A DNA stretch of 64,000 bases, from positions 32,001-96,000 of the IMG/VR virus record IMGVR_UViG_3300030118_001869; one strand, 5' to 3'. A program made the translations under genes and the position numbers. Position 1 is the first letter of the stretch, and each line of letters starts with the position of its first letter. The stretch is from a virus. The notes below the pieces were generated by a model that saw nothing but the letters and a program-made list of their open reading frames with translations, was not told the origin of the DNA and ran no database searches. This document shows positions 1 through 64,000 of the stretch, in pieces.

Positions 1-3000
1 CCATTTATTAAAAAACTAGGTGACAAATATACTGTAGCAGTTAAATACAAAGGTGAGACAGTAGGATTTGTAGCAAATGGACAGTATAAATTTGAGTTTG
101 AAGGCAAACCTTTGAACTTAAACTCTAGTCAAGATAGCCTGCAGTTCTTATTTGATATGAATAAAGCTGACATTGTTGAACAAGTTTTAGCAGCACAACA
201 TTTAGAAGCTACTCTAGACAAGCTGTATAAAGGAAAGACAGGAACAATAGATTTAAGTGTAGAAGATTTAAAGAAAGAAGGTATTAACTTTAATCTTAGA
301 GGTGAAATATTTAACTATGAAGGAACACCTAAAGCATTAGATACTTATGAAAATAATACATTTGAAGGTGGTCAACTAATAATTATTAGGAGAAAAACTG
401 CAGATGAGTTTGGTAATTTAGTAATTACTACAGATTATGTTTCTGGATTAGAAGAAGGAGCACAAGAGCAATTTGAAAAAGCAATCAAAGAAATAGATCA
501 AGATAAAAAGCTTAAAGAACAGCTATTAAGAAAAGGTTATACAGCTGTTTCAAGAAGACTTAATGGAAAAATACTTTTAATACCTCTTGATGTAGACTCT
601 GACGCACAAGAATTCCAAGACTTATTAGGAGAAATATCTGAAAAATCTAAAACTTTAAGTACAACTAATATAGATGATAAGGGTAAAGTAAAAGATGCTG
701 CTGCGTCAAAAGAAATAAATGCGGATATAAAAAGCAAAGTGTTTATTTCTGGCAAACCTGGTGATAAACTAACACTATCAATCAATGCAAAAGGTGATGT
801 TATACTGCAAGGTAAACAAGGTGGTAAAAGTGTCAATGCAAGCCTAACAGCAGAAGAGTATTCTATTAAAGGATTCAAAGGCTTGATAGATAAGTTTAAT
901 GAAAAGGGCAATATATCAACTAATAACTTTAGAGTTAATATACCTAAAGAAGCAACATTACAACAAATAAAAGACTCTACTACCTCTACTCTGCAAAGAA
1001 TCAGACCTGCAACAAATAGAGTAATATATTTTAGTGTAGACTCTGAAAGAAAAGAATCATCTAAGATTATTGAGAATCCACAACCTAAAGATCAAAATAC
1101 TAAAACAAATGACAAAGTAGACTTAGGTAAGGTATCAGAGATGTCTAAGAACTCTGATACAGTTGCACCAACTGACCAAATAGCTGAAGAGGTTAATGCT
1201 GCTATAGCTGCTAGAGATGCACTTAAGAAAAAAATATACAAAGAAGCAAAAGCTCAAGGATTAAATAGAGGTAAAGCACTAAAAGAAAGTAAAGAGTATA
1301 AAGCTGCTGTAGAAAAAGTAAATGAAGCAAAGAAAAAATTAAATGGTGAAGCATATAAAATATTACCTGAGAACTTTAATGGAGTTGAAACAGAGAAAGT
1401 AGATGCTTTTATAACTTGGGCTAATGAAAACTTACCAGAGTTTATTACTGTTGGTAATGTAAATGAAATAGGTAACAGGCTAAAGAACAATGGTATAACT
1501 GCTGGTGCATTTATTATGGCACTCAATGATATAGCAGGTAAAGTAAATATTAATGGTACCATATATGTAGGCACACATGGTTTCAGATACCATGAAGCAT
1601 TCCATTCTGTATTTAGAATGCTATTGACACCTGAAGAACAAAAGCAATACTTAGCTATTGCAAACAAAGAGTTGAGAGCTAAGCTAAGAAGAGAGGGTAA
1701 AAACTTTGAGGTTGAGTTACAAAACTTTAGAAATCTATCTGCACTATATAAAGGATTTAGTAGAGCAAGACTAGAGCAAGAGTTTTTAGAAGAATATATG
1801 GCAGATGAATTTGAGAAGTTCAAACAAGGACCTAAAAATTCTACTGCTGGCGGATTTATTAAATCTTTATTTACAAGAATACTTAACTGGATTAAGACTG
1901 TACTAGGAGGATTTAGTAAGAATCAACTAAAAACTCTGTTTGAAAACATAGATGCAGGTAAGTATAAGTCTAGGGGTATTGCTAATAATATGTTTACTAA
2001 TGCTTTGACACAAGGTATTACAGTTGATGCATATAAACTTCTACCTACTAAAGAGATAGCAGGAGACAGAAGAATAACATATGAATACCTAGATCCTAAT
2101 ACTGCAACGTTTTTAGTAAATAGTTTTGTATCAAGATTAATACAATTGAATGATAAGCCTGGGAGTAGATCATTAACTGAGATAGAAGATCAAGTATTTG
2201 ATGAGTTTGCTGACTTATATGACTCAACTAATTCTAGGTATGATAATATAACAGATGAGCAATATGACAGACTATTAGAGATAGAAGAAGCAATCAACTA
2301 CATGTCTGATACATCTTCTGCAGACTCACGTCCTCAGCTGATGTTAGCTGCTAGAGAAATGATAGATACATTCCAGCTTAAGTTAGATAATAATGCTGAT
2401 ATAAATGAAGTCTTTGAAAATAATCTAGGCCTTAGAACTACAGATCAGTTTGATACTGATGCTAGTATGAAAGGTGGTGTAACAGCTTTACCATTAAAGT
2501 TAAGACTATATATTGCTACAACAACCTTAGAAGATACAGACTACTTTGGTAATCAATTCTTAATTGATCCCGTTACTGATGAAAAAGGTAATATAACTAC
2601 AGAGGGAGAAAAACTAATTGTTCCAGTTGATATAGATGCTGTATATAATGGTATACTAAAAGCAGTGAAAAACAAAACAGATGCTTTTGACATATTATCT
2701 AGCTTATACGTATTTGGTAGAACAAATAAACACACTAAAGCATTTGTTGACAGATTGTTCAATGATATGGGTATAAATGGTGAAGAAATGATTGAGTCAG
2801 GTCAGTTACCAGAACTTGTAGGAAGACCTGGATTTGTAATGCAAGTAATTAAGTCATTCCAGAATGCAAGAGTAAATTATTTATTTATTCAAACTGACAC
2901 AGCAACAGGTAAAAACTTTTATTATGATGCTGCAACAAGAGATGCTGCTAAAACTCAGCTAGGTGCTTGGCAACAAATGTATGATCAAAAACTTAGTATA

Positions 3001-6000
3001 ATAAAGTCAGATCCTAGATTTAAAGGTAGAGTTCAAGCTACACTAAAAAGAGCAATAGGTAGACTTCAAGCAACTAGAGGAAGAATAGATAATACTAAGT
3101 TTGAGCTAGAGGCTATGAGATTATCTCAAGATATATTTGACGCTATAGGTATAAGATTTTCTCCAGCTTATTTGCAATTGAGTATGTTAAAAGCAAGTCC
3201 AGAAAACATAGCTAAAAAAACAAAAGCACAGCAGATATTATTAGATAACAATATTAATGTAAGATCTTTGAGTGTAGAGGATTTGTCTGCAATAAAGGAT
3301 ATTGTATTAGCAGGAGGTAATATATACGCAGAAAGTAGTGGTGCTGCATCAAGACTAACTGCACTAGCAATAGGTAATCAAAAACTAGATGAACAAGTAG
3401 GAGCAACAACATTTACAAATGCAGATGGTAATTTAGTTTATGCACATCAAATGCCTACATTCCATACAAGAATAATAGCAAAATTAAATGATGAAGACTT
3501 TATTGAAGAGTTGATAGAAAGATTCCCAAACAATCCTTTGATACAAAGTGAAGCATTTAGAACACTGTCAGCTGATAATAAAATAGAGCTTATAAGACTT
3601 GCAGGATTTAGAAAAGGTAGAATATCATTATCAGAACAAAATGAGATTATAAGTGATGGTACTAAAAGTGTTGCATATGCTAAAACCTACGGTAAGCAAT
3701 CACCTCAAGAATTTATTATAAACTTAGTAAAAGCATATACATTTAATTTCAATACAAATACTTTACAGAATAAACTAAGTAATGGACAGGCGCTGGTACC
3801 AACATTGATAAGAGTAATGGAAGCAAGTAATACAGGTGATATGATTAATCTACCTGTTATAAAAGCAGCGGAGTTACAAAACAAAACTTTGAGCATACCT
3901 AAAGAGGCACTAGATATATTTGTAACACAGATACAAAATGAATATGCAAGAATAGTTAGAGAAGTGCAGACTCCAACTCAGGATCTAATAGTAGGCTATA
4001 ATGCTGATAACAATGGTGTTTCTACACTAGATACAAAAGATGGTAGAGCATATAAATTGTTTAATACTAGGTATTTACTACCTGCAGATTCTGTAAAAAT
4101 ATTAGAAGAAGAAGCATATAAAGGTACACCATTTGCTGACGCAGCAAAGTTAGCAGTAGAGGGTGGATTTTATAATGCAGTTAAAAAGAGCTTACTAGAT
4201 GAATTTAATAAATTCTTTGACTTGGTAGGTAGTGATATAGCTAATGACGCAGGTTTTATAGCAGGAGTACAAAATGCTGATGGTAGTGTACAAGGAGAAG
4301 ATATAGCTATAGCTAATCAACAACTTAACTTAGTTCCAGGACAGTTTAAATTAAATCTAGCACAGATATATTTTAATGATAAAATTAATACCACTGCAAT
4401 AAATGAACTTATATTAGGTGATGAAGCAGTAACATTAAAAGATTCAATTGATAAAATCAAAAGAGCAAAAGGTCAAAATGGTGCTATACGTTCAATAGAC
4501 TTTGGCTTTACAGCACCAGAGTTAGGTATTAGACACAAATTAGAAAACATAGAAATATATCCTTTTACTGATCCTACATTTGAAAAGCAATCTGGAGAAG
4601 GAATGCAAGAACAAACTGATGGTCAAATATATAATACTGTAAAAGGATTCAGATATTCACAGTTTGGTATGGGTAATCTTACTGAGTCAATGGCAGATAT
4701 TCTTGATGATGTTCAGTTTGGTGACAATGTTCCTTCTGTAAGAATTAATAGTTATGTTAGTAAACAAAATGCTTTAAATTCTAAAAAGTTTGTATACTTT
4801 GATGGTCAAACATATATGAAGATGTCTAGTATTACTCTTTCTCCTGAGTTTACATCTCTTAAAGATGAGAACGGACTTTATACTATACCTAAACCAAATA
4901 AAGTAGAGCTACATAATCTTAGAGTTAAGATGGAGGCTTATGAAGAAACTAATGATGCTGTTGTCTTTGGTGCGCCTACTAGTGCATTAAAGATGTTAAA
5001 AAAGAATATAGATACATCTGATCAAGCATTTAGTGAAACTGCTTTAACCAAAGGTGATCTAACAACAGTTAAAGCAGAATTTATGGGCTTACAAATGGTA
5101 AATCCATCAAACAAGATTGAGATTACTTCTGGTACACAGATGAGAGTATTGCTTACAAGTGAACAGAATAATGTTGAAGAAGTAACAATAGATGGAGTAA
5201 AACTAAAGGTAAGAGATTTAAGAAATCTTTACAATGATAATATAGCAGGTAAAGTAGGATTAGCATATGGTCTAAAGAAAAAATTATTAATAGATGAACA
5301 AGGTAATATAGATTTATTTACCTTTTTAAAGTATGCAATCAGAAACTTAAAGTCTGCTAAAACAACAAGTAATATCATAGAACAATTTGAGATTGATGAG
5401 AACGGGCAAATGAAGTATGGTCTTAACTCACCACATATGGTAGAAAAAGCAGAGCAGCTATTCTTATCATATTTTAGTACTGCATTAAAAGATAAACAAC
5501 CAGGTATGAGTTTGGCTCTTATGTCAGATGCTGGTGTTAAGATATATAGAAGGGTATTTGAAGTAGATGAGAACGGAGTACCAACTAGATTTGAAGTAAT
5601 TAGAGAGAATGCATTCCATACATCTGGTTTAGCTGCAGACATAAATATATCCACAGATAATTTTACAGACTTACAAAATGCTCTTAAAAATACTGATGCA
5701 GGTGTTATTGTAGTTGATAGACTTAGATCTGATTTAGTAGATTCAGACGGATCAAAATACTCTGAGTTTATTATGCCAGCTCATTTCCAGTCTGTACATG
5801 ATGCTTTTTACAATAATGATCAGCCTTTACCAGATGTATTACAAAAGCATTTTGGTTTACGTATTCCATCTCAGGATAAACATTCCTCTATAAATTTAAG
5901 ACTTGTAGATTTCATGCCACATTATATGGGCTCTACCGGTGTATTTGCTAGAGAAATACTAGAGAGATCTGGGGCTGACTTTGATATTGATAAGCTATAC

Positions 6001-8535
6001 ACACATATGAAAGAGTTCTATGCAGAAGATGGAAAATTCTTTGAGTATGGTAAAAATGGATACAAGGATTATATGACTTATGTAGATAAAATGCTTTTAT
6101 CTGGTAAACCTAATATATTCAAAGACGCTTATGAAAAGTACAGTCAAGGTGTAGATAATGTAAAACCAGAGGATGTGAAAGCTGAAGTTCTCAACACATT
6201 AGGATTACCTATGACAGAGGAAGCTTATGATGCATATGTAAAAGAAAAGGGTGAACCATACGCTGCAGCTTACTCAAATAAAGACTTAGATTATAAGTAT
6301 GCTCTTTTAGGTAGTAAAGCAATGACAGAAGCAGCACCCGGTGAGACACCAATAGTTGCACAAGAAGCTGCATTGTCAAGATTACAAGCAGCTAGAACAT
6401 ATATGGAAAAAGAGGTTCCTGAGTGGGCTGCAGAAAATGCTGACGTAGATGTAGATGTTAATGGACTATTAGGTAAGTTTTTATCATATAAGAATAACAA
6501 AGAAGGAGCAGCAAACATTGGATTAGCTGTTAAACCTAATCTTGTATATAGTATAATGAGAGAATATAATGTTACTAATGATTTTAGAAAATCATTTACT
6601 ATAAATAAAAATAAAGCAGGAAATTTTGTAAGTAAAACTGAAAAAGAAAGAACAGCAATATTATTTGATGAGCTTATAACTGCAATGGTAGATAACGCAA
6701 AAGAAAGAATGGCAGTTAAGTTAGGTCTTAATAAAGAAAATTTACCTTTAGTATCTGCTGCAGTTGCAGTAGGTATACCATTGAATGACATAATATTATT
6801 TTTGAATGCTCCACTATTTAAACAAGATCCTAGACTACCAGCTATTGATGGTAAAGCTGTTTCTATAACTACAACAGAGATATTAAAAGATTATAAAGGC
6901 AAATCCTCTAGGGAGATACAACGCAAAATGAAGCAAATAAAATCAAGGTTAACTTCCATAGCTGCTGAAGCAAGAACTATGGGCTCTGTTATGAACTTAG
7001 ATAAAGGATTAGGAAAAGATTTTTCTAGTGTTTTGCAAACATCAAATGAAATAGCAAGATTAACAGATGATGGAACAGATGTGATATACAAAACATACTT
7101 TAATCAATACATAGAAATATTTGAAGATATTACTGATAATGTATTACCAAAAGTATTTTTTAGAGCTAATCCTAGATTTGTAGCTGCATTATCTAATATT
7201 TTAAAAGAGCAGGTATCAAGAACATTATTTGACACAACTAATCAAATCAATCTACAAAAGGTAAATAAAATATCATTAGACTTTTTGTCTTTCTTATTAA
7301 TTAAAAAATATCAAGATAAACTTTTAGAAAGCAATAGTAAAAGCGTAGGTTCTTTAAGTAATGAATTTATATATGAAACTGGTAAAGGAGAGTCTGTTAT
7401 TGATGTTGTAAAAAAATTAAGAAAGCTTTCAAAACAAGATAATTATTTCTTAAATAATTTCTTACAAACAGTAGAAGCAACAGATCCTAATAGCAAAGAT
7501 GGTTTAAATAAAGTAGTATCTAACACCTTTGCTAGATTAAGTGATAATCAAAAAGTCAAAATACAGAATGGTTTTGCAGCATTGTATGGAGATGCACTTA
7601 CAAGACCAGATGCAATAAAATTATTACACTACATTATAATCAAAGATGGCTTACAATTTAATACGGGATCTATAATGGAAGCATTATCACCATTTGTACT
7701 AGAACACTTTTTAGATAAAACACAAGATGGCATAGAGGTTACAGATGAACTAAGAGATGAGTTTATTAATGGGTATTTTGCAAGTCCAACATCACAAGGA
7801 TATTTGACAACAATACTTCCTAAAGATGTAAGCGACAGTAAAAAAATAGTAGATAAAAAAGAAACCTATAGTTTTGACCCTGAACAAGCTTTTGAAACAG
7901 GGATAGAAGGTCAAGAATATATAATGATTGGCAACGGGTTATTCAAAAAACAACCAGCAACTAGTAAAAATATTGATTATGCTAGAGTTGAGTTTATGGG
8001 TAGTGTAGGTCAAAATGGTATTGGTTTTATGTTTAATACTCCAGGATTTCAAAGACCTAGTACTAGAAGCATACAGAATAAACAAGACAACAAATCATCA
8101 AAAAATCTAAAAGAAACATTAGCTGATCAAGCTGAACTAAATAGATTAGATGCATTAGGTTTTGATCCTGGTGCAGATATCACAGCTAATGAAAAAATGA
8201 TAGAAGTTGGCAAGCAAAAAATTAGTAACTTAGTAAAAGAAAGAACTGAGGCAGTAGAAGTACCTGAAGAACAAGCAGATCAATTTGATTCTGTTGAGGG
8301 AGAAGTTTTACCTCAAACAACTAGTAAGATAAGAGATTTACTGAAAAGTAAAACAGGTATTAATGAACAAGTACTAGGAGACTTTTGGAACAGTGAGATA
8401 AATGATAACCAAGAAAGAAAACAAAAGCTTGGATATGACACATATGGTAATATGCTAGCTGCATACAGAAGTGTGAATAATGTGTTTCCATTAACAGAAG
8501 AAGAGTTTATAGAACAAACAAGATGTAAATTTTAA
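1..8535 (+). CDS. Giant virion-packaged DNA-dependent RNA polymerase of crAss-like phages with an N-terminal zincin-like domain (5'-truncated)
   Basis: Frame 1 is open from base 1, so the TTG at 112 is not the true start. SGADFDIDKLY (DFDID at 5977-5991) is the two-barrel RNAP metal-binding motif as in phi14:2 gp66, preceded by LRIPSQDKHS. YHEAFH (1591-1605) plus downstream EEYMADEF is a zincin motif. Confidence 0.9.
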   Translation, partial: PFIKKLGDKYTVAVKYKGETVGFVANGQYKFEFEGKPLNLNSSQDSLQFLFDMNKADIVEQVLAAQHLEATLDKLYKGKTGTIDLSVEDLKKEGINFNLRGEIFNYEGTPKALDTYENNTFEGGQLIIIRRKTADEFGNLVITTDYVSGLEEGAQEQFEKAIKEIDQDKKLKEQLLRKGYTAVSRRLNGKILLIPLDVDSDAQEFQDLLGEISEKSKTLSTTNIDDKGKVKDAAASKEINADIKSKVFISGKPGDKLTLSINAKGDVILQGKQGGKSVNASLTAEEYSIKGFKGLIDKFNEKGNISTNNFRVNIPKEATLQQIKDSTTSTLQRIRPATNRVIYFSVDSERKESSKIIENPQPKDQNTKTNDKVDLGKVSEMSKNSDTVAPTDQIAEEVNAAIAARDALKKKIYKEAKAQGLNRGKALKESKEYKAAVEKVNEAKKKLNGEAYKILPENFNGVETEKVDAFITWANENLPEFITVGNVNEIGNRLKNNGITAGAFIMALNDIAGKVNINGTIYVGTHGFRYHEAFHSVFRMLLTPEEQKQYLAIANKELRAKLRREGKNFEVELQNFRNLSALYKGFSRARLEQEFLEEYMADEFEKFKQGPKNSTAGGFIKSLFTRILNWIKTVLGGFSKNQLKTLFENIDAGKYKSRGIANNMFTNALTQGITVDAYKLLPTKEIAGDRRITYEYLDPNTATFLVNSFVSRLIQLNDKPGSRSLTEIEDQVFDEFADLYDSTNSRYDNITDEQYDRLLEIEEAINYMSDTSSADSRPQLMLAAREMIDTFQLKLDNNADINEVFENNLGLRTTDQFDTDASMKGGVTALPLKLRLYIATTTLEDTDYFGNQFLIDPVTDEKGNITTEGEKLIVPVDIDAVYNGILKAVKNKTDAFDILSSLYVFGRTNKHTKAFVDRLFNDMGINGEEMIESGQLPELVGRPGFVMQVIKSFQNARVNYLFIQTDTATGKNFYYDAATRDAAKTQLGAWQQMYDQKLSIIKSDPRFKGRVQATLKRAIGRLQATRGRIDNTKFELEAMRLSQDIFDAIGIRFSPAYLQLSMLKASPENIAKKTKAQQILLDNNINVRSLSVEDLSAIKDIVLAGGNIYAESSGAASRLTALAIGNQKLDEQVGATTFTNADGNLVYAHQMPTFHTRIIAKLNDEDFIEELIERFPNNPLIQSEAFRTLSADNKIELIRLAGFRKGRISLSEQNEIISDGTKSVAYAKTYGKQSPQEFIINLVKAYTFNFNTNTLQNKLSNGQALVPTLIRVMEASNTGDMINLPVIKAAELQNKTLSIPKEALDIFVTQIQNEYARIVREVQTPTQDLIVGYNADNNGVSTLDTKDGRAYKLFNTRYLLPADSVKILEEEAYKGTPFADAAKLAVEGGFYNAVKKSLLDEFNKFFDLVGSDIANDAGFIAGVQNADGSVQGEDIAIANQQLNLVPGQFKLNLAQIYFNDKINTTAINELILGDEAVTLKDSIDKIKRAKGQNGAIRSIDFGFTAPELGIRHKLENIEIYPFTDPTFEKQSGEGMQEQTDGQIYNTVKGFRYSQFGMGNLTESMADILDDVQFGDNVPSVRINSYVSKQNALNSKKFVYFDGQTYMKMSSITLSPEFTSLKDENGLYTIPKPNKVELHNLRVKMEAYEETNDAVVFGAPTSALKMLKKNIDTSDQAFSETALTKGDLTTVKAEFMGLQMVNPSNKIEITSGTQMRVLLTSEQNNVEEVTIDGVKLKVRDLRNLYNDNIAGKVGLAYGLKKKLLIDEQGNIDLFTFLKYAIRNLKSAKTTSNIIEQFEIDENGQMKYGLNSPHMVEKAEQLFLSYFSTALKDKQPGMSLALMSDAGVKIYRRVFEVDENGVPTRFEVIRENAFHTSGLAADINISTDNFTDLQNALKNTDAGVIVVDRLRSDLVDSDGSKYSEFIMPAHFQSVHDAFYNNDQPLPDVLQKHFGLRIPSQDKHSSINLRLVDFMPHYMGSTGVFAREILERSGADFDIDKLYTHMKEFYAEDGKFFEYGKNGYKDYMTYVDKMLLSGKPNIFKDAYEKYSQGVDNVKPEDVKAEVLNTLGLPMTEEAYDAYVKEKGEPYAAAYSNKDLDYKYALLGSKAMTEAAPGETPIVAQEAALSRLQAARTYMEKEVPEWAAENADVDVDVNGLLGKFLSYKNNKEGAANIGLAVKPNLVYSIMREYNVTNDFRKSFTINKNKAGNFVSKTEKERTAILFDELITAMVDNAKERMAVKLGLNKENLPLVSAAVAVGIPLNDIILFLNAPLFKQDPRLPAIDGKAVSITTTEILKDYKGKSSREIQRKMKQIKSRLTSIAAEARTMGSVMNLDKGLGKDFSSVLQTSNEIARLTDDGTDVIYKTYFNQYIEIFEDITDNVLPKVFFRANPRFVAALSNILKEQVSRTLFDTTNQINLQKVNKISLDFLSFLLIKKYQDKLLESNSKSVGSLSNEFIYETGKGESVIDVVKKLRKLSKQDNYFLNNFLQTVEATDPNSKDGLNKVVSNTFARLSDNQKVKIQNGFAALYGDALTRPDAIKLLHYIIIKDGLQFNTGSIMEALSPFVLEHFLDKTQDGIEVTDELRDEFINGYFASPTSQGYLTTILPKDVSDSKKIVDKKETYSFDPEQAFETGIEGQEYIMIGNGLFKKQPATSKNIDYARVEFMGSVGQNGIGFMFNTPGFQRPSTRSIQNKQDNKSSKNLKETLADQAELNRLDALGFDPGADITANEKMIEVGKQKISNLVKERTEAVEVPEEQADQFDSVEGEVLPQTTSKIRDLLKSKTGINEQVLGDFWNSEINDNQERKQKLGYDTYGNMLAAYRSVNNVFPLTEEEFIEQTRCKF

Positions 8536-8537
8536 TT

Positions 8538-11500
8538 ATGGCATGTTTTAATAAAAATACAGCAGAGTACAAAGAACTAAAAGCAGAGTTTGGTCAGGAT
8601 ATAATTGTTGACGCAGCAATTATCAATTACCAAAGAACTACTAATAGTACTATTATACCTAATCTTGTTCAGGTACAGCAAATGGAATCTGATATGAAGG
8701 TAATGTACTCAACTATGAAGAGGGAGTTTGGTCAAGCTTTAGTAAGAAACCTAATTGAAAAAAAGCTAGCCACTAAAAAATACAAAGGATACCATTATGT
8801 AAATGCTACTGACGGCCTAAGCTTTGTTGCTAATCAAAGTATACTGAATAAAAATATTGAAAAGATATATAAATATTTGGATGCTAATAATATTCCTGCG
8901 GATACAGTTAGTATAGAGAGAACTAAGAGATCAGCACGTATAACAGTTAATGATGGTCTCTTTAAGATAAATGATATAGTTCCTGAGAACAGACCTGCGG
9001 ATACTACAAGGACTCTTGCAATAGTAGAACATCTAGGAAGAATGTTTCCACAAGTTCAGATAGATGTTGTATCTGTAGCACAAGCTAGAGAATACTATAA
9101 CTCTTTAGACCCAAGACAAAAGGCTAGAGTAAAGTTTGATGATATAAAATCATATTATGTAAATGGTAGAGCTGTCCTAATTCAAGGTAGAGTAAACTCT
9201 AATACTGCAATAGAAGAAATACTACATCCATTTGTAGATGCAATAAAAGTAGAGAACTCTGAGTTGTTTGATAACCTATTAGAAGAATCCAAAGAAACCT
9301 TTGCAGAACTAAAACAACAGATAGATGATACGTATAGTAACAAAAATGGATTTAATCAATTACATAGAGATCTAGAACTAGTTACACAATCATTAACTAG
9401 ACACTTTGCATTAGAGTATGAGACTACACCTTCTCAATCATTCTTACAAAGAGTAAAGGATTTCCTTGCATGGTTTGCAGGAGTTTTAAACAACTTACAT
9501 AAGTACATTACGGGTGATGCTACGCCTGTATTTAAGGTGAGTCAGATTCAAGCAAGAACAAATCTTTCTGACATAGCAAAGATACTTAACACAACTGATG
9601 TAAGTTTTCAGCTGGAAATGAAAGCAGATGGAAAGGTTAGATATGCTTTATCACCTGAAAAGCAGAAGATAGTAAATCATATTAAAACTCAAGCAAATGA
9701 TACTCAAAAGCAGATAATAGATAGACTTTTTAGTATTGCACAAAAACAATCAGATAGTATTGACTCACTATCAGCAGGGTCAGTAGTAGGTGAAAGCATT
9801 GTAATACTAAATGAGGAAAACCACACTTATTATGATATCACAACAGGTGAAGCATTTACATCCGCCACAAGAGCTATTTATGGTAAGTTAGAAAATGAAG
9901 CAGAGCTACAGGAAAACTTAGCAGTAGGTAATGACTTTGATGCAGTTGTAAATGCTATTTTATCAGATATAACTGCAGACCAGTTATTTGAAGATTTACA
10001 ACAAGTAGAAAACAGTAAGTTTAAGAATGACAAAGCACTAGTAGATAAAGTCTATACTGATATAAGTACATTTTTATTAGGTTTAAGAGCAGATGGTACT
10101 GTTTTCATACCCCAGGTAGTTGTATTTGATAAGAACGCTAAAATAGCAGGAACTGCAGATATTGTAGGAATTACACCAAAAGGCACAATAAAGATTATAG
10201 ATCTTAAGACTAGCAAAACACCGTATGCTAGCACTGCAAGAGAACAGTACAAAAGACAATGGGCTGTACAAAATGATAGTTTTCTAAAACCAAAAGGTGT
10301 AGAAATGTTATCTACTAGAGCTAGACATGGTATGCAAGTAAATATGTATAGAAGAATGTTTGAGAATATGGGCTATGAAGTTGAGACAGGTCCTTTTTCT
10401 GCACAGACATTCCATATTCATGTAGATATCTCAGGCAAAGGTGTAAATCAAAAATTCTTAGGTACATATAGAATGGATGGTATGGTAGTGCATCCTCCAT
10501 CTTTAAATCAAGATTATATTGATATGCTGATACCTGAAGATCCAGATATTATAGCACAAGATAAAATAAAGGAGATAAGAAAACAAGGTAGAATGTATGA
10601 TCCAGTAAATGATCCTGATTTTATAGAAGATGATTTAGAGTATCCAACAAGCCCACAGTTTGACCAAACGAGATATCAAAGTATTAATAGTAGTATAAAA
10701 AATTATCAGAAACATTTACAAGAACGTAAGCAAGCCCTAGAAAATTATAAGAAAAGATTATTTGTAGATAAGACGAATGAACAGGCATTACAGTATACGA
10801 ACAATGCATTAGCCACTATAATGCTTGCGTTGGATACGACTAACCCTGATCAAGTTGCACTACAAAGTAATGTTTTTGTTCAGCTTATACGTGATGCAAT
10901 AAAGGAGATGGACACATTTCTTAACTTTATAAAAGATGAAAAGAACTTTAATGATCCTAACTTTATTACATATTTATTGAATATTAAAAAGTTTACTAAC
11001 TCTTACCTTGCTTTAAGAAGTATTTCTGAGTCAGGTATTCTCAATAAGACAGAGGGACAACTATTAAATACACTTACTACTAAAGTACAAAGCTTGGACG
11101 GCACTGATTATGATCAAGGCTTGATAAGACAAGCAATGTTAGACTGGGCCGAGAACTATGTAAAGAATAACTCTAACAGAGATTTTACTAAAGAACAGCT
11201 AAAAGATCTTGTGAGACAAGCAGAAGATATTAGTTTTCTAGATTTAAATACCAGAGACTTAGCTACTTTGCCTGACACACTACTTGCTCTTATTGCAAAA
11301 GAATTTAGTAGAGCCAGATTAAGAGGACAGGCTAGAGCAGAAGAGGCAAATACAAAGACAAGAGCTTTGGGTAATACATTATATAGACTTAGTGATAGTA
11401 AAAAACCAGAAGAAGTTTTTGAGTTTATGGCTGAAATGGATAATGGTAAGTTTACAGGAAGATTTGTACAAAAACTAGGTGATAAATATTATGGTAAGTT

Positions 11501-14228
11501 AGAAGAGCTAAGATCTAAACTTGTTCATGAAAATGGAGATTGGAAAGAGTATAGAGAAATCAAAAATTTAGAAGAGGATGTAGAAGATATAAAATATAAT
11601 TTAGAGTTGTATGCAGATAGACAAGCACATGCAGCATTTTGGAGAGCAGAAACTAAAGATGAAAACGGTAACCCTGTAGCAGGAGAGTTTCATGAGTATA
11701 CACAAGAGTGGAAAGATATTAGATCTAAGTATATGAGTTTTATTCCACAAGGTGAGAATGGTTATTGGATATTCAAGGCGGGTATAAAACCTGAGCAACA
11801 AGAAGAATTTTACTTAAAACACTATGATGTAGTAGAGGATGGGCAAATTATGGAAAAGAAAAATGGTGTGCCTACAGGTAGAATGATACCTGCTAAACTA
11901 CAGTTTCCAAAAAGAAAATACAGACAAGCTAGAGCTGACAGAACAGATTTACAAAGTGATAAGTATAATAAACTTATGTCTGACAATACTGCTTTAGGTG
12001 TAGCAAGAAGAGATTTTTATAATCACTTTATGCAAGAGTATAACAGACAACTAAAGAAGTTACCTATGTCTGTCAGAGATCAAATGTTAGGATATGCTCC
12101 TATTGTACAGGGTCAAATATTATCAGAAGCACGTAAAAAAGGTATTCTACCAGCGTTCCTTAGAACCATGGGTAGACAAATAAAAGATACATTTACATCT
12201 AGCATGTCATTTAGAAGGGTAGCAACAGATGAAAATGGTAATTTAATTGATTCAATACCTATAATGTTTGTGGGTAGACCTAGAACAGATAAACAATTAC
12301 AAGTCATAGATGATAAGATAGCAGAAGTAGAACAAGCTAGAAAGGATGGAACTCTTTCAGGAGAAAAATATCAAGCAGAGATTTCACGGCTAACTAGTCA
12401 AAGAAAAGCTGTCCTTGGAAAACCTAGAGCAGATGAAGTAAGTATGGACTTTGCTGATTCCTTGATCAAATTTACTGGTATGTCATCTATGTATGAAGCT
12501 ATGGATGACATAGAAGATACACTTCTTGGTATTAAAGAAATAGTAGATAAGAGAACTTATAGAGAAAATGAGTCAAAAGGTGTTATTAGATATGTAAAAG
12601 GAACAAGAGATTTCTTTGCTGGTAAACGAGGTAACAAATCCAAAGAACAAGAAAATACAAAGAAAAGACTAGCCGCATGGTTTTCAATGGTATTTTATAA
12701 TAGTGATGAAATGTCAAGAACAAGGTTAGATAAACTTACAAATGCTGCCATATCATATTCTTCTTTATCATACGTTGCATTTAACGCAATAGGTAACTTA
12801 AACAACTTAGCTATTGCATCTGCTAACAACTCTATAGAAGCTCTAGGTCAAAGATTCTTTTCAAGAAAGAATTATGCTAGAGCAAACGCTGAGTTTTATG
12901 GATTGAATGTAGCACAAGGTTTAATTAAGAGATTAGGTATGTCATCAATAAAAGGTGGTGGAGATAGATATGATCCTAAAAAACCTATGAACAAATGGGA
13001 GGCAATGGCATTAGATAATCAAATGATGGATGCTTATGCAGATATACGTGAATCTATTCAAGGTCAAGGAGCACTAAATGATGATTTCTTTACATACTCT
13101 GGCTTTATGGACAGACTTAAAACTTTTGGTTATTCTTTACAGGATGCTGCTGAGTACAAGGTACAAACAACTGTAGGTACTGCACTACTTATGGATTTAA
13201 CAATGATGAACAGTACAACAGGTGAAAGAATGAGTTACTATGATGCGCATGATTTTGACTCTAAAACTCAAACAGTAAAATTAAAAGAAGGTTTTGATAC
13301 TGTTGTTGAGAAAAGCTTAACAGGTGAAGAAACTCTAGTTCCCTTCACTGAGAATTATAAGTTTGATTTAAGAATGAAGATCCGTGAAGTTAATAAACAG
13401 ATTCATGGTAACTATGCAAGAGAAGATAGAACAGTATTACAAAGACATAATATTGGCCAGTTAATATTTCAGTTTAAAAAATGGTTGGCCCCTGCTATTA
13501 GAGCTAGATGGCAAAGAGAATACTATGATGAAAATCTAGGATGGATGGAAGGTAGATACAGGTCTGCCTTAAGATTCTTTGCATACTTTATGAAACAGGT
13601 TGGGCAAGCTAACTTTAGAGCTGCTAACTTTAGAGATTATATGAAGTCACAATATGGTAAAGAAGGTACAGGAGCTCAAGAACAAGAAAGATTACAGAAT
13701 CAAGTAAAGGGTATTCAAAGAACAGTTGCTGACATATCTATGATAGCAGCTGCTCTTTTAACTCATTCATTACTCATGGCTCTATTTGAAGATGATGATG
13801 ATGATATGGATCCAACTCTTAGAAGATTAAGGAACCTTGCTATTTATCAAGCTGATAGAACATACAAAGAACTTGTAATGTTTATACCTGTAACAGGTAC
13901 AGCAATAAATCAAGCAGGTGATTTTATTAGTGATCCTATAGCATCTACTAGAAACTTAGGTGCAATAGGTGAAGCACTTAGTTCATCTATGTATTTTGGT
14001 TACAGAAAACTTAAAATGGCATCACCTGTTGGTGGACTAGATGGTGAGTGGGGTATATCAAGAAGAGAGCATAGAGCTTTACTTGAAGACTCTGACTTAT
14101 ACTATCAGTATAAACCTAGAAAGGGAGATCTCAAAGCATGGAAGGAAATTAGAGATGCCGTACCTGCATTATATACTATACAAAAGTGGGAAGGGTTCCT
14201 CAAACGTCAAGACTTCTATATTGATTAA
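8538..14228 (+). CDS. Large virion cargo/ejected protein with degenerate zincin-like and PD-(D/E)xK nuclease-like domains
   Basis: 1896 aa, directly after the vRNAP. Contains IEEILHPF followed by ELVTQ, and GTADIV-x9-IIDLKTS ... QVNMY. The position matches crAss-like RNAP-associated proteins. Confidence 0.75.
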   Translation: MACFNKNTAEYKELKAEFGQDIIVDAAIINYQRTTNSTIIPNLVQVQQMESDMKVMYSTMKREFGQALVRNLIEKKLATKKYKGYHYVNATDGLSFVANQSILNKNIEKIYKYLDANNIPADTVSIERTKRSARITVNDGLFKINDIVPENRPADTTRTLAIVEHLGRMFPQVQIDVVSVAQAREYYNSLDPRQKARVKFDDIKSYYVNGRAVLIQGRVNSNTAIEEILHPFVDAIKVENSELFDNLLEESKETFAELKQQIDDTYSNKNGFNQLHRDLELVTQSLTRHFALEYETTPSQSFLQRVKDFLAWFAGVLNNLHKYITGDATPVFKVSQIQARTNLSDIAKILNTTDVSFQLEMKADGKVRYALSPEKQKIVNHIKTQANDTQKQIIDRLFSIAQKQSDSIDSLSAGSVVGESIVILNEENHTYYDITTGEAFTSATRAIYGKLENEAELQENLAVGNDFDAVVNAILSDITADQLFEDLQQVENSKFKNDKALVDKVYTDISTFLLGLRADGTVFIPQVVVFDKNAKIAGTADIVGITPKGTIKIIDLKTSKTPYASTAREQYKRQWAVQNDSFLKPKGVEMLSTRARHGMQVNMYRRMFENMGYEVETGPFSAQTFHIHVDISGKGVNQKFLGTYRMDGMVVHPPSLNQDYIDMLIPEDPDIIAQDKIKEIRKQGRMYDPVNDPDFIEDDLEYPTSPQFDQTRYQSINSSIKNYQKHLQERKQALENYKKRLFVDKTNEQALQYTNNALATIMLALDTTNPDQVALQSNVFVQLIRDAIKEMDTFLNFIKDEKNFNDPNFITYLLNIKKFTNSYLALRSISESGILNKTEGQLLNTLTTKVQSLDGTDYDQGLIRQAMLDWAENYVKNNSNRDFTKEQLKDLVRQAEDISFLDLNTRDLATLPDTLLALIAKEFSRARLRGQARAEEANTKTRALGNTLYRLSDSKKPEEVFEFMAEMDNGKFTGRFVQKLGDKYYGKLEELRSKLVHENGDWKEYREIKNLEEDVEDIKYNLELYADRQAHAAFWRAETKDENGNPVAGEFHEYTQEWKDIRSKYMSFIPQGENGYWIFKAGIKPEQQEEFYLKHYDVVEDGQIMEKKNGVPTGRMIPAKLQFPKRKYRQARADRTDLQSDKYNKLMSDNTALGVARRDFYNHFMQEYNRQLKKLPMSVRDQMLGYAPIVQGQILSEARKKGILPAFLRTMGRQIKDTFTSSMSFRRVATDENGNLIDSIPIMFVGRPRTDKQLQVIDDKIAEVEQARKDGTLSGEKYQAEISRLTSQRKAVLGKPRADEVSMDFADSLIKFTGMSSMYEAMDDIEDTLLGIKEIVDKRTYRENESKGVIRYVKGTRDFFAGKRGNKSKEQENTKKRLAAWFSMVFYNSDEMSRTRLDKLTNAAISYSSLSYVAFNAIGNLNNLAIASANNSIEALGQRFFSRKNYARANAEFYGLNVAQGLIKRLGMSSIKGGGDRYDPKKPMNKWEAMALDNQMMDAYADIRESIQGQGALNDDFFTYSGFMDRLKTFGYSLQDAAEYKVQTTVGTALLMDLTMMNSTTGERMSYYDAHDFDSKTQTVKLKEGFDTVVEKSLTGEETLVPFTENYKFDLRMKIREVNKQIHGNYAREDRTVLQRHNIGQLIFQFKKWLAPAIRARWQREYYDENLGWMEGRYRSALRFFAYFMKQVGQANFRAANFRDYMKSQYGKEGTGAQEQERLQNQVKGIQRTVADISMIAAALLTHSLLMALFEDDDDDMDPTLRRLRNLAIYQADRTYKELVMFIPVTGTAINQAGDFISDPIASTRNLGAIGEALSSSMYFGYRKLKMASPVGGLDGEWGISRREHRALLEDSDLYYQYKPRKGDLKAWKEIRDAVPALYTIQKWEGFLKRQDFYID

Positions 14229-14390
14229 ATGAAAGCTATTTTAGAACTGATATTAATTGCAGTGTTATTCCTTATAGGAACTGTAATTATAAGTATACTC
14301 AGTTTACTATATAGTCTAAAGAATACAGTTAAAAGATTGATTAGTTTATTAAGTAACCGTAAGGGGTTGACTCTACATCTGTACCTATAA
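14229..14390 (+). CDS. Possible small membrane peptide (53 aa)
   Basis: ATG directly after the upstream TAA. Reads MKAILELILIAVLFLIGTVIISILSLLYSLK..., one hydrophobic helix. Overlaps the convergent gene by 50 nt. Confidence 0.3.
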   Translation: MKAILELILIAVLFLIGTVIISILSLLYSLKNTVKRLISLLSNRKGLTLHLYL

Positions 14391-14886
14391 GCATATTTTC
14401 TATTTTGAATTCTGCTACTTGTACTGCATCTATATATGGGTTATAGAACTCACCACTACCTTCTAGACTTATTCTATCTCCTACAACTGACTGTACATCA
14501 ACATATGCCCAGTTAACATAGTCATTTTCTCCTATGATTTCTAGACCTGCTAGTTTATCATCAGTTCCTAGATGATCATAGATTCCAGTATCTAGTAAGT
14601 CATCATCCATGTCTCCTTCTAAGTCATAGGTAAATAAAGCAAAGTGTTGTCTATCTAATCTGGGTTGTCCATCATCTACTTGTAGATAAAGTACAAAGAT
14701 TTTTCTTCTGAAGCCGTCTACATCTTTGACTGCTCCATATGTATTGATAACAGAGTATCTTTCATATGGGTCAAATGCAACGCCATCTAATGATATTTCA
14801 AAAACAACTTCTGGTTCAGATATGACTTCTTCCTTTTCACATCCTAGTAATAGAAGTAAAGTAAGTAATAATAATAATTTTTTCAT
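14341..14886 (-). CDS. Lipoprotein of unknown function
   Basis: Start moved to MKKLLLLLTLLLLLGC, an SPII lipobox followed by the acidic stretch EKEE. The mature part is acidic and beta-rich. Confidence 0.8.
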   Translation of the reverse strand: MKKLLLLLTLLLLLGCEKEEVISEPEVVFEISLDGVAFDPYERYSVINTYGAVKDVDGFRRKIFVLYLQVDDGQPRLDRQHFALFTYDLEGDMDDDLLDTGIYDHLGTDDKLAGLEIIGENDYVNWAYVDVQSVVGDRISLEGSGEFYNPYIDAVQVAEFKIENMLIGTDVESTPYGYLIN

Positions 14887-14896
14887 GATTGTAAAT

Positions 14897-15295
14897 TTAA
14901 AACTGTGATGCTTGATTTGCTTGTTCAATTGCTTCCTCTATTTCTTGCAATGTAACTGGACATTCTAAGTCCAATCCTGCTTTCCACACTTCTTCTTTGA
15001 AACCTTCTTTAAATAAGATTATTGTTGGTGCCATACGCACTTTGTACTTCTTTTTTGCTTGGGGTGCTTTACCTATATCAACACGCACATAAGGGATATC
15101 TATTTTACTCCAGTCAGCAAATGCATTGGCCTCATTGAACTTAGCCCAAAACTCTACTATTACTAAAGGCTCATCCTCACCATAGGCACTCTTACCACTG
15201 ATAACATCTTCTATATTTGAGTCATCTGCCCATTGCTGTGAAAAACTTAATAAGGGCAGAAGTAATAGTATTACTATTATGAATTTTTTTAACAT
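14897..15295 (-). CDS. Exported thioredoxin-fold protein lacking CxxC
   Basis: Signal peptide (…LSFS/QQ). VIVEFWAKFN sits at the usual F.A.WC..C position, followed by RVDI, KYKVRMAPTIILFKEG (cis-Pro strand). Confidence 0.75.
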   Translation of the reverse strand: MLKKFIIVILLLLPLLSFSQQWADDSNIEDVISGKSAYGEDEPLVIVEFWAKFNEANAFADWSKIDIPYVRVDIGKAPQAKKKYKVRMAPTIILFKEGFKEEVWKAGLDLECPVTLQEIEEAIEQANQASQF

Positions 15296-15297
15296 TA

Positions 15298-15582
15298 CTA
15301 TCTTCTTTGTTGTAATTCATACAATCTTTCATCAATTTTATCAAGTTGCTCTTTCATTGATTCTACATCTTCTTGTGTATCTAAAATTGTTTGACGAATT
15401 AATTCATCTTTAAGATCATACTCTATTCTGTCTATAACAGGAGCAGGTAATTCTTTTGCCTCAGCAATGTCTGCTTGGAGTGCAAACCACATACCTACTA
15501 ATGCTGCTATACCTGTACCAATCATTCCTAATGTTTTTAAATCTAAAGTTACTTTAGTATCTTCACCTATTTGCTTTGCCAT
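15298..15582 (-). CDS. Single-TM protein with C-terminal coiled coil
   Basis: TM segment LGMIGTGIAALVGMWFAL. Heptad-rich tail TQEDVESMKEQLDKIDERLYEL. Confidence 0.7.
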   Translation of the reverse strand: MAKQIGEDTKVTLDLKTLGMIGTGIAALVGMWFALQADIAEAKELPAPVIDRIEYDLKDELIRQTILDTQEDVESMKEQLDKIDERLYELQQRR

Positions 15583-15591
15583 TTTATTTTA

Positions 15592-16830
15592 TTATTTAAA
15601 TGAAAAGTTCAGACCTACACTGCTCTGAAATAATTCACTGTCCCAAAATTTTGCGTACTCTCCTTCAATAAATATTCCCAATGTTTTGCTCAGCCTCCAG
15701 CCAAAGTTAACTCCTGCTGAATAATCATCCCATTGCTCTGGCTCAGCATCTTGTCTTAATCCTCCTTTACCCCAGTTATTTCTATTTAGATAACTAAAGT
15801 TTTCATCTCCTGCAATGTACTTGTGATAAGGAAGAATCCAGTTAGCATATGCATGTAACCAGAAGTTAGGCTTATAGTGATAAAAATCAAATCCTACAAT
15901 TGGTGCTACTTCTCCAAATGGGTCTATTAGATCCCACTGCTCATTATTAAATCTGTTAATTAAATCTCTGAATACTGTATTACGGAAGTCTAAGTCTGAG
16001 TATGCTACAATTCTATCTTCTGAATCTCTCCATATCCAGTCAAATGTTGTATCACCTGTTTGCTCATCAGTGTAAGTTGTAGCATGGTCCGTATATCCAT
16101 ACTCATAACCTAAGCTATACCATGGATTAGCAGGATACTCTATAACTTCTCCTGTCTGAGGATTTGTCCATGTCTCAGTTTCATTTAACCATATTTCAAT
16201 TGGATTGTATCCATAAGCACGTTCATGCGTACGGTAGATTGCACCGGCTGATATACTAAACTTTTTACCAATTGGTAGTCTAGCTCTGACCTCAGCTGAC
16301 TGATAGTCTAAGTTAATCTTTCCTACAGCTCTTGACTCAGCTTTTATAATGTGATATTTTCCTGTCCACTTAACAAAGAATCTGTGATTATCAAATACTT
16401 CTCCCCTGTTTCTTTCTTTACCTACATCAAACTGATATTCTAATCCTGTTAATGCTGAGCTAGGTGCAGTAAATGCTAACTGCTGCTCTGTACCATCATA
16501 CCAGTTTCTTGGCTTTCTTTCATAATTAAAACGTGCAAGCTTTCTAATACCAAAGCTCCATCTGTAGTCAAATTCAAAGTATTCAGTTACGTCTATTACA
16601 CGTGGAATACCGTAGAGATCACCATCTGCAGGTCTCTCTACAAAGAAGTCTTGTCTGCTTGATTCATAAGAACTACGTGCATCACCGGCTGCATACACAG
16701 TACCGTACTGTAGAAAGTCTTTGTATAAGGCTTTGAAGAATTTACCTTTTTCCTTTTCTTCTTGACCATGAGAAAGGTTTGGTAAGCACAATAAGAGCAT
16801 AAAAACCAACAGACCTAAATATTTTTTCAT
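15592..16830 (-). CDS. Putative outer-membrane beta-barrel protein
   Basis: SPI signal (…LSHG/QE). Rich in aromatic and Gly residues with alternating strands (YSAGVNFGWRL, LGIFIEGEY). Ends in a BAM-type beta-signal-like SVGLNFSFK. Confidence 0.7.
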   Translation of the reverse strand: MKKYLGLLVFMLLLCLPNLSHGQEEKEKGKFFKALYKDFLQYGTVYAAGDARSSYESSRQDFFVERPADGDLYGIPRVIDVTEYFEFDYRWSFGIRKLARFNYERKPRNWYDGTEQQLAFTAPSSALTGLEYQFDVGKERNRGEVFDNHRFFVKWTGKYHIIKAESRAVGKINLDYQSAEVRARLPIGKKFSISAGAIYRTHERAYGYNPIEIWLNETETWTNPQTGEVIEYPANPWYSLGYEYGYTDHATTYTDEQTGDTTFDWIWRDSEDRIVAYSDLDFRNTVFRDLINRFNNEQWDLIDPFGEVAPIVGFDFYHYKPNFWLHAYANWILPYHKYIAGDENFSYLNRNNWGKGGLRQDAEPEQWDDYSAGVNFGWRLSKTLGIFIEGEYAKFWDSELFQSSVGLNFSFK

Positions 16831-16875
16831 ATTTAAAGTTTAATATTAATCTATGTTTGTGTTGGTTATATAATA

Positions 16876-16886
16876 TAATATACAAA
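16876..16886 (-). promoter_or_regulatory. Putative late-type promoter motif TTTGTATATTA
   Basis: Exact copy of the 11-mer also at 19905 (+) and 52912 (+). Lies 45 nt upstream of the beta-barrel gene. Confidence 0.55.
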
Positions 16887-16908
16887 TAAGAGTTTAAATA
16901 AACAATAT

Positions 16909-18534
16909 TTATCCCTCACAACTTGCACATTCAAGTATATTTCTGGAAAAAGCTTGTGCTGAGCTTTGGCTGAACTGATAGTATAATGTCTTTACACCTA
17001 ACTCCCAAGCACTTAGATATAGTTGATTTATATCTTTTGCAGGCACACTAGGATGTATCATTAAATTTAAACTTTGAGATTGATCAATATACTTCTGTCT
17101 TTGTGCAGCTTGTATAATTAATTCTTTAGGTGATATCTCAATAAAAGATTTAAACACAGCTTTTGTAGGAAAGTCTAGATGCTGGACAGACCCATCTTTC
17201 TTTAAAATGTCTTCCCAGGTTTCTTCATTATCTAAACCGTACTTGTTTAACTCTTGTTTTAAGAAAGGGTTTTTGTATATGGTTTTAGTCTTAGCTAAGT
17301 CTTTTATAAAATAGTTAGATTTGATTGGCTCAATACCCATAGAAACAGCACCATGTATGAAACTACTTGATTTAGTGGGTGCTATAGCCATTAGAGTAGT
17401 GTTTGCGTACCCCTCCCTTATACACTCATAACCTTTCTCATTAGCTAAGTATCTTGATGCAACTTCTGATTCTTCTTTTAAATGTTTAAATATCTGATTG
17501 TTTAAACTTTTAGCTTCCATTGACTCAAACTCAATAAGTTTAGATTGTAGTAAACTATGATAGCCTAGCACACCTAAACCTATAGCTCTATGCTTCTTAG
17601 CAAATGTATAAGCTCTTTTTAGGCCAGCCTTTACTTCTGCTTTTGCAATGAACTCATTCATTACAGCATTCAAGAAGAATACATATGTACCTATTGCATC
17701 AGTTTGGATAATATCATCCCAGTGTAATAAGTTTATAGAACCTAAACAACATACAAAAGAGTTGTAACTATCTGTTGGAAGTTGTATTTCTGAACATAAA
17801 TTAGATGCGGTTATCTCTAAACCTAGATCTTTATAAGGAGAATTGTTATTACTATTATCTTTGAACATTATATAAGGGAAGCCAAACTCATTCCTTCTTT
17901 GAATTACTTTGGCCCACAATGCACGCTTCTCTTGATCACCTTCTTTCATTTCATTGAGCCACTGATCACTAACTGTGACACCATACTGTAAATTTTGTAT
18001 TGGGTTTCCCTCAGTTCCAATATCTAGAAAGTCTGCAGCGTCTGGATGTTCAAGTGGTAAATACACTGCACATGCACCTCTTCTTGCCTCAGACTGTTTA
18101 CAAACATCTACAACAGTATCATAGATCTTTGCGTAATGCACAGGGCCATCTGCTAAACCTCCAGTAGAAATTACTGATCCTCTAGGTCTAATGTTACCTA
18201 AGTATGCACTGGTTCCTCCACCATACTTTGACATCATACCTATTTCTCTCCCTGCATTTAGTATACTATCTAAATTGTCATCAACGTTACTACCATAACA
18301 ACTAATAGGTAATCCTTTTTGTTTACCAAAGTTAATCCATACAGGTGTAGATAAACTATAGTAACCCAAAGACATATAGTGCTCAAACTTTTGTGCAAAG
18401 CCTGGCATCTGCAAATACTTTTCTGCTGTATTTGCTATATCTTTTATTCTTTGTTCTGGTGATTCTGATATATATCCTCTTGATAAAAATTTACGGCTAT
18501 CTTCATTTAGCCAATAGTACTTACTAAATTCCAT
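16909..18534 (-). CDS. nrdA: Ribonucleotide reductase class Ia alpha subunit (short, no ATP cone)
   Basis: PISC, GGGT, SNLCSEI, CCLGSIN, APTKSSS, KTLYY, and C-terminal CASCEG. Confidence 0.96.
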   Translation of the reverse strand: MEFSKYYWLNEDSRKFLSRGYISESPEQRIKDIANTAEKYLQMPGFAQKFEHYMSLGYYSLSTPVWINFGKQKGLPISCYGSNVDDNLDSILNAGREIGMMSKYGGGTSAYLGNIRPRGSVISTGGLADGPVHYAKIYDTVVDVCKQSEARRGACAVYLPLEHPDAADFLDIGTEGNPIQNLQYGVTVSDQWLNEMKEGDQEKRALWAKVIQRRNEFGFPYIMFKDNSNNNSPYKDLGLEITASNLCSEIQLPTDSYNSFVCCLGSINLLHWDDIIQTDAIGTYVFFLNAVMNEFIAKAEVKAGLKRAYTFAKKHRAIGLGVLGYHSLLQSKLIEFESMEAKSLNNQIFKHLKEESEVASRYLANEKGYECIREGYANTTLMAIAPTKSSSFIHGAVSMGIEPIKSNYFIKDLAKTKTIYKNPFLKQELNKYGLDNEETWEDILKKDGSVQHLDFPTKAVFKSFIEISPKELIIQAAQRQKYIDQSQSLNLMIHPSVPAKDINQLYLSAWELGVKTLYYQFSQSSAQAFSRNILECASCEG

Positions 18535-19514
18535 TAAAATAAATCATTTACTGTTATACTTTTACTTTTCTTATTATAATCTATTTGCTTTTTATAGAAG
18601 AAGTCACCTTCTTTTGTAGACTTCATTTCAACTTCAAACCACTTAGTAGCTTCAAGCATATTCTTATCTACATCAAACAAAGGTAACATATCTATCTTTT
18701 TTAGGGAATTATTAAATCTATTTTTGATAAAGTTCTTTATTGTTTCTTTGGGTAGGAAACTTAACTCACCTGTTTCAAAGATCCAGTCAAGTATATCACA
18801 CTCAGCTATATAAGCTTTTTTACATGCAGAGTGTATTAAGTTATGAAACTCTTCATCAAACCACTCAGGGTTTTCTTTTCTGATTATATTTATAATCTCT
18901 GCTCCAAAGTTACCGTGAATGTCCTCTTCTTTGGATGTTGCCTCAACTACATTAGATATACCTTTTAATATACTTCTATCTTTATTAAAAGACATCATAA
19001 TTAAAAACTGGCTAAATAAACTTACATGCTCAATAAATAAAGAAAACAATAGTACAGACTTAGTGTACATCTTATTGTCTCTACTTCTAGAACCATCTAA
19101 GTACTTTTTTAAGTATTTAATTCTACCTGCTATAGCTGGTATCTCAACCACACTTTTAAATTCATCTTCTAGGCCTAATATTCTAATTAGTCTAGCATAG
19201 GCATCTTTATGTCTAACTTCTGATTCAGCAAATGTAAATCCTACATCTCCTATTTCTGTTATAGGCATACGCTTATATAGATCACCCCAAAATGTTTTTA
19301 CATTGACTTCTATCTGTGCTATAGCTAACATAGTCTTCTTGATAACATCACGTTCTTGATTTGTAATATTTACTTTGAAGTCTTGTATGTCTTCTGTAAA
19401 GTTAAACTCTGTATCAATCCAATAAGAGTGTCTTATAGCATCTTTATATGCTAGTAGTTGGGGATATTCATATGGTAATATGTTAGTTCTGGGCATAAAA
19501 ATGTTCTTGTTCAT
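18534..19514 (-). CDS. nrdB: Ribonucleotide reductase class Ia beta subunit
   Basis: Di-iron ligands QIE, ESEVRHKDAY (radical Tyr), IEHVSLF, KEEDIH. Also DFF and an acidic C-terminus ending DLF. Confidence 0.96.
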   Translation of the reverse strand: MNKNIFMPRTNILPYEYPQLLAYKDAIRHSYWIDTEFNFTEDIQDFKVNITNQERDVIKKTMLAIAQIEVNVKTFWGDLYKRMPITEIGDVGFTFAESEVRHKDAYARLIRILGLEDEFKSVVEIPAIAGRIKYLKKYLDGSRSRDNKMYTKSVLLFSLFIEHVSLFSQFLIMMSFNKDRSILKGISNVVEATSKEEDIHGNFGAEIINIIRKENPEWFDEEFHNLIHSACKKAYIAECDILDWIFETGELSFLPKETIKNFIKNRFNNSLKKIDMLPLFDVDKNMLEATKWFEVEMKSTKEGDFFYKKQIDYNKKSKSITVNDLF

Positions 19515-19539
19515 AATTTAAAATTTAAGGGTTGAAGAC

Positions 19540-19574
19540 AAAAAGAAGCATATAGCTAGAATACTATATGCTTC
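19540..19574 (-). terminator. Intrinsic terminator-like hairpin upstream of nrdB
   Basis: Perfect 11-bp stem GAAGCATATAG/CTATATGCTTC with an 8-nt loop and a U5 tail on the minus strand. Confidence 0.6.
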
Positions 19575-19629
19575 AGGACTATTCACTATAATAATCTATA
19601 AAAATAAATTATCCCTTACAAGTTTTTTT

Positions 19630-19824
19630 TTATATTTTCCAATCAACGTACGTAATCTGGATTGTCAAGAATAAAAATCCTAATTCTAAACCATAAAAAG
19701 GTCTGAATTTTTCATCTTCACATTTCACTGTACAGTTGATAGTTTTGAACCCTAACAGGGTTTCATTAGGTAGAACATTAAAGTATACTCCTAATCTATT
19801 TTGATTTTTAGAAATTGTATTCAT
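19630..19824 (-). CDS. Hypothetical small beta-rich protein
   Basis: ATG-started 64-aa ORF downstream of a TATATTTG box. Confidence 0.65.
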   Translation of the reverse strand: MNTISKNQNRLGVYFNVLPNETLLGFKTINCTVKCEDEKFRPFYGLELGFLFLTIQITYVDWKI

Positions 19825-19870
19825 ATAAAATTTGGTTTTTGAATATTAAAAATAGGACAGTGTCCGTAAA

Positions 19871-19878
19871 CAAATATA
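19871..19878 (-). promoter_or_regulatory. Bacteroidota primary-sigma -7 element TATATTTG
   Basis: Matches TAnnTTTG in a divergent intergenic region. Confidence 0.55.
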
Positions 19879-19904
19879 ATGTTAATTGTATTAACCACAT
19901 AATT

Positions 19905-19923
19905 TTTGTATATTAAATATATA
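19905..19923 (+). promoter_or_regulatory. Putative late-type promoter TTTGTATATTA-N4-TATA
   Basis: Repeated motif at the head of the + strand late cluster. Confidence 0.55.
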
Positions 19924-19941
19924 ACCAATAAACGAAGAATT

Positions 19942-20193
19942 ATGTTTAAGAATATTTTAGATGGCATCTGGAACTTCTCTTTAAAAAAAGGGTGGAACTG
20001 GATATGGTCAAAAACGGATATAGATGAAAAGGCAGTAGCTACAGTTAAAGAGATTAAGAAAAGATATAAGCTTACTGCACAAGAATTAGCTGATGTAGCT
20101 GATGCTATTAAAGAAGTAGGAAACCAGATAGGGGATCTTGATGATGCTGTATCAGGTGGCAAACGTAGAGGTAGACCAAAAAAGAATGGCTAG
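19942..20193 (+). CDS. Hypothetical protein (coiled coil, basic tail)
   Basis: ATG start MFKNIL preferred over the upstream TTG. Ends in RRGRPKK. Confidence 0.7.
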   Translation: MFKNILDGIWNFSLKKGWNWIWSKTDIDEKAVATVKEIKKRYKLTAQELADVADAIKEVGNQIGDLDDAVSGGKRRGRPKKNG

Positions 20194-20320
20194 AGTAATA
20201 CTCAGACCCTACGTTAAGCCTAGTAAAAAGAAAAGACCAGGCATCCATTCTAAGACTAAACAGTCTAATCAGAAAGGAAGCAAACTATATTTTAAAAAGT
20301 ATAGAGGTCAAGGTAGATAA
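20186..20320 (+). CDS. Small basic protein ending YRGQGR
   Basis: 44 aa, MARVILRPY...KKYRGQGR, coupled to the upstream stop. Confidence 0.65.
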   Translation: MARVILRPYVKPSKKKRPGIHSKTKQSNQKGSKLYFKKYRGQGR

Positions 20321-20346
20321 ATGTTTAACAATTAAAAATTAGAATC

Positions 20347-20592
20347 ATGGCTGAAAAATTATTTAAAGCTTTAGCTAAAAAAATGGGCAAAGACAAATCT
20401 ATGAGCATCTTACAAAAGATGGCTAATGGAGGAGGCAATATGCCTAAAGACGTAACAGAACTTATGCAAGCTAGAAATGGAATGGGATCAATGATAAACC
20501 CAGAACTAAGTAAGGCAGAAATGGGCACAGAATATGAGTATGGTTACGGAGGTATGGTTAAAAAGAAGAAGAAGTCTAAAAAAAAAAAGTAA
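20347..20592 (+). CDS. Small Met/Gly/Lys-rich protein
   Basis: A-rich translation start. Repeated x-x-x-G(G) units and a poly-Lys tail. Confidence 0.7.
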   Translation: MAEKLFKALAKKMGKDKSMSILQKMANGGGNMPKDVTELMQARNGMGSMINPELSKAEMGTEYEYGYGGMVKKKKKSKKKK

Positions 20593-20657
20593 AAAATAAA
20601 TATCAGATAGGAGGGCAGCACTCAACTGCAGCCACTTACTCTGGAAAATAATTTACT

Positions 20658-21263
20658 ATGAATATTTTAACTGATATACTTAGTTTAATTAAGCAGGACA
20701 AATACGCAAGTTCCGCAGCAGACAATGATGTTATAGCAATAGGTGTACACGAACCACCAGACATGTTAGGCATAGCATCTCCCGTTCCCTATAAGTCTGT
20801 TAAAGTAATCAAACTCAAGGACTTACAAATACCTGCACAGATTTGTACCTATGTAAATGTTCCTGAGACAATACTTGGCAATACTGCTGGAGTATACAAG
20901 GAGACCGTTACAACAACAAATCCGCAAACTTGCACAGTCAAGTTGCGTAAACTCAAGTCCCTATCAGTTAACACTACAATCCAGGAAAACGGTGATTATA
21001 TTGACATAACCACTACTGGGGAGCCTAACAAGGCCGAGAATCTATCTACTACAACTGGCTTAGGTGTATTTGCACAGAAGAATGGGGAAACGCTACAGTT
21101 TAAGTCTATTAAGGCAGATGGAGCAGGAGGTAAGTTTAGTGCTAACTCAGAGCTTATAGAGTTAGCCTATGCTAAAGATATCAGATTAACGTCACCTAAC
21201 GGTAAAGTTTGGAAGATTAATGTAAGTGATGAAGGTACGTTGTCAGCAGTAGAAGTAACATAA
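20658..21263 (+). CDS. Putative tail/structural protein
   Basis: N-terminus related to the two tail fibres. Internal repeat (GVYK..KLRKLKS / GVFAQK..LQFKSIK). C-terminal LTSPNGKVWKINVSDEGTL of tail-fibre type. Confidence 0.65.
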   Translation: MNILTDILSLIKQDKYASSAADNDVIAIGVHEPPDMLGIASPVPYKSVKVIKLKDLQIPAQICTYVNVPETILGNTAGVYKETVTTTNPQTCTVKLRKLKSLSVNTTIQENGDYIDITTTGEPNKAENLSTTTGLGVFAQKNGETLQFKSIKADGAGGKFSANSELIELAYAKDIRLTSPNGKVWKINVSDEGTLSAVEVT

Positions 21264-21274
21264 AATTTAAAGTA

Positions 21275-21475
21275 ATGCCAGCAAAGAAAAAGAAAAAGAG
21301 TACAGTAAACGCATCAGGTAATTACACAAAGCCAACTATGCGTAAAAGATTGTTTAACCAAATCAAAGCCGGTAGCAAAGGTGGTAGACCAGGACAGTGG
21401 TCAGCACGTAAAGCTCAAATGCTAGCTAAAAGATATAAAGCTGCAGGTGGAGGTTATAGAGGAAAAAAGAAATAA
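21275..21475 (+). CDS. Small basic protein, DUF5872-like N-terminal half
   Basis: YTKP...IKAGSKGGRPGQWSARKAQMLAKRYKAAGGGY. Confidence 0.7.
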   Translation: MPAKKKKKSTVNASGNYTKPTMRKRLFNQIKAGSKGGRPGQWSARKAQMLAKRYKAAGGGYRGKKK

Positions 21476-21942
21476 TGTCAAAACCTAAGAAAAAATTTAA
21501 GGATACTAAAGTAGGCCAGTTTCTTACAGATAAAGTACCAGGTATACTTGGTGTAGTAGGAGATGTTTTGCCTGACGCAGGTGTATTAGGTGTAGTAAAA
21601 GGATTAATTGAAAAAGAAGATCCTGTAGTACTACCACCAGAGGATAAAGAGAAAGCAATGAAGCTGCTTGAACTTGATATGATAGAGATGCAAGAAATTA
21701 GTAAAAGATGGGATAGTGATATGAAGTCAGATTCCTGGCTCAGTAAGAATACTAGACCTATGAGTCTAATTTTTTTGACATTATCTATGGTTTTATTAAT
21801 TTTACTAGATAGCTTTGAGTGGAGCTTCAATGTATCAACCGGTTGGGTAGATCTTTTGCAGACACTTTTAGTTACAGTCTATGTAGCTTATTTTGGTTCA
21901 AGAGGGGCAGAGAAGTTTCAATCAATAACTAAAAATAAATAA
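21475..21942 (+). CDS. Holin (GTA-type 3TM holin family-like)
   Basis: RWDSDMKSDSWLSKNTRP, two clear TM helices and YFGSRGAEK. Confidence 0.8.
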   Translation: MSKPKKKFKDTKVGQFLTDKVPGILGVVGDVLPDAGVLGVVKGLIEKEDPVVLPPEDKEKAMKLLELDMIEMQEISKRWDSDMKSDSWLSKNTRPMSLIFLTLSMVLLILLDSFEWSFNVSTGWVDLLQTLLVTVYVAYFGSRGAEKFQSITKNK

Positions 21943-21944
21943 AA

Positions 21945-22169
21945 TTGAATATATCTAAAGAAGTATATAAGTATTTAAAAACCAAAGCTGAGGCTGATAA
22001 GGCTAAGGCTCTTTTAAGTTTAGAACTACTAGGTAATAATGCAGTTGGTATTGGAGATCACTCTACTGGTGATTTCTATAAGAATGTAGATGAAGCATTT
22101 GAAGGACTGTGTGATGCACTTGATAGATTAGACGTATTAGATAAAAATTTTGAAGTAGAATGGGACTAA
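21945..22169 (+). CDS. Hypothetical protein
   Basis: Acidic helical hairpin with a VGIGDH motif. Tightly packed in the operon. Confidence 0.7.
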   Translation: MNISKEVYKYLKTKAEADKAKALLSLELLGNNAVGIGDHSTGDFYKNVDEAFEGLCDALDRLDVLDKNFEVEWD

Positions 22170-22402
22170 CAAAAAGACAAAAGAGTCTTAAGAGATGGAC
22201 AAAACAGAAGTGGAGAACACCTTCAGGGAAAAAAAGTTCAGAGACTGGAGAAGTTTATGCTCCGTCAAGAACAATAAAGAAACTTAAGTCTACTAAAAAG
22301 GGTAGAGCTAAGTTAGCAGCTGCTAATAAAAAGAAAAGGGCTGCAACTAAGAAAGGTAAACAACACGCAAGACATGGATTGCACAAAGGTAAAAAAAGAT
22401 AA
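22160..22402 (+). CDS. Small basic protein, DUF5872-like C-terminal half
   Basis: QKSLKRWTKQKWRT...GEVYAP...ANKKKR. Confidence 0.65.
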   Translation: MGLTKRQKSLKRWTKQKWRTPSGKKSSETGEVYAPSRTIKKLKSTKKGRAKLAAANKKKRAATKKGKQHARHGLHKGKKR

Positions 22403-22404
22403 CT

Positions 22405-22680
22405 ATGGCAAAGCATAAAAAACAACAAGCAGCAATTGCAATAAGTATGAAAAAGAAAGGTAAGAAGCCTAAAGGAGCAAAGCCTATGGCTAAGTCACTT
22501 GTAAAGAAGAAAGCTGGTGGTTCAGTTTCTTCTAAAGGTGTCAAAGCTCCAGCAGGTTTTCACTGGATGAAAGCAGGATCAGGATTTAAGTTAATGAAGA
22601 ATCCACCAAGTGGATATAAAAAACATCCTGGCTCATCACTTGTTGCTAAGTTTAAGATACAAAAGGTACATAAGAAGTAA
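22405..22680 (+). CDS. Small basic protein
   Basis: QAAIAI and KAPAGFHWMK motifs. Very Lys-rich. Confidence 0.7.
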   Translation: MAKHKKQQAAIAISMKKKGKKPKGAKPMAKSLVKKKAGGSVSSKGVKAPAGFHWMKAGSGFKLMKNPPSGYKKHPGSSLVAKFKIQKVHKK

Positions 22681-22991
22681 TGCCTAGAAAGAAAAAAGAC
22701 CCTAAAGTAGGGACTGGTAAAAAACCAAAAGGTAGTGGTAGAAGGCTATATACAGATGAGAATCCTAAAGATACCGTACGTATAAAGTTTGCTACACCTG
22801 CAGATGCTAGAGCAACTGTAGCTAAGGTTAAAAAAATAAATAAACCTTTTGCTAGAAAGATACAGATATTAACTGTAGGGGAACAAAGAGCAAAGGTTAT
22901 GAAAAAGACACAAGTTGCTTCAATATTTAAAAAAGGTAAAGAAGCTATAAGAAAGAAACATGGCAAAAAAAAGAGATCCAAGACTAGCTAG
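22680..22991 (+). CDS. Small basic protein
   Basis: GTGKKPKGSGRRLYTDENPKDTV motif. Stop/start overlap. Confidence 0.7.
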   Translation: MPRKKKDPKVGTGKKPKGSGRRLYTDENPKDTVRIKFATPADARATVAKVKKINKPFARKIQILTVGEQRAKVMKKTQVASIFKKGKEAIRKKHGKKKRSKTS

Positions 22992-23250
22992 AGCAGGAGT
23001 ATCAGGTTTTAATAAACCTAAAAGAACTCCTAACCATCCTAAGAAATCACATATTGTGGTAGCTAAGGAAGGTAATAAGATTAAAACCATACGCTTTGGT
23101 CAGCAAGGAGCAAAGACAGCAGGTAAACCTAAAGCAGGTGAGTCAAGTAGAATGACTAAAAAGAGAAAGTCTTTCAAAGCTAGACACGCTAAAAATATTG
23201 CTAAGGGTAAAATGTCTGCTGCTTATTGGGCTAATAGAGTAAAATGGTAA
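22960..23250 (+). CDS. Small basic protein
   Basis: NKPKRTP.HPKKSH.V, IRFGQQG, SFKARH and SAAYWA motifs. Confidence 0.7.
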   Translation: MAKKRDPRLARAGVSGFNKPKRTPNHPKKSHIVVAKEGNKIKTIRFGQQGAKTAGKPKAGESSRMTKKRKSFKARHAKNIAKGKMSAAYWANRVKW

Positions 23251-23254
23251 AGAT

Positions 23255-23527
23255 ATGTGGGAGTTATTCAAAGATCATAATGACATTAATGAGAAATCCA
23301 TTATTGGGTTTATCTCATTCTTTGTTATGGTGGTTTTTGCATGCGCAGATCTTCTAACAGGATACTTTGGAAAAGATTTAGTGATAAATGAGTTTATATA
23401 CAATTCATTTGTATGGGTAACATTAGGTTGCTTTGGAATTGCAGAGGTAGGTGCAGTACTAAATGGTAAAAAGAAAAATCCTCCAAAGAAAGAGGATGCA
23501 GATATTAATATAAATATAAGTAAGTAA
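23255..23527 (+). CDS. Two-TM membrane protein (holin/antiholin-like)
   Basis: Two hydrophobic helices and a charged C-terminus. Confidence 0.6.
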   Translation: MWELFKDHNDINEKSIIGFISFFVMVVFACADLLTGYFGKDLVINEFIYNSFVWVTLGCFGIAEVGAVLNGKKKNPPKKEDADININISK

Positions 23528-23529
23528 TA

Positions 23530-25686
23530 ATGAATTTATTTCAGGAACTAACTAGTATGTTTTCAAGGAACCAGTTTGTGGTCAAGCCTCCTAAAGGCAC
23601 TGACTACTTTCCTTTGGGTATACATAAAGGTAATAGAAGGGGTTCTATAACAAAATACCCGGAAGTAAAGTTAGTTACTCTTAAAGAGGTTGCAGACTAT
23701 ATAGCAACTGTCAATGATCAGAGACTTGATGAAGTACTAATTGTAGGTAATTATACTGGTGGTAGAGATATATTTGTTACTGCAGGTGACAGTGTTAGAT
23801 TTACATCTACTTCTAAAATTACTATGGGAGATGATACTAATGATAATATTAATGACTCAAAGTTTGATATATTTCACAATGGTACTAATGCTGTAATCAA
23901 CAATAAAAAAGGTAAACTTGCTTTAATTAATGAAGAAGAAGATGCTATAATGCCTTTTCAACTAAATGAAGGCTCTGGAGTTACAACATACTTTGAAGCA
24001 GATCCTAGTGGAGCTGCTAGGTTAGTTAGATATTATAAAGATATATTACTTAAAGATAATGTATTACTAAATGCAGGTGATGGAAAAGACTTTAGGTTTT
24101 ATCATACTGGTTCACATTCTTATTTAGAAGTAGGCCCTAGTGCACCAGGTAATCTATATATTAGAAATAGAAATGAAACTGGTGATATTTTATTTGCTGC
24201 AGACACGGATGGAATGGGTACTACAGATACCTACTTTATGATAGATTCTTCTGCACTACAAACTCAATTTTTTTATAATGTAGAGCTTCAAGATCATGTA
24301 AGACTTGGTTTAGGAGACACAATGGATATGTCTTTGTATCACACAGGAAGTCAAGCTTACATAAGTAATACTACAGGTATACTAGATATCAAAAGTACAA
24401 ATGGTAATCTGCAACTTTCTTCTGGAACACAAATAGATATTGGTAATAACTCCGGTGTTCTATATACATTACCGCTTGCAGATGGTACTGCAGGTCAAAG
24501 TGTAATAACTGATGGCTCAGGTGCATTATCTTTTGGTAATGCTGGTCTTGCTAACGGAGTTGTAGTTAATGACTCAAATGCAAACACAGACTTTCCAGTT
24601 GTATTCCATGATGAAAATAATAATTTATTAGATGATACGGGAACATTTACATATAGTCCTGGTAATAGTAGATTAAAAATAGATGCATTAACAATAGATA
24701 GCACAAAACTATCAGGAGTAAACATAGTTATAAACTCAGATCTATTAAGATTAGGTGAAGAAGGTACTAGTAAAAATTATTTGCAAGGTAGTGCAGGCGG
24801 TCCAGTTATAATATCTTATGATGGTGATAATAGATTCTCTACACAACCAGATGGTATTAAATCTATAGGTGTAGTAAAAGTAGCTAATACAAGCAATCAA
24901 TTACAATTTACAATACCAGCAGCTCAAGGTACCGCAGGTCAGGTTCTAAAGTATCCTTCTTCTGGATCCACATTAGAATGGGGTAGTGTAGGAAACCAAA
25001 ATCTATATGAAACAATTGCAATTCAAAATGCTAATGGTACTACTAATATACCAGCAACTACTACAACAGATACATTTACTATTAAAGAAGGAGCAGGTAT
25101 AATACTTGATGAAGATGCAAGTAATCAACTAGTAGCTATTAAGCAATCTTCTGAAAGTCTACATACTAAAGGTAGTTGGCTTCCAACACTTAATGCAAGA
25201 ATTGGTGTAACCCAACAAGCAGGATTTGAGGTAACTAATTATGCTATACAACAAGGTAGATGGCATAGACATGGTAACTTAGTAACTGCAATGTTCAAAC
25301 TTAGAATAAATACTGATCAAATAACTCTATCTAGTAATACTAAGGGTGTATTATACATAGAAACTTTTCCATATGATTTGGCATCAGGTAATGCTTTTCA
25401 TAGTGTTGCAATGCAAAGAGTTGAAGGTTTGCTACCCCTTTCTTCTGGAAGTGGTCATGGTCAATGGATGCTAACCAGTGTATTTGGGACACACTTTAAT
25501 AGTGATGGTGCAATAGAAATTAGAAGATTAAATTATAATAATAATACTATTCCAGGTATTACAGAGTTAATGCTAGAAGAAGATATTCCTACAGGCTCTA
25601 GTGTCTACAGTATCTATTTAGAAGGTGTTATTACATATGAAACAAACGATGCAACTATACATAGTACTGCGTCAGTAGATAGTTAA
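23530..25686 (+). CDS. Tail fibre / receptor-binding protein
   Basis: 718 aa, rich in Gly/Thr/Asn. Three repeats of the type D..(I/F/L)(F/Y)H.G...(Y)I.N..G.L.I, plus YTLPLADGTAGQ / FTIPAAQGTAGQ linkers. Confidence 0.8.
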   Translation: MNLFQELTSMFSRNQFVVKPPKGTDYFPLGIHKGNRRGSITKYPEVKLVTLKEVADYIATVNDQRLDEVLIVGNYTGGRDIFVTAGDSVRFTSTSKITMGDDTNDNINDSKFDIFHNGTNAVINNKKGKLALINEEEDAIMPFQLNEGSGVTTYFEADPSGAARLVRYYKDILLKDNVLLNAGDGKDFRFYHTGSHSYLEVGPSAPGNLYIRNRNETGDILFAADTDGMGTTDTYFMIDSSALQTQFFYNVELQDHVRLGLGDTMDMSLYHTGSQAYISNTTGILDIKSTNGNLQLSSGTQIDIGNNSGVLYTLPLADGTAGQSVITDGSGALSFGNAGLANGVVVNDSNANTDFPVVFHDENNNLLDDTGTFTYSPGNSRLKIDALTIDSTKLSGVNIVINSDLLRLGEEGTSKNYLQGSAGGPVIISYDGDNRFSTQPDGIKSIGVVKVANTSNQLQFTIPAAQGTAGQVLKYPSSGSTLEWGSVGNQNLYETIAIQNANGTTNIPATTTTDTFTIKEGAGIILDEDASNQLVAIKQSSESLHTKGSWLPTLNARIGVTQQAGFEVTNYAIQQGRWHRHGNLVTAMFKLRINTDQITLSSNTKGVLYIETFPYDLASGNAFHSVAMQRVEGLLPLSSGSGHGQWMLTSVFGTHFNSDGAIEIRRLNYNNNTIPGITELMLEEDIPTGSSVYSIYLEGVITYETNDATIHSTASVDS

Positions 25687-25705
25687 ACTTAAAAATTATA
25701 AAACA

Positions 25706-26713
25706 ATGAATATATTTCAAGACTTAGCAAGCATGTTTAACAAGAATCAATTTGTTATAGGCGGTGTGCCTAAAGCAAAGGATTACATTCCTATTGGTAT
25801 AGATAAGGGTAATAGACCTGGTACACCAGTACATAATCCAGAAGCCAAGCTAGTTACTGTTAGTAACTTGGCCAGTGCTGTAGCAAATGTTCTTGAGACA
25901 GCCTCAGATTTTAATAGACTTAGAGTATTAAATTCTTCAGAGGCACAATTTAACCCAGTAGAAAATACATCTTTAGTTACATTTGCGAAGAGAAGCAATG
26001 ACAATGGATTATCAATAGCATTTAACGAGAAGGTTCAGTTCCACGGTTCTCAAGCGAGTGGCACAAACCAATACGGTAGAATGCTTGGATTAGAGATTGA
26101 AACTGCATACACTGGTGGATTCCCACAACTTGTTGCACAACAGGTTAAGAGTGAGTTCAAGGGAACTGGCAATGCCTACTTCGTTATAGGGCAGATCAAT
26201 ATTGCAGAGATGGATGGTGCTAATAATAAACAAGTAAATAGTGTATATGGTCACAGTAATCAAGTGAGACTCAAGGGATCAGGTACAGATACAACTGAGT
26301 TTGTTATTGCTCACCACAATACAATTGATGTAGACAATGCAACACAAGATATCAATAATATCTATTCAGGATACTATGAAATGGATATCAATGCAGGTGC
26401 TACAATAAATGATGCATACCAGATATACCTTAACTACAAGAAGTCATCAGAGACATTAGTAAATTATAAAGGTCTATATCATAAGTATGATGGATCTGCA
26501 ACAGGAACTGCACAGTTTATACATAATGAAGCAGACTTGCCTCTAGATACTGCAGGAGCTGTTAATGCTAAAGAGTTTAATCTTAATGCACTTAACGCAG
26601 GCCCAGCAGCTAATGCTACAGGAACTCCTGGACAGATCAGAATAGATGCTGATTATATCTATGTATGTGTTTCAGATAACACTTGGAAAAGAGCCGCATT
26701 ATCAACCTTTTAA
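25706..26713 (+). CDS. Tail fibre/spike protein
   Basis: Shared N-terminal domain, beta-helix-like middle, and C-terminal GTPGQIRIDADYIYVCVSDNTWKR typical of phage fibre ends. Confidence 0.75.
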   Translation: MNIFQDLASMFNKNQFVIGGVPKAKDYIPIGIDKGNRPGTPVHNPEAKLVTVSNLASAVANVLETASDFNRLRVLNSSEAQFNPVENTSLVTFAKRSNDNGLSIAFNEKVQFHGSQASGTNQYGRMLGLEIETAYTGGFPQLVAQQVKSEFKGTGNAYFVIGQINIAEMDGANNKQVNSVYGHSNQVRLKGSGTDTTEFVIAHHNTIDVDNATQDINNIYSGYYEMDINAGATINDAYQIYLNYKKSSETLVNYKGLYHKYDGSATGTAQFIHNEADLPLDTAGAVNAKEFNLNALNAGPAANATGTPGQIRIDADYIYVCVSDNTWKRAALSTF

Positions 26714-26823
26714 TTAAATAGACATGAACAATAGATTATCAAGAAAAGATGGAGAGCCAGCACCGGTACCTCCATTATGGGATTAGAGTAGTTAAATTTA
26801 AGGAATAACTATACTACTCTAAA

Positions 26824-26852
26824 GAAGAAGGGCCCTAACCGGCCCTTTTTTT
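26824..26852 (+). terminator. Intrinsic terminator between convergent blocks
   Basis: AAGGGCC-ctaacc-GGCCCTT followed by a T-run. A-rich 5' side could serve the minus strand. Confidence 0.75.
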
Positions 26853-26999
26853 ATCTTCTTTATCATAGCTCATCACTGATGGTAAACCAGAGTAATGGCA
26901 TATATCAGGATATTTCTCTTCTTCCTTCTGCTCTTTACGTATATCCCATACTAAACAACATGCATAAGTTATAAATATAAATGCCCCTATAATAAACAT
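26835..26999 (-). CDS. Small single-TM protein (54 aa)
   Basis: MFIIGAFIFITYACCLVW...CHYSGLPS..., translated by hand because it is below the ORF-track cutoff. Confidence 0.5.
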   Translation of the reverse strand: MFIIGAFIFITYACCLVWDIRKEQKEEEKYPDICHYSGLPSVMSYDKEDKKRAG

Positions 27000-27007
27000 T
27001 ATAACAT

Positions 27008-27364
27008 TCACAACAAATATGCAGCTTCAGTTCCAGCATCTCCCGGCTGGATTTTATAATCTTTAGCTTTCTTTGTTATCTTTCTCTCAGCCTCTATTTC
27101 TTTTTGTAAGTTAGCTAAAGCTCTCCAGGCAACCTTGGCAGAGTGACGTTGTCCATCATCATCCAATTTACCTGCATCTATAAGGTGGCGAGCTAGTGCA
27201 TCAAGTTCATCTGTGCTCTTTGCTCTATCCCAATGCAAAGGTTTATCTGGATGGTGCTGTTGATTTCCAGCTAAGGAAACTTTAGCAACCTCCATTATTG
27301 CATCAGGAAAATACTTTAACACTCCTGTGTATACAGGGCGTTCCTTTCTTTGTTTTGCATCCAT
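27008..27364 (-). CDS. dATP/dGTP diphosphohydrolase-like protein (DUF5664-like)
   Basis: Start moved to MDAKQRK. FPDAI.EVAKVS..G..H...HW, DAL.RH, D.DG..H.AKVAWRALA. Confidence 0.7.
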   Translation of the reverse strand: MDAKQRKERPVYTGVLKYFPDAIMEVAKVSLAGNQQHHPDKPLHWDRAKSTDELDALARHLIDAGKLDDDGQRHSAKVAWRALANLQKEIEAERKITKKAKDYKIQPGDAGTEAAYLL

Positions 27365-27365
27365 A

Positions 27366-27596
27366 TTATTCCCATAAACTATCATGTGCAAGACTTCTAT
27401 GATACTCCCATCTTTTGCGGGCGTCCATAATAGAGTCTTGTTTCTTATATATAATGGTATCATTATTATCTATATACCAATCTAACACCTCTGGATCTTT
27501 ATCCGGGTTATATACATTTTGCTTACATCCTAAGAAGTGAAACAAAACCAACATATATAACAATGTCAATAGTATAAAATAAAGTCTTTCTTTCAT
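27366..27596 (-). CDS. Small putative lipoprotein
   Basis: Hydrophobic N-terminus ending FLGC. Confidence 0.55.
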   Translation of the reverse strand: MKERLYFILLTLLYMLVLFHFLGCKQNVYNPDKDPEVLDWYIDNNDTIIYKKQDSIMDARKRWEYHRSLAHDSLWE

Positions 27597-27761
27597 AAAT
27601 CATATTTTAAGAGTAAGATGGGCTGCTGGCTTAATTTAATCAATTATGTTCCAGTTGGTTGCAGCCCATTCAAACTCAAGTTTAATCATGCCATGAGTCA
27701 GAGAAAACTATATACCTTAACAATACATATATTAATAAGATACTAAAAGCAAACTTCCAGA

Positions 27762-28661
27762 TCACCTTACTAAGTTCTCTACTCTGTTTTGGACAATGTC
27801 TACATCTACTGTATTAGGTACTTCTAACCAATCAGTATCATCTATCTTTGTTTCTGATACCTTAGTGTTAGGGTCATACATAGTAGTAACAACAGTTTTT
27901 GTCTCACTATTAATATTAGTACCATTTAGTTGTGCAGTAATGTAATCATGAAACTTCTGCATGTCTCTCAACCATGTACGTGGATGAGATTTTTTAAGTG
28001 CATGTGTTACATGATTATAAAATGACCAAGCCTTATCACTGCTACAATTGTAGTTATATGATGGCTTATTCATTTCTGCTTTGACAATACTCATTTGTGT
28101 ATTATCTAGGATATCAAGATCACAATATAACATTCCAAGCATCTTAGCTTGCTCTTCTTTTGTAAGATTTGTATTTCTTAAGAAGTCTCTGTCATCAATA
28201 ATCTTTCTAAATGTTAGCTCAGCTCTTTTTATTTGACTTGATATCTGCGCTGAGATATCTGCATCAGCTGAACCAGTGTGCTTACGTGCAAAGTTCATAA
28301 GATCTCCACTACATGTACCATTGTAGCATACCATAACGTATCCTCCAATAGAACATTGAAATCTAGTGGACTTATCATATGAGTTTGTCCAGGCAAACAT
28401 CATTCCAAGTTCAGTCTCTGTGCTGACCTTTTCATCTGTAGTTGTAAGTGGACTAATATGATATATCCCCTGTGCTACATTGGCATTCATATTAGCTCTA
28501 TACATCTCTTTTGTTACACTAAATCCGCTATCATTTAGCATCTTTAATGTTGTGTCTATTACCCTAGCATGGGGTATGACTGTATAGCTTTTACCATGTG
28601 TTGGTAAAGGTTGCGACTCAAGATATGTTCTTGTAGTCTCTGTTGGTTTTGTGTATCCCAT
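27762..28661 (-). CDS. DUF932/DUF945-like protein
   Basis: Y.VIPH, NSYDKS, G...VC.NG, RKHTG and WSFYN.VT motifs. Confidence 0.7.
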   Translation of the reverse strand: MGYTKPTETTRTYLESQPLPTHGKSYTVIPHARVIDTTLKMLNDSGFSVTKEMYRANMNANVAQGIYHISPLTTTDEKVSTETELGMMFAWTNSYDKSTRFQCSIGGYVMVCYNGTCSGDLMNFARKHTGSADADISAQISSQIKRAELTFRKIIDDRDFLRNTNLTKEEQAKMLGMLYCDLDILDNTQMSIVKAEMNKPSYNYNCSSDKAWSFYNHVTHALKKSHPRTWLRDMQKFHDYITAQLNGTNINSETKTVVTTMYDPNTKVSETKIDDTDWLEVPNTVDVDIVQNRVENLVR

Positions 28662-28696
28662 AATATATAAACTTTAAAAGTGTAAATATAAGTAAA

Positions 28697-28897
28697 TCAT
28701 TTTGATATAGCAAGTTTTTCTTCCTCAATCCACTTGATAAATCCGTCTTCTTCTGCTATTTTCTTAGCATGTTTTTCTGACAGAGCCCAAACACCCATCC
28801 ATTTTTTGTGAACATCAGGGTTTGGTGCACTCCACATTTTTTCATGTGGAATGTACCATACATTGAAGAACTTTTGCCCTTTAAATTTATTTTTCAT
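28697..28897 (-). CDS. Hypothetical protein
   Basis: 66-aa ORF packed behind polB. Confidence 0.6.
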   Translation of the reverse strand: MKNKFKGQKFFNVWYIPHEKMWSAPNPDVHKKWMGVWALSEKHAKKIAEEDGFIKWIEEEKLAISK

Positions 28898-28899
28898 AA

Positions 28900-30891
28900 T
28901 TAAAATAATTCTAGTTGACTTGTAGAAACTTTAAGTATATTATTTATCTCTTGTTCTATTGCAGATATATAATATGCCTTATCAATATTATATGCTTCCC
29001 ATTGTGGTTCTACTTTCATTTTATTGAATATAGTTTGTAACCACTTACCAGATTCTAATTGTATCTCTCTATGATCATTCTTATTGACTTTAATAATCTT
29101 GACACCAGTTTTGGAAATATAATATCTATTAATCTTTTGTAACTTATTCTCAATAAACTCTCCTCCATCAATAGTTCTAGAAACTTGTTGCCAATCACCT
29201 TTAGACTTACCACCTATGCAGTAATCTAAAATGTTTTTGTTTTGTTCTAAATAATCTTGAGGAAGCATATCATGAATAAAATAATAAAAGATAGCTTTTG
29301 GTATAATAAGTTTAGATTTGTTCTTATGTAACATTAAGTTATGGAAGTCAAACCTACCCTTGAGCTTTGTTGGAGCACAATAGAACTTATCTTTATCTAC
29401 TTTGTATAGATAATGAGGATTCTTTTGCTTCAACGTTCTGAACTCTTCTATTGATACTTGTCTAAATTTGTTTAACCCTATGTAATTATTTACATCACCA
29501 AGTATTAACTTCTGATATTCATCATGCTCAAGTTGTAGATTTGTTATATCTTCCCATTCCTTACATACCTCTAGATACTTATCTTTCTGATCCCTAGGTA
29601 TTCTAATCTCTATACCATCTGTATTCTGTAGTAATGATACTGAACCAGGTATAGCTTCCATAATCATTTCATACAGCATCATCAACGTTAGTTGACCGTT
29701 TACTGTAATCTTCATACAGAGCTCTGGATCATAGAAGAAACTATTCACATCATTACTCAAGCCAAATGTTGAGTTTAATATAATCTTATAAACATAGTTC
29801 ATAGGATTACTTTTAGGTATCTTCTTTCTTTCTTTGAAGAACCATTCATACTGATCACAAAACATATCCGCAGGGAAATGTCCTGGTGACCATCTGTTCT
29901 TGATAACAAGATTTGGATAGAATGAAGTAACATCTGAAGACATTATAATATTATCTTCATCTGATTCATAAACTCCAGGTTGACGTGCACCATGTGCACC
30001 ACCTAAACCAAAGTGTGTAGTTACACCTTTATAACTAACATTGTATTTAAATCCACGTCTTGAGTTAGATGGATCTAGCTCAACATGCTTAAATCTATCT
30101 AATAATACATTAAACTCTGGAGACTTAAAATTTATATAAGGCAGTATTATATCTTTGAACTTTATAGTTTCTCTATAAGTTCTCATTCTTTTTAATTCTG
30201 CCTTTGGTATATTTAAAAGGTTAGATAAGTAATAACCAAATAGTTCTTTACTTATCCTTGGTTCAGATGCACTAAACAAGTTGATACCATACTCCTTAGT
30301 CAATGCTTTACGTAAACTAACTAAAGACTTTGACCTATTAAATATTTCTTTTGTTGATTCAACATCATTAATACAATATTCAATTACAGTATCTATTTGT
30401 TCTTGTGTCTCAATTCTTGTCTCATGAGACAATGGCATGTCTAATATATTTTGCCAATCCATACTGTACTGAATCCACTTCAAGCTTGAACGCTTTGCTG
30501 GATTATCCCAGTGATGCATTTTAAATATATCTATCTGCCCAATAACCATCTTCCAAAGAGGATACTCTGAAAACTTTTTATTGTTTGCATCTGATATTGT
30601 CTTTTGTGCATACCTATAAATAGCCCTGGCTACCTCATCAGCTGTTCCTTCAGTCCAGTCCTGATAGTTATCTATAATATAATGAGTGACTTGTGCATCA
30701 AAGGCTAAGCCGTTGAATGATATGTGCCACTCTCTGTTATTTACATTTTGTTTTAGGAACTCTATGAATTTATCTCTGTCATCTCTAAGCTCATGTATTA
30801 CAAATACTTTCTGCTCTTCTCCTTTGTAGTGTTTGAATACTGCCACAAAGCAATTAGACAAAGTCTCATAGTCCATTATCCAATGAGTCAT
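28900..30891 (-). CDS. polB: DNA polymerase family B with 3'-5' exonuclease
   Basis: Exo motifs DYE, FNG..FD and YC.ND. Pol motifs SDVTSFYPN, KIILNSTFG and NTDG. Confidence 0.93.
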   Translation of the reverse strand: MTHWIMDYETLSNCFVAVFKHYKGEEQKVFVIHELRDDRDKFIEFLKQNVNNREWHISFNGLAFDAQVTHYIIDNYQDWTEGTADEVARAIYRYAQKTISDANNKKFSEYPLWKMVIGQIDIFKMHHWDNPAKRSSLKWIQYSMDWQNILDMPLSHETRIETQEQIDTVIEYCINDVESTKEIFNRSKSLVSLRKALTKEYGINLFSASEPRISKELFGYYLSNLLNIPKAELKRMRTYRETIKFKDIILPYINFKSPEFNVLLDRFKHVELDPSNSRRGFKYNVSYKGVTTHFGLGGAHGARQPGVYESDEDNIIMSSDVTSFYPNLVIKNRWSPGHFPADMFCDQYEWFFKERKKIPKSNPMNYVYKIILNSTFGLSNDVNSFFYDPELCMKITVNGQLTLMMLYEMIMEAIPGSVSLLQNTDGIEIRIPRDQKDKYLEVCKEWEDITNLQLEHDEYQKLILGDVNNYIGLNKFRQVSIEEFRTLKQKNPHYLYKVDKDKFYCAPTKLKGRFDFHNLMLHKNKSKLIIPKAIFYYFIHDMLPQDYLEQNKNILDYCIGGKSKGDWQQVSRTIDGGEFIENKLQKINRYYISKTGVKIIKVNKNDHREIQLESGKWLQTIFNKMKVEPQWEAYNIDKAYYISAIEQEINNILKVSTSQLELF

Positions 30892-30910
30892 ATGCTAAAT
30901 ATTATTAGTT

Positions 30911-30936
30911 AAAAAAAGGGCCACAATGTAGCCCTT
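30911..30936 (-). terminator. Intrinsic terminator-like hairpin
   Basis: AAGGGC-N9-GCCCTT with a U-run on the minus strand. Confidence 0.55.
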
Positions 30937-30965
30937 CATTTAAAATCAAAAAAACAAAAACAAAA

Positions 30966-31379
30966 TTACAGTTCTGTGATGATCTTAGATACTTTAGTAT
31001 CTTTGATTTCTACATCCGTGAACTGTTTATAATCAAACGTATCTGCATTAATTGCAAATATGTTTATGAAATTATCTATATCATTTTTCTCAGCAATATA
31101 GTATTCTGAATAAGTTTGTTGACTTACTCTTTGTTCTTTTACAGTTTTACCGGTTGTCTTATTAGGAACCTTAAGCCTCATTGGTTGACCTTCATCATTT
31201 AATCTTGGTACCATATGAAATGATTGTTTACTATTCACTCCAATACATGCTAAGATACCTGATGATGGATCAAACATGGCTTCAATATACGGAGCATCTT
31301 TGCTCACAGGAATTAAATTAAAACTCTTAGCTCCTCTAAAAGAAGAGTTAACAAGCATCATGTTTTTACCTATACTCAT
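30966..31379 (-). CDS. Hypothetical protein
   Basis: 137-aa ORF in the operon. Confidence 0.75.
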   Translation of the reverse strand: MSIGKNMMLVNSSFRGAKSFNLIPVSKDAPYIEAMFDPSSGILACIGVNSKQSFHMVPRLNDEGQPMRLKVPNKTTGKTVKEQRVSQQTYSEYYIAEKNDIDNFINIFAINADTFDYKQFTDVEIKDTKVSKIITEL

Positions 31380-31966
31380 ATTTGATTTTTATCCAAAGAT
31401 AATGAATTTTTGAAATTATGCAAATCTATTTTCATAGGATATGAATAAAATAATGTTTCTTTTATCTCATCAGGCGGACTACAAACTTCATATACATCCT
31501 GTATAAGTTCAAGATCAACATCAAAGTAATTTGCATACAATTTATGTATCTCTTCTTCTGGTGTAAGAAAAGACTTCACATATGATGATATCCTACCTTG
31601 TCCTCCAAAGAACTCCAAGATAGCTATCTTACTGTTTATGCTAAATGCAGAATATCTTCCCTCAATAAATTTATCATAGTCATGCCTATAATCTTTCATG
31701 TCAAAGATTATAAGTTGTTCATCACCTAGATCATAGTGTTCCATTTGATTTTGTAATAACGGTAAATGGTCTAGCTGAAACTTAATAAATGCCTCATTAC
31801 ACTTAGTTTTGTATACACAAATAAATTTATAATCAAGATGGTCATAGATTTCATCCCAAAAACAATAAGTTTCTGATGGGACAAAGTCTATTCCCTTCTT
31901 TAATCTTAGTAAAGGATATAAAAATACTTTACTTTTTTGAAAATATTCTGTATATACACCTCTCAT
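31376..31966 (-). CDS. Hypothetical protein
   Basis: 196-aa ORF with ATGA overlap. Confidence 0.75.
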   Translation of the reverse strand: MRGVYTEYFQKSKVFLYPLLRLKKGIDFVPSETYCFWDEIYDHLDYKFICVYKTKCNEAFIKFQLDHLPLLQNQMEHYDLGDEQLIIFDMKDYRHDYDKFIEGRYSAFSINSKIAILEFFGGQGRISSYVKSFLTPEEEIHKLYANYFDVDLELIQDVYEVCSPPDEIKETLFYSYPMKIDLHNFKNSLSLDKNQI

Positions 31967-31968
31967 AC

Positions 31969-32952
31969 TTATAAATTAACCCTTCTTACTAAGAATTCAT
32001 AGGGTAAATTAAAGTTTTTGGTGTCAAAATGGTATTTTGCAGCCTCTAAAGCGTTAAATAAGTCATTCATCCAGCTTGACATAGACTCAATTGATACATT
32101 AAATATGTAAACTTGATCATAACTATCAATAACAATAAATCTAAATCTTATAGTATAATCTTTCTTGTCATCCGGTAGATTTTCAAAGACTAATTTACTA
32201 TATATAGAAGATTGTAACCAGTAATTATAGTACTCTACAGTATCTTTGAAGTCAGTAATACTCTTTGATGTTGTCTTCAAATCATATATAGTTACTTCCT
32301 TTGTGTCATCATTAATTTCATAGAAGTCTATATAGCCATGTAAACCAAAGTTATAGTCCTTTAAATCACACTGTAGATATGCTTCTGCATGTGTAGTTAT
32401 AGGATCTAATTCAAAGTCTGATTTCTTTTGAGCCAATGCTGTTTGAACTTCTTCATTACTATTTAGTAGCTCAACTCTTTCTTTGCATTTATTAAGAGTA
32501 TCAAGATCTATAATGTTCTTAATATCATTCATAATAAATGCCCAGTAATCTGCATTGTCTGCAGTCCTGATCTTAGCTAACCTCTGCTCATCTTTCTTTA
32601 GTGACTGATACAGGTTAATCTCTTTAAGAGAATCTAATATAACAAAGTCTTCAACTTTCTCAAGCGTAACAGCATCTGTGTAGTTAGTCATATTATATAA
32701 TACTTTCTTTACACTATCTGATGGTGTCTTACCTGGGACAATCTTAAACTTTTCATTAAGCTTGTCTGCTTCAAATAGAAGGCAGTGTATAACACTACCC
32801 TCTATAAGATGCTTGTCTAACCTAATCTCTTTTTCTTTCAGTATATAATCCTTATAAAATAAAGAAGGAGAGAATAACAATCTATTCAATGAAGAATAGC
32901 TGAAGTTAAAGTCCTTGCTAAAGAACTCCTCTTCTTTTTGTTTATCTACCAT
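31969..32952 (-). CDS. PD-(D/E)xK exonuclease (RecE/ExoVIII-like)
   Basis: SYSSL, GSVIHC, GYIDF...IYDLKTT and YWLQ..IY. Confidence 0.8.
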   Translation of the reverse strand: MVDKQKEEEFFSKDFNFSYSSLNRLLFSPSLFYKDYILKEKEIRLDKHLIEGSVIHCLLFEADKLNEKFKIVPGKTPSDSVKKVLYNMTNYTDAVTLEKVEDFVILDSLKEINLYQSLKKDEQRLAKIRTADNADYWAFIMNDIKNIIDLDTLNKCKERVELLNSNEEVQTALAQKKSDFELDPITTHAEAYLQCDLKDYNFGLHGYIDFYEINDDTKEVTIYDLKTTSKSITDFKDTVEYYNYWLQSSIYSKLVFENLPDDKKDYTIRFRFIVIDSYDQVYIFNVSIESMSSWMNDLFNALEAAKYHFDTKNFNLPYEFLVRRVNL

Positions 32953-32953
32953 T

Positions 32954-33082
32954 TTATTTAAATAAGAATAAAAGTAATATTATAGCAAAGCATACAAGTA
33001 AACTATAGCCTGCAACCTTTTCAGTTTGCTCTACTCTATACTTACTTCTACCTTGTCTATATTTAAAATCATCTTCTGTCAT
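32954..33082 (-). CDS. Small C-terminal-TM peptide (42 aa)
   Basis: MTEDDFKYRQGRS...SLLVCFAIILLLFLFK, translated by hand. Confidence 0.5.
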   Translation of the reverse strand: MTEDDFKYRQGRSKYRVEQTEKVAGYSLLVCFAIILLLFLFK

Positions 33083-33236
33083 AGTTACTTAATTTTTGTT
33101 GAAGTTTTTGAATTTGTAATTTTCTCTTGGAACTAAATGGTAAAGATTTTAATTTAAGTATTTCATCAATTATTTTATCTTGATCTTTACGTAAATATTC
33201 TTTACCATTCTCTCCAAAATGCCCCAGATCTCCCAT
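33069..33236 (-). CDS. Small hypothetical protein (55 aa)
   Basis: MGDLGHFGENGKEY...; fills the gap between operon genes. Confidence 0.5.
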   Translation of the reverse strand: MGDLGHFGENGKEYLRKDQDKIIDEILKLKSLPFSSKRKLQIQKLQQKLSNYDRR

Positions 33237-33238
33237 AG

Positions 33239-34438
33239 TTAAAATGGTAAATCATCAAAGCCGTCAGGCTGAGTTAGTTCTTCTATAATCTCTTTTCCTG
33301 ATTGCTTTTTAATAATACAGTTTTTATACTCCGGTGCAAGTTTAATATCCTCTATACTAACATTAAATACAGGATTCTTGTCCTTACCAAAACCATATCT
33401 AACTACTACTTCTTTATGTACAGTTTCTCTAATAGTTTTCCAAGCCCATTCTGTTAATGATTGCTCTTTAACTAATTCAGCCATAAGCTTTTCATAAACT
33501 TGTATCTGATAATAGTTTGTATTATGTGGAGTAATATCTTGTAAACGCTCTCTCAAAGCTTTTACATTTACTGTATTCCAGTTATTTGCATACCGTATAT
33601 CATCATAGTTCATTGTCCACATAAATGCTACTTTATCTAGGCATTCCTCTACATTACAATTAGCAAGCATTTCTACAGCTAATGATACTGCATCATTATC
33701 TCCTGATTTTAACATCTGTGTTGTACTTACAACTTCATCCTCTGTAATTATATGTGAATCTTCATTACATATCTTGTTAATACACTTATCTAATACAAGA
33801 CGGTTCTTTGTAAGTTCTCTGAATTGATTTACGTTTTCATTCTCAAGTATTACAGAATAATTACCAGGATAATTATTATCCTCAATAAACTTTCTAGATG
33901 CTTTATTCCAATCATCATAGAATATATTTATTTCATCAGATGAATTATAACTATATCCAGTTTTAATTGCAACATGACAAGTGTCACCTAGCTTATTATA
34001 AAGAGATTCAATGTTATCAATAAAAGAATCACTATATATAAACTTATCACTATGCTTTTTTAGTGTTTCTATAAATAGATTTAAATAATCTTTTGTATAG
34101 TAATTATCCCAAGTTTCCGTTAGAAGACTTGCAACTAGTTTATTAGATACAATACTGTAATTAGCTTTCTTCTGATCTCTAACAACTCTTACATTATATT
34201 TATCTTTTAATGTATCTAGTTTTACCCTAGGTAATGATAACTTAGGATATCTATATAATGTAGCACCATCTATTTCAATCATATCTGGTTCAGTTGCAAT
34301 ATCTAATTTTACTAGGTTTGCTACTGGTTCATTCCAACCAGTTTTTGCACCTACAAAATATCCAACATTGTCAACCTTACCTTCAAGCTTTTCTTTAGAT
34401 GAGTCACTACTTATGGTTAATCTATATGCTCTATTCAT
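33239..34438 (-). CDS. Hypothetical protein with BRCT-like segment, ending DDLPF
   Basis: Paralogous in pattern to 34431-35453. Confidence 0.7.
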   Translation of the reverse strand: MNRAYRLTISSDSSKEKLEGKVDNVGYFVGAKTGWNEPVANLVKLDIATEPDMIEIDGATLYRYPKLSLPRVKLDTLKDKYNVRVVRDQKKANYSIVSNKLVASLLTETWDNYYTKDYLNLFIETLKKHSDKFIYSDSFIDNIESLYNKLGDTCHVAIKTGYSYNSSDEINIFYDDWNKASRKFIEDNNYPGNYSVILENENVNQFRELTKNRLVLDKCINKICNEDSHIITEDEVVSTTQMLKSGDNDAVSLAVEMLANCNVEECLDKVAFMWTMNYDDIRYANNWNTVNVKALRERLQDITPHNTNYYQIQVYEKLMAELVKEQSLTEWAWKTIRETVHKEVVVRYGFGKDKNPVFNVSIEDIKLAPEYKNCIIKKQSGKEIIEELTQPDGFDDLPF

Positions 34439-35453
34439 TTTTTTCTAATTTTAAATATTCACGATACTCAGGTTTTACTGCAACCTTAAAGACATACAAA
34501 TCTCTATTAGAAATTCTTATCTCTTTTCTTACTATAGGCTCCAAGTATCTGAATGCTCTTGAAGTTAATAAATTATTTTCTTTTAGCCAAACAATCATCA
34601 TCTCTGCAGTATAGTCTGTATAATCTTCAATACCTGAGTTATGATACCAATACTTTAGATCTTTATCTCTTCTAGCATAGTATATTTCATTACCACATTC
34701 TTGAGAAAGTTTCCATAATAGATGACGATTAATATCTGGATCTATTGTAGGAAGCATCTTGAATGCTAATGCTCTGTCATCTCCTCCTGCATTTATTTGT
34801 GATATTAGCATGTTAAGCATATCATGTGTTAGGGCTTGTCTTGTTGAAGATTCACCCATCACAGTTTCTACATCTATAACTGGAAAGTTCTGAGTACCTA
34901 TCATATAAGATAATACTAGTGCAGCACCTGTAAAGTAATCCATTTCATATAAGCTATCACTATCCTCATCATCCCATGACCATGTTCCACCATACTCTGC
35001 TTCATCTTTCTCTTGTTGATATAACAAATACACATCATTTCCTTTGATATGGTATGCATGATAGTTCCAAAGACTTGCTAGCAACATTTTAGTATTTATG
35101 TTAGCACTGCTTTGATATTCTCCACTAATAGAATGATGAGTTATCACTGCATCAGCTTCATTTATATCAGTGGTAAGTTTTATACCATGCTCTTTCAAGT
35201 TCTCCTTCAATCTATCTTGGCTTACACCACAGTTTGGAAGAAGAAATACTTTTTTATATCCCTGACCAATCAACGTTTTCTGTGTTGGTTTAGTTAATAT
35301 CTGTTGTATCTCTTCTCTTTTTGTAGGATCCTGTGCTAAATATACAGGTAGTAGAGTACCGTAGGCAGACACATAGTGTACTTTACTTGTGTCTGCCAAA
35401 TTGTGGTAATCTAATACAGTTTTATCTACATGTGTAAAAATGTATTTACTCAT
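34431..35453 (-). CDS. Hypothetical protein with BRCT-like segment
   Basis: VFLLP...QDRLKE.LKEHGIKLTTDINEADAVIT resembles the BRCT beta1-alpha1-beta2-beta3 pattern. Confidence 0.7.
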   Translation of the reverse strand: MSKYIFTHVDKTVLDYHNLADTSKVHYVSAYGTLLPVYLAQDPTKREEIQQILTKPTQKTLIGQGYKKVFLLPNCGVSQDRLKENLKEHGIKLTTDINEADAVITHHSISGEYQSSANINTKMLLASLWNYHAYHIKGNDVYLLYQQEKDEAEYGGTWSWDDEDSDSLYEMDYFTGAALVLSYMIGTQNFPVIDVETVMGESSTRQALTHDMLNMLISQINAGGDDRALAFKMLPTIDPDINRHLLWKLSQECGNEIYYARRDKDLKYWYHNSGIEDYTDYTAEMMIVWLKENNLLTSRAFRYLEPIVRKEIRISNRDLYVFKVAVKPEYREYLKLEKNE

Positions 35454-35455
35454 AA

Positions 35456-36736
35456 TTATTTCATTGTCATTTTAATAATTTCTGGTTTCATCATTAGCTT
35501 ACTAAACTTCTGCTTGTTACCATTATAGATAGTCCTTACAATAAGATATTTTAAATCATTTGTAAAGTAATCTTTTGTACATAATGCTTCAAGCCTATCA
35601 GTAATCTTTTGACTCACTGTATTATCTTTAGAATATACAACCGCATAGTTTGCAAGTCTTGTAGCTAATGTAGATGCAATGTCAGCACGATATGCATCTC
35701 CATCACCAATACATCCTTTTAACTCACCAAGTATGTAATCTTGGTTATCATGAGTTAACAGATCCATTGGTGTTACAAGCTTATCTAACTTATTATTAAT
35801 AAATGTAGTGAACATTGATGCAAATGCATCTCCTACACTACCTTCACCAATTAACTGTATCAAGGATAAGTTCTTTTCAAAAGACTCAAAGCTTGATATA
35901 GAATTAAAGAAGGTTGTTATAGACCTTGCATTTGTTTCTTGACTTACAAGCTCTGGATGCAATAACAAGAAGTTAATACATCTTGTATCTATATTTGCTT
36001 CTTCTGCCCATCTAGCCCAAACATTCACATCATACTTTAGATTTGCAGTAATATATCTAGTCTTCTGTGCTGCGTCAATACTATTAACCATATAGTCTCC
36101 ATTGTCTGGATTTGCTGTCAATATAATATGCCAGTCTTCTGGTAATGTCCATGATATATACTGCTGTCTATCTACTAACTCCATCACTGCTTGTATGAAT
36201 CTCATATCAGCACGGTTCCAGTCATCTAATAATAGTATACCACCTTTTTTCTTATCAGCAATCCACTCAGGTGCACAGTAAGACATTCTATTCTTACCGG
36301 TCATCTTGTATCCTTGCTTAAGATATTCTTGTACTGCAAGTTCATCTACCCAAGATCCTATCTTTTTTGTTACAGTATTAGTAGTATTAAGATTAGCAAG
36401 GCTAGCGCCACCAGCTCTTTGTGCTGCTGTTACCATCTGTAAGTCATCACTACTGCTCTTTACGGGTATTTGCTTCTCTGTATACATTTGGAACTGACGT
36501 ACAGGAAAACCTACAAGGTCACCTATCTCTTCTATCTGTGATAGATTTAATTTAACAAAGTCAAGGTCATTCTCTTTTGCAAGTTCAATAACCGTTGAAG
36601 TCTTACCAATACCAGACTCACCAAGTATTTCTACTGAGACAGGATTCTTACCTTCTTTTCTTATATGTCTATTGTTTGTAATGATATGATTTACAAACCC
36701 TTTTAATTCATCAATATTTAAATTTACTTCTGCCAT
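35456..36736 (-). CDS. MoxR-like AAA+ ATPase
   Basis: Walker A GESGIGKT, GDLVGFP, Walker B LLLDDWNRA, TANP, D.AQKTR and the NARS sensor. Confidence 0.85.
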   Translation of the reverse strand: MAEVNLNIDELKGFVNHIITNNRHIRKEGKNPVSVEILGESGIGKTSTVIELAKENDLDFVKLNLSQIEEIGDLVGFPVRQFQMYTEKQIPVKSSSDDLQMVTAAQRAGGASLANLNTTNTVTKKIGSWVDELAVQEYLKQGYKMTGKNRMSYCAPEWIADKKKGGILLLDDWNRADMRFIQAVMELVDRQQYISWTLPEDWHIILTANPDNGDYMVNSIDAAQKTRYITANLKYDVNVWARWAEEANIDTRCINFLLLHPELVSQETNARSITTFFNSISSFESFEKNLSLIQLIGEGSVGDAFASMFTTFINNKLDKLVTPMDLLTHDNQDYILGELKGCIGDGDAYRADIASTLATRLANYAVVYSKDNTVSQKITDRLEALCTKDYFTNDLKYLIVRTIYNGNKQKFSKLMMKPEIIKMTMK

Positions 36737-36743
36737 TTTAATT

Positions 36744-37898
36744 TTAATTTAATTGTATTTTTAATCCTGGTAACTCTTCATTGATACTACATTGACTGCT
36801 ATGAACCCATAATGCATTCTTAGGACAGTTTTCTGGAGTATAAGCCTCACCATCTGTTAAATATATTAGTGCCGTATAAGCACGCTTTTTATTATAGTGA
36901 TCAATAACTGGTTGGAAGTCTGTACCTCCTCTACCTTTTATTTCCCAATCTTTTTTTGGATTAAATTCTTCTATAGAATTAATCTGTGTGTCACACTGTA
37001 CTACTGTAATCTTGTGACCCGTCTTATGCATATGGTTTATTTCATTCATAAACTCTTTCAACTCATCAGTTGATACTGAGCCAGATGTATCTACACCAAC
37101 ACATACATGATTCTTAGTTTTAATCTTCAAACCAGGGTTATCACTATATCTTTTATTATACTTACGTCTCAGCTTTTTTGTATACACTACACTTGAGTTC
37201 CCAACAAATCTCTTGAGATATGCTCTCCAGTTAAATTTAGGTGGCTCTACATTAAGTAGCCTGCGTATCAGTTCAGCTAACTCACCAGGTATATTACCTC
37301 TTCTCTTTTCTGTTTGCTGTGCTACTTCTTTTATCTGATGCTCTATCTGTTTCTTAATCAGTTTCTTTTCTGACTCAGGTAGATTATCAAATTCATCCCA
37401 TGTGCTGTGGCAATAACAAGACGTCCCATCCATTTGATCTAATAAGTTATCTAGAGATGGAGATGATCCGCTATCCTTTGCTTCAGATAACAAATCATAA
37501 TAAGCTTTTGTACCTGCCTTAGTTGGTAATTTAAGTTCAGGAAAACTTTCCAATACTAAACCGCCTTCTGGTAGGCATCTGCTACTTATATATTGATTAA
37601 TCTCTAAATCTGCAGCTATATTAAATAACTGTTTATCAGCATAAAGATCTCTAACAAGTAGATGTCCAAATGATATATGCAATATCTCATGTTTGAGTAG
37701 TCCTTTTCTTGTGTCATCAGTTAATGATCCAAAATATTCAGGATTGATAGTGAGCTGAACTCCAATACCGTTTTGCATAACACCAGCTGTTGGTATGTCT
37801 TTTCTATAGGTTTTATTTAAACCAACAATAAAGAGCCCGTAAAAGGGCTCCTCAAGTATTAATGTTTTAGTTGCTTTTGATAATTGGTCTTTTACCAT
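36744..37898 (-). CDS. Zincin metallopeptidase-like + vWA protein (DUF2201-like)
   Basis: HEILH, NIAADLEIN, MIDAS motif DTSGS, GRGGTDF and LTDG. Confidence 0.85.
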   Translation of the reverse strand: MVKDQLSKATKTLILEEPFYGLFIVGLNKTYRKDIPTAGVMQNGIGVQLTINPEYFGSLTDDTRKGLLKHEILHISFGHLLVRDLYADKQLFNIAADLEINQYISSRCLPEGGLVLESFPELKLPTKAGTKAYYDLLSEAKDSGSSPSLDNLLDQMDGTSCYCHSTWDEFDNLPESEKKLIKKQIEHQIKEVAQQTEKRRGNIPGELAELIRRLLNVEPPKFNWRAYLKRFVGNSSVVYTKKLRRKYNKRYSDNPGLKIKTKNHVCVGVDTSGSVSTDELKEFMNEINHMHKTGHKITVVQCDTQINSIEEFNPKKDWEIKGRGGTDFQPVIDHYNKKRAYTALIYLTDGEAYTPENCPKNALWVHSSQCSINEELPGLKIQLN

Positions 37899-38245
37899 TT
37901 TAATTGTACTTTAATATTATCTATGAAATCAAACGTGTTAATATCTGTTATACTATTATTTATATTAGTACTCAAGAGGTAAGTAAACACTTCCTGTACC
38001 TCTAACTTTCTCTTCTTACATTCATGGTATAATGCTTTGTAAGTAAACTTATCTGGGTTAGGCCAGTCAACAGTTGGGAACTCTTTAATAAAGTCCTTGC
38101 GTCTTGATCCGGTTAACTCTTTAGCAAACAATAGCTTATATATAGAATCAACTTCTAGGTTATGTATATTAGATACTGCTATCTCAAAGTCTGCAGTATC
38201 ACCTTTTAATTGTTTAAGTGTATTTATAAAATTATCTAAGTTCAT
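37892..38245 (-). CDS. Hypothetical protein
   Basis: 117 aa, coupled to both neighbours. Confidence 0.7.
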   Translation of the reverse strand: MNLDNFINTLKQLKGDTADFEIAVSNIHNLEVDSIYKLLFAKELTGSRRKDFIKEFPTVDWPNPDKFTYKALYHECKKRKLEVQEVFTYLLSTNINNSITDINTFDFIDNIKVQLKW

Positions 38246-38592
38246 TAATCATTTATTTTTAAAGCTTTCATCATCCAAGAGGGTCTTTGGTTTGCTATAA
38301 TACAAGTCATCCATTCTTTTGCAGATGGTATGTAATTGTTACAATCCTCTTTTACATGTTGTTCTCCAACATATCTTGTATATACTGTTTTACCATCTGA
38401 ATTTGTAAAACTTTTGCCAAATATTTTTTCAGCTTCAAATATCCCTTCAGAGTGATGACGGAACATTCTATGATTAGAATGACCTAACCATTTTTTAGTT
38501 TCATCAAACCAATCATGTATAGCTTGATAGTCACTAATCTTTCCGCCCCACTTCCTACAAGAACTCTTGCTGTGTAGTAATGGGTGTGCCAT
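38245..38592 (-). CDS. DUF6915-like His-rich protein
   Basis: MAHP..H..SS.RKWGG, IHDWFD, HR..RHH.EG and EQHV.ED. Confidence 0.7.
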   Translation of the reverse strand: MAHPLLHSKSSCRKWGGKISDYQAIHDWFDETKKWLGHSNHRMFRHHSEGIFEAEKIFGKSFTNSDGKTVYTRYVGEQHVKEDCNNYIPSAKEWMTCIIANQRPSWMMKALKIND

Positions 38593-38620
38593 ATTATAAT
38601 TTTGAATTAGCCAAGCATTA

Positions 38621-38642
38621 GCTTGGGAGAAATATAATTAGG
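38621..38642 (-). promoter_or_regulatory. Phage-specific early promoter-like motif, copy 1
   Basis: Minus strand CCTAATTATATTTCTCCCAAGC. Near-identical copies at 42541, 50917 and 52840. Confidence 0.65.
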
Positions 38643-38657
38643 ATTTAAAAGAGGGTT

Positions 38658-39119
38658 CTAGTGGTCATATGTTCCACCTAGTTGTCCCATTCTAACATGT
38701 ATAAGTCTCTGTGGAAGAACCTTATCATTATAGATTGTTTCTCCTATGGAAGAATACTCTTCTGTTGTCCTTTGATGGTAATCTAAATTCCATTTACCTG
38801 TTGTAACATCTATATGCATAGTACCATAGCCACCTTCATTATTAACCCAGTCACCATGTTTACAAGCATGATCATCTACAAATTCATAGAATAAATCTCT
38901 TATTTGATTATCAAATTCTTGTGGATTATCTGCTTGGTATGCATCAGACCATGAACTGTTACCATTCATATCTGTAAATTCTATATCATCTATGTCACCA
39001 CTATCACCAGATCCTGAGAAATTAATGCTTATTTGCTTTACTCCTCTGTCTTTTAGTGCTAGTAGTAGAGACGCTTTTATTATTTTTTCTTGTTCTTTGT
39101 CTACTTGCTGGTATAACAT
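38658..39119 (-). CDS. DUF6878-like acidic protein
   Basis: FSGSGDSGDI and DWVNNEGGYG motifs. Confidence 0.7.
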   Translation of the reverse strand: MLYQQVDKEQEKIIKASLLLALKDRGVKQISINFSGSGDSGDIDDIEFTDMNGNSSWSDAYQADNPQEFDNQIRDLFYEFVDDHACKHGDWVNNEGGYGTMHIDVTTGKWNLDYHQRTTEEYSSIGETIYNDKVLPQRLIHVRMGQLGGTYDH

Positions 39120-39492
39120 TTTCTTCTTCTTTTAAAATTTCTATAAATACACCTGGATTTACTTTATCATATCTATATTCAGGGAATACAGGTATCATAT
39201 GATGCATATCATCATCTTCAATCCATCCGTGCTTTACCATGTCATCCTGTATTGTTTGTGCAGGATTTATATAGTCAAATTTGTGTCTGGTACCTCTAAT
39301 AAAAGTGAATGCTATTCTAACAGGTAGTTTATGATTCTCAAGTTCCTTTGCAAATAAAGGCCCATAAGATTCAAAATACTGTTTTGTTTTCTTCCTGTAA
39401 TTCATTACAGTCTTACTTGCTATAAAGTATTTACCTGTCCATCTTCTTCCATTTTTACTACTTGGTACATTACCGGGTATAAACCATTTCAT
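39022..39492 (-). CDS. RusA-like Holliday junction resolvase
   Basis: PGNVPSSKN, then FDY.N....QD......IEDDD. Confidence 0.7.
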   Translation of the reverse strand: MKWFIPGNVPSSKNGRRWTGKYFIASKTVMNYRKKTKQYFESYGPLFAKELENHKLPVRIAFTFIRGTRHKFDYINPAQTIQDDMVKHGWIEDDDMHHMIPVFPEYRYDKVNPGVFIEILKEEENVIPASRQRTRKNNKSVSTTSTKRQRSKANKH

Positions 39493-39494
39493 AT

Positions 39495-40472
39495 TTATTG
39501 TTTTAATGTATGTATCAAAAGTTTTCTAAGGGAAGCATTTATTGTTTGAGCAGTGTATTGCTTTACAGCATCTGAAATATCTTTACATTTATTCAGTGTG
39601 CAGCCATCTAGGTTATACATCTCTTTATATTTCTGTATAGCTTTCTTGCCTGCATCATCATTATCAAACAATGTTATTACTTTCTTATACTTTTTCTTTA
39701 AATTTTCAACAATATAAGGTTTTATTATGGTATTTTCACTGTCTGGTGCAATAACTTCAAGTTTGTAGCCGAAGCTCTTGAGGCACATTGCATCCTTGAG
39801 TGAAGAACAAATGACTAAATAAGGCTGAGAGAAGTCTAGTTGATCATACCCTTGTAGATATGATTTAACTTTGTGAAACTTATGCTTCTTAGATAGTGGT
39901 TGATATATCTTATAGACATTACCTTCTTTATCAAAGTAACCGTACATATATCTTCCTTCTATTTTAAGAGACTTAACTTCACCATCCTCTTCCTTAACCA
40001 TATTATAGTATTCTATAGGTCTAACATTATACTTACCTAGTAGACTACTACCAATATTATATGCTAACCAGTATTGTGCATCATGATCTGACCATGTTCT
40101 TTCTTTAACAAAGTCTATTTCCCATTTTGCAGCTACTTTAAACTTAGTATTATTAAAGTCATCTGTTTTAGCATACTTATTATAATCCTCAACTATCTTA
40201 CTTACAGCCTGAGAATATTCTAAATCAAACAAATCTTTGACAAGATCTATTTTACTACCGTACTTACCAGTGGAAAAGTCTTTATACTTGTATTGCATTA
40301 TGGACTTATCTACAAAGATACACATAGATGCAGTTCTCTCAGAAGGATTAAAGATAGATTTAATCTTTATGTCCTGACCCGTGAGTTTCTCTGGTAATTC
40401 TAAGTAATGTTGGAATACCCAGTAACTGGGTACATTTGATTCACTAGATACTAAATTCTTTGTATTAAACAT
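39495..40472 (-). CDS. DNA primase (TOPRIM), crAss-type
   Basis: Start moved to MFNTKN. KIYQP, ICSSLKD, SEN, LFDNDDAG and KDISD motifs. Confidence 0.85.
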   Translation of the reverse strand: MFNTKNLVSSESNVPSYWVFQHYLELPEKLTGQDIKIKSIFNPSERTASMCIFVDKSIMQYKYKDFSTGKYGSKIDLVKDLFDLEYSQAVSKIVEDYNKYAKTDDFNNTKFKVAAKWEIDFVKERTWSDHDAQYWLAYNIGSSLLGKYNVRPIEYYNMVKEEDGEVKSLKIEGRYMYGYFDKEGNVYKIYQPLSKKHKFHKVKSYLQGYDQLDFSQPYLVICSSLKDAMCLKSFGYKLEVIAPDSENTIIKPYIVENLKKKYKKVITLFDNDDAGKKAIQKYKEMYNLDGCTLNKCKDISDAVKQYTAQTINASLRKLLIHTLKQ

Positions 40473-40487
40473 CTTTGATTTTTTATT

Positions 40488-40593
40488 ATAATAAATACCA
40501 GGCTGGGCCTTGGTCACGCAACTGTAGTTTGACTCCAATTAAGCTGCTGCTGCCACGTCTGGACTGACACCAGTAAGCACCTGGATTTATTAC
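40488..40593 (-). ncRNA. Candidate structured RNA between the SSB-like gene and primase
   Basis: GC-rich island. Outer stem TAATAAAT-CCAGG / CCTGG-T-ATTTATTA encloses further helices. Confidence 0.45.
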
Positions 40594-40599
40594 TATATA

Positions 40600-41277
40600 T
40601 TATAAATCAAAGTCATCTCCAGCATTTACTGTTGTTGCTGGCTCAAAGTTTGTATTTGTAGTAGACCCCTCTTTCTTTTGAATTTTTCTTACATGATCTG
40701 TTTCATTAAATGTAAGAAGTCTAGAGTTCTCTTTGTCTAGTGCTTCTAATGGAACACCATCTTTTGACATACGTGGTAAGAACAAGTCAAGGTTTATATA
40801 ACCATCTTTATTCTCCCATTCTCTACCACCAATACAAGCATTAAAGAACTCACTGTTAGAGAATAAATTATTACACTCTACCATAAAGTCTTCAATAGTT
40901 TTAGCTTCAATCTTATCAAGATCCTCTCTTTTATTTAATACTTCACTTAAGAAAATCATAGCCTTCAATACTTCATTATCTCTTTTGATTTCTATACCGC
41001 TTGGTAATGTAGTATCTTTATAAGGATATGGTGAGAATCTTACTCTACCTACTTGACCTGCATATCTTGGGCCATTAGGATTATTTACATCTTTTAGAAA
41101 ACCTTGGAAGTCTGACTCCTCTGGTTTACCTTCTACATGTAATACAATATTATATGCATCTGGATCATATGGTGTAACGTCAAATGTAATTGAGTTAATC
41201 TTGATTACATTATTACCTGATCCCATCACTGGTTTAATTCTGCCACTACCGGCAGACATGTCTTTTGTACTTAACAT
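40600..41277 (-). CDS. Putative single-stranded DNA-binding protein
   Basis: Lies between the Sak4-like ATPase and primase. Has a flexible linker and an acidic tail GDDFDL. Confidence 0.55.
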   Translation of the reverse strand: MLSTKDMSAGSGRIKPVMGSGNNVIKINSITFDVTPYDPDAYNIVLHVEGKPEESDFQGFLKDVNNPNGPRYAGQVGRVRFSPYPYKDTTLPSGIEIKRDNEVLKAMIFLSEVLNKREDLDKIEAKTIEDFMVECNNLFSNSEFFNACIGGREWENKDGYINLDLFLPRMSKDGVPLEALDKENSRLLTFNETDHVRKIQKKEGSTTNTNFEPATTVNAGDDFDL

Positions 41278-41296
41278 ACTCTTAAAATTTAATTAA

Positions 41297-41980
41297 TTAA
41301 TTATTATACTTATCTATGCATTCATTCACGTATGCAAGATCATTTGGTATGAATCCATCATCAAACATACCCATTGGAGATTTACATGTGTTCTCTCCAT
41401 TGTTTTGAGTGTCAAAGCCATAGTGGTAAACACCCTTATCATCTTTAACTACTTTCCCAAATAGGACAATACTAAAGAGACCCTCTAAAGTTAATGCATT
41501 ATCTATCATTTTACCAACAGTTTTTGCTTTAACTCTACGGTTACCATTAATATCAGTTGAATCTTCTGAGTGAGTCAAGAAGTATATAGTAAGATCATCT
41601 CTCATATCTTTAGGCATCTTTGCAATTTGTGCAAGGTTAGCCGCTATCTGAGTGAACTTATCATAGCCTTTCTCATTTGCTCTATCAAAGTATTCAAAAG
41701 AACTCATATATTGCCAGTCATCTACAACTAGTGTTTTGACATGTGGCATATTATCATTTACATGTTTCATTGCTTTGCCAATACCGGCAGCAGTAGAAAC
41801 AGCTACAAGATTACCCTTTGGATTATCTTTATTCATTGTTGTATACTTGCTCTTCCAACCTTTAAAAGGTAAAGGTTTGTTAGCAATGTTGATTATAACA
41901 GTTGACTTTGGATCTAAGTTCCTCATACTAGTTGACTTACCAGTTCCTGAGTCAGCAATAATTAATACAGATTGTGCCAT
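41297..41980 (-). CDS. Sak4/AAA_24-like P-loop ATPase (recombinase)
   Basis: ADSGTGKST, VVDD, LTH, KTVGKM and CKSPMGMF. Confidence 0.8.
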   Translation of the reverse strand: MAQSVLIIADSGTGKSTSMRNLDPKSTVIINIANKPLPFKGWKSKYTTMNKDNPKGNLVAVSTAAGIGKAMKHVNDNMPHVKTLVVDDWQYMSSFEYFDRANEKGYDKFTQIAANLAQIAKMPKDMRDDLTIYFLTHSEDSTDINGNRRVKAKTVGKMIDNALTLEGLFSIVLFGKVVKDDKGVYHYGFDTQNNGENTCKSPMGMFDDGFIPNDLAYVNECIDKYNN

Positions 41981-42511
41981 TTAATTCATCTTATTTAAAA
42001 TGTGATACATAGTTTTATTTATAGCTTGTAAAGAAGCATTTATCTCTCCAAGCACATCCTTTACAGTAGGGTCTTTTTTATCATCAGGGTTTGCTAAATT
42101 AGCAAAGTCTTCTATAACTTTTGCTGCATTATCTGTGATATCTCTTACTACTACTAATTCACTGACAGGTATTAAGTGTCTCTGATATCCTGATTTGCTC
42201 TCTACAAGTTCATACTCTTGACGCCAATGTTTATTGTGCTTGTGTAGATACAGCGTTCTCTTTGGATCTTCAGATTCATAATCAATACTTACAAACTCAG
42301 TGTACACGTCCTTTTCTTTCTCTAATTCACTAGGAAAGAAGCTGACATGCAGTTCATCTTTACCTGGTGGCCTGTAAGCCATCTTCGGTATATATAGTGC
42401 ATCAGCCAAATTGTTCTCCTCAAAATACTTTTCATGTGTTTTGTAGAGTTCTTTGACTTTAGCTTTCCTTTCTTCTGGTGACATATAACTTTTATTTTTA
42501 GTACTTATCAT
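41981..42511 (-). CDS. Hypothetical protein
   Basis: 176-aa ORF directly downstream of the early motif. Confidence 0.75.
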   Translation of the reverse strand: MISTKNKSYMSPEERKAKVKELYKTHEKYFEENNLADALYIPKMAYRPPGKDELHVSFFPSELEKEKDVYTEFVSIDYESEDPKRTLYLHKHNKHWRQEYELVESKSGYQRHLIPVSELVVVRDITDNAAKVIEDFANLANPDDKKDPTVKDVLGEINASLQAINKTMYHILNKMN

Positions 42512-42540
42512 ATAATTATTTTATATACGTGCAACTGACA

Positions 42541-42562
42541 GCTGGGGAGAAATATAAATAGG
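42541..42562 (-). promoter_or_regulatory. Phage-specific early promoter-like motif, copy 2
   Basis: Minus strand CCTATTTATATTTCTCCCCAGC. Confidence 0.65.
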
Positions 42563-42578
42563 AACCCAAAAAGGTTCT

Positions 42579-43535
42579 TTATCTTCTCTCTTGCTGTTCA
42601 GGAGTTCTCATCTCTGCTATCTCCATTTGCTCAAACTTAGCTTTGAAGAAGCTCATACGTGCATCACCATTCCTTGCTTTAAGGAAATGTAATACCAACG
42701 TTCTATCATCCTCTATGATATACCTATCTGGTCCATAGTATCTGATCTTTTGTTTAGCTGGTCTGTTAATACCAATCAACGTATCAGCATGTTGTAACAT
42801 TGCATCTGAGCCAAATATATCTGACTCTAATACATAGTTACCATACTTACCATCAACACTCCTATCAGGATTATCAATGTTTCTGTTAAGTTGTGATATA
42901 ACAACAAACAAGCAAGGATACTCACGCTTTGTCTGTGTAAAGAACTCACCTAACTCAAATAGCATATCTAAGCTACTGTTTTGATAAGGTGCTCTCTTAA
43001 CAAGCATAGTGTGGTCCAATGTTATAATAGTGTTAGTACCTTTATGCATATTCATATACATATCTACCTGCTCACGCATCTGGTTCACAGTCATAGGTTT
43101 ACTAACAATATCTACAGGGTGCTTGACCCTTCCTTTAGCATATTCATGACATTTATTTAGAACATCTGTTTTTAGTTTGCTTCCTGCACTACATAATTCT
43201 TTATATGTTTTGCCTGTGATAGATGAGAACTCTCTGATTGCTGAGGTTCTACCTACCATCTCAAACTGAAACTCTAATACTCTAAAGTTGTCTGCTGGAT
43301 TTAATATAAATGATTCTCTTACTATCTGATCTTTGATAAGTGTTTTACCTGAACCAGGTCTACCACCTATAACAGTAAGTGTATTCCATTCTAATCCATC
43401 AGTTGTAGCATCATTAAACTTAGGCCAAGGAGTATATATAGACTTTTCTTCTCCAGTCTGTCTACGGTACATGTACTTAAGTGCTTCATTAAAAGCAGCG
43501 TACTGTCCAACCCAAGCTTCTTTTGCTTTTGCCAT
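42579..43535 (-). CDS. DnaB-like (SF4) replicative helicase, C-terminal domain only
   Basis: GGRPGSGKT, FEM, LDH, SQLNR, Q.AD and KARNG. Confidence 0.9.
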   Translation of the reverse strand: MAKAKEAWVGQYAAFNEALKYMYRRQTGEEKSIYTPWPKFNDATTDGLEWNTLTVIGGRPGSGKTLIKDQIVRESFILNPADNFRVLEFQFEMVGRTSAIREFSSITGKTYKELCSAGSKLKTDVLNKCHEYAKGRVKHPVDIVSKPMTVNQMREQVDMYMNMHKGTNTIITLDHTMLVKRAPYQNSSLDMLFELGEFFTQTKREYPCLFVVISQLNRNIDNPDRSVDGKYGNYVLESDIFGSDAMLQHADTLIGINRPAKQKIRYYGPDRYIIEDDRTLVLHFLKARNGDARMSFFKAKFEQMEIAEMRTPEQQERR

Positions 43536-44125
43536 TATACTACTTTTTCTTTAAAATGTTTATCTTCAGTATCAATACCTTCTTTTATTAAGTCACAGTA
43601 ATCTGCAAGAGTAGAATGTTTTACCCTATGTTTATCCTGTTTACTAATGAAGTATTGACTGGTCATCATATATTGATAGTCCTTATCTCTAAACTCATTA
43701 ACATACATTCTAGTAGCCTTAATTATCTCAGGCCATGTATAGTCATAAGTCTCAAAGAACCATCTAAATGAGCTACCTAATGCTTTTACATTCTGTCTAG
43801 CAGGTTTACCACTAGGTAGTTTTTTTGCTGGAAAGATTTCTCTGTACATATTTATCTTTTGTACAAAGTCTTTACCCATTAATTGAATATCTGTTTTCTT
43901 TTTTGCTTTCTTAAAATAGTTATCCAACTGAGTCATTATAGTCCTTGCCTTTTTGGTAATAGTATAATGCTCTTTATCTTCATTATATTCTATTAATCCT
44001 TTCTCTAGTAAGGTTTCTATACTGTGACCATAATGGGGTGTAACCTTCATATTAACTGCAAAGAGTGAAAGACACTCATTTGGAGTCATACCAGCCTTAG
44101 TAATAATCTGAAAAAATTCCCACAT
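43535..44125 (-). CDS. Hypothetical protein with winged-helix-like N-terminus (possible helicase loader/initiator)
   Basis: LLEKGLIE...YTIT pattern. Coupled to the helicase gene. Confidence 0.5.
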   Translation of the reverse strand: MWEFFQIITKAGMTPNECLSLFAVNMKVTPHYGHSIETLLEKGLIEYNEDKEHYTITKKARTIMTQLDNYFKKAKKKTDIQLMGKDFVQKINMYREIFPAKKLPSGKPARQNVKALGSSFRWFFETYDYTWPEIIKATRMYVNEFRDKDYQYMMTSQYFISKQDKHRVKHSTLADYCDLIKEGIDTEDKHFKEKVV

Positions 44126-44145
44126 ATGTTGGTTTTAGAGGTTAT

Positions 44146-44153
44146 CAAATATA
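44146..44153 (-). promoter_or_regulatory. Bacteroidota -7 element TATATTTG
   Basis: TAnnTTTG 20 nt upstream of the ATG at 44125. Confidence 0.55.
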
Positions 44154-44161
44154 CGAAATTG

Positions 44162-44848
44162 CTACCACTTAATCAAGTCTTTTCCTTGCCAAGTTAAGTA
44201 TTCATTTATACGATTGAATACGTCTTGATGATCCCACGTTCCACCTTTACGATAGGCAGCACTAGCAGGGTGTGATACCTCTAGCTTTGTGCCAAATGGG
44301 AAATACGATAGCCATTCCTGAGCTTTCTTTCCTAAACCAACTACAATGATATCTGGCCTAAGATTGCTAATCTCTGTAAGAAGAGAGGACATGAATGGTT
44401 TCCACATATCATAATGAGAGCCAACATTATTAACTTCTACAGTCATAGCTGTATTAAGTAACAATACGCCCTGGTCCGCCCATCTTCTTAAGTCTGGATC
44501 TGCATCTGGTGTGTCAAGTGCTTTAAATATATAGCGTAGAGAAGCTTCAGGCTTACCTTTCTTACTACAACTAAATGCAATACCGTCAGCAACATCAGGC
44601 TGAGGATAGGGGTCTTGCCCTATCATCACAACCTTCAGTTGATCAACCGGGCAATGTAGGAATGCATTATATGCATCACCATACCTTGGAGTAAATCTTA
44701 CTCCTGATTCATTAGCTGACTTTAAAGCTTTTACGACATTGTAATGATCAGTGGAATCAAGCCACGGGTTTAATATAGGAGCCCAATCTGAGCTGCTTAC
44801 CTTTTCTTTAATTTTACTAATTATATAAATTATATTTGGTTCATTCAT
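44162..44848 (-). CDS. ung: Uracil-DNA glycosylase (family 1)
   Basis: GQDPY, GIAFS, QGVLLLN and SHPAS. Confidence 0.93.
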   Translation of the reverse strand: MNEPNIIYIISKIKEKVSSSDWAPILNPWLDSTDHYNVVKALKSANESGVRFTPRYGDAYNAFLHCPVDQLKVVMIGQDPYPQPDVADGIAFSCSKKGKPEASLRYIFKALDTPDADPDLRRWADQGVLLLNTAMTVEVNNVGSHYDMWKPFMSSLLTEISNLRPDIIVVGLGKKAQEWLSYFPFGTKLEVSHPASAAYRKGGTWDHQDVFNRINEYLTWQGKDLIKW

Positions 44849-44866
44849 AAATTTTAAATACTTTTG
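44835..44866 (+). promoter_or_regulatory. Complete Bacteroidota primary-sigma promoter
   Basis: TTTG (44835-44838), 20-nt spacer, TACTTTTG (44859-44866). Confidence 0.65.
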
Positions 44867-44870
44867 TTTT

Positions 44871-45299
44871 ATGGCTAAATCAATGACTAAATTAAATCCT
44901 GGTGTAATTAAAGATGTTGTAGTGCATTCAGATTATATTGCTGCATTTCAATCTATAATGCTTTACTACGTTGACCAGGTATATCCAAAGTCTTCAGACT
45001 TAGCAGTTATACTGCAAAAGTTTAAAGGGATTATGGATGGCTCTATTGATATTAAAGATGCAAAACTAAAGTGGTATGAATATCATACTTGGATATTCTA
45101 CTCTATGTTGCAAACTCTAAGCACAAAAGCTGCTGAACAAGGTATGTATCAAGATACAGAAGTACAGTATGACGAAGATGTACTTGGTAAACTTACTAAA
45201 GCTATTCTTGAAAGAGATACCGAAAGTCAAAAAGAGTTATATGCAAAGTTCTTTAATGATATAGAAACAAAGCTAGACGCAGAAGAAAAATCATCTTAA
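44871..45299 (+). CDS. Hypothetical protein, lone + strand gene in the minus-strand block
   Basis: 142-aa ORF fills the gap exactly and has its own promoter. Confidence 0.75.
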   Translation: MAKSMTKLNPGVIKDVVVHSDYIAAFQSIMLYYVDQVYPKSSDLAVILQKFKGIMDGSIDIKDAKLKWYEYHTWIFYSMLQTLSTKAAEQGMYQDTEVQYDEDVLGKLTKAILERDTESQKELYAKFFNDIETKLDAEEKSS

Positions 45300-45674
45300 C
45301 TGCATTCCATTAAAATCTCCCATTTCTACTAGTGCTTGTATAACTAAGTTAAGTTCATCTCTATCACATTCTGCAAAGCTTTTACAATACTCTTGTTTAT
45401 CTCTGACAAAACATAATCCTGCTTTTCTTTTACACTGTAGTTTTACTTCTTCAAATGTATAACCTATATATTGAGCAAGTTCTCTGATCATAGCATGTAC
45501 TCTAGCCAATTGAGCATTACTACCTTTATCAGTACTAACTCCTATAAATATATCTATTGGACTACCGTCAGGTATTTCTTTCAGGAAAGAATTAAATCTC
45601 GTCTCTTGAGCCTTATTAGGAAAGTCCAGCTTGCCCTCTTTTACAACAAGCCTAGCATGCATATTATTCTTCAT
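45291..45674 (-). CDS. NinB/YbcN-like protein
   Basis: S.AQLAR.HAMIRELA...G...EEVK pattern. Confidence 0.55.
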   Translation of the reverse strand: MKNNMHARLVVKEGKLDFPNKAQETRFNSFLKEIPDGSPIDIFIGVSTDKGSNAQLARVHAMIRELAQYIGYTFEEVKLQCKRKAGLCFVRDKQEYCKSFAECDRDELNLVIQALVEMGDFNGMQLR

Positions 45675-45939
45675 GGTTTTCCTTTAATATTCTTTCATCA
45701 AGTTTCCATAGATCCAGTTCAGATTCTGCTAATTCTAAGAAAGGTAATATATCAACATCATGATAATTACCGTCTTTATCTTCAGCTAGACATCTAATCT
45801 CTTTAATTTCTACAGATGGTCCACTACCAGGATGACCTGGATCACCATTAGGATACGTATGTATCATAGGTTCACCTGGGTCATACTCATAGTGTACATC
45901 TAACCAAACTTTTTCTGTGAGTTCTAATGTATATATCAT
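45664..45939 (-). CDS. Hypothetical acidic protein
   Basis: YPNGDPGHPG motif. Overlaps both neighbours. Confidence 0.7.
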   Translation of the reverse strand: MIYTLELTEKVWLDVHYEYDPGEPMIHTYPNGDPGHPGSGPSVEIKEIRCLAEDKDGNYHDVDILPFLELAESELDLWKLDERILKENHEE

Positions 45940-46172
45940 TTGAATCTTAGTATTTCTCCATCAACATAGACAAACTCTTGACCGCATGCTAAACATCTAG
46001 CTTCAGTCTCATTACGTTCCATTGTTGTATTGGAGCAGTTTAAACAAGTATCTTCATTCCATGGAATAAACTCCTCACAAGTTTGTTTTGCCATCTCTTG
46101 AATAAATGCATCATGTGATCCATTGTACTCTCGGTCTAGCATTTCCATGTAGATTTCTTTCATTCTTCCCAT
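45936..46172 (-). CDS. Small Zn-ribbon protein
   Basis: Start moved to MGRMKE. CLNC...CLAC. Confidence 0.65.
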   Translation of the reverse strand: MGRMKEIYMEMLDREYNGSHDAFIQEMAKQTCEEFIPWNEDTCLNCSNTTMERNETEARCLACGQEFVYVDGEILRFK

Positions 46173-46176
46173 ATTA

Positions 46177-47295
46177 TTAAATTGGATTATAATATTTGAT
46201 TTTATTATTGTCAAAGTCTTTTAGTGCTTTCTGTACCCAAGTCTCATCCTGTGTGCCTTTGTAACACAATATGTGACATACTGCTGACTCAGATGGATTA
46301 AGTCTTAATAATCTACCTATCCTTTGAGCTGTCTTTCTTTCATTACCATATGCGTGCATTATAATACCCTGCTTTAACCCAGGGATAGTTACACCTTCTG
46401 ATAATTGTAAGACACAAGAAAGCTTATCTATTCTACCATCAGAGAATAACTGTAAGTTATCTTCTGATTGTGCATTCTTTGAGTGGTAACTGTGTCTACA
46501 TACTCTATCAGCTTGAGTCATAGTATTTGCAAATACAATACATTTTGTTTTTACTTTCCTAAGTAGGTCCTTTACATAGGTTTCTTTTGTATTGTAATCC
46601 ATCAAGGCTCTCATTCTCATTATAGATGCAAACTGCATCTGCTTTTGAGTCTGAGCTGCAATAACTCTTTGTACTACGTATGCATAATCTTTCTTCTCTG
46701 ATGTATACCAGTATCCGCCATCTTTCTTTTTCTTCTTCAATGTTTTAAGATCAGAGAGCTCTAATTCATGCACAACAATCTGATAATTGTTTAATATATT
46801 TGAGTCAGTAGCATTATCAACAGAGAATGTATACTTAATAGGACAATACTTCTGTACCATTCTAGCTTTCTCACTACCTTTTCTTCTTGGCGGGGTACCT
46901 GTAAGACCAAGTATCTTGCCTTTATAGTTACTAAGAAATAGTTCATGGTTCTCTAATAAACTATGACACTCATCTAGATATACAATATCATATATACCAG
47001 GGTCTTGTTTATTTATAGAAAGATATGTACTGAATCTAATATGCTGTAGTAGATTTGTATCACCCATCTTAGTTAGCTCATCAGTCCATGATTTTTTAAC
47101 TGAGTTCTTAGGTACTACTACAAGTACTAATATAAAGGGATCATAATTCTTTTTAAGATGCTCTATTGCAATACGTGTTTTACCAACACCCATTGATATC
47201 CCAAGACCACACCTTTTATGTTGCATTGTTACTTTTAATGCTTCTGCCTGTACAACCTCTCTGGTCATAGAAACAGTTTTATTATATACTTCCAT
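46177..47295 (-). CDS. SF2 DExH helicase
   Basis: MGVGKT, DECH, LTGT, LSEG and QRIGRLLR. Start uncertain (47295 or 47268). Confidence 0.88.
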   Translation of the reverse strand: MEVYNKTVSMTREVVQAEALKVTMQHKRCGLGISMGVGKTRIAIEHLKKNYDPFILVLVVVPKNSVKKSWTDELTKMGDTNLLQHIRFSTYLSINKQDPGIYDIVYLDECHSLLENHELFLSNYKGKILGLTGTPPRRKGSEKARMVQKYCPIKYTFSVDNATDSNILNNYQIVVHELELSDLKTLKKKKKDGGYWYTSEKKDYAYVVQRVIAAQTQKQMQFASIMRMRALMDYNTKETYVKDLLRKVKTKCIVFANTMTQADRVCRHSYHSKNAQSEDNLQLFSDGRIDKLSCVLQLSEGVTIPGLKQGIIMHAYGNERKTAQRIGRLLRLNPSESAVCHILCYKGTQDETWVQKALKDFDNNKIKYYNPI

Positions 47296-47359
47296 AGTAA
47301 ATAAGTGAATGTTAGTACGAATGACCATACTAATATTGCTAAATAATTAGGTTCTCTTT

Positions 47360-47785
47360 TCATAATCTTGATTCTGTATATCCAAATTGTTCTGCCGCAC
47401 TTGGATTTTCTTCTATCCATGTATGACAATTTCTACAAACTGATAACCATGTAGTGGTATCTAAATGATACTTACCTCTACCTTTCATATGATGTATCTC
47501 TGTAGCCTTTACACTACATCTAGGAAGTCCTGCTTGACAAACAGGATGCTGATCCAAGAAGGCTTTACGTAAAACGCTGTAAGCCCTCTCAGTCTTTTGC
47601 ATCTTAGAAGACATTTGTCTAATCTTCTTTCTAGGTTTGTTAAACTTTCTGTAATAGTCAGATTTAAAATTATCTTCTTGCTTAATTTTAAACCAACATA
47701 TCTTACAGTACTTCCTGCCTTTGTCATTCTTCCATATAAACTGTTCAGTTTCACAAGAATAACACTTCTTTTTCTTTGCTTTCAT
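47360..47785 (-). CDS. HNH endonuclease with N-terminal Zn finger
   Basis: CYSC/CKIC, then C..C...EIHH...VCRNCH. Confidence 0.8.
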   Translation of the reverse strand: MKAKKKKCYSCETEQFIWKNDKGRKYCKICWFKIKQEDNFKSDYYRKFNKPRKKIRQMSSKMQKTERAYSVLRKAFLDQHPVCQAGLPRCSVKATEIHHMKGRGKYHLDTTTWLSVCRNCHTWIEENPSAAEQFGYTESRL

Positions 47786-48300
47786 GCAGCCTTTAATGTT
47801 AAAAAGGTCCTAGGTAGCAATCCTTTTTGCATAAACCTTAGTATTACATCTTCATATGTAATCCCTAAGTCTCTCAAAGACATTGTATTCTTAAAATCTT
47901 TAAGAGTTTCCTCTGGTGGAATAGATATAATATACTCTGCCATAGGTCCCGTAAATGTCTTTCTAAAATACGCATTTACTTTCTTATTACAAATTATTTG
48001 CTTCCATATATTTAGTTCATCCTGTGCTCTTTTCCATACTCTAATTATCCTTCTTTTCTTATCCCAATGTAACTTGGCTTTCTCCTCTGCACTATACATG
48101 TTTAAACCATGTAGTACACGTTTAAACAAAAAGTGTTGATATGGATTAAGTTTACGGTAGCTTAGGTTCTGTACTAAATTTTTAGGGTGTAGTTGGTATT
48201 CTGATAGTATACCATAATAGTTTAGTCTCTCTTCATGACGTTCTATTAATTCTTTATTTATATTATTCTTTATTAAGTTGATTTGTTCTGAGTTAAACAT
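47782..48300 (-). CDS. Hypothetical protein
   Basis: Start moved to MFNSEQ. ATGA overlap with the HNH gene. Confidence 0.75.
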   Translation of the reverse strand: MFNSEQINLIKNNINKELIERHEERLNYYGILSEYQLHPKNLVQNLSYRKLNPYQHFLFKRVLHGLNMYSAEEKAKLHWDKKRRIIRVWKRAQDELNIWKQIICNKKVNAYFRKTFTGPMAEYIISIPPEETLKDFKNTMSLRDLGITYEDVILRFMQKGLLPRTFLTLKAA

Positions 48301-48334
48301 ATTTGTTATTATAAGGGTTAAACATAAGTGATAA

Positions 48335-48397
48335 GTATAAATGTCGGGCTCCAAACCGTATGATCAAGCAGCTAAAAGCTGATTTTTACATTTATAC
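48335..48397 (-). ncRNA. Candidate three-way-junction RNA in a 5' UTR
   Basis: Perfect 10-bp closing stem GTATAAATGT/ACATTTATAC with two inner hairpins. Confidence 0.4.
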
Positions 48398-48407
48398 AGA
48401 GAAGGAT

Positions 48408-48980
48408 TTAGAGTTCAAATGACTCTACACCTTCTTCGTCAGCAACTTCTACTTCATCAGTAGATTCAGTTACAATTGCCTCTTCTTGCTCAACTTCTGC
48501 AATAGAATCTTCTAGATCTACTTGCTTAGTTGCTTTAACCTCATCCATTATTTTTGCTGAGGTTCCGTTAGCTTCTCTAATAGCATCACCATTTGCATGT
48601 GGAACTAATGTGTCACTAACATTTTCATCTTCAGAGTAGAAAGTTTTCCTATAAATAGGTTCACCATCTGATGTAGCACATATAATACCTGTTGTACCAG
48701 CCATTTTTAAGTCTATATCAGGGTTTTCTTCATTGAACGGAGTAGTTTGTTCAATAACGTAGATCTTTCCATTGATCTCTTTAGTATGCTGAAGACCTGT
48801 TTCTTCTAAGTCTTCTATTTTACCGTGAATCAGTGTTGATAACTGCTTCACATTCACAAAGTTGTTGGCTCCAATTATTCTTCTCTTCTGAGTTAATCTA
48901 ATGAAACCATAATCAGGGTTTTTAGATGATTGACGAATTACATTACCTAATTCATCAGCATCAATTTTTACTGTTGACAT
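48408..48980 (-). CDS. Hypothetical protein with long acidic tail
   Basis: 190 aa, Glu/Asp-rich C-terminus ending ESFEL. Confidence 0.75.
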   Translation of the reverse strand: MSTVKIDADELGNVIRQSSKNPDYGFIRLTQKRRIIGANNFVNVKQLSTLIHGKIEDLEETGLQHTKEINGKIYVIEQTTPFNEENPDIDLKMAGTTGIICATSDGEPIYRKTFYSEDENVSDTLVPHANGDAIREANGTSAKIMDEVKATKQVDLEDSIAEVEQEEAIVTESTDEVEVADEEGVESFEL

Positions 48981-49012
48981 AATTAAAATATTAAAAGGGT
49001 GAAAATTAAATA

Positions 49013-49288
49013 TCAGATATCATCTGAGTGGAAGTAATCATCATTAAGTTTTTCTACTGTGTCTATTTCATCCAATCTTGGTTCATATTCTGAGTCAGCC
49101 TTAATATCTTCTAAGGCTTCCTTACGTGCCAAGGTTGTGTTTGCATATAGCCCGTAGAAAGGACTTGTTACTTCTTTTGTATATGCTGAGCTGATACCAT
49201 TAAGATCATTTATCTCTTCATCTGACATTGATAGATACTGTTCTACCGAACATTCTATTATTCTGCCATTTGGGAGTTGTAGTATCAT
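49013..49288 (-). CDS. Hypothetical acidic protein
   Basis: 91 aa, preceded by TACTTTTG on the minus strand (49309-49316). Confidence 0.75.
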   Translation of the reverse strand: MILQLPNGRIIECSVEQYLSMSDEEINDLNGISSAYTKEVTSPFYGLYANTTLARKEALEDIKADSEYEPRLDEIDTVEKLNDDYFHSDDI

Positions 49289-49392
49289 CTTATTACATCT
49301 GAGTCAATCAAAAGTAGTAAAAAATCTACAGTAATAATGATCTAAGATGGTATATTCTCAGCTTTTGGATTAAAAAGTTAGCATAATAATAG

Positions 49393-49644
49393 CTAACATA
49401 ATATAATTTTTCTACCAATACGCTTGATAACACCTGCATCTTTCAGTTCTTTTATGTTTCTACTGATCTGACGCTGACTTTTATCAAGTATATCTGCTAG
49501 AGTTGATATAGATGGATAGCATTCACGTTTATCTCCACAATATATACACAATAATGCATATAATGCTTTAGATTGTGCTGAGACAGAGGGATTAGACATA
49601 ACTTCCCAATCTACTATACCAAATCTTTTATAAATCTTCTCCAC
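49393..49644 (-). CDS. Winged helix-turn-helix protein
   Basis: KALYALL, YPSISTLA..L..S.RQISR.IKELKDAGVI. Confidence 0.8.
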   Translation of the reverse strand: MEKIYKRFGIVDWEVMSNPSVSAQSKALYALLCIYCGDKRECYPSISTLADILDKSQRQISRNIKELKDAGVIKRIGRKIILC

Positions 49645-50116
49645 GTTCTACATGAAGTTGGAAATATGGTATGCTATCAGCAGGAATTACTTCACATGCA
49701 GTCCTATCAATCCTTTCTTTCTTATATATTAAGGTTTTGTCTTCATTATAAGTCATAAGCTCAATATCTAATCTTGTAGAGAATCTGTTTATATCATTAC
49801 CATAGCTGTCTCTCTGTGGTACTCTACCAAAATAGTGGTTATTTACACATAAACCTAAGTCAATCATGACATCTATGTCTATATTGTCTGCAAACCACCC
49901 CGTTTTAGAGTGAAACATTACATAATCACCAGGTATAATAGGAACATACTGTTCTTTAAGTTGTAATAGCATGATCATCATTGCTATAGACTCTTTGTCC
50001 ATAGTCTCCATGAGGAACTGTGCTATCATATTTCTATTGACACCTGCATTGAGCCCATCTTCAATGAGCCCAAGTGCTGTGTCATGTGGTATTGGTACAT
50101 CTATCTGTCTCGCCAT
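49628..50116 (-). CDS. Hypothetical protein
   Basis: 162-aa ORF overlapping both neighbours. Confidence 0.7.
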   Translation of the reverse strand: MARQIDVPIPHDTALGLIEDGLNAGVNRNMIAQFLMETMDKESIAMMIMLLQLKEQYVPIIPGDYVMFHSKTGWFADNIDIDVMIDLGLCVNNHYFGRVPQRDSYGNDINRFSTRLDIELMTYNEDKTLIYKKERIDRTACEVIPADSIPYFQLHVERGEDL

Positions 50117-50886
50117 CTTTTCAAGTCATTTATGTGAAATGTATACTGAGGTGTAACCACGTGTGTCATGAATGATTTTAATTCATACCATACATAGCCT
50201 GTCTCAGGATTCATAAGTATATGGTTATCTTGTGCAGGCATAAAGCTCTGAGCCAGCATAAATAACTTATGACCAGTTTCCTGATCATATAGAACATCTA
50301 CTACAGTAACTGCATGGCCTGGAAATCCTCCTACAACAAATACATCACCTGCCATTATATCCCATATAGGAACTGCTTCAAGGTTATACTCTGATATAGA
50401 CCATGTATTAGCATATGTCCATACCAAATCCATCCATTTCCTAAATGTTTCACAATTATCTTCTCTTCCTGATGATCCAAGGTATTCCAAATAGTTATAC
50501 TCTGTGCCATCAGCTCCATTGAATACTAATCTATCATAGAATTCTGGACCATTACTGTAATTATAAGATGCCCATAGATACATTGATGCATCTGCGCACT
50601 GATGTAAGTCCAAAGGACCTATGTCATAGTCAAATACTGCAGCAAATACATCATTACGGCCATTATATTTAACCTGTCCGTTATGATATCTTACAATATC
50701 TTCCTTCTTTAAAGGATGATCTATTAACCATTGAGAGAAACCATCATCTGATCTGAAGTATTTCTTTGCCTCTTTTGGTATTTTAAAGTGAGTTTTTATA
50801 GACTTATCACTAGTCTTTAAGGATACGTATTGTGCATGTGTCACATTTAGTGCAAGCATACACATAATTAATATTAAATTTTTCAT
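50101..50886 (-). CDS. Exported DUF4846-like protein
   Basis: Start moved to MKNLIL, signal peptide ...THA/Q. QCADA, GDVF..GGFPGHAV.VVD and LAQSFMPAQ. Confidence 0.75.
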   Translation of the reverse strand: MKNLILIMCMLALNVTHAQYVSLKTSDKSIKTHFKIPKEAKKYFRSDDGFSQWLIDHPLKKEDIVRYHNGQVKYNGRNDVFAAVFDYDIGPLDLHQCADASMYLWASYNYSNGPEFYDRLVFNGADGTEYNYLEYLGSSGREDNCETFRKWMDLVWTYANTWSISEYNLEAVPIWDIMAGDVFVVGGFPGHAVTVVDVLYDQETGHKLFMLAQSFMPAQDNHILMNPETGYVWYELKSFMTHVVTPQYTFHINDLKRWRDR

Positions 50887-50916
50887 GTTTACTGTTATTA
50901 AAAGTTGCTGAACTCC

Positions 50917-50938
50917 GCTTGGGAGAAAAATAAATAGG
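50917..50938 (-). promoter_or_regulatory. Phage-specific early promoter-like motif, copy 3
   Basis: Minus strand CCTATTTATTTTTCTCCCAAGC. Confidence 0.65.
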
Positions 50939-51105
50939 TAAAATAAAGGTGAATCAGGAAGCCGGTTAACTATTAATAAACTAAACTTATGAAAACTACT
51001 CATCATAATACGATAGACTTCCTTCATCACCTCTGGTTATCACTTACCTAACCAATGCTTAGCCTTAATACTAATGTTATTATAGTATATAATACTATGT
51101 TATTA

Positions 51106-51429
51106 TTAGTTGGACACTGATGTCTTCTTATAGTTAAATTCTATGTATAAGAATGGAACTAATAAGGCAATACCACCTCCCTCAGTTAATCCTATTGATA
51201 GGCCAAACTGTGGGATCTTTTCTACTTTCACGTTAGGTAAGATTGTAATACCACCTAGCAATGCATATAATACAATTGCTGAGGCAATATTGTATGTAAC
51301 TACAAGAACTCCTGTAATTACTACAGCTGTTTCACTTCCAGTAAAGGAAGCAATCATAAAAGCCAACGCTGCTATTGGCTGCATTACAACAAGGAACACC
51401 TTGACTAATGCTCTAAGAAACTTATTCAT
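51106..51429 (-). CDS. Membrane protein
   Basis: Two N-terminal TM helices and a hydrophobic beta-like tail. Confidence 0.7.
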   Translation of the reverse strand: MNKFLRALVKVFLVVMQPIAALAFMIASFTGSETAVVITGVLVVTYNIASAIVLYALLGGITILPNVKVEKIPQFGLSIGLTEGGGIALLVPFLYIEFNYKKTSVSN

Positions 51430-51440
51430 AATTTTATTTT

Positions 51441-51881
51441 TTAATTAGTTATTACATAGTCTCCATTGTTTATCAATAGTGTAATATCCTGTATAAACAT
51501 TTGTTCACCAAGGTTATTGTTACAGTCTATTGATGTTGTATCTGCTTCTAAGTCATATAAAGTGTTACTAAATATAACATAGTCTGGGTCTGAATTTAGT
51601 CCTGGAGAACTCCAGAATATTTCACGCCATTGTGCATATGCTATTTGGTTTATGCCTACACAAAAGGCAATCCAACGGTTATATGCAAAGCATGATCTAT
51701 CTTCATCCCATGCAAGATACATGTATTCCCAGTTTTCTGTACCATATTCTGAATCATACTGGCCTTTATTTATAACTTCAGTATATATAAATGCCTGATT
51801 TTCTGGGTTAAGAATAGGGTCATCATCTTTAGAGCACGAGGCTAATAAGATAATGGATAAGATATAAAGGGTCTTTTTCAT
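51441..51881 (-). CDS. Lipoprotein
   Basis: MKKTLYILSIILLASC-SKDDD: lipobox plus a Bacteroidota LES-like K-D-D-D sequence. Confidence 0.8.
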   Translation of the reverse strand: MKKTLYILSIILLASCSKDDDPILNPENQAFIYTEVINKGQYDSEYGTENWEYMYLAWDEDRSCFAYNRWIAFCVGINQIAYAQWREIFWSSPGLNSDPDYVIFSNTLYDLEADTTSIDCNNNLGEQMFIQDITLLINNGDYVITN

Positions 51882-51944
51882 AATATTATTCTATATACAA
51901 GTATAGACCTACTATAATTAAGTAGGCCATACCTGTGATTAAAC

Positions 51945-52100
51945 TTAACATCTGACCATTCTTTGTTTCTTTGCATTCCAACACTTCTGTGACTTGTAGT
52001 ATTTCTTTTTGCTTTTACACATTCCTCTTGAGGAACTACAAGATGATAGTATTGGACCAAAGATAAATATGGCCACGATAATATACATTAATTTTTTCAT
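51945..52100 (-). CDS. Small basic Cys-rich lipoprotein (51 aa)
   Basis: Start moved to MKKLMY. Lipobox LSSC. Confidence 0.6.
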   Translation of the reverse strand: MKKLMYIIVAIFIFGPILSSCSSSRGMCKSKKKYYKSQKCWNAKKQRMVRC

Positions 52101-52398
52101 AATGCTAGGATTAAAGTGATTTGCAATATTGCGGGTACTTATATACTCTTCATATAAGAGAAAGACAATATACATATAAAGCCAACCCATAACTTGTAGT
52201 CTTATTGGTATTGTTGATCCACATTCCTCTAGTTATGGTGTTAGCTATGTATATATATACGGTCATTACTTTTATTTTAGGTGGTAATAAGTGGTATTTT
52301 GTGGGTATTTGGCCTCACATTTATTGTGCAACACACACAATTAATTTGTTTTTATGTTGCAAAATAGTTGCAAAAGCCAACGTTGGAACTAAAAAAGT

Positions 52399-52421
52399 AA
52401 AAAAGGGAACACTTGGTTCCC
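52399..52421 (-). terminator. Intrinsic terminator after the first early gene
   Basis: GGGAAC-acttg-GTTCCC with U6 on the minus strand and a T-rich tail on the plus strand. Confidence 0.6.
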
Positions 52422-52484
52422 CTTTCTTTGTCTTACTACTGATTACACGCTATCACCTGTGCTTTTTGTAGTTGCTGACTTATA

Positions 52485-52778
52485 TTAGTGTGCCCAATAC
52501 AGGTTGTCAAACTCTTCTCCTGTTGATTGGTTCACTACTTTCTTTTCGGTTAGTTCTAATGATGCTATCTCATCACCTACCTTTAATTCAGCCTTTAAGG
52601 CCATACCGTCTTCAGGGCTTATAGCAGTAAATCCAAAGCGGACATTACCATTCCCTGCTTGTTGCCTCACCTCAAATTCTCTGCTACCAATTTTCTTGGT
52701 TACAGTTTGGACACCTGAGAGAGGTGCGTCCGAAGTGATAAGACCTTTGTTACTCTCAGTAATTTTAAAATAATACAT
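52485..52778 (-). CDS. Hypothetical protein, first gene of the early block
   Basis: 97 aa with an A-rich translation start, its own motif copy and a terminator. Confidence 0.75.
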   Translation of the reverse strand: MYYFKITESNKGLITSDAPLSGVQTVTKKIGSREFEVRQQAGNGNVRFGFTAISPEDGMALKAELKVGDEIASLELTEKKVVNQSTGEEFDNLYWAH

Positions 52779-52839
52779 AGTAAATAAATTTTAAGTTAAA
52801 CAATTATTTTAGTGGCGGGTAGAGACCTGCCAAATTATA

Positions 52840-52860
52840 GTTGGGGAGCAAAACAATAGG
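52840..52860 (-). promoter_or_regulatory. Phage-specific early promoter-like motif, copy 4 (variant)
   Basis: Minus strand CCTATTGTTTTGCTCCCCAAC, followed by hairpin 52813-52832. Confidence 0.5.
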
Positions 52861-52911
52861 ACCTCTTGCCAATGCTAAATACACTACATTTTTTTTAGGT
52901 GGAAAAAAAAT

Positions 52912-52930
52912 TTTGTATATTAAGTGTATA
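52912..52930 (+). promoter_or_regulatory. Putative late-type promoter TTTGTATATTA-N4-TATA
   Basis: Head of the + strand block leading to TerL and portal. Confidence 0.55.
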
Positions 52931-52939
52931 GACCTAACA

Positions 52940-53260
52940 ATGGAACAAGAAGACTACGGATACGGGAAATCAGTTGAAGAGATGCAAAAAGAGGAGGAGA
53001 TGCTTACTACAGCATTCAATAACTCTTATAACTATCTAACTAATAAAGTTACTATGGATTATGTATTGCATGCTAGTGAGAGTGAATTTGGGTTTGTATT
53101 GGCTCATAATACACATGTTGGGCCTACGAAAATGGAACTAGAGAATATGATCCTCCACTTTATAGAGACTGAAGAGTATGAAAAATGTGCAGTACTTAAG
53201 GGTATATTGAATAAAGAATATCCTGAGTCAATCAATGAATCATTAGAAGAGTGGCTATGA
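52940..53260 (+). CDS. Hypothetical protein with UVR-like motif
   Basis: Start moved to MEQEDY. EEYEKCAVLK. Confidence 0.65.
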   Translation: MEQEDYGYGKSVEEMQKEEEMLTTAFNNSYNYLTNKVTMDYVLHASESEFGFVLAHNTHVGPTKMELENMILHFIETEEYEKCAVLKGILNKEYPESINESLEEWL

Positions 53261-53505
53261 CAGAAAATAGTATAAAGAAATTAGGATTTGAAAAATGCGT
53301 GATAGATCAAAATGATAGCGGTTTAGATCGTGATATATATTATTATACGTATAACGTAGGTAGCGTATGTTTTATATCTAATGATACTAGTGATGGAAAA
53401 GGTAAGAGTAACTGGGAAGTAGAAATACCTGGATCAGACGTAGTATTTAACACCGTAAAAGATCTTCAATGCGTAATAGAATGTCTAGAAAGAAACAGAG
53501 TATGA
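53251..53505 (+). CDS. Hypothetical protein
   Basis: IKKLGF N-terminal motif common in small phage proteins. Confidence 0.7.
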   Translation: MAMTENSIKKLGFEKCVIDQNDSGLDRDIYYYTYNVGSVCFISNDTSDGKGKSNWEVEIPGSDVVFNTVKDLQCVIECLERNRV

Positions 53506-53696
53506 GTAAAGCATTACTAAAATTTGAGGTACATGAAAGTGGTGAAGGATCTAGTGACTTTAAGATTATAGAGATAGTTACTGATAGAACACCTGAGTGG
53601 ACAATGTCACAATACCTAAGAAATAGAAGTAATACTACAATGAAACTGCTTTACTCAGTTCCTTTTGCTGAATCAGAACAAAAAAATAATGGATAA
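53502..53696 (+). CDS. Hypothetical protein
   Basis: Start moved to MSKALL (ATGA overlap). Confidence 0.6.
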   Translation: MSKALLKFEVHESGEGSSDFKIIEIVTDRTPEWTMSQYLRNRSNTTMKLLYSVPFAESEQKNNG

Positions 53697-54078
53697 GTAT
53701 ATATACAGGGCTAAGTTAGTTAGAGTAGTGGACGGGGATACTTTTGATGCAATGATAGACCTGGGGTTTGATACGTGGATAAAACGTAGAATCAGACTGA
53801 AAGGCGTAGATACGTGGGAATCTAGAACTCGTGATAAAGCTGAAAAGAAAAAAGGGTTGGCCGCTAAGGCACGAACAAAAGAAATACTCTTAGACGTAAG
53901 CTGTGACTCTGGATTATGTAGACTTAAATCATACGGAACGGGTAAATATGGACGTGTACTAGGAGAAGTATACGTAAAAGATATAGATGGAAATGAATTA
54001 TGCTTGAATCAAGCCTTATTAGATGAGGGTCATGCTTATGTATATGATGGAGGCAAGAAACAAGTGTTTAAGTCATGA
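53689..54078 (+). CDS. Thermonuclease (SNase-like)
   Basis: VVDGDT, IRLKGVDTWE, GKYGRVLG and LN..L..EGHA..Y. Confidence 0.85.
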   Translation: MDKYIYRAKLVRVVDGDTFDAMIDLGFDTWIKRRIRLKGVDTWESRTRDKAEKKKGLAAKARTKEILLDVSCDSGLCRLKSYGTGKYGRVLGEVYVKDIDGNELCLNQALLDEGHAYVYDGGKKQVFKS

Positions 54079-54449
54079 AAAAATTTATATTAGTAATAAT
54101 CTTTCTTATACCTTTCTTTTCATACACACAATTCTATAAAGAACGTGACAAGCAACTTCACTTTGCAGCTGGTAATATAGCAGGTGCAGCTGGATATGTA
54201 TGGTCCTATAACAAACACCATGATAAAAAGAGAGCTATTATAACAGGTATATGCACAGCTTTTGCAGCTGGTGTAATGAAAGAACTATATGACAGCTCTA
54301 TACAAGGTAATTATCTAGACTTTGAGGATCTTGCTGCTACAACATTAGGAGGAATCACAATAACAACCACTATTCCTTTATTTGAACCTAAGAAATCAAA
54401 AAGAAAAAAGAAAAGAAGACCTAGATCAAAAGGTAAGTGTGGTAGATAG
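54075..54449 (+). CDS. Membrane protein, YfiM/DUF2279-like
   Basis: DKQLHF, KELYD and DLAAT..G, with hydrophobic helices. Confidence 0.65.
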   Translation: MKKFILVIIFLIPFFSYTQFYKERDKQLHFAAGNIAGAAGYVWSYNKHHDKKRAIITGICTAFAAGVMKELYDSSIQGNYLDFEDLAATTLGGITITTTIPLFEPKKSKRKKKRRPRSKGKCGR

Positions 54450-54454
54450 TTTAC

Positions 54455-54492
54455 TTTAAACTTTTATTATTTAAACTTTATTTATATATTTG
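54455..54492 (+). promoter_or_regulatory. Bacteroidota -7 element with tandem TTTAAACTTT repeats
   Basis: TATATTTG at 54485-54492. Direct repeats at 54455 and 54470. Confidence 0.45.
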
Positions 54493-54521
54493 TTATATAT
54501 TGTTTAACTAAAACCAATGAT

Positions 54522-54782
54522 ATGGCAATAAATGAAAACTTAGTTCCTGATGAGGAACAACTAAGTCCTGAAGAAATAAAGGATAGAAGACAAGAGCTTA
54601 CTAATTTCTATAAAGATGGAATTAAGCACTTAAAAGTACAAAAAGAGTATGAAACTCTTTTAACAGAGATAGAAGAGCAAAGAGCAAAAAGGATGCAAGC
54701 ATCTATGTTTTTAGCTAATGCCTTTGCTAAAGAAGAAGCTAATAACCAAAACCAAGAAAATGAAAATAATAAAAAAGGGTGA
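54522..54782 (+). CDS. Hypothetical coiled-coil protein
   Basis: 86 aa. Confidence 0.7.
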   Translation: MAINENLVPDEEQLSPEEIKDRRQELTNFYKDGIKHLKVQKEYETLLTEIEEQRAKRMQASMFLANAFAKEEANNQNQENENNKKG

Positions 54783-55677
54783 TTCAGGCCCAGAAGTTCA
54801 TAGACTACAAACTGTTTTAAAATTACAACAAGATGGAGTTTTTGGACCAGCAACAGAAAAAGCAGTAATTAGATTTCAACTAGCATATGATTTAAAACCA
54901 GATGGTATAGTTGGACCAAGTACATGGGAACGCCTTATGATAGGTAGCACTTATCAAGAAGAAGCTATAGATGAAGATACAGATAATCAATCTATGATAT
55001 GGCAGACTAATTATGATCAAACAGTACATAGATATTTTTTACCTAAAGGAGAATATCTTGAAGGACCTGTAGTAAATGAATATGCATTTTTACATCATAC
55101 AGCAGGTAGACACAATCCATTTAAAGTAGTGGACCATTGGGGAAGAGATACAAGAGGTAGAGTAGCTACAGAATTTGTTCTAGGTGGTAAGTGTTCAAGC
55201 AGTGGTAAAGATGAGTATGATGGTGTGATGGTACAAGCATTTCCGGTTGGAGGATATGGATGGCATTTAGGTAAAACAGGTAGTGGTCACATGAATAGAC
55301 ATTCAACTGGTATTGAAATATGTGCATTTGGATATTTAAAAGATGGTAAAACTTATGTAAATACAACTGTTAGAGAAGATCAAATTTATACATTAAAAGA
55401 ACCATTTAGAGGATATACACAATATCACTCTTACACAGATAAGCAAATGGAAGAAACTGAAAAGTGGATTAAATATATTGCTGAGAGAGATGGTATTGAT
55501 GTAAGATTAGGTTTGAAACAGTGGATACAAAAGTATGGACCTGCAAAAGCATTTGATTTTCAAGAGGATGCTTACTATGGAAAAGTGAAAGGTTTACTTA
55601 CACATACAAATGTTAGAAGGGATAAGACGGATTGTTATCCTGATGAAAGACTTATTGATATTATATTAAGTTTGTAA
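54760..55677 (+). CDS. Endolysin: peptidoglycan-binding domain + Zn-dependent N-acetylmuramoyl-L-alanine amidase
   Basis: Start moved to MKIIKK. LQ..L...DGVFGP.TE.AV..FQ....DGIVGP.TW, then LHHTAG, STGIE and TH...R.DK.DC. Confidence 0.88.
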   Translation: MKIIKKGDSGPEVHRLQTVLKLQQDGVFGPATEKAVIRFQLAYDLKPDGIVGPSTWERLMIGSTYQEEAIDEDTDNQSMIWQTNYDQTVHRYFLPKGEYLEGPVVNEYAFLHHTAGRHNPFKVVDHWGRDTRGRVATEFVLGGKCSSSGKDEYDGVMVQAFPVGGYGWHLGKTGSGHMNRHSTGIEICAFGYLKDGKTYVNTTVREDQIYTLKEPFRGYTQYHSYTDKQMEETEKWIKYIAERDGIDVRLGLKQWIQKYGPAKAFDFQEDAYYGKVKGLLTHTNVRRDKTDCYPDERLIDIILSL

Positions 55678-55678
55678 A

Positions 55679-56059
55679 ATGGCTATAGTAAATAAAGTAG
55701 ACTTTAAAAAGCAAGTGACAATAAACGAAACTATTGGTTATCAGATATTGTCATATTGTTTTTTTAATAATATACATATTAGCAGCACTGATCTTAAACT
55801 TTTAACAGAATTAGCAAAGCAAGCTGGTGTTGAATTAACAAAGTTTTGTGTGTATCTTACAGACACTAAGATATTTAAAAGCAATCAATCTGCTAGAAAT
55901 GCAGTAACAAAGGCAGAAAAAAAGGGATTGATTGTTAAAAATGGAGTTAATAAGAAGACAGTAAACTTAAATACTGACATGAATGTCCAGGTTGAGGGTA
56001 TTGTTTTGTTAGATTATAAAATACTAGGACGTGAGACCCAAAAGCCACAAGCAATTTAA
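55679..56059 (+). CDS. Hypothetical protein (possible winged helix)
   Basis: QSARNAVTKAEKKGLIVK. Confidence 0.65.
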   Translation: MAIVNKVDFKKQVTINETIGYQILSYCFFNNIHISSTDLKLLTELAKQAGVELTKFCVYLTDTKIFKSNQSARNAVTKAEKKGLIVKNGVNKKTVNLNTDMNVQVEGIVLLDYKILGRETQKPQAI

Positions 56060-56399
56060 AGAAGATATTGCAAAAGAGGTTGGGGTACACCCAAAAGTTG
56101 TAGATGATTTTATAACTTTTTATTATGCAAAAGTTAGAAAAGCTTTGTCTACACTAGAATATCCTAGAGTACTTGTTGATGGACTAGGTACATTTTTTAT
56201 TAGAAAAGGTAAACTAGAGAATGCTATCAAAAGAAACAAAAGTATGTTAGGTAATCTAAAAAAGAGGACTTATAAAGGATATGAAAAGACTTATGCAATA
56301 AATCAAAAGCTTGAAGAAATGGAATCAGCTATAAGAATTATTGAAGATAACATAGAAAATAAAAAACAGTTTAAAAAGAAAAAGAATGCCAATAAGTAA
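56031..56399 (+). CDS. HU/IHF-like DNA-binding protein
   Basis: IAKEVG....VDDFI, then VLVDGLGTFFIR. Confidence 0.7.
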   Translation: MRPKSHKQFKEDIAKEVGVHPKVVDDFITFYYAKVRKALSTLEYPRVLVDGLGTFFIRKGKLENAIKRNKSMLGNLKKRTYKGYEKTYAINQKLEEMESAIRIIEDNIENKKQFKKKKNANK

Positions 56400-56697
56400 A
56401 TATTTAAATGCTCTAAAAAATATAGATGAGATATATGATGGTATCAAAAATGATCTTTTTAAAAAAGAGTATGTAGAAAAAATTGCTGAGTCTAGAATTA
56501 AAATATGTGAAACATGCAAGGAATATGATACAAAAGGTAGCAAATGTCTTGTTCCTGGCACACAACCATGTTGTACTTTGTGTGGATGTTCTATGCATTG
56601 GAAGTCAAGATCTATGGCATCAGAGTGTCCAGCAGGTAAATGGGAACAATTACTAACTCCTTTAGAAGAGGAAAAATTAATAAATAATGAAGATTAA
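56386..56697 (+). CDS. Cys-rich metal-binding protein
   Basis: Eight Cys: ICETC, C, CC.LCGC, CP.GKW. Confidence 0.7.
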   Translation: MPISKYLNALKNIDEIYDGIKNDLFKKEYVEKIAESRIKICETCKEYDTKGSKCLVPGTQPCCTLCGCSMHWKSRSMASECPAGKWEQLLTPLEEEKLINNED

Positions 56698-56777
56698 TTA
56701 TATATACAAAGATGTTACAATCACGTATACTAGTAACCAACAAAATGGTATATGGTATACTACAATAAGTTAATAAG

Positions 56778-57590
56778 ATGGCAATAATATTTAAAGAAGA
56801 AGGTCATGTCTATGAAAGCACAGATACTGATAAAATAAAGTGGACTAGTGTTACTTCATTCATAGGTATGTTCAAACCAAAGTTTGATGCAAAAGCACAA
56901 GCTAAAAAATCTTCTAAAAACAAACGTTCTAAGTGGTATGGTATGACTGAAAAAGAAATACTAGAAGCTTGGAAGAATGAAACAGATAGAGCTATTAAGC
57001 TTGGTAACTTTTATCATAATCAAAGAGAAGCTGATATGATAGAGTTTGACACTATAACTAGATATGGATGCACACTACCTATATTCAGACCAGAGTTTGA
57101 TGATAAAGGTGGCAAGATTGCACCAGAACAAAAGTTAGATAGTGGTATTTATCCAGAGTTATTAGTATATTTAAAATCAGCAGGGCTATGTGGTCAGGCT
57201 GATTTAGTTGAGATTGTAAATGGGTATATTAATATTACAGATTACAAGACTAATAAAGAGATAAAAGAGAAAGGTTTTACTAACTGGGAGGGTATAACAA
57301 GTAAAATGTATAATCCTGTAAGTCATTTAGATGATTGTAATTTGAATCATTATAACTTACAATTGAGTATTTATGCGTATATTATTAAAAAGCACAACCC
57401 TAAACTTAGAGTTGGTAATCTTAAAATCCAACATGTAAAATTTAAACAAGTTGGTACAGATTCAAACGGGTATCCTATTAATGAACATGTAGATGGAGAA
57501 CCGGTTATTGAAGATATAAAAATGTATAACCTGCCATATCTTAAGGATGAAGTAATTCAACTTATTAAATGGCTAAAACAAAATAAGTAA
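56778..57590 (+). CDS. PD-(D/E)xK nuclease
   Basis: H.Y, SVT, G...H, PE, GQADL...DYKTN and YNLQLSIY. Confidence 0.8.
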   Translation: MAIIFKEEGHVYESTDTDKIKWTSVTSFIGMFKPKFDAKAQAKKSSKNKRSKWYGMTEKEILEAWKNETDRAIKLGNFYHNQREADMIEFDTITRYGCTLPIFRPEFDDKGGKIAPEQKLDSGIYPELLVYLKSAGLCGQADLVEIVNGYINITDYKTNKEIKEKGFTNWEGITSKMYNPVSHLDDCNLNHYNLQLSIYAYIIKKHNPKLRVGNLKIQHVKFKQVGTDSNGYPINEHVDGEPVIEDIKMYNLPYLKDEVIQLIKWLKQNK

Positions 57591-58216
57591 TGCCTAAAAC
57601 AACATTAATATTAGTAGTACCAAATTTAGATGGATCTCCAAGTAGTACTAAATCAAGATATAAGTTTACACCAGAATCACAAATTACTTTTCATAGTGAA
57701 TTAATTAATGCTATTGCACCATATTTTAATCCTATATTAAAAGAATTTAGTAACACATATACCATAGTAAGCATTGCAGGTCATGAACCTTTTGTTGTAA
57801 AGGCATCTATGTCTGCACTGCAAGCTATAATGGAAAATAAACCTTATGCACCAGTATCTGACGGTTCAGGAGGTTCAACTTCTGGTGGTTCTGGTTTTAG
57901 TGGATCTGGTACTGGTGGAAGTGGAAGCACTGCTTATACTTCAACAACGCAACAAACATTTAATTCTGCATGTTTGGGTACGGCTAATCAAACATATTAT
58001 CACAATGGAAGTGGTACTTTACCAGCAGCTGGTAATCAAGTATTTTCAGACTCAGCAAAAACTACATTATTAAATGATGGTTACTACGGTATTGATCCAA
58101 CTGGAACAGCTCCACAAAAAATAATTAGAGTTTCTGCTGGTTATGTAGTTACAGGTTGGCCACTGGATTGTTTAGAGCATCAAATAGATTATCCAACTAA
58201 TGACCCAATAGAATAA
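57590..58216 (+). CDS. Two-domain protein with Gly/Ser linker
   Basis: GSGGSTSGGSGFSGSGTGGSGS linker and a beta-rich C-terminal domain with two Cys. Confidence 0.7.
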   Translation: MPKTTLILVVPNLDGSPSSTKSRYKFTPESQITFHSELINAIAPYFNPILKEFSNTYTIVSIAGHEPFVVKASMSALQAIMENKPYAPVSDGSGGSTSGGSGFSGSGTGGSGSTAYTSTTQQTFNSACLGTANQTYYHNGSGTLPAAGNQVFSDSAKTTLLNDGYYGIDPTGTAPQKIIRVSAGYVVTGWPLDCLEHQIDYPTNDPIE

Positions 58217-58365
58217 TGTTAACACGTTGGGAAATTCATACAGGTCTTGTACCAGGAATAGTTTTTGGATACAGAGCATACAAAAATGATGATATATGTA
58301 CTATAGAGCATGTATTTTACTTAGGTGTTATAGATATATGTTTAACTTTATACTATGATTGTTAG
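58216..58365 (+). CDS. Small hydrophobic beta-rich protein (49 aa)
   Basis: TAATG coupling. MLTRWEIHTGLVPGIVFGY...FYLGVIDICLTLYYDC. Confidence 0.5.
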   Translation: MLTRWEIHTGLVPGIVFGYRAYKNDDICTIEHVFYLGVIDICLTLYYDC

Positions 58366-58873
58366 ATTATTTGACATACAAAATGGAAAAGCAGTGCCTA
58401 CTGAGCATTGCTATACACTAAAGTTTCTGAAAGATATTATGGAGACATATCCTGATACATACATGCAAGTGTATCAATATTTGTTTTATATGGCTTGCCC
58501 TAATCCTGATCTCAATCCTTTCTTTAATTTACCAGAGCATGAGAAAGAAGATATAATTATAGAAGAAATAGGATTAGAAGAATCTACTGAAGATTCTAAA
58601 ATTAGGTATTCTTTAGAAATGTGTAATAAACTCTATGAAACACCTACCTATAGAGCTTATGTAGGTATTAAAAGCATGCTAGATAGACTTGCTAAGTATA
58701 TGGAAACAACACAGATAGAGCATGGTAGAGATGGAAATATTAACTCAATGGTAAATGCAGCTGCTAAGTTTGAACAAATTAGACAGTCTTACAAAGGTGC
58801 ATTTACTGATATGAAATCTGAGCAAGAAAGCTCTGTCCGTGGTGGTCAGGGACTTGCTTATGATCAAATGTAA
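58355..58873 (+). CDS. Conserved-looking protein upstream of TerL (candidate small terminase)
   Basis: Helical, NPF.NLPE motif and C-terminal VRGG. The call is positional. Confidence 0.5.
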   Translation: MIVRLFDIQNGKAVPTEHCYTLKFLKDIMETYPDTYMQVYQYLFYMACPNPDLNPFFNLPEHEKEDIIIEEIGLEESTEDSKIRYSLEMCNKLYETPTYRAYVGIKSMLDRLAKYMETTQIEHGRDGNINSMVNAAAKFEQIRQSYKGAFTDMKSEQESSVRGGQGLAYDQM

Positions 58874-58888
58874 ACTTAAATTTAAATT

Positions 58889-59170
58889 ATGAAAACCAAA
58901 GTAATCCCAGTAGGTAAGAGAGTTCTTATCAAAAAGAAAGATGCAGATGCATACTTTCCAGGCACTAAAATTTTAATACCAGAAAATCAAAGACAAGATG
59001 AACTAAAAGGCTATGTTATAGCAATAGGTAAAGAAGTTGATGAGGTTCAAGTAGGTGATCTAGTACAATACGCAGATTATGCACTGCCAACTAAAATGAA
59101 ACACGAAGGAGAAGATCATTTGCTTATAGCAGCAGGTGATATATTTGCAGTTTTAGTAGATGAAAAATAG
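58889..59170 (+). CDS. groES: Co-chaperonin GroES-like protein
   Basis: PVGKRVLIK, ILIP, G.VIAIG, VQVGDLV.Y and DIFAV. Confidence 0.85.
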   Translation: MKTKVIPVGKRVLIKKKDADAYFPGTKILIPENQRQDELKGYVIAIGKEVDEVQVGDLVQYADYALPTKMKHEGEDHLLIAAGDIFAVLVDEK

Positions 59171-61347
59171 TGCATAATATCCCAACATATGATAATAGTC
59201 AATGGACAACAACAGAGTTTAGTTCTGATGAAGAACTAGCAAAGTTTATTTTATCAATATTTAAAGAGCCAGGTGAATATGAATTTGATGAGACATCTTT
59301 TATATTTAATTCTGAGGCACGTAGATTTAACAAAGATGGATTTTATTGTGGGTCACCATTTAGATCTAAAGACTTCATGGCATATTGGGATGATCAAAAA
59401 AATAAATGTAGAAAAGGTGTTATATATAAAGTTAAAGATAAGACATGGTACATAACTAGAGATTATTACATGTGGCTAAACTTTCTACCTATTTATGATA
59501 AAGAAGAAAAGAAGTATGGTTTTGCTAAAGTTAGAGATGCACAATATCATATGGCACTATATGAAATACTTGCTGAATTAAATAATAAGCATTGTGCAAT
59601 ATTAAAGAAACGTCAGATAGCTTCATCATATTTTCACATGGCTAAGATTCTTAATACCTATTGGTTTGAGGAAGGATCTGTATGTAAGATAGGTGCATCT
59701 TTAAAAGATTATATAAATGATAAAGGATCCTGGAAGTTTTTAGATGAATACAAAACATTTCTAAATGAGCACACTGCTTGGTATAGACCCTGCACACCAG
59801 AAAAAGTTTTATTATGGGAACAAAAGATAGAAGTTAGAGTAAATAACAGAAAAACAGCAAGAGGTCTAAAATCTAAGATACAAGGTGCATCATTTGAAAA
59901 GAATGCAACAACAGGTGTTGGTGGTCCTACTACATACTTCTTTCATGAAGAGGCTGGGATTGCACCTAAGATGATGGATACTTATGAATATCTTAGACCT
60001 GCAATGTCTTCAGGTATGATGACAACAGGTATGTTTATTGCAGCAGGATCAGTCGGAGACTTAGAACAATGTAATCCTCTAAAAGAGATGATACTTAATC
60101 CTACAGTCAATGATATATATGCTGTAGAAACTAATTTAATGGACGCTGACGGCACTTCTGGCCTAGCAGGTCTGTTTATACCAGAGCAGTGGTCAATGCC
60201 GCCTTACATTGATGATTTTGGAAACAGTAAAATAGATGAAGCTTTGGAATCAATTACTCTAGAGAGAAAAAAATGGAAGAATGAACTAACTCCAGAACAG
60301 TATCAGCTTAGGATATCACAGAAGCCTATGAATATTGCTGAGGCATTTGCTTATAGAAAACAATCTATATTTCCACAAGGTATACTACAAAAGCAAATGA
60401 GAAAAATTTTAGACAAAGATTACAGCTATGAACATATAGAACTAGAGAGAGAACAAGAAGGAATAGTTGCTAAAAGAAGTAACAGATTACCTATAAGCAA
60501 GTTTCCTGTAGATAAAAAGTCTAGCAATAAAGAAGGTGTATTAGTTGTATGGGAAAGACCAGTAAAAAATCCTGAGTTTGGTATGTACTATGCTTCTGTT
60601 GACCCTGTGTCAGAAGGTAAAACTACAACATCTGATTCTTTGTGTAGTATTTTTGTTTATAAGAATCCTGTTGAAATAAGAAGAGAAACTCCTGATGGTA
60701 TAGAAACAATAATAGAAAAGGATAAGATAGTTGCTGCATGGTGTGGTAGATATGATGATATAAACAAAACACATGATCAATTAGAAAAAATAGTAGAATG
60801 GTATAAAGCTTGGACTGTAGTAGAGAATAACATATCATTATTTATTCAGCATATGATTGCTAGAAGGAAACAAAAGTTTCTAGTTCCTAAGCAGCAGATA
60901 TTATTTTTAAAAGATCTTGGCTCAAATAGAACAGTATATCAAGAGTATGGTTGGAAGAATACAGGAACTCTTTTTAAGAATCACTTGATATCATATGCAA
61001 TAGAATTTATTAGAGAGCAAATAGATGAAGAGACAGATATAAACGGATCTGTAATAAGTCAAACATTAGGCGTTGAACGTATACCTGATCCTATGCTTTT
61101 AAAAGAAATGTTAGCATACTATCCTGGATTGAACGTGGATAGACTAGTTGCATTCTCTGCATTAATAGCTTTTGCTAAGGTGCAACAATCTAACAGAGGA
61201 TACCTTAAAAGGAGTGAATCAACATCAAAATCCTTGGATAATCAAGAAAATTTGTATAAATTAAAGTATAGTGCGTTTAGAAATATAGGACGCAATAAAG
61301 GCATAGGAAGAACCAAGAAAAGATCAGGATTTAAAAATATAAGATAG
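59170..61347 (+). CDS. terL: Terminase large subunit
   Basis: Walker A LKKRQIASS, Walker B FFHEEAG, nuclease motifs SVDP, ENN and NVDR. Confidence 0.9.
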   Translation: MHNIPTYDNSQWTTTEFSSDEELAKFILSIFKEPGEYEFDETSFIFNSEARRFNKDGFYCGSPFRSKDFMAYWDDQKNKCRKGVIYKVKDKTWYITRDYYMWLNFLPIYDKEEKKYGFAKVRDAQYHMALYEILAELNNKHCAILKKRQIASSYFHMAKILNTYWFEEGSVCKIGASLKDYINDKGSWKFLDEYKTFLNEHTAWYRPCTPEKVLLWEQKIEVRVNNRKTARGLKSKIQGASFEKNATTGVGGPTTYFFHEEAGIAPKMMDTYEYLRPAMSSGMMTTGMFIAAGSVGDLEQCNPLKEMILNPTVNDIYAVETNLMDADGTSGLAGLFIPEQWSMPPYIDDFGNSKIDEALESITLERKKWKNELTPEQYQLRISQKPMNIAEAFAYRKQSIFPQGILQKQMRKILDKDYSYEHIELEREQEGIVAKRSNRLPISKFPVDKKSSNKEGVLVVWERPVKNPEFGMYYASVDPVSEGKTTTSDSLCSIFVYKNPVEIRRETPDGIETIIEKDKIVAAWCGRYDDINKTHDQLEKIVEWYKAWTVVENNISLFIQHMIARRKQKFLVPKQQILFLKDLGSNRTVYQEYGWKNTGTLFKNHLISYAIEFIREQIDEETDINGSVISQTLGVERIPDPMLLKEMLAYYPGLNVDRLVAFSALIAFAKVQQSNRGYLKRSESTSKSLDNQENLYKLKYSAFRNIGRNKGIGRTKKRSGFKNIR

Positions 61348-61348
61348 C

Positions 61349-64000
61349 ATGAGAGTATTTAATGCAATGCAACTCAAGGCAGGAGCCAAGAAAGAAGGTG
61401 GACATGTATCCTCTTCCCTGACACAACCCATACAGTTTTTACCAGCTAAGAAGAAAGATGATGATTGGTCAGCATGGAACTTAGATTGGTTAGAATTACA
61501 GGGTATGGAGTTCTTACGTAGAAATGCCAGAAAGCTTTTAAAAAACTATAAACTTGCAAAAGGTATTATAGATAAAAAAGATTACATTGTTGAAGAAGAC
61601 AATGATCACAAAGACTTAATGGATGTACTGACAAAAGAAGATGAGTCAGCATTAGAACTTAAATTTTATCCAATTATTCCAAATGTTATTAATGTTTTAA
61701 GCGGTGAGTTCTCAAAGAGATTCTCTAAAGTGCAATTCAGAGCTGTTGATGATACATCATACAATGAGATGTTAGAATCTAAAAGAGCATTAGTAGAGGA
61801 AAACTTACTAGCCGATGCATCAAAGAAACAATTACTTAAGATGCTTGAGATGGGATTAGATCCTGAATCAGATGAAGCTAAACAAATAATGGATCCTTCA
61901 AAAATCAAATCACTACCTGAGATAGAAGACTTTTTTAGCAAGAGCTACAGAAGTATGGTAGAAGAATGGGCTACTCACCAAATGAATGTAGATGTTGAAA
62001 GATTCAAGATACAAGAATTAGAGGAAAGAGCTTTCCGTGATATGTTAATTGCAGATAGAGAGTTCTGGCATTTTAGAATGATGGAAGATGATTATGATGT
62101 AGAGCTGTGGAATCCTGTATTAACATTCTATCAAAAATCTCCTGAGACAAGATATATATCTGATTCTAACTATTGTGGTAAGATGGATCTTATGACTGTT
62201 GCTGATGTAATAGATAAGTATGGCTACTTAATGAATGAGAAGCAACTTAAATCTTTAAACAAGATATACCCAGCTAGATCTAGTATGTATCAAGTTAACG
62301 GCTATCAGAATGATGGAGCATACTATGATGCTACCAGATCACATGCATGGAATACTAACAGTCCAAGTTTAGGATATAGAAGATATGTAAGTAATTGGTC
62401 AGATGATCCAGCCAGGGGCGGGGACATAGTAAGTGCTATTCTTAATGAGGGAGAGGATGTATTGCAATGGGGAGAAGGTGATTTAATGCGTGTAACCACT
62501 GTCTACTGGAAAACGCAAAGGATGGTTGGACATCTTACCTGTATAAAAGAAGATGGGCAAGTAATGCAAGAAATAGTAGATGAAACATTTAAGGTTACTA
62601 TGAAACCTATGTATGATACATCACTAATCAAAAACAAATCAAAAGAAAATTTATTGTATGGTGAGCATGTAGACTACATCTGGATCAATGAAGTTTGGGG
62701 TGGTGTTAAAATAGGACCTAACTCACCAACAGGATGGCGTTCTGAGATGGGTAATAATGTAGATCCAATATATTTAGGGATAGATAGAAAAAAACCTGGT
62801 AGAATACCTTTTCAATTTAAAGGAGAAAAAACATTATATGGTTGTAAACTACCTGTAGAGGGTAGAGTGTTTTCAGATAGAAACACAAGGTCTACATCTT
62901 TAGTAGATTTGATGAAAGCTTATCAAGTTGGTTATAACATGGTAAATAATCAAATAGCAGATATATTAGTTGATGAGCTAGGAACAGTCATTATGTTTGA
63001 TCAAAATGCCTTACCACGTCATGGTATGGGTGAAGACTGGGGAAAAAATAATTATGCTAAAGCGTATGTAGCAATGAAAGATTTTCAAATGTTACCGTTA
63101 GATACCTCAATTACTAACACAGAAAACGCAACTAACTTCAATCACTATCAAACTCTAAATATGGAGCAAACTAGTAGATTGATGTCAAGGATACAATTAG
63201 CAAATTATTTTAAGTCTCAAGCATTTGAGGCTATTGGAATCAACCCACAAAGACTTGGAGGTCCAGTAGCGCAGCAAACAGCTACTGGTGTTACTCAAGC
63301 ACTACAGCAATCATACTCTCAAACTGAAACATACTTCATTAATCATTCAGATAATCTTATGCCAAGAGTACACAAAATGAGAACTGATTTAGCTCAGTAT
63401 TATTACAGTAACACTCCAAGTTTAAGGTTGCAATATATTTCAACAGCAGCTGATAAAGTTAATTTTACTATCAATGGTACAGAACTATTGATGAGAGACT
63501 TTAATATTTTTGCTACAACTAGAACAAATCACAGACAAATTCTTGATCAACTAAAACAAATGGCTCTAACTAATAATACTACAGGGGCTAGTATATATGA
63601 TCTTGGTAATATATTAAAAGCAGATTCTATTGCTGAAGTCACTGATATACTAAAAGATTCAGAAGCTAAGACACAGGCAATGAAGCAGCAAGAAATGCAA
63701 CAGCAAAGAGAGATGCAACAAAAACAAATTGAATCTCAAGCTGAAGAGAATAAACTTAAGTTAGAATTCCAAGCAGGAGAAGCTGCAAAAGATAGACAAA
63801 AAGATATTACTGTTGCTGAAATTAGATCTGCAGGATACGGATCCATGGTAGATTTAGATAAAAATCAACAGTCAGATTACCAAGATGCACTAAAAGATAT
63901 ACAACAAACTTCACAATACAGAGAGCAGATGACTATGAAGCGTGAGCAGAATGCACAAAAAAATGCACAGGCTCAGGCTAAGTTACAAATAGACAGAGAA
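61349..64000 (+). CDS. Portal protein (3'-truncated)
   Basis: Missing from the ORF track, consistent with having no stop in the window. Starts MRVFNAMQL..., contains ELKFYPIIPNVINVLSGEFSKR and a Gln/Glu-rich coiled-coil end. Lies directly after terL. Confidence 0.85.
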   Translation, partial: MRVFNAMQLKAGAKKEGGHVSSSLTQPIQFLPAKKKDDDWSAWNLDWLELQGMEFLRRNARKLLKNYKLAKGIIDKKDYIVEEDNDHKDLMDVLTKEDESALELKFYPIIPNVINVLSGEFSKRFSKVQFRAVDDTSYNEMLESKRALVEENLLADASKKQLLKMLEMGLDPESDEAKQIMDPSKIKSLPEIEDFFSKSYRSMVEEWATHQMNVDVERFKIQELEERAFRDMLIADREFWHFRMMEDDYDVELWNPVLTFYQKSPETRYISDSNYCGKMDLMTVADVIDKYGYLMNEKQLKSLNKIYPARSSMYQVNGYQNDGAYYDATRSHAWNTNSPSLGYRRYVSNWSDDPARGGDIVSAILNEGEDVLQWGEGDLMRVTTVYWKTQRMVGHLTCIKEDGQVMQEIVDETFKVTMKPMYDTSLIKNKSKENLLYGEHVDYIWINEVWGGVKIGPNSPTGWRSEMGNNVDPIYLGIDRKKPGRIPFQFKGEKTLYGCKLPVEGRVFSDRNTRSTSLVDLMKAYQVGYNMVNNQIADILVDELGTVIMFDQNALPRHGMGEDWGKNNYAKAYVAMKDFQMLPLDTSITNTENATNFNHYQTLNMEQTSRLMSRIQLANYFKSQAFEAIGINPQRLGGPVAQQTATGVTQALQQSYSQTETYFINHSDNLMPRVHKMRTDLAQYYYSNTPSLRLQYISTAADKVNFTINGTELLMRDFNIFATTRTNHRQILDQLKQMALTNNTTGASIYDLGNILKADSIAEVTDILKDSEAKTQAMKQQEMQQQREMQQKQIESQAEENKLKLEFQAGEAAKDRQKDITVAEIRSAGYGSMVDLDKNQQSDYQDALKDIQQTSQYREQMTMKREQNAQKNAQAQAKLQIDRE

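Follow-up and report, generated by a model that had tools for sequence, protein, structure and literature searches.

A MoxR-like ATPase and a zincin-vWA protein bracketed by a paralogous protein family in the replication genes of a crAss-like phage

Results

Gene content and layout of the module

The 64-kb stretch of DNA that we analyzed (the window) belongs to an uncultured marine crAss-like phage of 114 kb, which carries a MoxR-protease module inside its DNA-replication genes. Seven closely packed genes on the minus strand (38592-33069) encode, in order, a DUF6915 protein, a 117-aa protein (p117), a zincin+vWA protein, a MoxR/AAA_5-like ATPase, p340, p399, and a 55-aa ORF (p55). Adjacent genes overlap by 1-8 nt or are 2-7 nt apart. 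RusA/primase lies on one side of the module and exonuclease/PolB on the other, the exonuclease gene being separated from p55 by a 116-nt gap. Capsid and terminase genes are far away, and RNR genes are present within the window. The genes that a sequence-only reading had listed are all in place on the minus strand, as is the motif that it had set at the head of the unit:

38658..39119, minus strand: DUF6878 protein, 153 aa (PF21798, E 7e-16), upstream of the 18-nt motif
38625..38642, minus strand: 18-nt intergenic motif CCTAATTATATTTCTCCC; the DUF6915 start codon follows about 33 nt downstream
38245..38592, minus strand: His-rich DUF6915 protein, 115 aa (PF21866, E 2e-39; phrog_8143, E 2e-36), first packed gene
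37892..38245, minus strand: p117, small helical paralog
36744..37898, minus strand: zincin (HExxH)+vWA protein, Pfam DUF2201_N/DUF2201
35456..36736, minus strand: AAA+ ATPase of the MoxR/AAA_5/midasin assemblage
34431..35453, minus strand: p340, 340 aa
33239..34438, minus strand: p399, 399 aa
33069..33236, minus strand: p55, small basic ORF, last gene of the packed unit

The minus strand carries CCTAWTTATWTTTCTCCC in three exact copies across the window, one before DUF6915 and two more; in relatives with about 62% identity, the 18-nt motif occupies the same two gaps between genes. We regard it as a candidate promoter or regulatory site at the head of the unit. Early expression of the entire replicative module, by the virion RNAP, has been described for the crAss-like model phage phi14:2, where no common motif was found upstream of the early transcripts (bioRxiv 10.1101/2020.03.07.982082).

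Not all genes of the region belong to its core. DUF6878 and DUF6915 co-occur in a minority of related loci, are missing from most, and are gained or lost together; both are accessory genes, and DUF6878 lies outside the core. The p55 gene, detected in L001-L014 and L083 only, is a gene of close relatives and likewise not core.

The ATPase and the zincin-vWA protein

The zincin-vWA protein matches DUF2201_N and DUF2201 above their cut-offs (PF13203, E 1e-17; PF09967, E 2e-18), as well as phrog_1314 (E 7e-69). Across 20 relatives the HExxH residues H70, E71, and H74 are invariant, and so are the MIDAS residues of the vWA domain (D270, S272, S274, T326, and D349). A tblastn search with this protein matches N4 gp25, PBS1 gp214, and 491 phage records. 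Judged from its sequence, it is a predicted zincin-like metallopeptidase joined to a vWA domain whose MIDAS is intact, and a homolog of N4 gp25.

The ATPase matches phrog_1297 (E 4e-35) and, weakly, the CobS-like phrog_249 (E 1e-6), and the best PDB match of its family profile is to the AAA modules of midasin (E 3e-7). It had been called a MoxR ATPase. A MoxR/AAA_5-like assignment stands, but the name is a family-level approximation, since Pfam AAA_3 and AAA_5 both stay under their cut-offs. Its relatives share Walker A (GESGIGKT) and Walker B (LLLDD) without variation. Walker B reads DD throughout this lineage and DE in N4 and PBS1; because the change from Glu to Asp is lineage-wide, ATPase activity may be weak. 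The protein is a homolog of N4 gp24 and the most conserved protein of the block, with a median identity of 80.8% in 72 distant loci.

A family of paralogs around the pair

BLASTP among p117, p340, and p399 within the window gave nothing significant, whereas family profiles reveal their relationship. The p340 and p399 profiles share two collinear matches (P 0.003 and 0.12), and the p117 profile finds the same helical motif in p340 and p399 (P 0.003 and 0.001; control pairs 0.05-0.5). A bridging family joins p340 to p399 in hhalign (prob 98.9, E 1.1e-17, 328 columns) and also aligns with the p117 family (prob 90.6, E 1.3e-6, 103 columns; bridge 229-341 against p117 11-113), with controls at P 0.3-0.5. 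In L091 the adjacent copies match each other directly by BLASTP (E 6e-7, 315 residues). The three-way paralogy is real at the level of profiles; its proposal from the letters alone is borne out via the bridging family, and the BRCT-like and helical segments then quoted lie exactly where the profiles align. The three proteins are one family, arisen by duplication, that brackets the ATPase/vWA pair. p117 is the counterpart of just the C-terminal ARM/HEAT-like domain of p340 and p399, and nearly all loci have a positional homolog of 95-159 aa immediately before the vWA gene (two loci have a 52-aa ORF only).

The predicted structures of the two larger proteins share an architecture. The AF2 model of p340 (pLDDT 85.8) has an N-terminal beta/alpha part, a BRCT-like region (about 62-204) split by a beta-rich insertion, and ARM/HEAT-like helices (about 205-335). 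That of p399 (pLDDT 87.7, falling to 56-62 in the final 20 residues) has a beta-hairpin N-terminus, a split BRCT-like region (55-228), and an ARM/HEAT-like region (229-350). VIA-align scores for p340 are Z 5.2-6.8 for BRCT domains (62-204) and Z 5-6.7 for ARM/HEAT (205-281), and for p399 Z 5-6.2 and 5-6.5, all under the level that the tool rates safe. Many BRCT domains are nevertheless among the top neighbors of both models, XRCC1, TopBP1, PARP4, Rev1, Dbf4, ECT2, and MDC1 recurrently, with alignments that span 68-80 residues of domains of about 95 residues. The BRCT-like fold suggested earlier is thus supported, as a prediction, by two independent models, together with the ARM/HEAT-like fold. 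It differs from known BRCT domains in that it is split by an insertion of 70-90 residues, and no sequence-level BRCT match is above threshold (Pfam BRCT best E 0.004, in 1 of 40 relatives). Full-length Foldseek matches of p340 in BFVD are found among crAss-like viruses (E 3e-7 to 5e-6). Basic residues are conserved in the beta1-alpha1 region of the BRCT-like domain (R63, R71, K73, K78, and R87 in p399; R81 and K87 in p340). BRCT domains typically serve as scaffolds in replication and repair.

The C-terminus of p399, DGFDDLPF, sits on a low-confidence, probably flexible tail and resembles in sequence the bacterial SSB tip D-D-D-I/L-P-F. In contrast to SSB, no OB fold was detected in p399. Among the paralogs, p399 alone has the DDLPF tail; the nearest subclade and a few others conserve it, but most p399 relatives lack it.

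Conservation among related loci

Wherever a locus spans the module, its genes keep the order p117-vWA/zincin-AAA-p340-p399 (90 of 91 IMG/VR loci); the exception, L089, has one copy. The family's position next to the ATPase/vWA pair, which the sequence-only reading had expected to be conserved, is therefore upheld. Yet the replication block as a whole is syntenic in every locus, with all block genes equally so, and hence gene linkage is not independent evidence of joint function. The partners are the least conserved proteins of the block (27-40% identity, against 81% for the ATPase) and evolve three to four times faster than the ATPase/vWA engine, which fits adaptors. Copies of the partner family have been duplicated and lost among relatives, and the family was not detected beside the ATPase/vWA pair in N4-like and PBS1-like phages. 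The AAA and vWA genes of L093 carry homing-endonuclease insertions. Such insertions are typical of indispensable, conserved genes.

Discussion

The ATPase and the zincin-vWA(MIDAS) protein form an N4 gp24/gp25-type pair set within the replication block of this crAss-like phage. Homology to gp24 (AAA+) and gp25 (vWFA) is seen with our AAA HMM (E 4e-6) and the DUF2201 HMM (E 6e-21), respectively. The two N4 genes are neighbors outside the virion module and have been assigned no function; they belong to PHROG 1297 and 1314 and are core genes of Schitoviridae (PMC7650795). They are located between RNAP2 and dCTP deaminase/rIIA-like genes, not among virion genes. Compared with N4, the two genes here come in the opposite order (vWA first), Walker B reads DD where N4 has DE, and the pair is embedded between RusA/primase and exonuclease/PolB and flanked by three BRCT/ARM-family paralogs, of which N4 has none. 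The same N-terminal zincin-vWA fusion adjoining a MoxR-like ATPase has been described in jumbo phages (Iyer, Anantharaman, Krishnan, Burroughs, Aravind 2021, PMC7824862), and tblastn matches PBS1/AR9 and other jumbo phages. Hence, the pair is already known, whereas the p117/p340/p399 family is absent from, and so undescribed in, the literature searched.

What could such an ensemble do? The fast-evolving, related flanking proteins probably act as the pair's adaptors. The ATPase, the zincin-vWA protein, p117, p340, and p399 would then work together, with the paralogs placing the engine on its substrates through the basic BRCT-like domain, which could bind DNA ends or phosphorylated partners. The SSB-like DDLPF tail of p399 would fit pockets on replication and repair proteins that interact with SSB. 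The MIDAS of the vWA domain would grip a bound protein, the AAA+ ring would pull, and the HExxH domain may cut. The likeliest site would be the replication fork, either in assembly of the phage replisome or in the capture or removal of host SSB-interacting proteins. Taken jointly, an adaptor-guided engine acting at the replication fork is a reading that we put forward tentatively, as possible.

General precedent exists for such an arrangement. In Midasin/Rea1, RavA-ViaA, CbbQ-CbbO, and NorQ-NorD, an AAA ring acts via a MIDAS adaptor that grips a partner protein, and the MoxR/midasin principle is that ring and adaptor remove proteins from complexes. Midasin/Rea1 (an AAA_5 ring plus a MIDAS domain) provides the best solved-structure sequence match of our ATPase family. 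Unlike these systems, the phage has two separate small proteins with a peptidase domain added, and its ATPase stays below the Pfam AAA_3/AAA_5 thresholds. At the locus itself, the adaptor reading draws on the position between RusA/primase and exonuclease/PolB kept in 91 loci, the tight gene packing with paralogs on either side of the pair, the folds predicted by two independent models together with the conserved basic residues, and the DDLPF on the flexible C-terminus of p399 only. It draws further on the invariant HExxH and MIDAS residues, on an engine that is most conserved beside partners that are least so, with homing endonucleases in the L093 AAA and vWA genes, on the early replicative module of phi14:2, and on the place of the N4 pair outside the virion genes. 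The same reading is weakened by block-wide synteny, under which adjacency says nothing particular about these genes, and by N4-like and PBS1-like phages, which run the pair without detectable family partners. It is also weakened by BRCT and ARM Z scores (5-6.8) under the safe level with no above-threshold BRCT match in sequence, by the absence of DDLPF from most p399 relatives, and by the Glu to Asp change in Walker B.

The sequence-only reading had interpreted the module as anti-defence or host takeover, in which interchangeable paralogous adaptors recognize immunity proteins and the engine unfolds or cleaves them early. That interpretation is partly supported, by the gene list, the paralogy, the BRCT-like fold, the conserved position, and the adaptor-like fast evolution. 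The fastest-evolving partners beside the slowest engine of the block, with copies duplicated and lost, are the pattern of host-facing adaptors, and expression of the module is probably early. In the coliphage Bas54, moreover, a transposon screen (HIDEN-SEQ) found that the gene for a MoxR-type ATPase, bas54_0063, is needed specifically to overcome the predicted defence system DS-28 (bioRxiv 10.1101/2025.11.20.689424); the likeness to our ATPase is one of description, from another phage group, with no partner family described there. We nevertheless consider an anti-defence role rather unlikely. PADLOC models gave no match beyond noise, and the strict replication-gene position, the BRCT-like fold, and the SSB-like tail suggest DNA transactions, not a particular defence system. 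AAA/vWA is also a core gene pair in N4-like phages (PMC7650795), while anti-defence genes are usually accessory. One could also argue that the genes are neighbors only, with p117, p340, and p399 as self-standing replication scaffolds or organizers of crAss-like phages and an independent AAA/vWA pair between them. In favor of this, every gene of the block is equally syntenic, N4 and PBS1 have the pair but not these partners, BRCT and ARM domains typically act as stand-alone scaffolds, and BFVD shows the p340 fold in crAss-like viruses. This is unlikely in our view, since family members flank the pair on both sides, with overlapping or abutting frames, in all lineages sampled, and the flanking survives even in lineages in which DUF6878/DUF6915 and p55 are variably present or one copy is lacking.

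A classical MoxR role, as a metal- or cofactor-insertion or maturation chaperone for a phage enzyme (ribonucleotide reductase, polymerase) with DUF6915 as metal carrier, seems very unlikely. The MoxR-vWA pairs CbbQO, NorQD, and CobST do act in this way, a His-rich DUF6915 heads the unit, RNR genes are in the window, and there is the weak match to the CobS-like phrog_249. But the engine stays while DUF6915 is missing from most related loci, the intact peptidase motif on the vWA protein is unexpected for a pure insertion chaperone, and BRCT/ARM partners are without precedent in insertion-chaperone systems. Most improbable of all is a virion assembly chaperone plus maturation protease, even though the archaeal virus ATV needs a MoxR-vWA system for tail development and Iyer et al. 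(2021, PMC7824862) proposed such a role in assembly and processing for the homologous pair of group 2.2 jumbo phages. Here the context is one of replication with a dedicated partner family; the pair lies in a replicative block, on a strand and in a module that is early in phi14:2, far from the capsid and terminase genes, and its partners carry predicted folds of the DNA-metabolism type.

Genomic setting of the module

The IMG/VR virus record behind the window contains 114,106 bases and is judged 99% complete. GC content is about 32%. One of the open reading frames is very long.

Giant ORF on the plus strand
112-8535 (+): ORF of 2807 aa with DFDID at residue 1956; an ORF of 1896 aa is next

A catalytic signature of the DFDxD type belongs to the virion RNA polymerase of crAss-like phages (bioRxiv 10.1101/2020.03.07.982082). 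The DFDID-bearing giant ORF and a replicative module confined to one strand identify the source phage, as far as sequence signatures go, as crAss-like (Crassvirales). The module studied here is part of a long block of replication genes on the minus strand.

Gene order in the minus-strand block
First part: DnaB-like helicase, Sak4-like ATPase, primase, RusA
Middle: DUF6878, DUF6915, p117, DUF2201_N+DUF2201 (zincin+vWA), AAA+ ATPase, p340, p399, p55
Last part: PD-(D/E)XK-type exonuclease, two small proteins, family-B DNA polymerase

Here p117, p340 and p399 are the partner proteins of 117, 340 and 399 aa that lie around the ATPase/vWA pair, and p55 is an ORF of 55 aa. We refer to the pair itself as the engine. 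From 38592 to 33069, neighboring genes overlap by 1–8 nt or are spaced by 2–7 nt. DUF6878 and the His-rich DUF6915 (38245-39119, minus strand) always co-occur, immediately upstream of p117. These two genes are found in several distant lineages and are missing from the largest sub-clade of related loci.

The engine is a known type of phage gene pair

A sequence-only reading had described the first engine protein as a combination of HExxH motif and vWA domain, and this description is borne out. Both Pfam families score well above their cut-offs in the 384-aa protein: DUF2201_N (PF13203, putative metallopeptidase) with 65 bits (cut-off 23.2) and DUF2201 (PF09967, vWA-like) with 67.2 bits (cut-off 26.4). 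Among 20 relatives, the HExxH motif HEILH (H70, E71, H74) is invariant together with H79 and E99, as are the MIDAS residues D270, S272, S274, T326 and D349. Judged by these motifs, the protein is a member of a zincin-like metallopeptidase family with a vWA domain and its MIDAS site. It is matched by phrog_1314 (E 7e-69), and as a tblastn query it finds 491 phage records, including N4 gp25, PBS1/AR9 gp214 and many jumbo phages.

The second engine protein, the 426-aa ATPase, had been called a MoxR ATPase. This name holds for the wider assemblage and fails for the Pfam family: AAA_3 (PF07726, MoxR) reaches only 16.7 bits against a gathering cut-off of 27, and AAA_5 is also below its Pfam cut-off (16.8 vs 22 bits). 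The protein is matched by phrog_1297 (E 4e-35) and by the CobS-like phrog_249 (E 1e-6), and among solved structures its family profile comes closest to midasin AAA modules (E 3e-7). By profile similarity it thus belongs to the MoxR/AAA_5/midasin assemblage. Its Walker A motif, GESGIGKT, is canonical and invariant. For the Walker B motif, where the MoxR pattern is hhhhDE followed by NRA, the window protein reads LLLDDWNRA (residues 168-176; gene at 35456-36736, minus strand): an Asp replaces the catalytic Glu, and does so invariably in 21 relatives. N4 gp24 and PBS1 gp213 carry DE at this position, whereas the lineage of the window ATPase carries DD. ATP turnover by an enzyme with such a Walker B motif may be slow.

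The genes for the two proteins are 7 nt apart, and their matches to PHROG 1297 and PHROG 1314 mark them, at the level of sequence families, as a phage pair of the N4 gp24/gp25 type. As in the window, the ATPase gene of N4 and PBS1 adjoins the vWA gene, but the gene order is opposite. In N4, gp24 and gp25 are among the 17 core proteins of the Schitoviridae (PMC7650795). For jumbo phages, Iyer et al. described the same pair of MoxR ATPase and metallopeptidase-vWA protein and suggested that it acts in virion assembly (PMC7824862). Hence, the AAA+/peptidase-vWA pair is already a known kind, widespread in jumbo and crAss-like phages.

Conserved linkage and unequal rates of evolution

Our survey of gene order covered 80 loci retrieved by the p340 family and 11 more for which the p340 protein itself or bridge proteins (see below) served as queries. 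Wherever the contig is long enough, the genes run (DUF6878-DUF6915)-p117-vWA/zincin-AAA-p340-p399, so that the proposed linkage of the partners with the MoxR/vWA pair in related phages is upheld across the 91 loci. The exception is a locus with a single copy (L089). The module always lies between RusA and the exonuclease in these loci, while DUF6878/DUF6915 and p55 come and go.

The proteins of the block have diverged at very different rates, with the ATPase the most conserved.

Median identity to the window protein, over the same 72 distant loci for each protein
AAA (highest in the block): 80.8%
PolB: 70.6%
vWA-zincin: 69.8%
p340: 40.5%
p399: 30.6%
p117: about 27%

The partner proteins are paralogs

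The idea that p117, p340 and p399 share segments came from the sequence-only reading. Within the window, BLASTP among the three proteins is not significant (E 1.5-8), a result that, taken alone, would have put an end to the paralogy claim. We aligned 317 relatives of p340 and 90 of p399 (alignments A1 and A2). Compared with each other, the two profiles give two weak collinear matches (P 0.003 and 0.12), located at the two segments proposed earlier. We also built a profile from the positional homologs of p117; in each of the two larger families it picks out the same helical motif (P 0.003 and 0.001), compared with P 0.05-0.5 for control pairs.

The decisive evidence comes from intermediate proteins. 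Searching 1.84 billion representatives with the p340 family (full HMMER) yields 256 proteins, about 40 of which (340-420 aa) are also recognized by the p399 HMM, with scores of up to 41 bits. The profile of this bridging family matches the p399 family over 328 columns (probability 98.9%, E 1.1e-17) and the p117 family over 103 columns (probability 90.6%, E 1.3e-6; bridge 229-341 vs p117 11-113), compared with P 0.3-0.5 for AAA and vWA controls. A word-index search with the bridge alignment finds 4 proteins only. In three related loci (L091, L093 and L095), two adjacent partner copies are less diverged than in the window. The p340 HMM finds the second copy in these phages (E 4e-12), and plain BLASTP between adjacent copies in distant phages gives E 6e-7 over 315 residues. 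Because of the bridging-profile matches and these less diverged adjacent copies, we consider the paralogy of p117, p340 and p399 established by sequence comparison. The recurrence of the helical motif in p117 also becomes significant through the bridging family, and p117 consists of the helical domain only.

The single-copy locus (L089, IMGVR_UViG_3300044642_000126, 1029-5583) reads DUF6878-DUF6915-p117-like-vWA-AAA, with one BRCT/ARM protein before the exonuclease. It may be in the unduplicated state or have lost a copy. We no longer favor the ancestral state, our first reading: L091, L093 and L095 carry two copies in equally distant lineages, which makes loss as likely. We also considered whether an Asp conserved in the helical motif of the three proteins could be a MIDAS ligand, and dropped this idea because the motif, D/N-x-x-x-A within a helix-turn-helix, is a common signature of HEAT/ARM repeats.

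Predicted folds of the partners

AlphaFold2 models built from the family alignments are confident, with pLDDT values of 85.8 (p340) and 87.7 (p399). Foldseek against the PDB returns nothing for either model. Run against 48,161 representative chains, VIA-align returns the same two sets of neighbors from both models independently. For each model, between about a dozen and twenty of the 50 best chains are BRCT domains (among them XRCC1, TopBP1, PARP4, MCPH1, ECT2, Rev1, Dbf4 and MDC1), matching p340 62-204 and p399 55-228 with Z of only 5-6.8 over 68-80 aligned residues. This suggests a BRCT-like domain into which 70-90 residues are inserted, so that it is split. The second set consists of ARM/HEAT proteins (beta-catenin, STAG1/2, AP complexes and importins), which match p340 205-281 and p399 229-308 with Z of 5-6.7, below the safe level of VIA-align for helical repeats. 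The family alignments of p340 and p399 contain conserved basic residues.

At the sequence level, Pfam BRCT families match neither p340 nor p399. Among the 40 members of the bridging family, PF00533 appears in one (E 0.004) and PF16589 in one (E 0.016), with no BRCT match over cut-off. PDB-sequence profile searches with the p399 and bridge families return nothing relevant and no BRCT. Given the modest Z-values and the lack of a sequence match above threshold, the modeled domain of p340 and p399 is best called BRCT-like, not a member of the BRCT family. The BRCT-like segment claimed earlier has tentative support as a likeness of fold in both models and none as a Pfam match.

In BFVD, the p340 model has full-length matches among the proteins of crAss-like viruses (E 3e-7 to 5e-6), two of them from one virus. 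NCBIfam and PADLOC give nothing for any partner protein, the ESM Atlas no usable match, megablast of the module region no match, and a search for related loci with protein P0306 none. By tblastn, neither p340 and p399 nor two bridge proteins match any of 50,697 phage records.

An acidic tail ending in D-D-[IL]-P-F at the extreme C-terminus is the tip of bacterial SSB. The C-terminus of p399 is DGFDDLPF, modeled with low confidence, and its last five codons (33242-33256, minus strand) encode DDLPF; it therefore reads as a putative SSB docking motif of the form D-D-[IL]-P-F. Among p399 relatives, the tail persists in the nearest subclade, at identities of about 40% or more, and on a few scattered branches; most of them lack it. 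It was never found in the p340 family.

Possible roles of the partners

Our results show a known engine together with a new, duplicated family of BRCT-like/ARM-like partners in a replication context. Our preferred reading, which we hold tentatively, is that the partners are adaptors that would bring the AAA+/MIDAS/zincin engine to proteins of the replication fork. One could also argue that the partners are mere neighbors of the ATPase/vWA pair. Adjacency alone is no proof of a functional tie, because the whole block is syntenic. Better arguments for such a tie are that the pair is bracketed by members of one family and that reading frames overlap, and we consider the mere-neighbor explanation unlikely. 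An anti-defense role of the module is somewhat unlikely as well; it receives indirect support, by analogy, from a screen in which a MoxR ATPase of phage Bas54 was needed to overcome the defense system DS-28 (bioRxiv 10.1101/2025.11.20.689424). A function as metal or cofactor chaperone is highly improbable. Virion assembly, the role proposed for the jumbo-phage pair, is about as improbable, and our finding points away from it, with DNA replication or host takeover as the more likely setting.

A more specific version of the adaptor reading is a long shot. The paralogs would be exchangeable adaptors, and a p399-type protein, mimicking the host SSB tail, would pull host SSB-interacting proteins off the fork for the engine to extract or cleave. 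The prey would be host replication, repair or defense proteins, for example, of the RecQ, ExoI or PriA type. If true, this would provide a first function and first substrates for the N4 gp24/gp25-type pair, which is core to several large phage groups and has no known function. To this pair the present lineage adds a dedicated, duplicated and fast-evolving partner family, whose predicted folds are those that scaffold proteins of replication and repair typically have, and with an SSB-like tail on one paralog. The partner family offers concrete handles for experiments: the proteins bound by its members, and their fate at the engine, cleavage or release.

Upstream motif and minor observations

The sequence-only reading had also placed an early motif at the head of the module.

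Motif upstream of the module
38625-38642 (-): 18-nt motif CCTAATTATATTTCTCCC, about 33 nt upstream of DUF6915

The label "early" is still hypothetical. In phage phi14:2 the virion polymerase transcribes the entire replicative module, which is early, but the same study saw no motif common to early transcripts (bioRxiv 10.1101/2020.03.07.982082). The motif itself is present, recurrent and conserved. There are three exact copies of CCTAWTTATWTTTCTCCC in the window (38625-38642, 42545-42562 and 50921-50938, minus strand), about 30 nt ahead of minus-strand genes, and relatives with about 62% identity conserve the motif at the corresponding intergenic positions. Sigma-70-like promoters and terminators show no excess and occur at chance level. 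We regard the 18-nt motif as a candidate promoter of the replicative block.

Both PHROGs and many GenBank phage records give the family phrog_1314 the name "HNH endonuclease". We saw no nuclease domain in the vWA-zincin protein, and the name looks like a propagated annotation error. In one related locus (L093, IMGVR_UViG_3300013126_000102, 3407-9001), a LAGLIDADG homing-endonuclease ORF interrupts the vWA-zincin gene, and two GIY-YIG ORFs, one of them with NUMOD1, break the AAA gene into three pieces. Insertions of this type are typical of conserved, indispensable genes.
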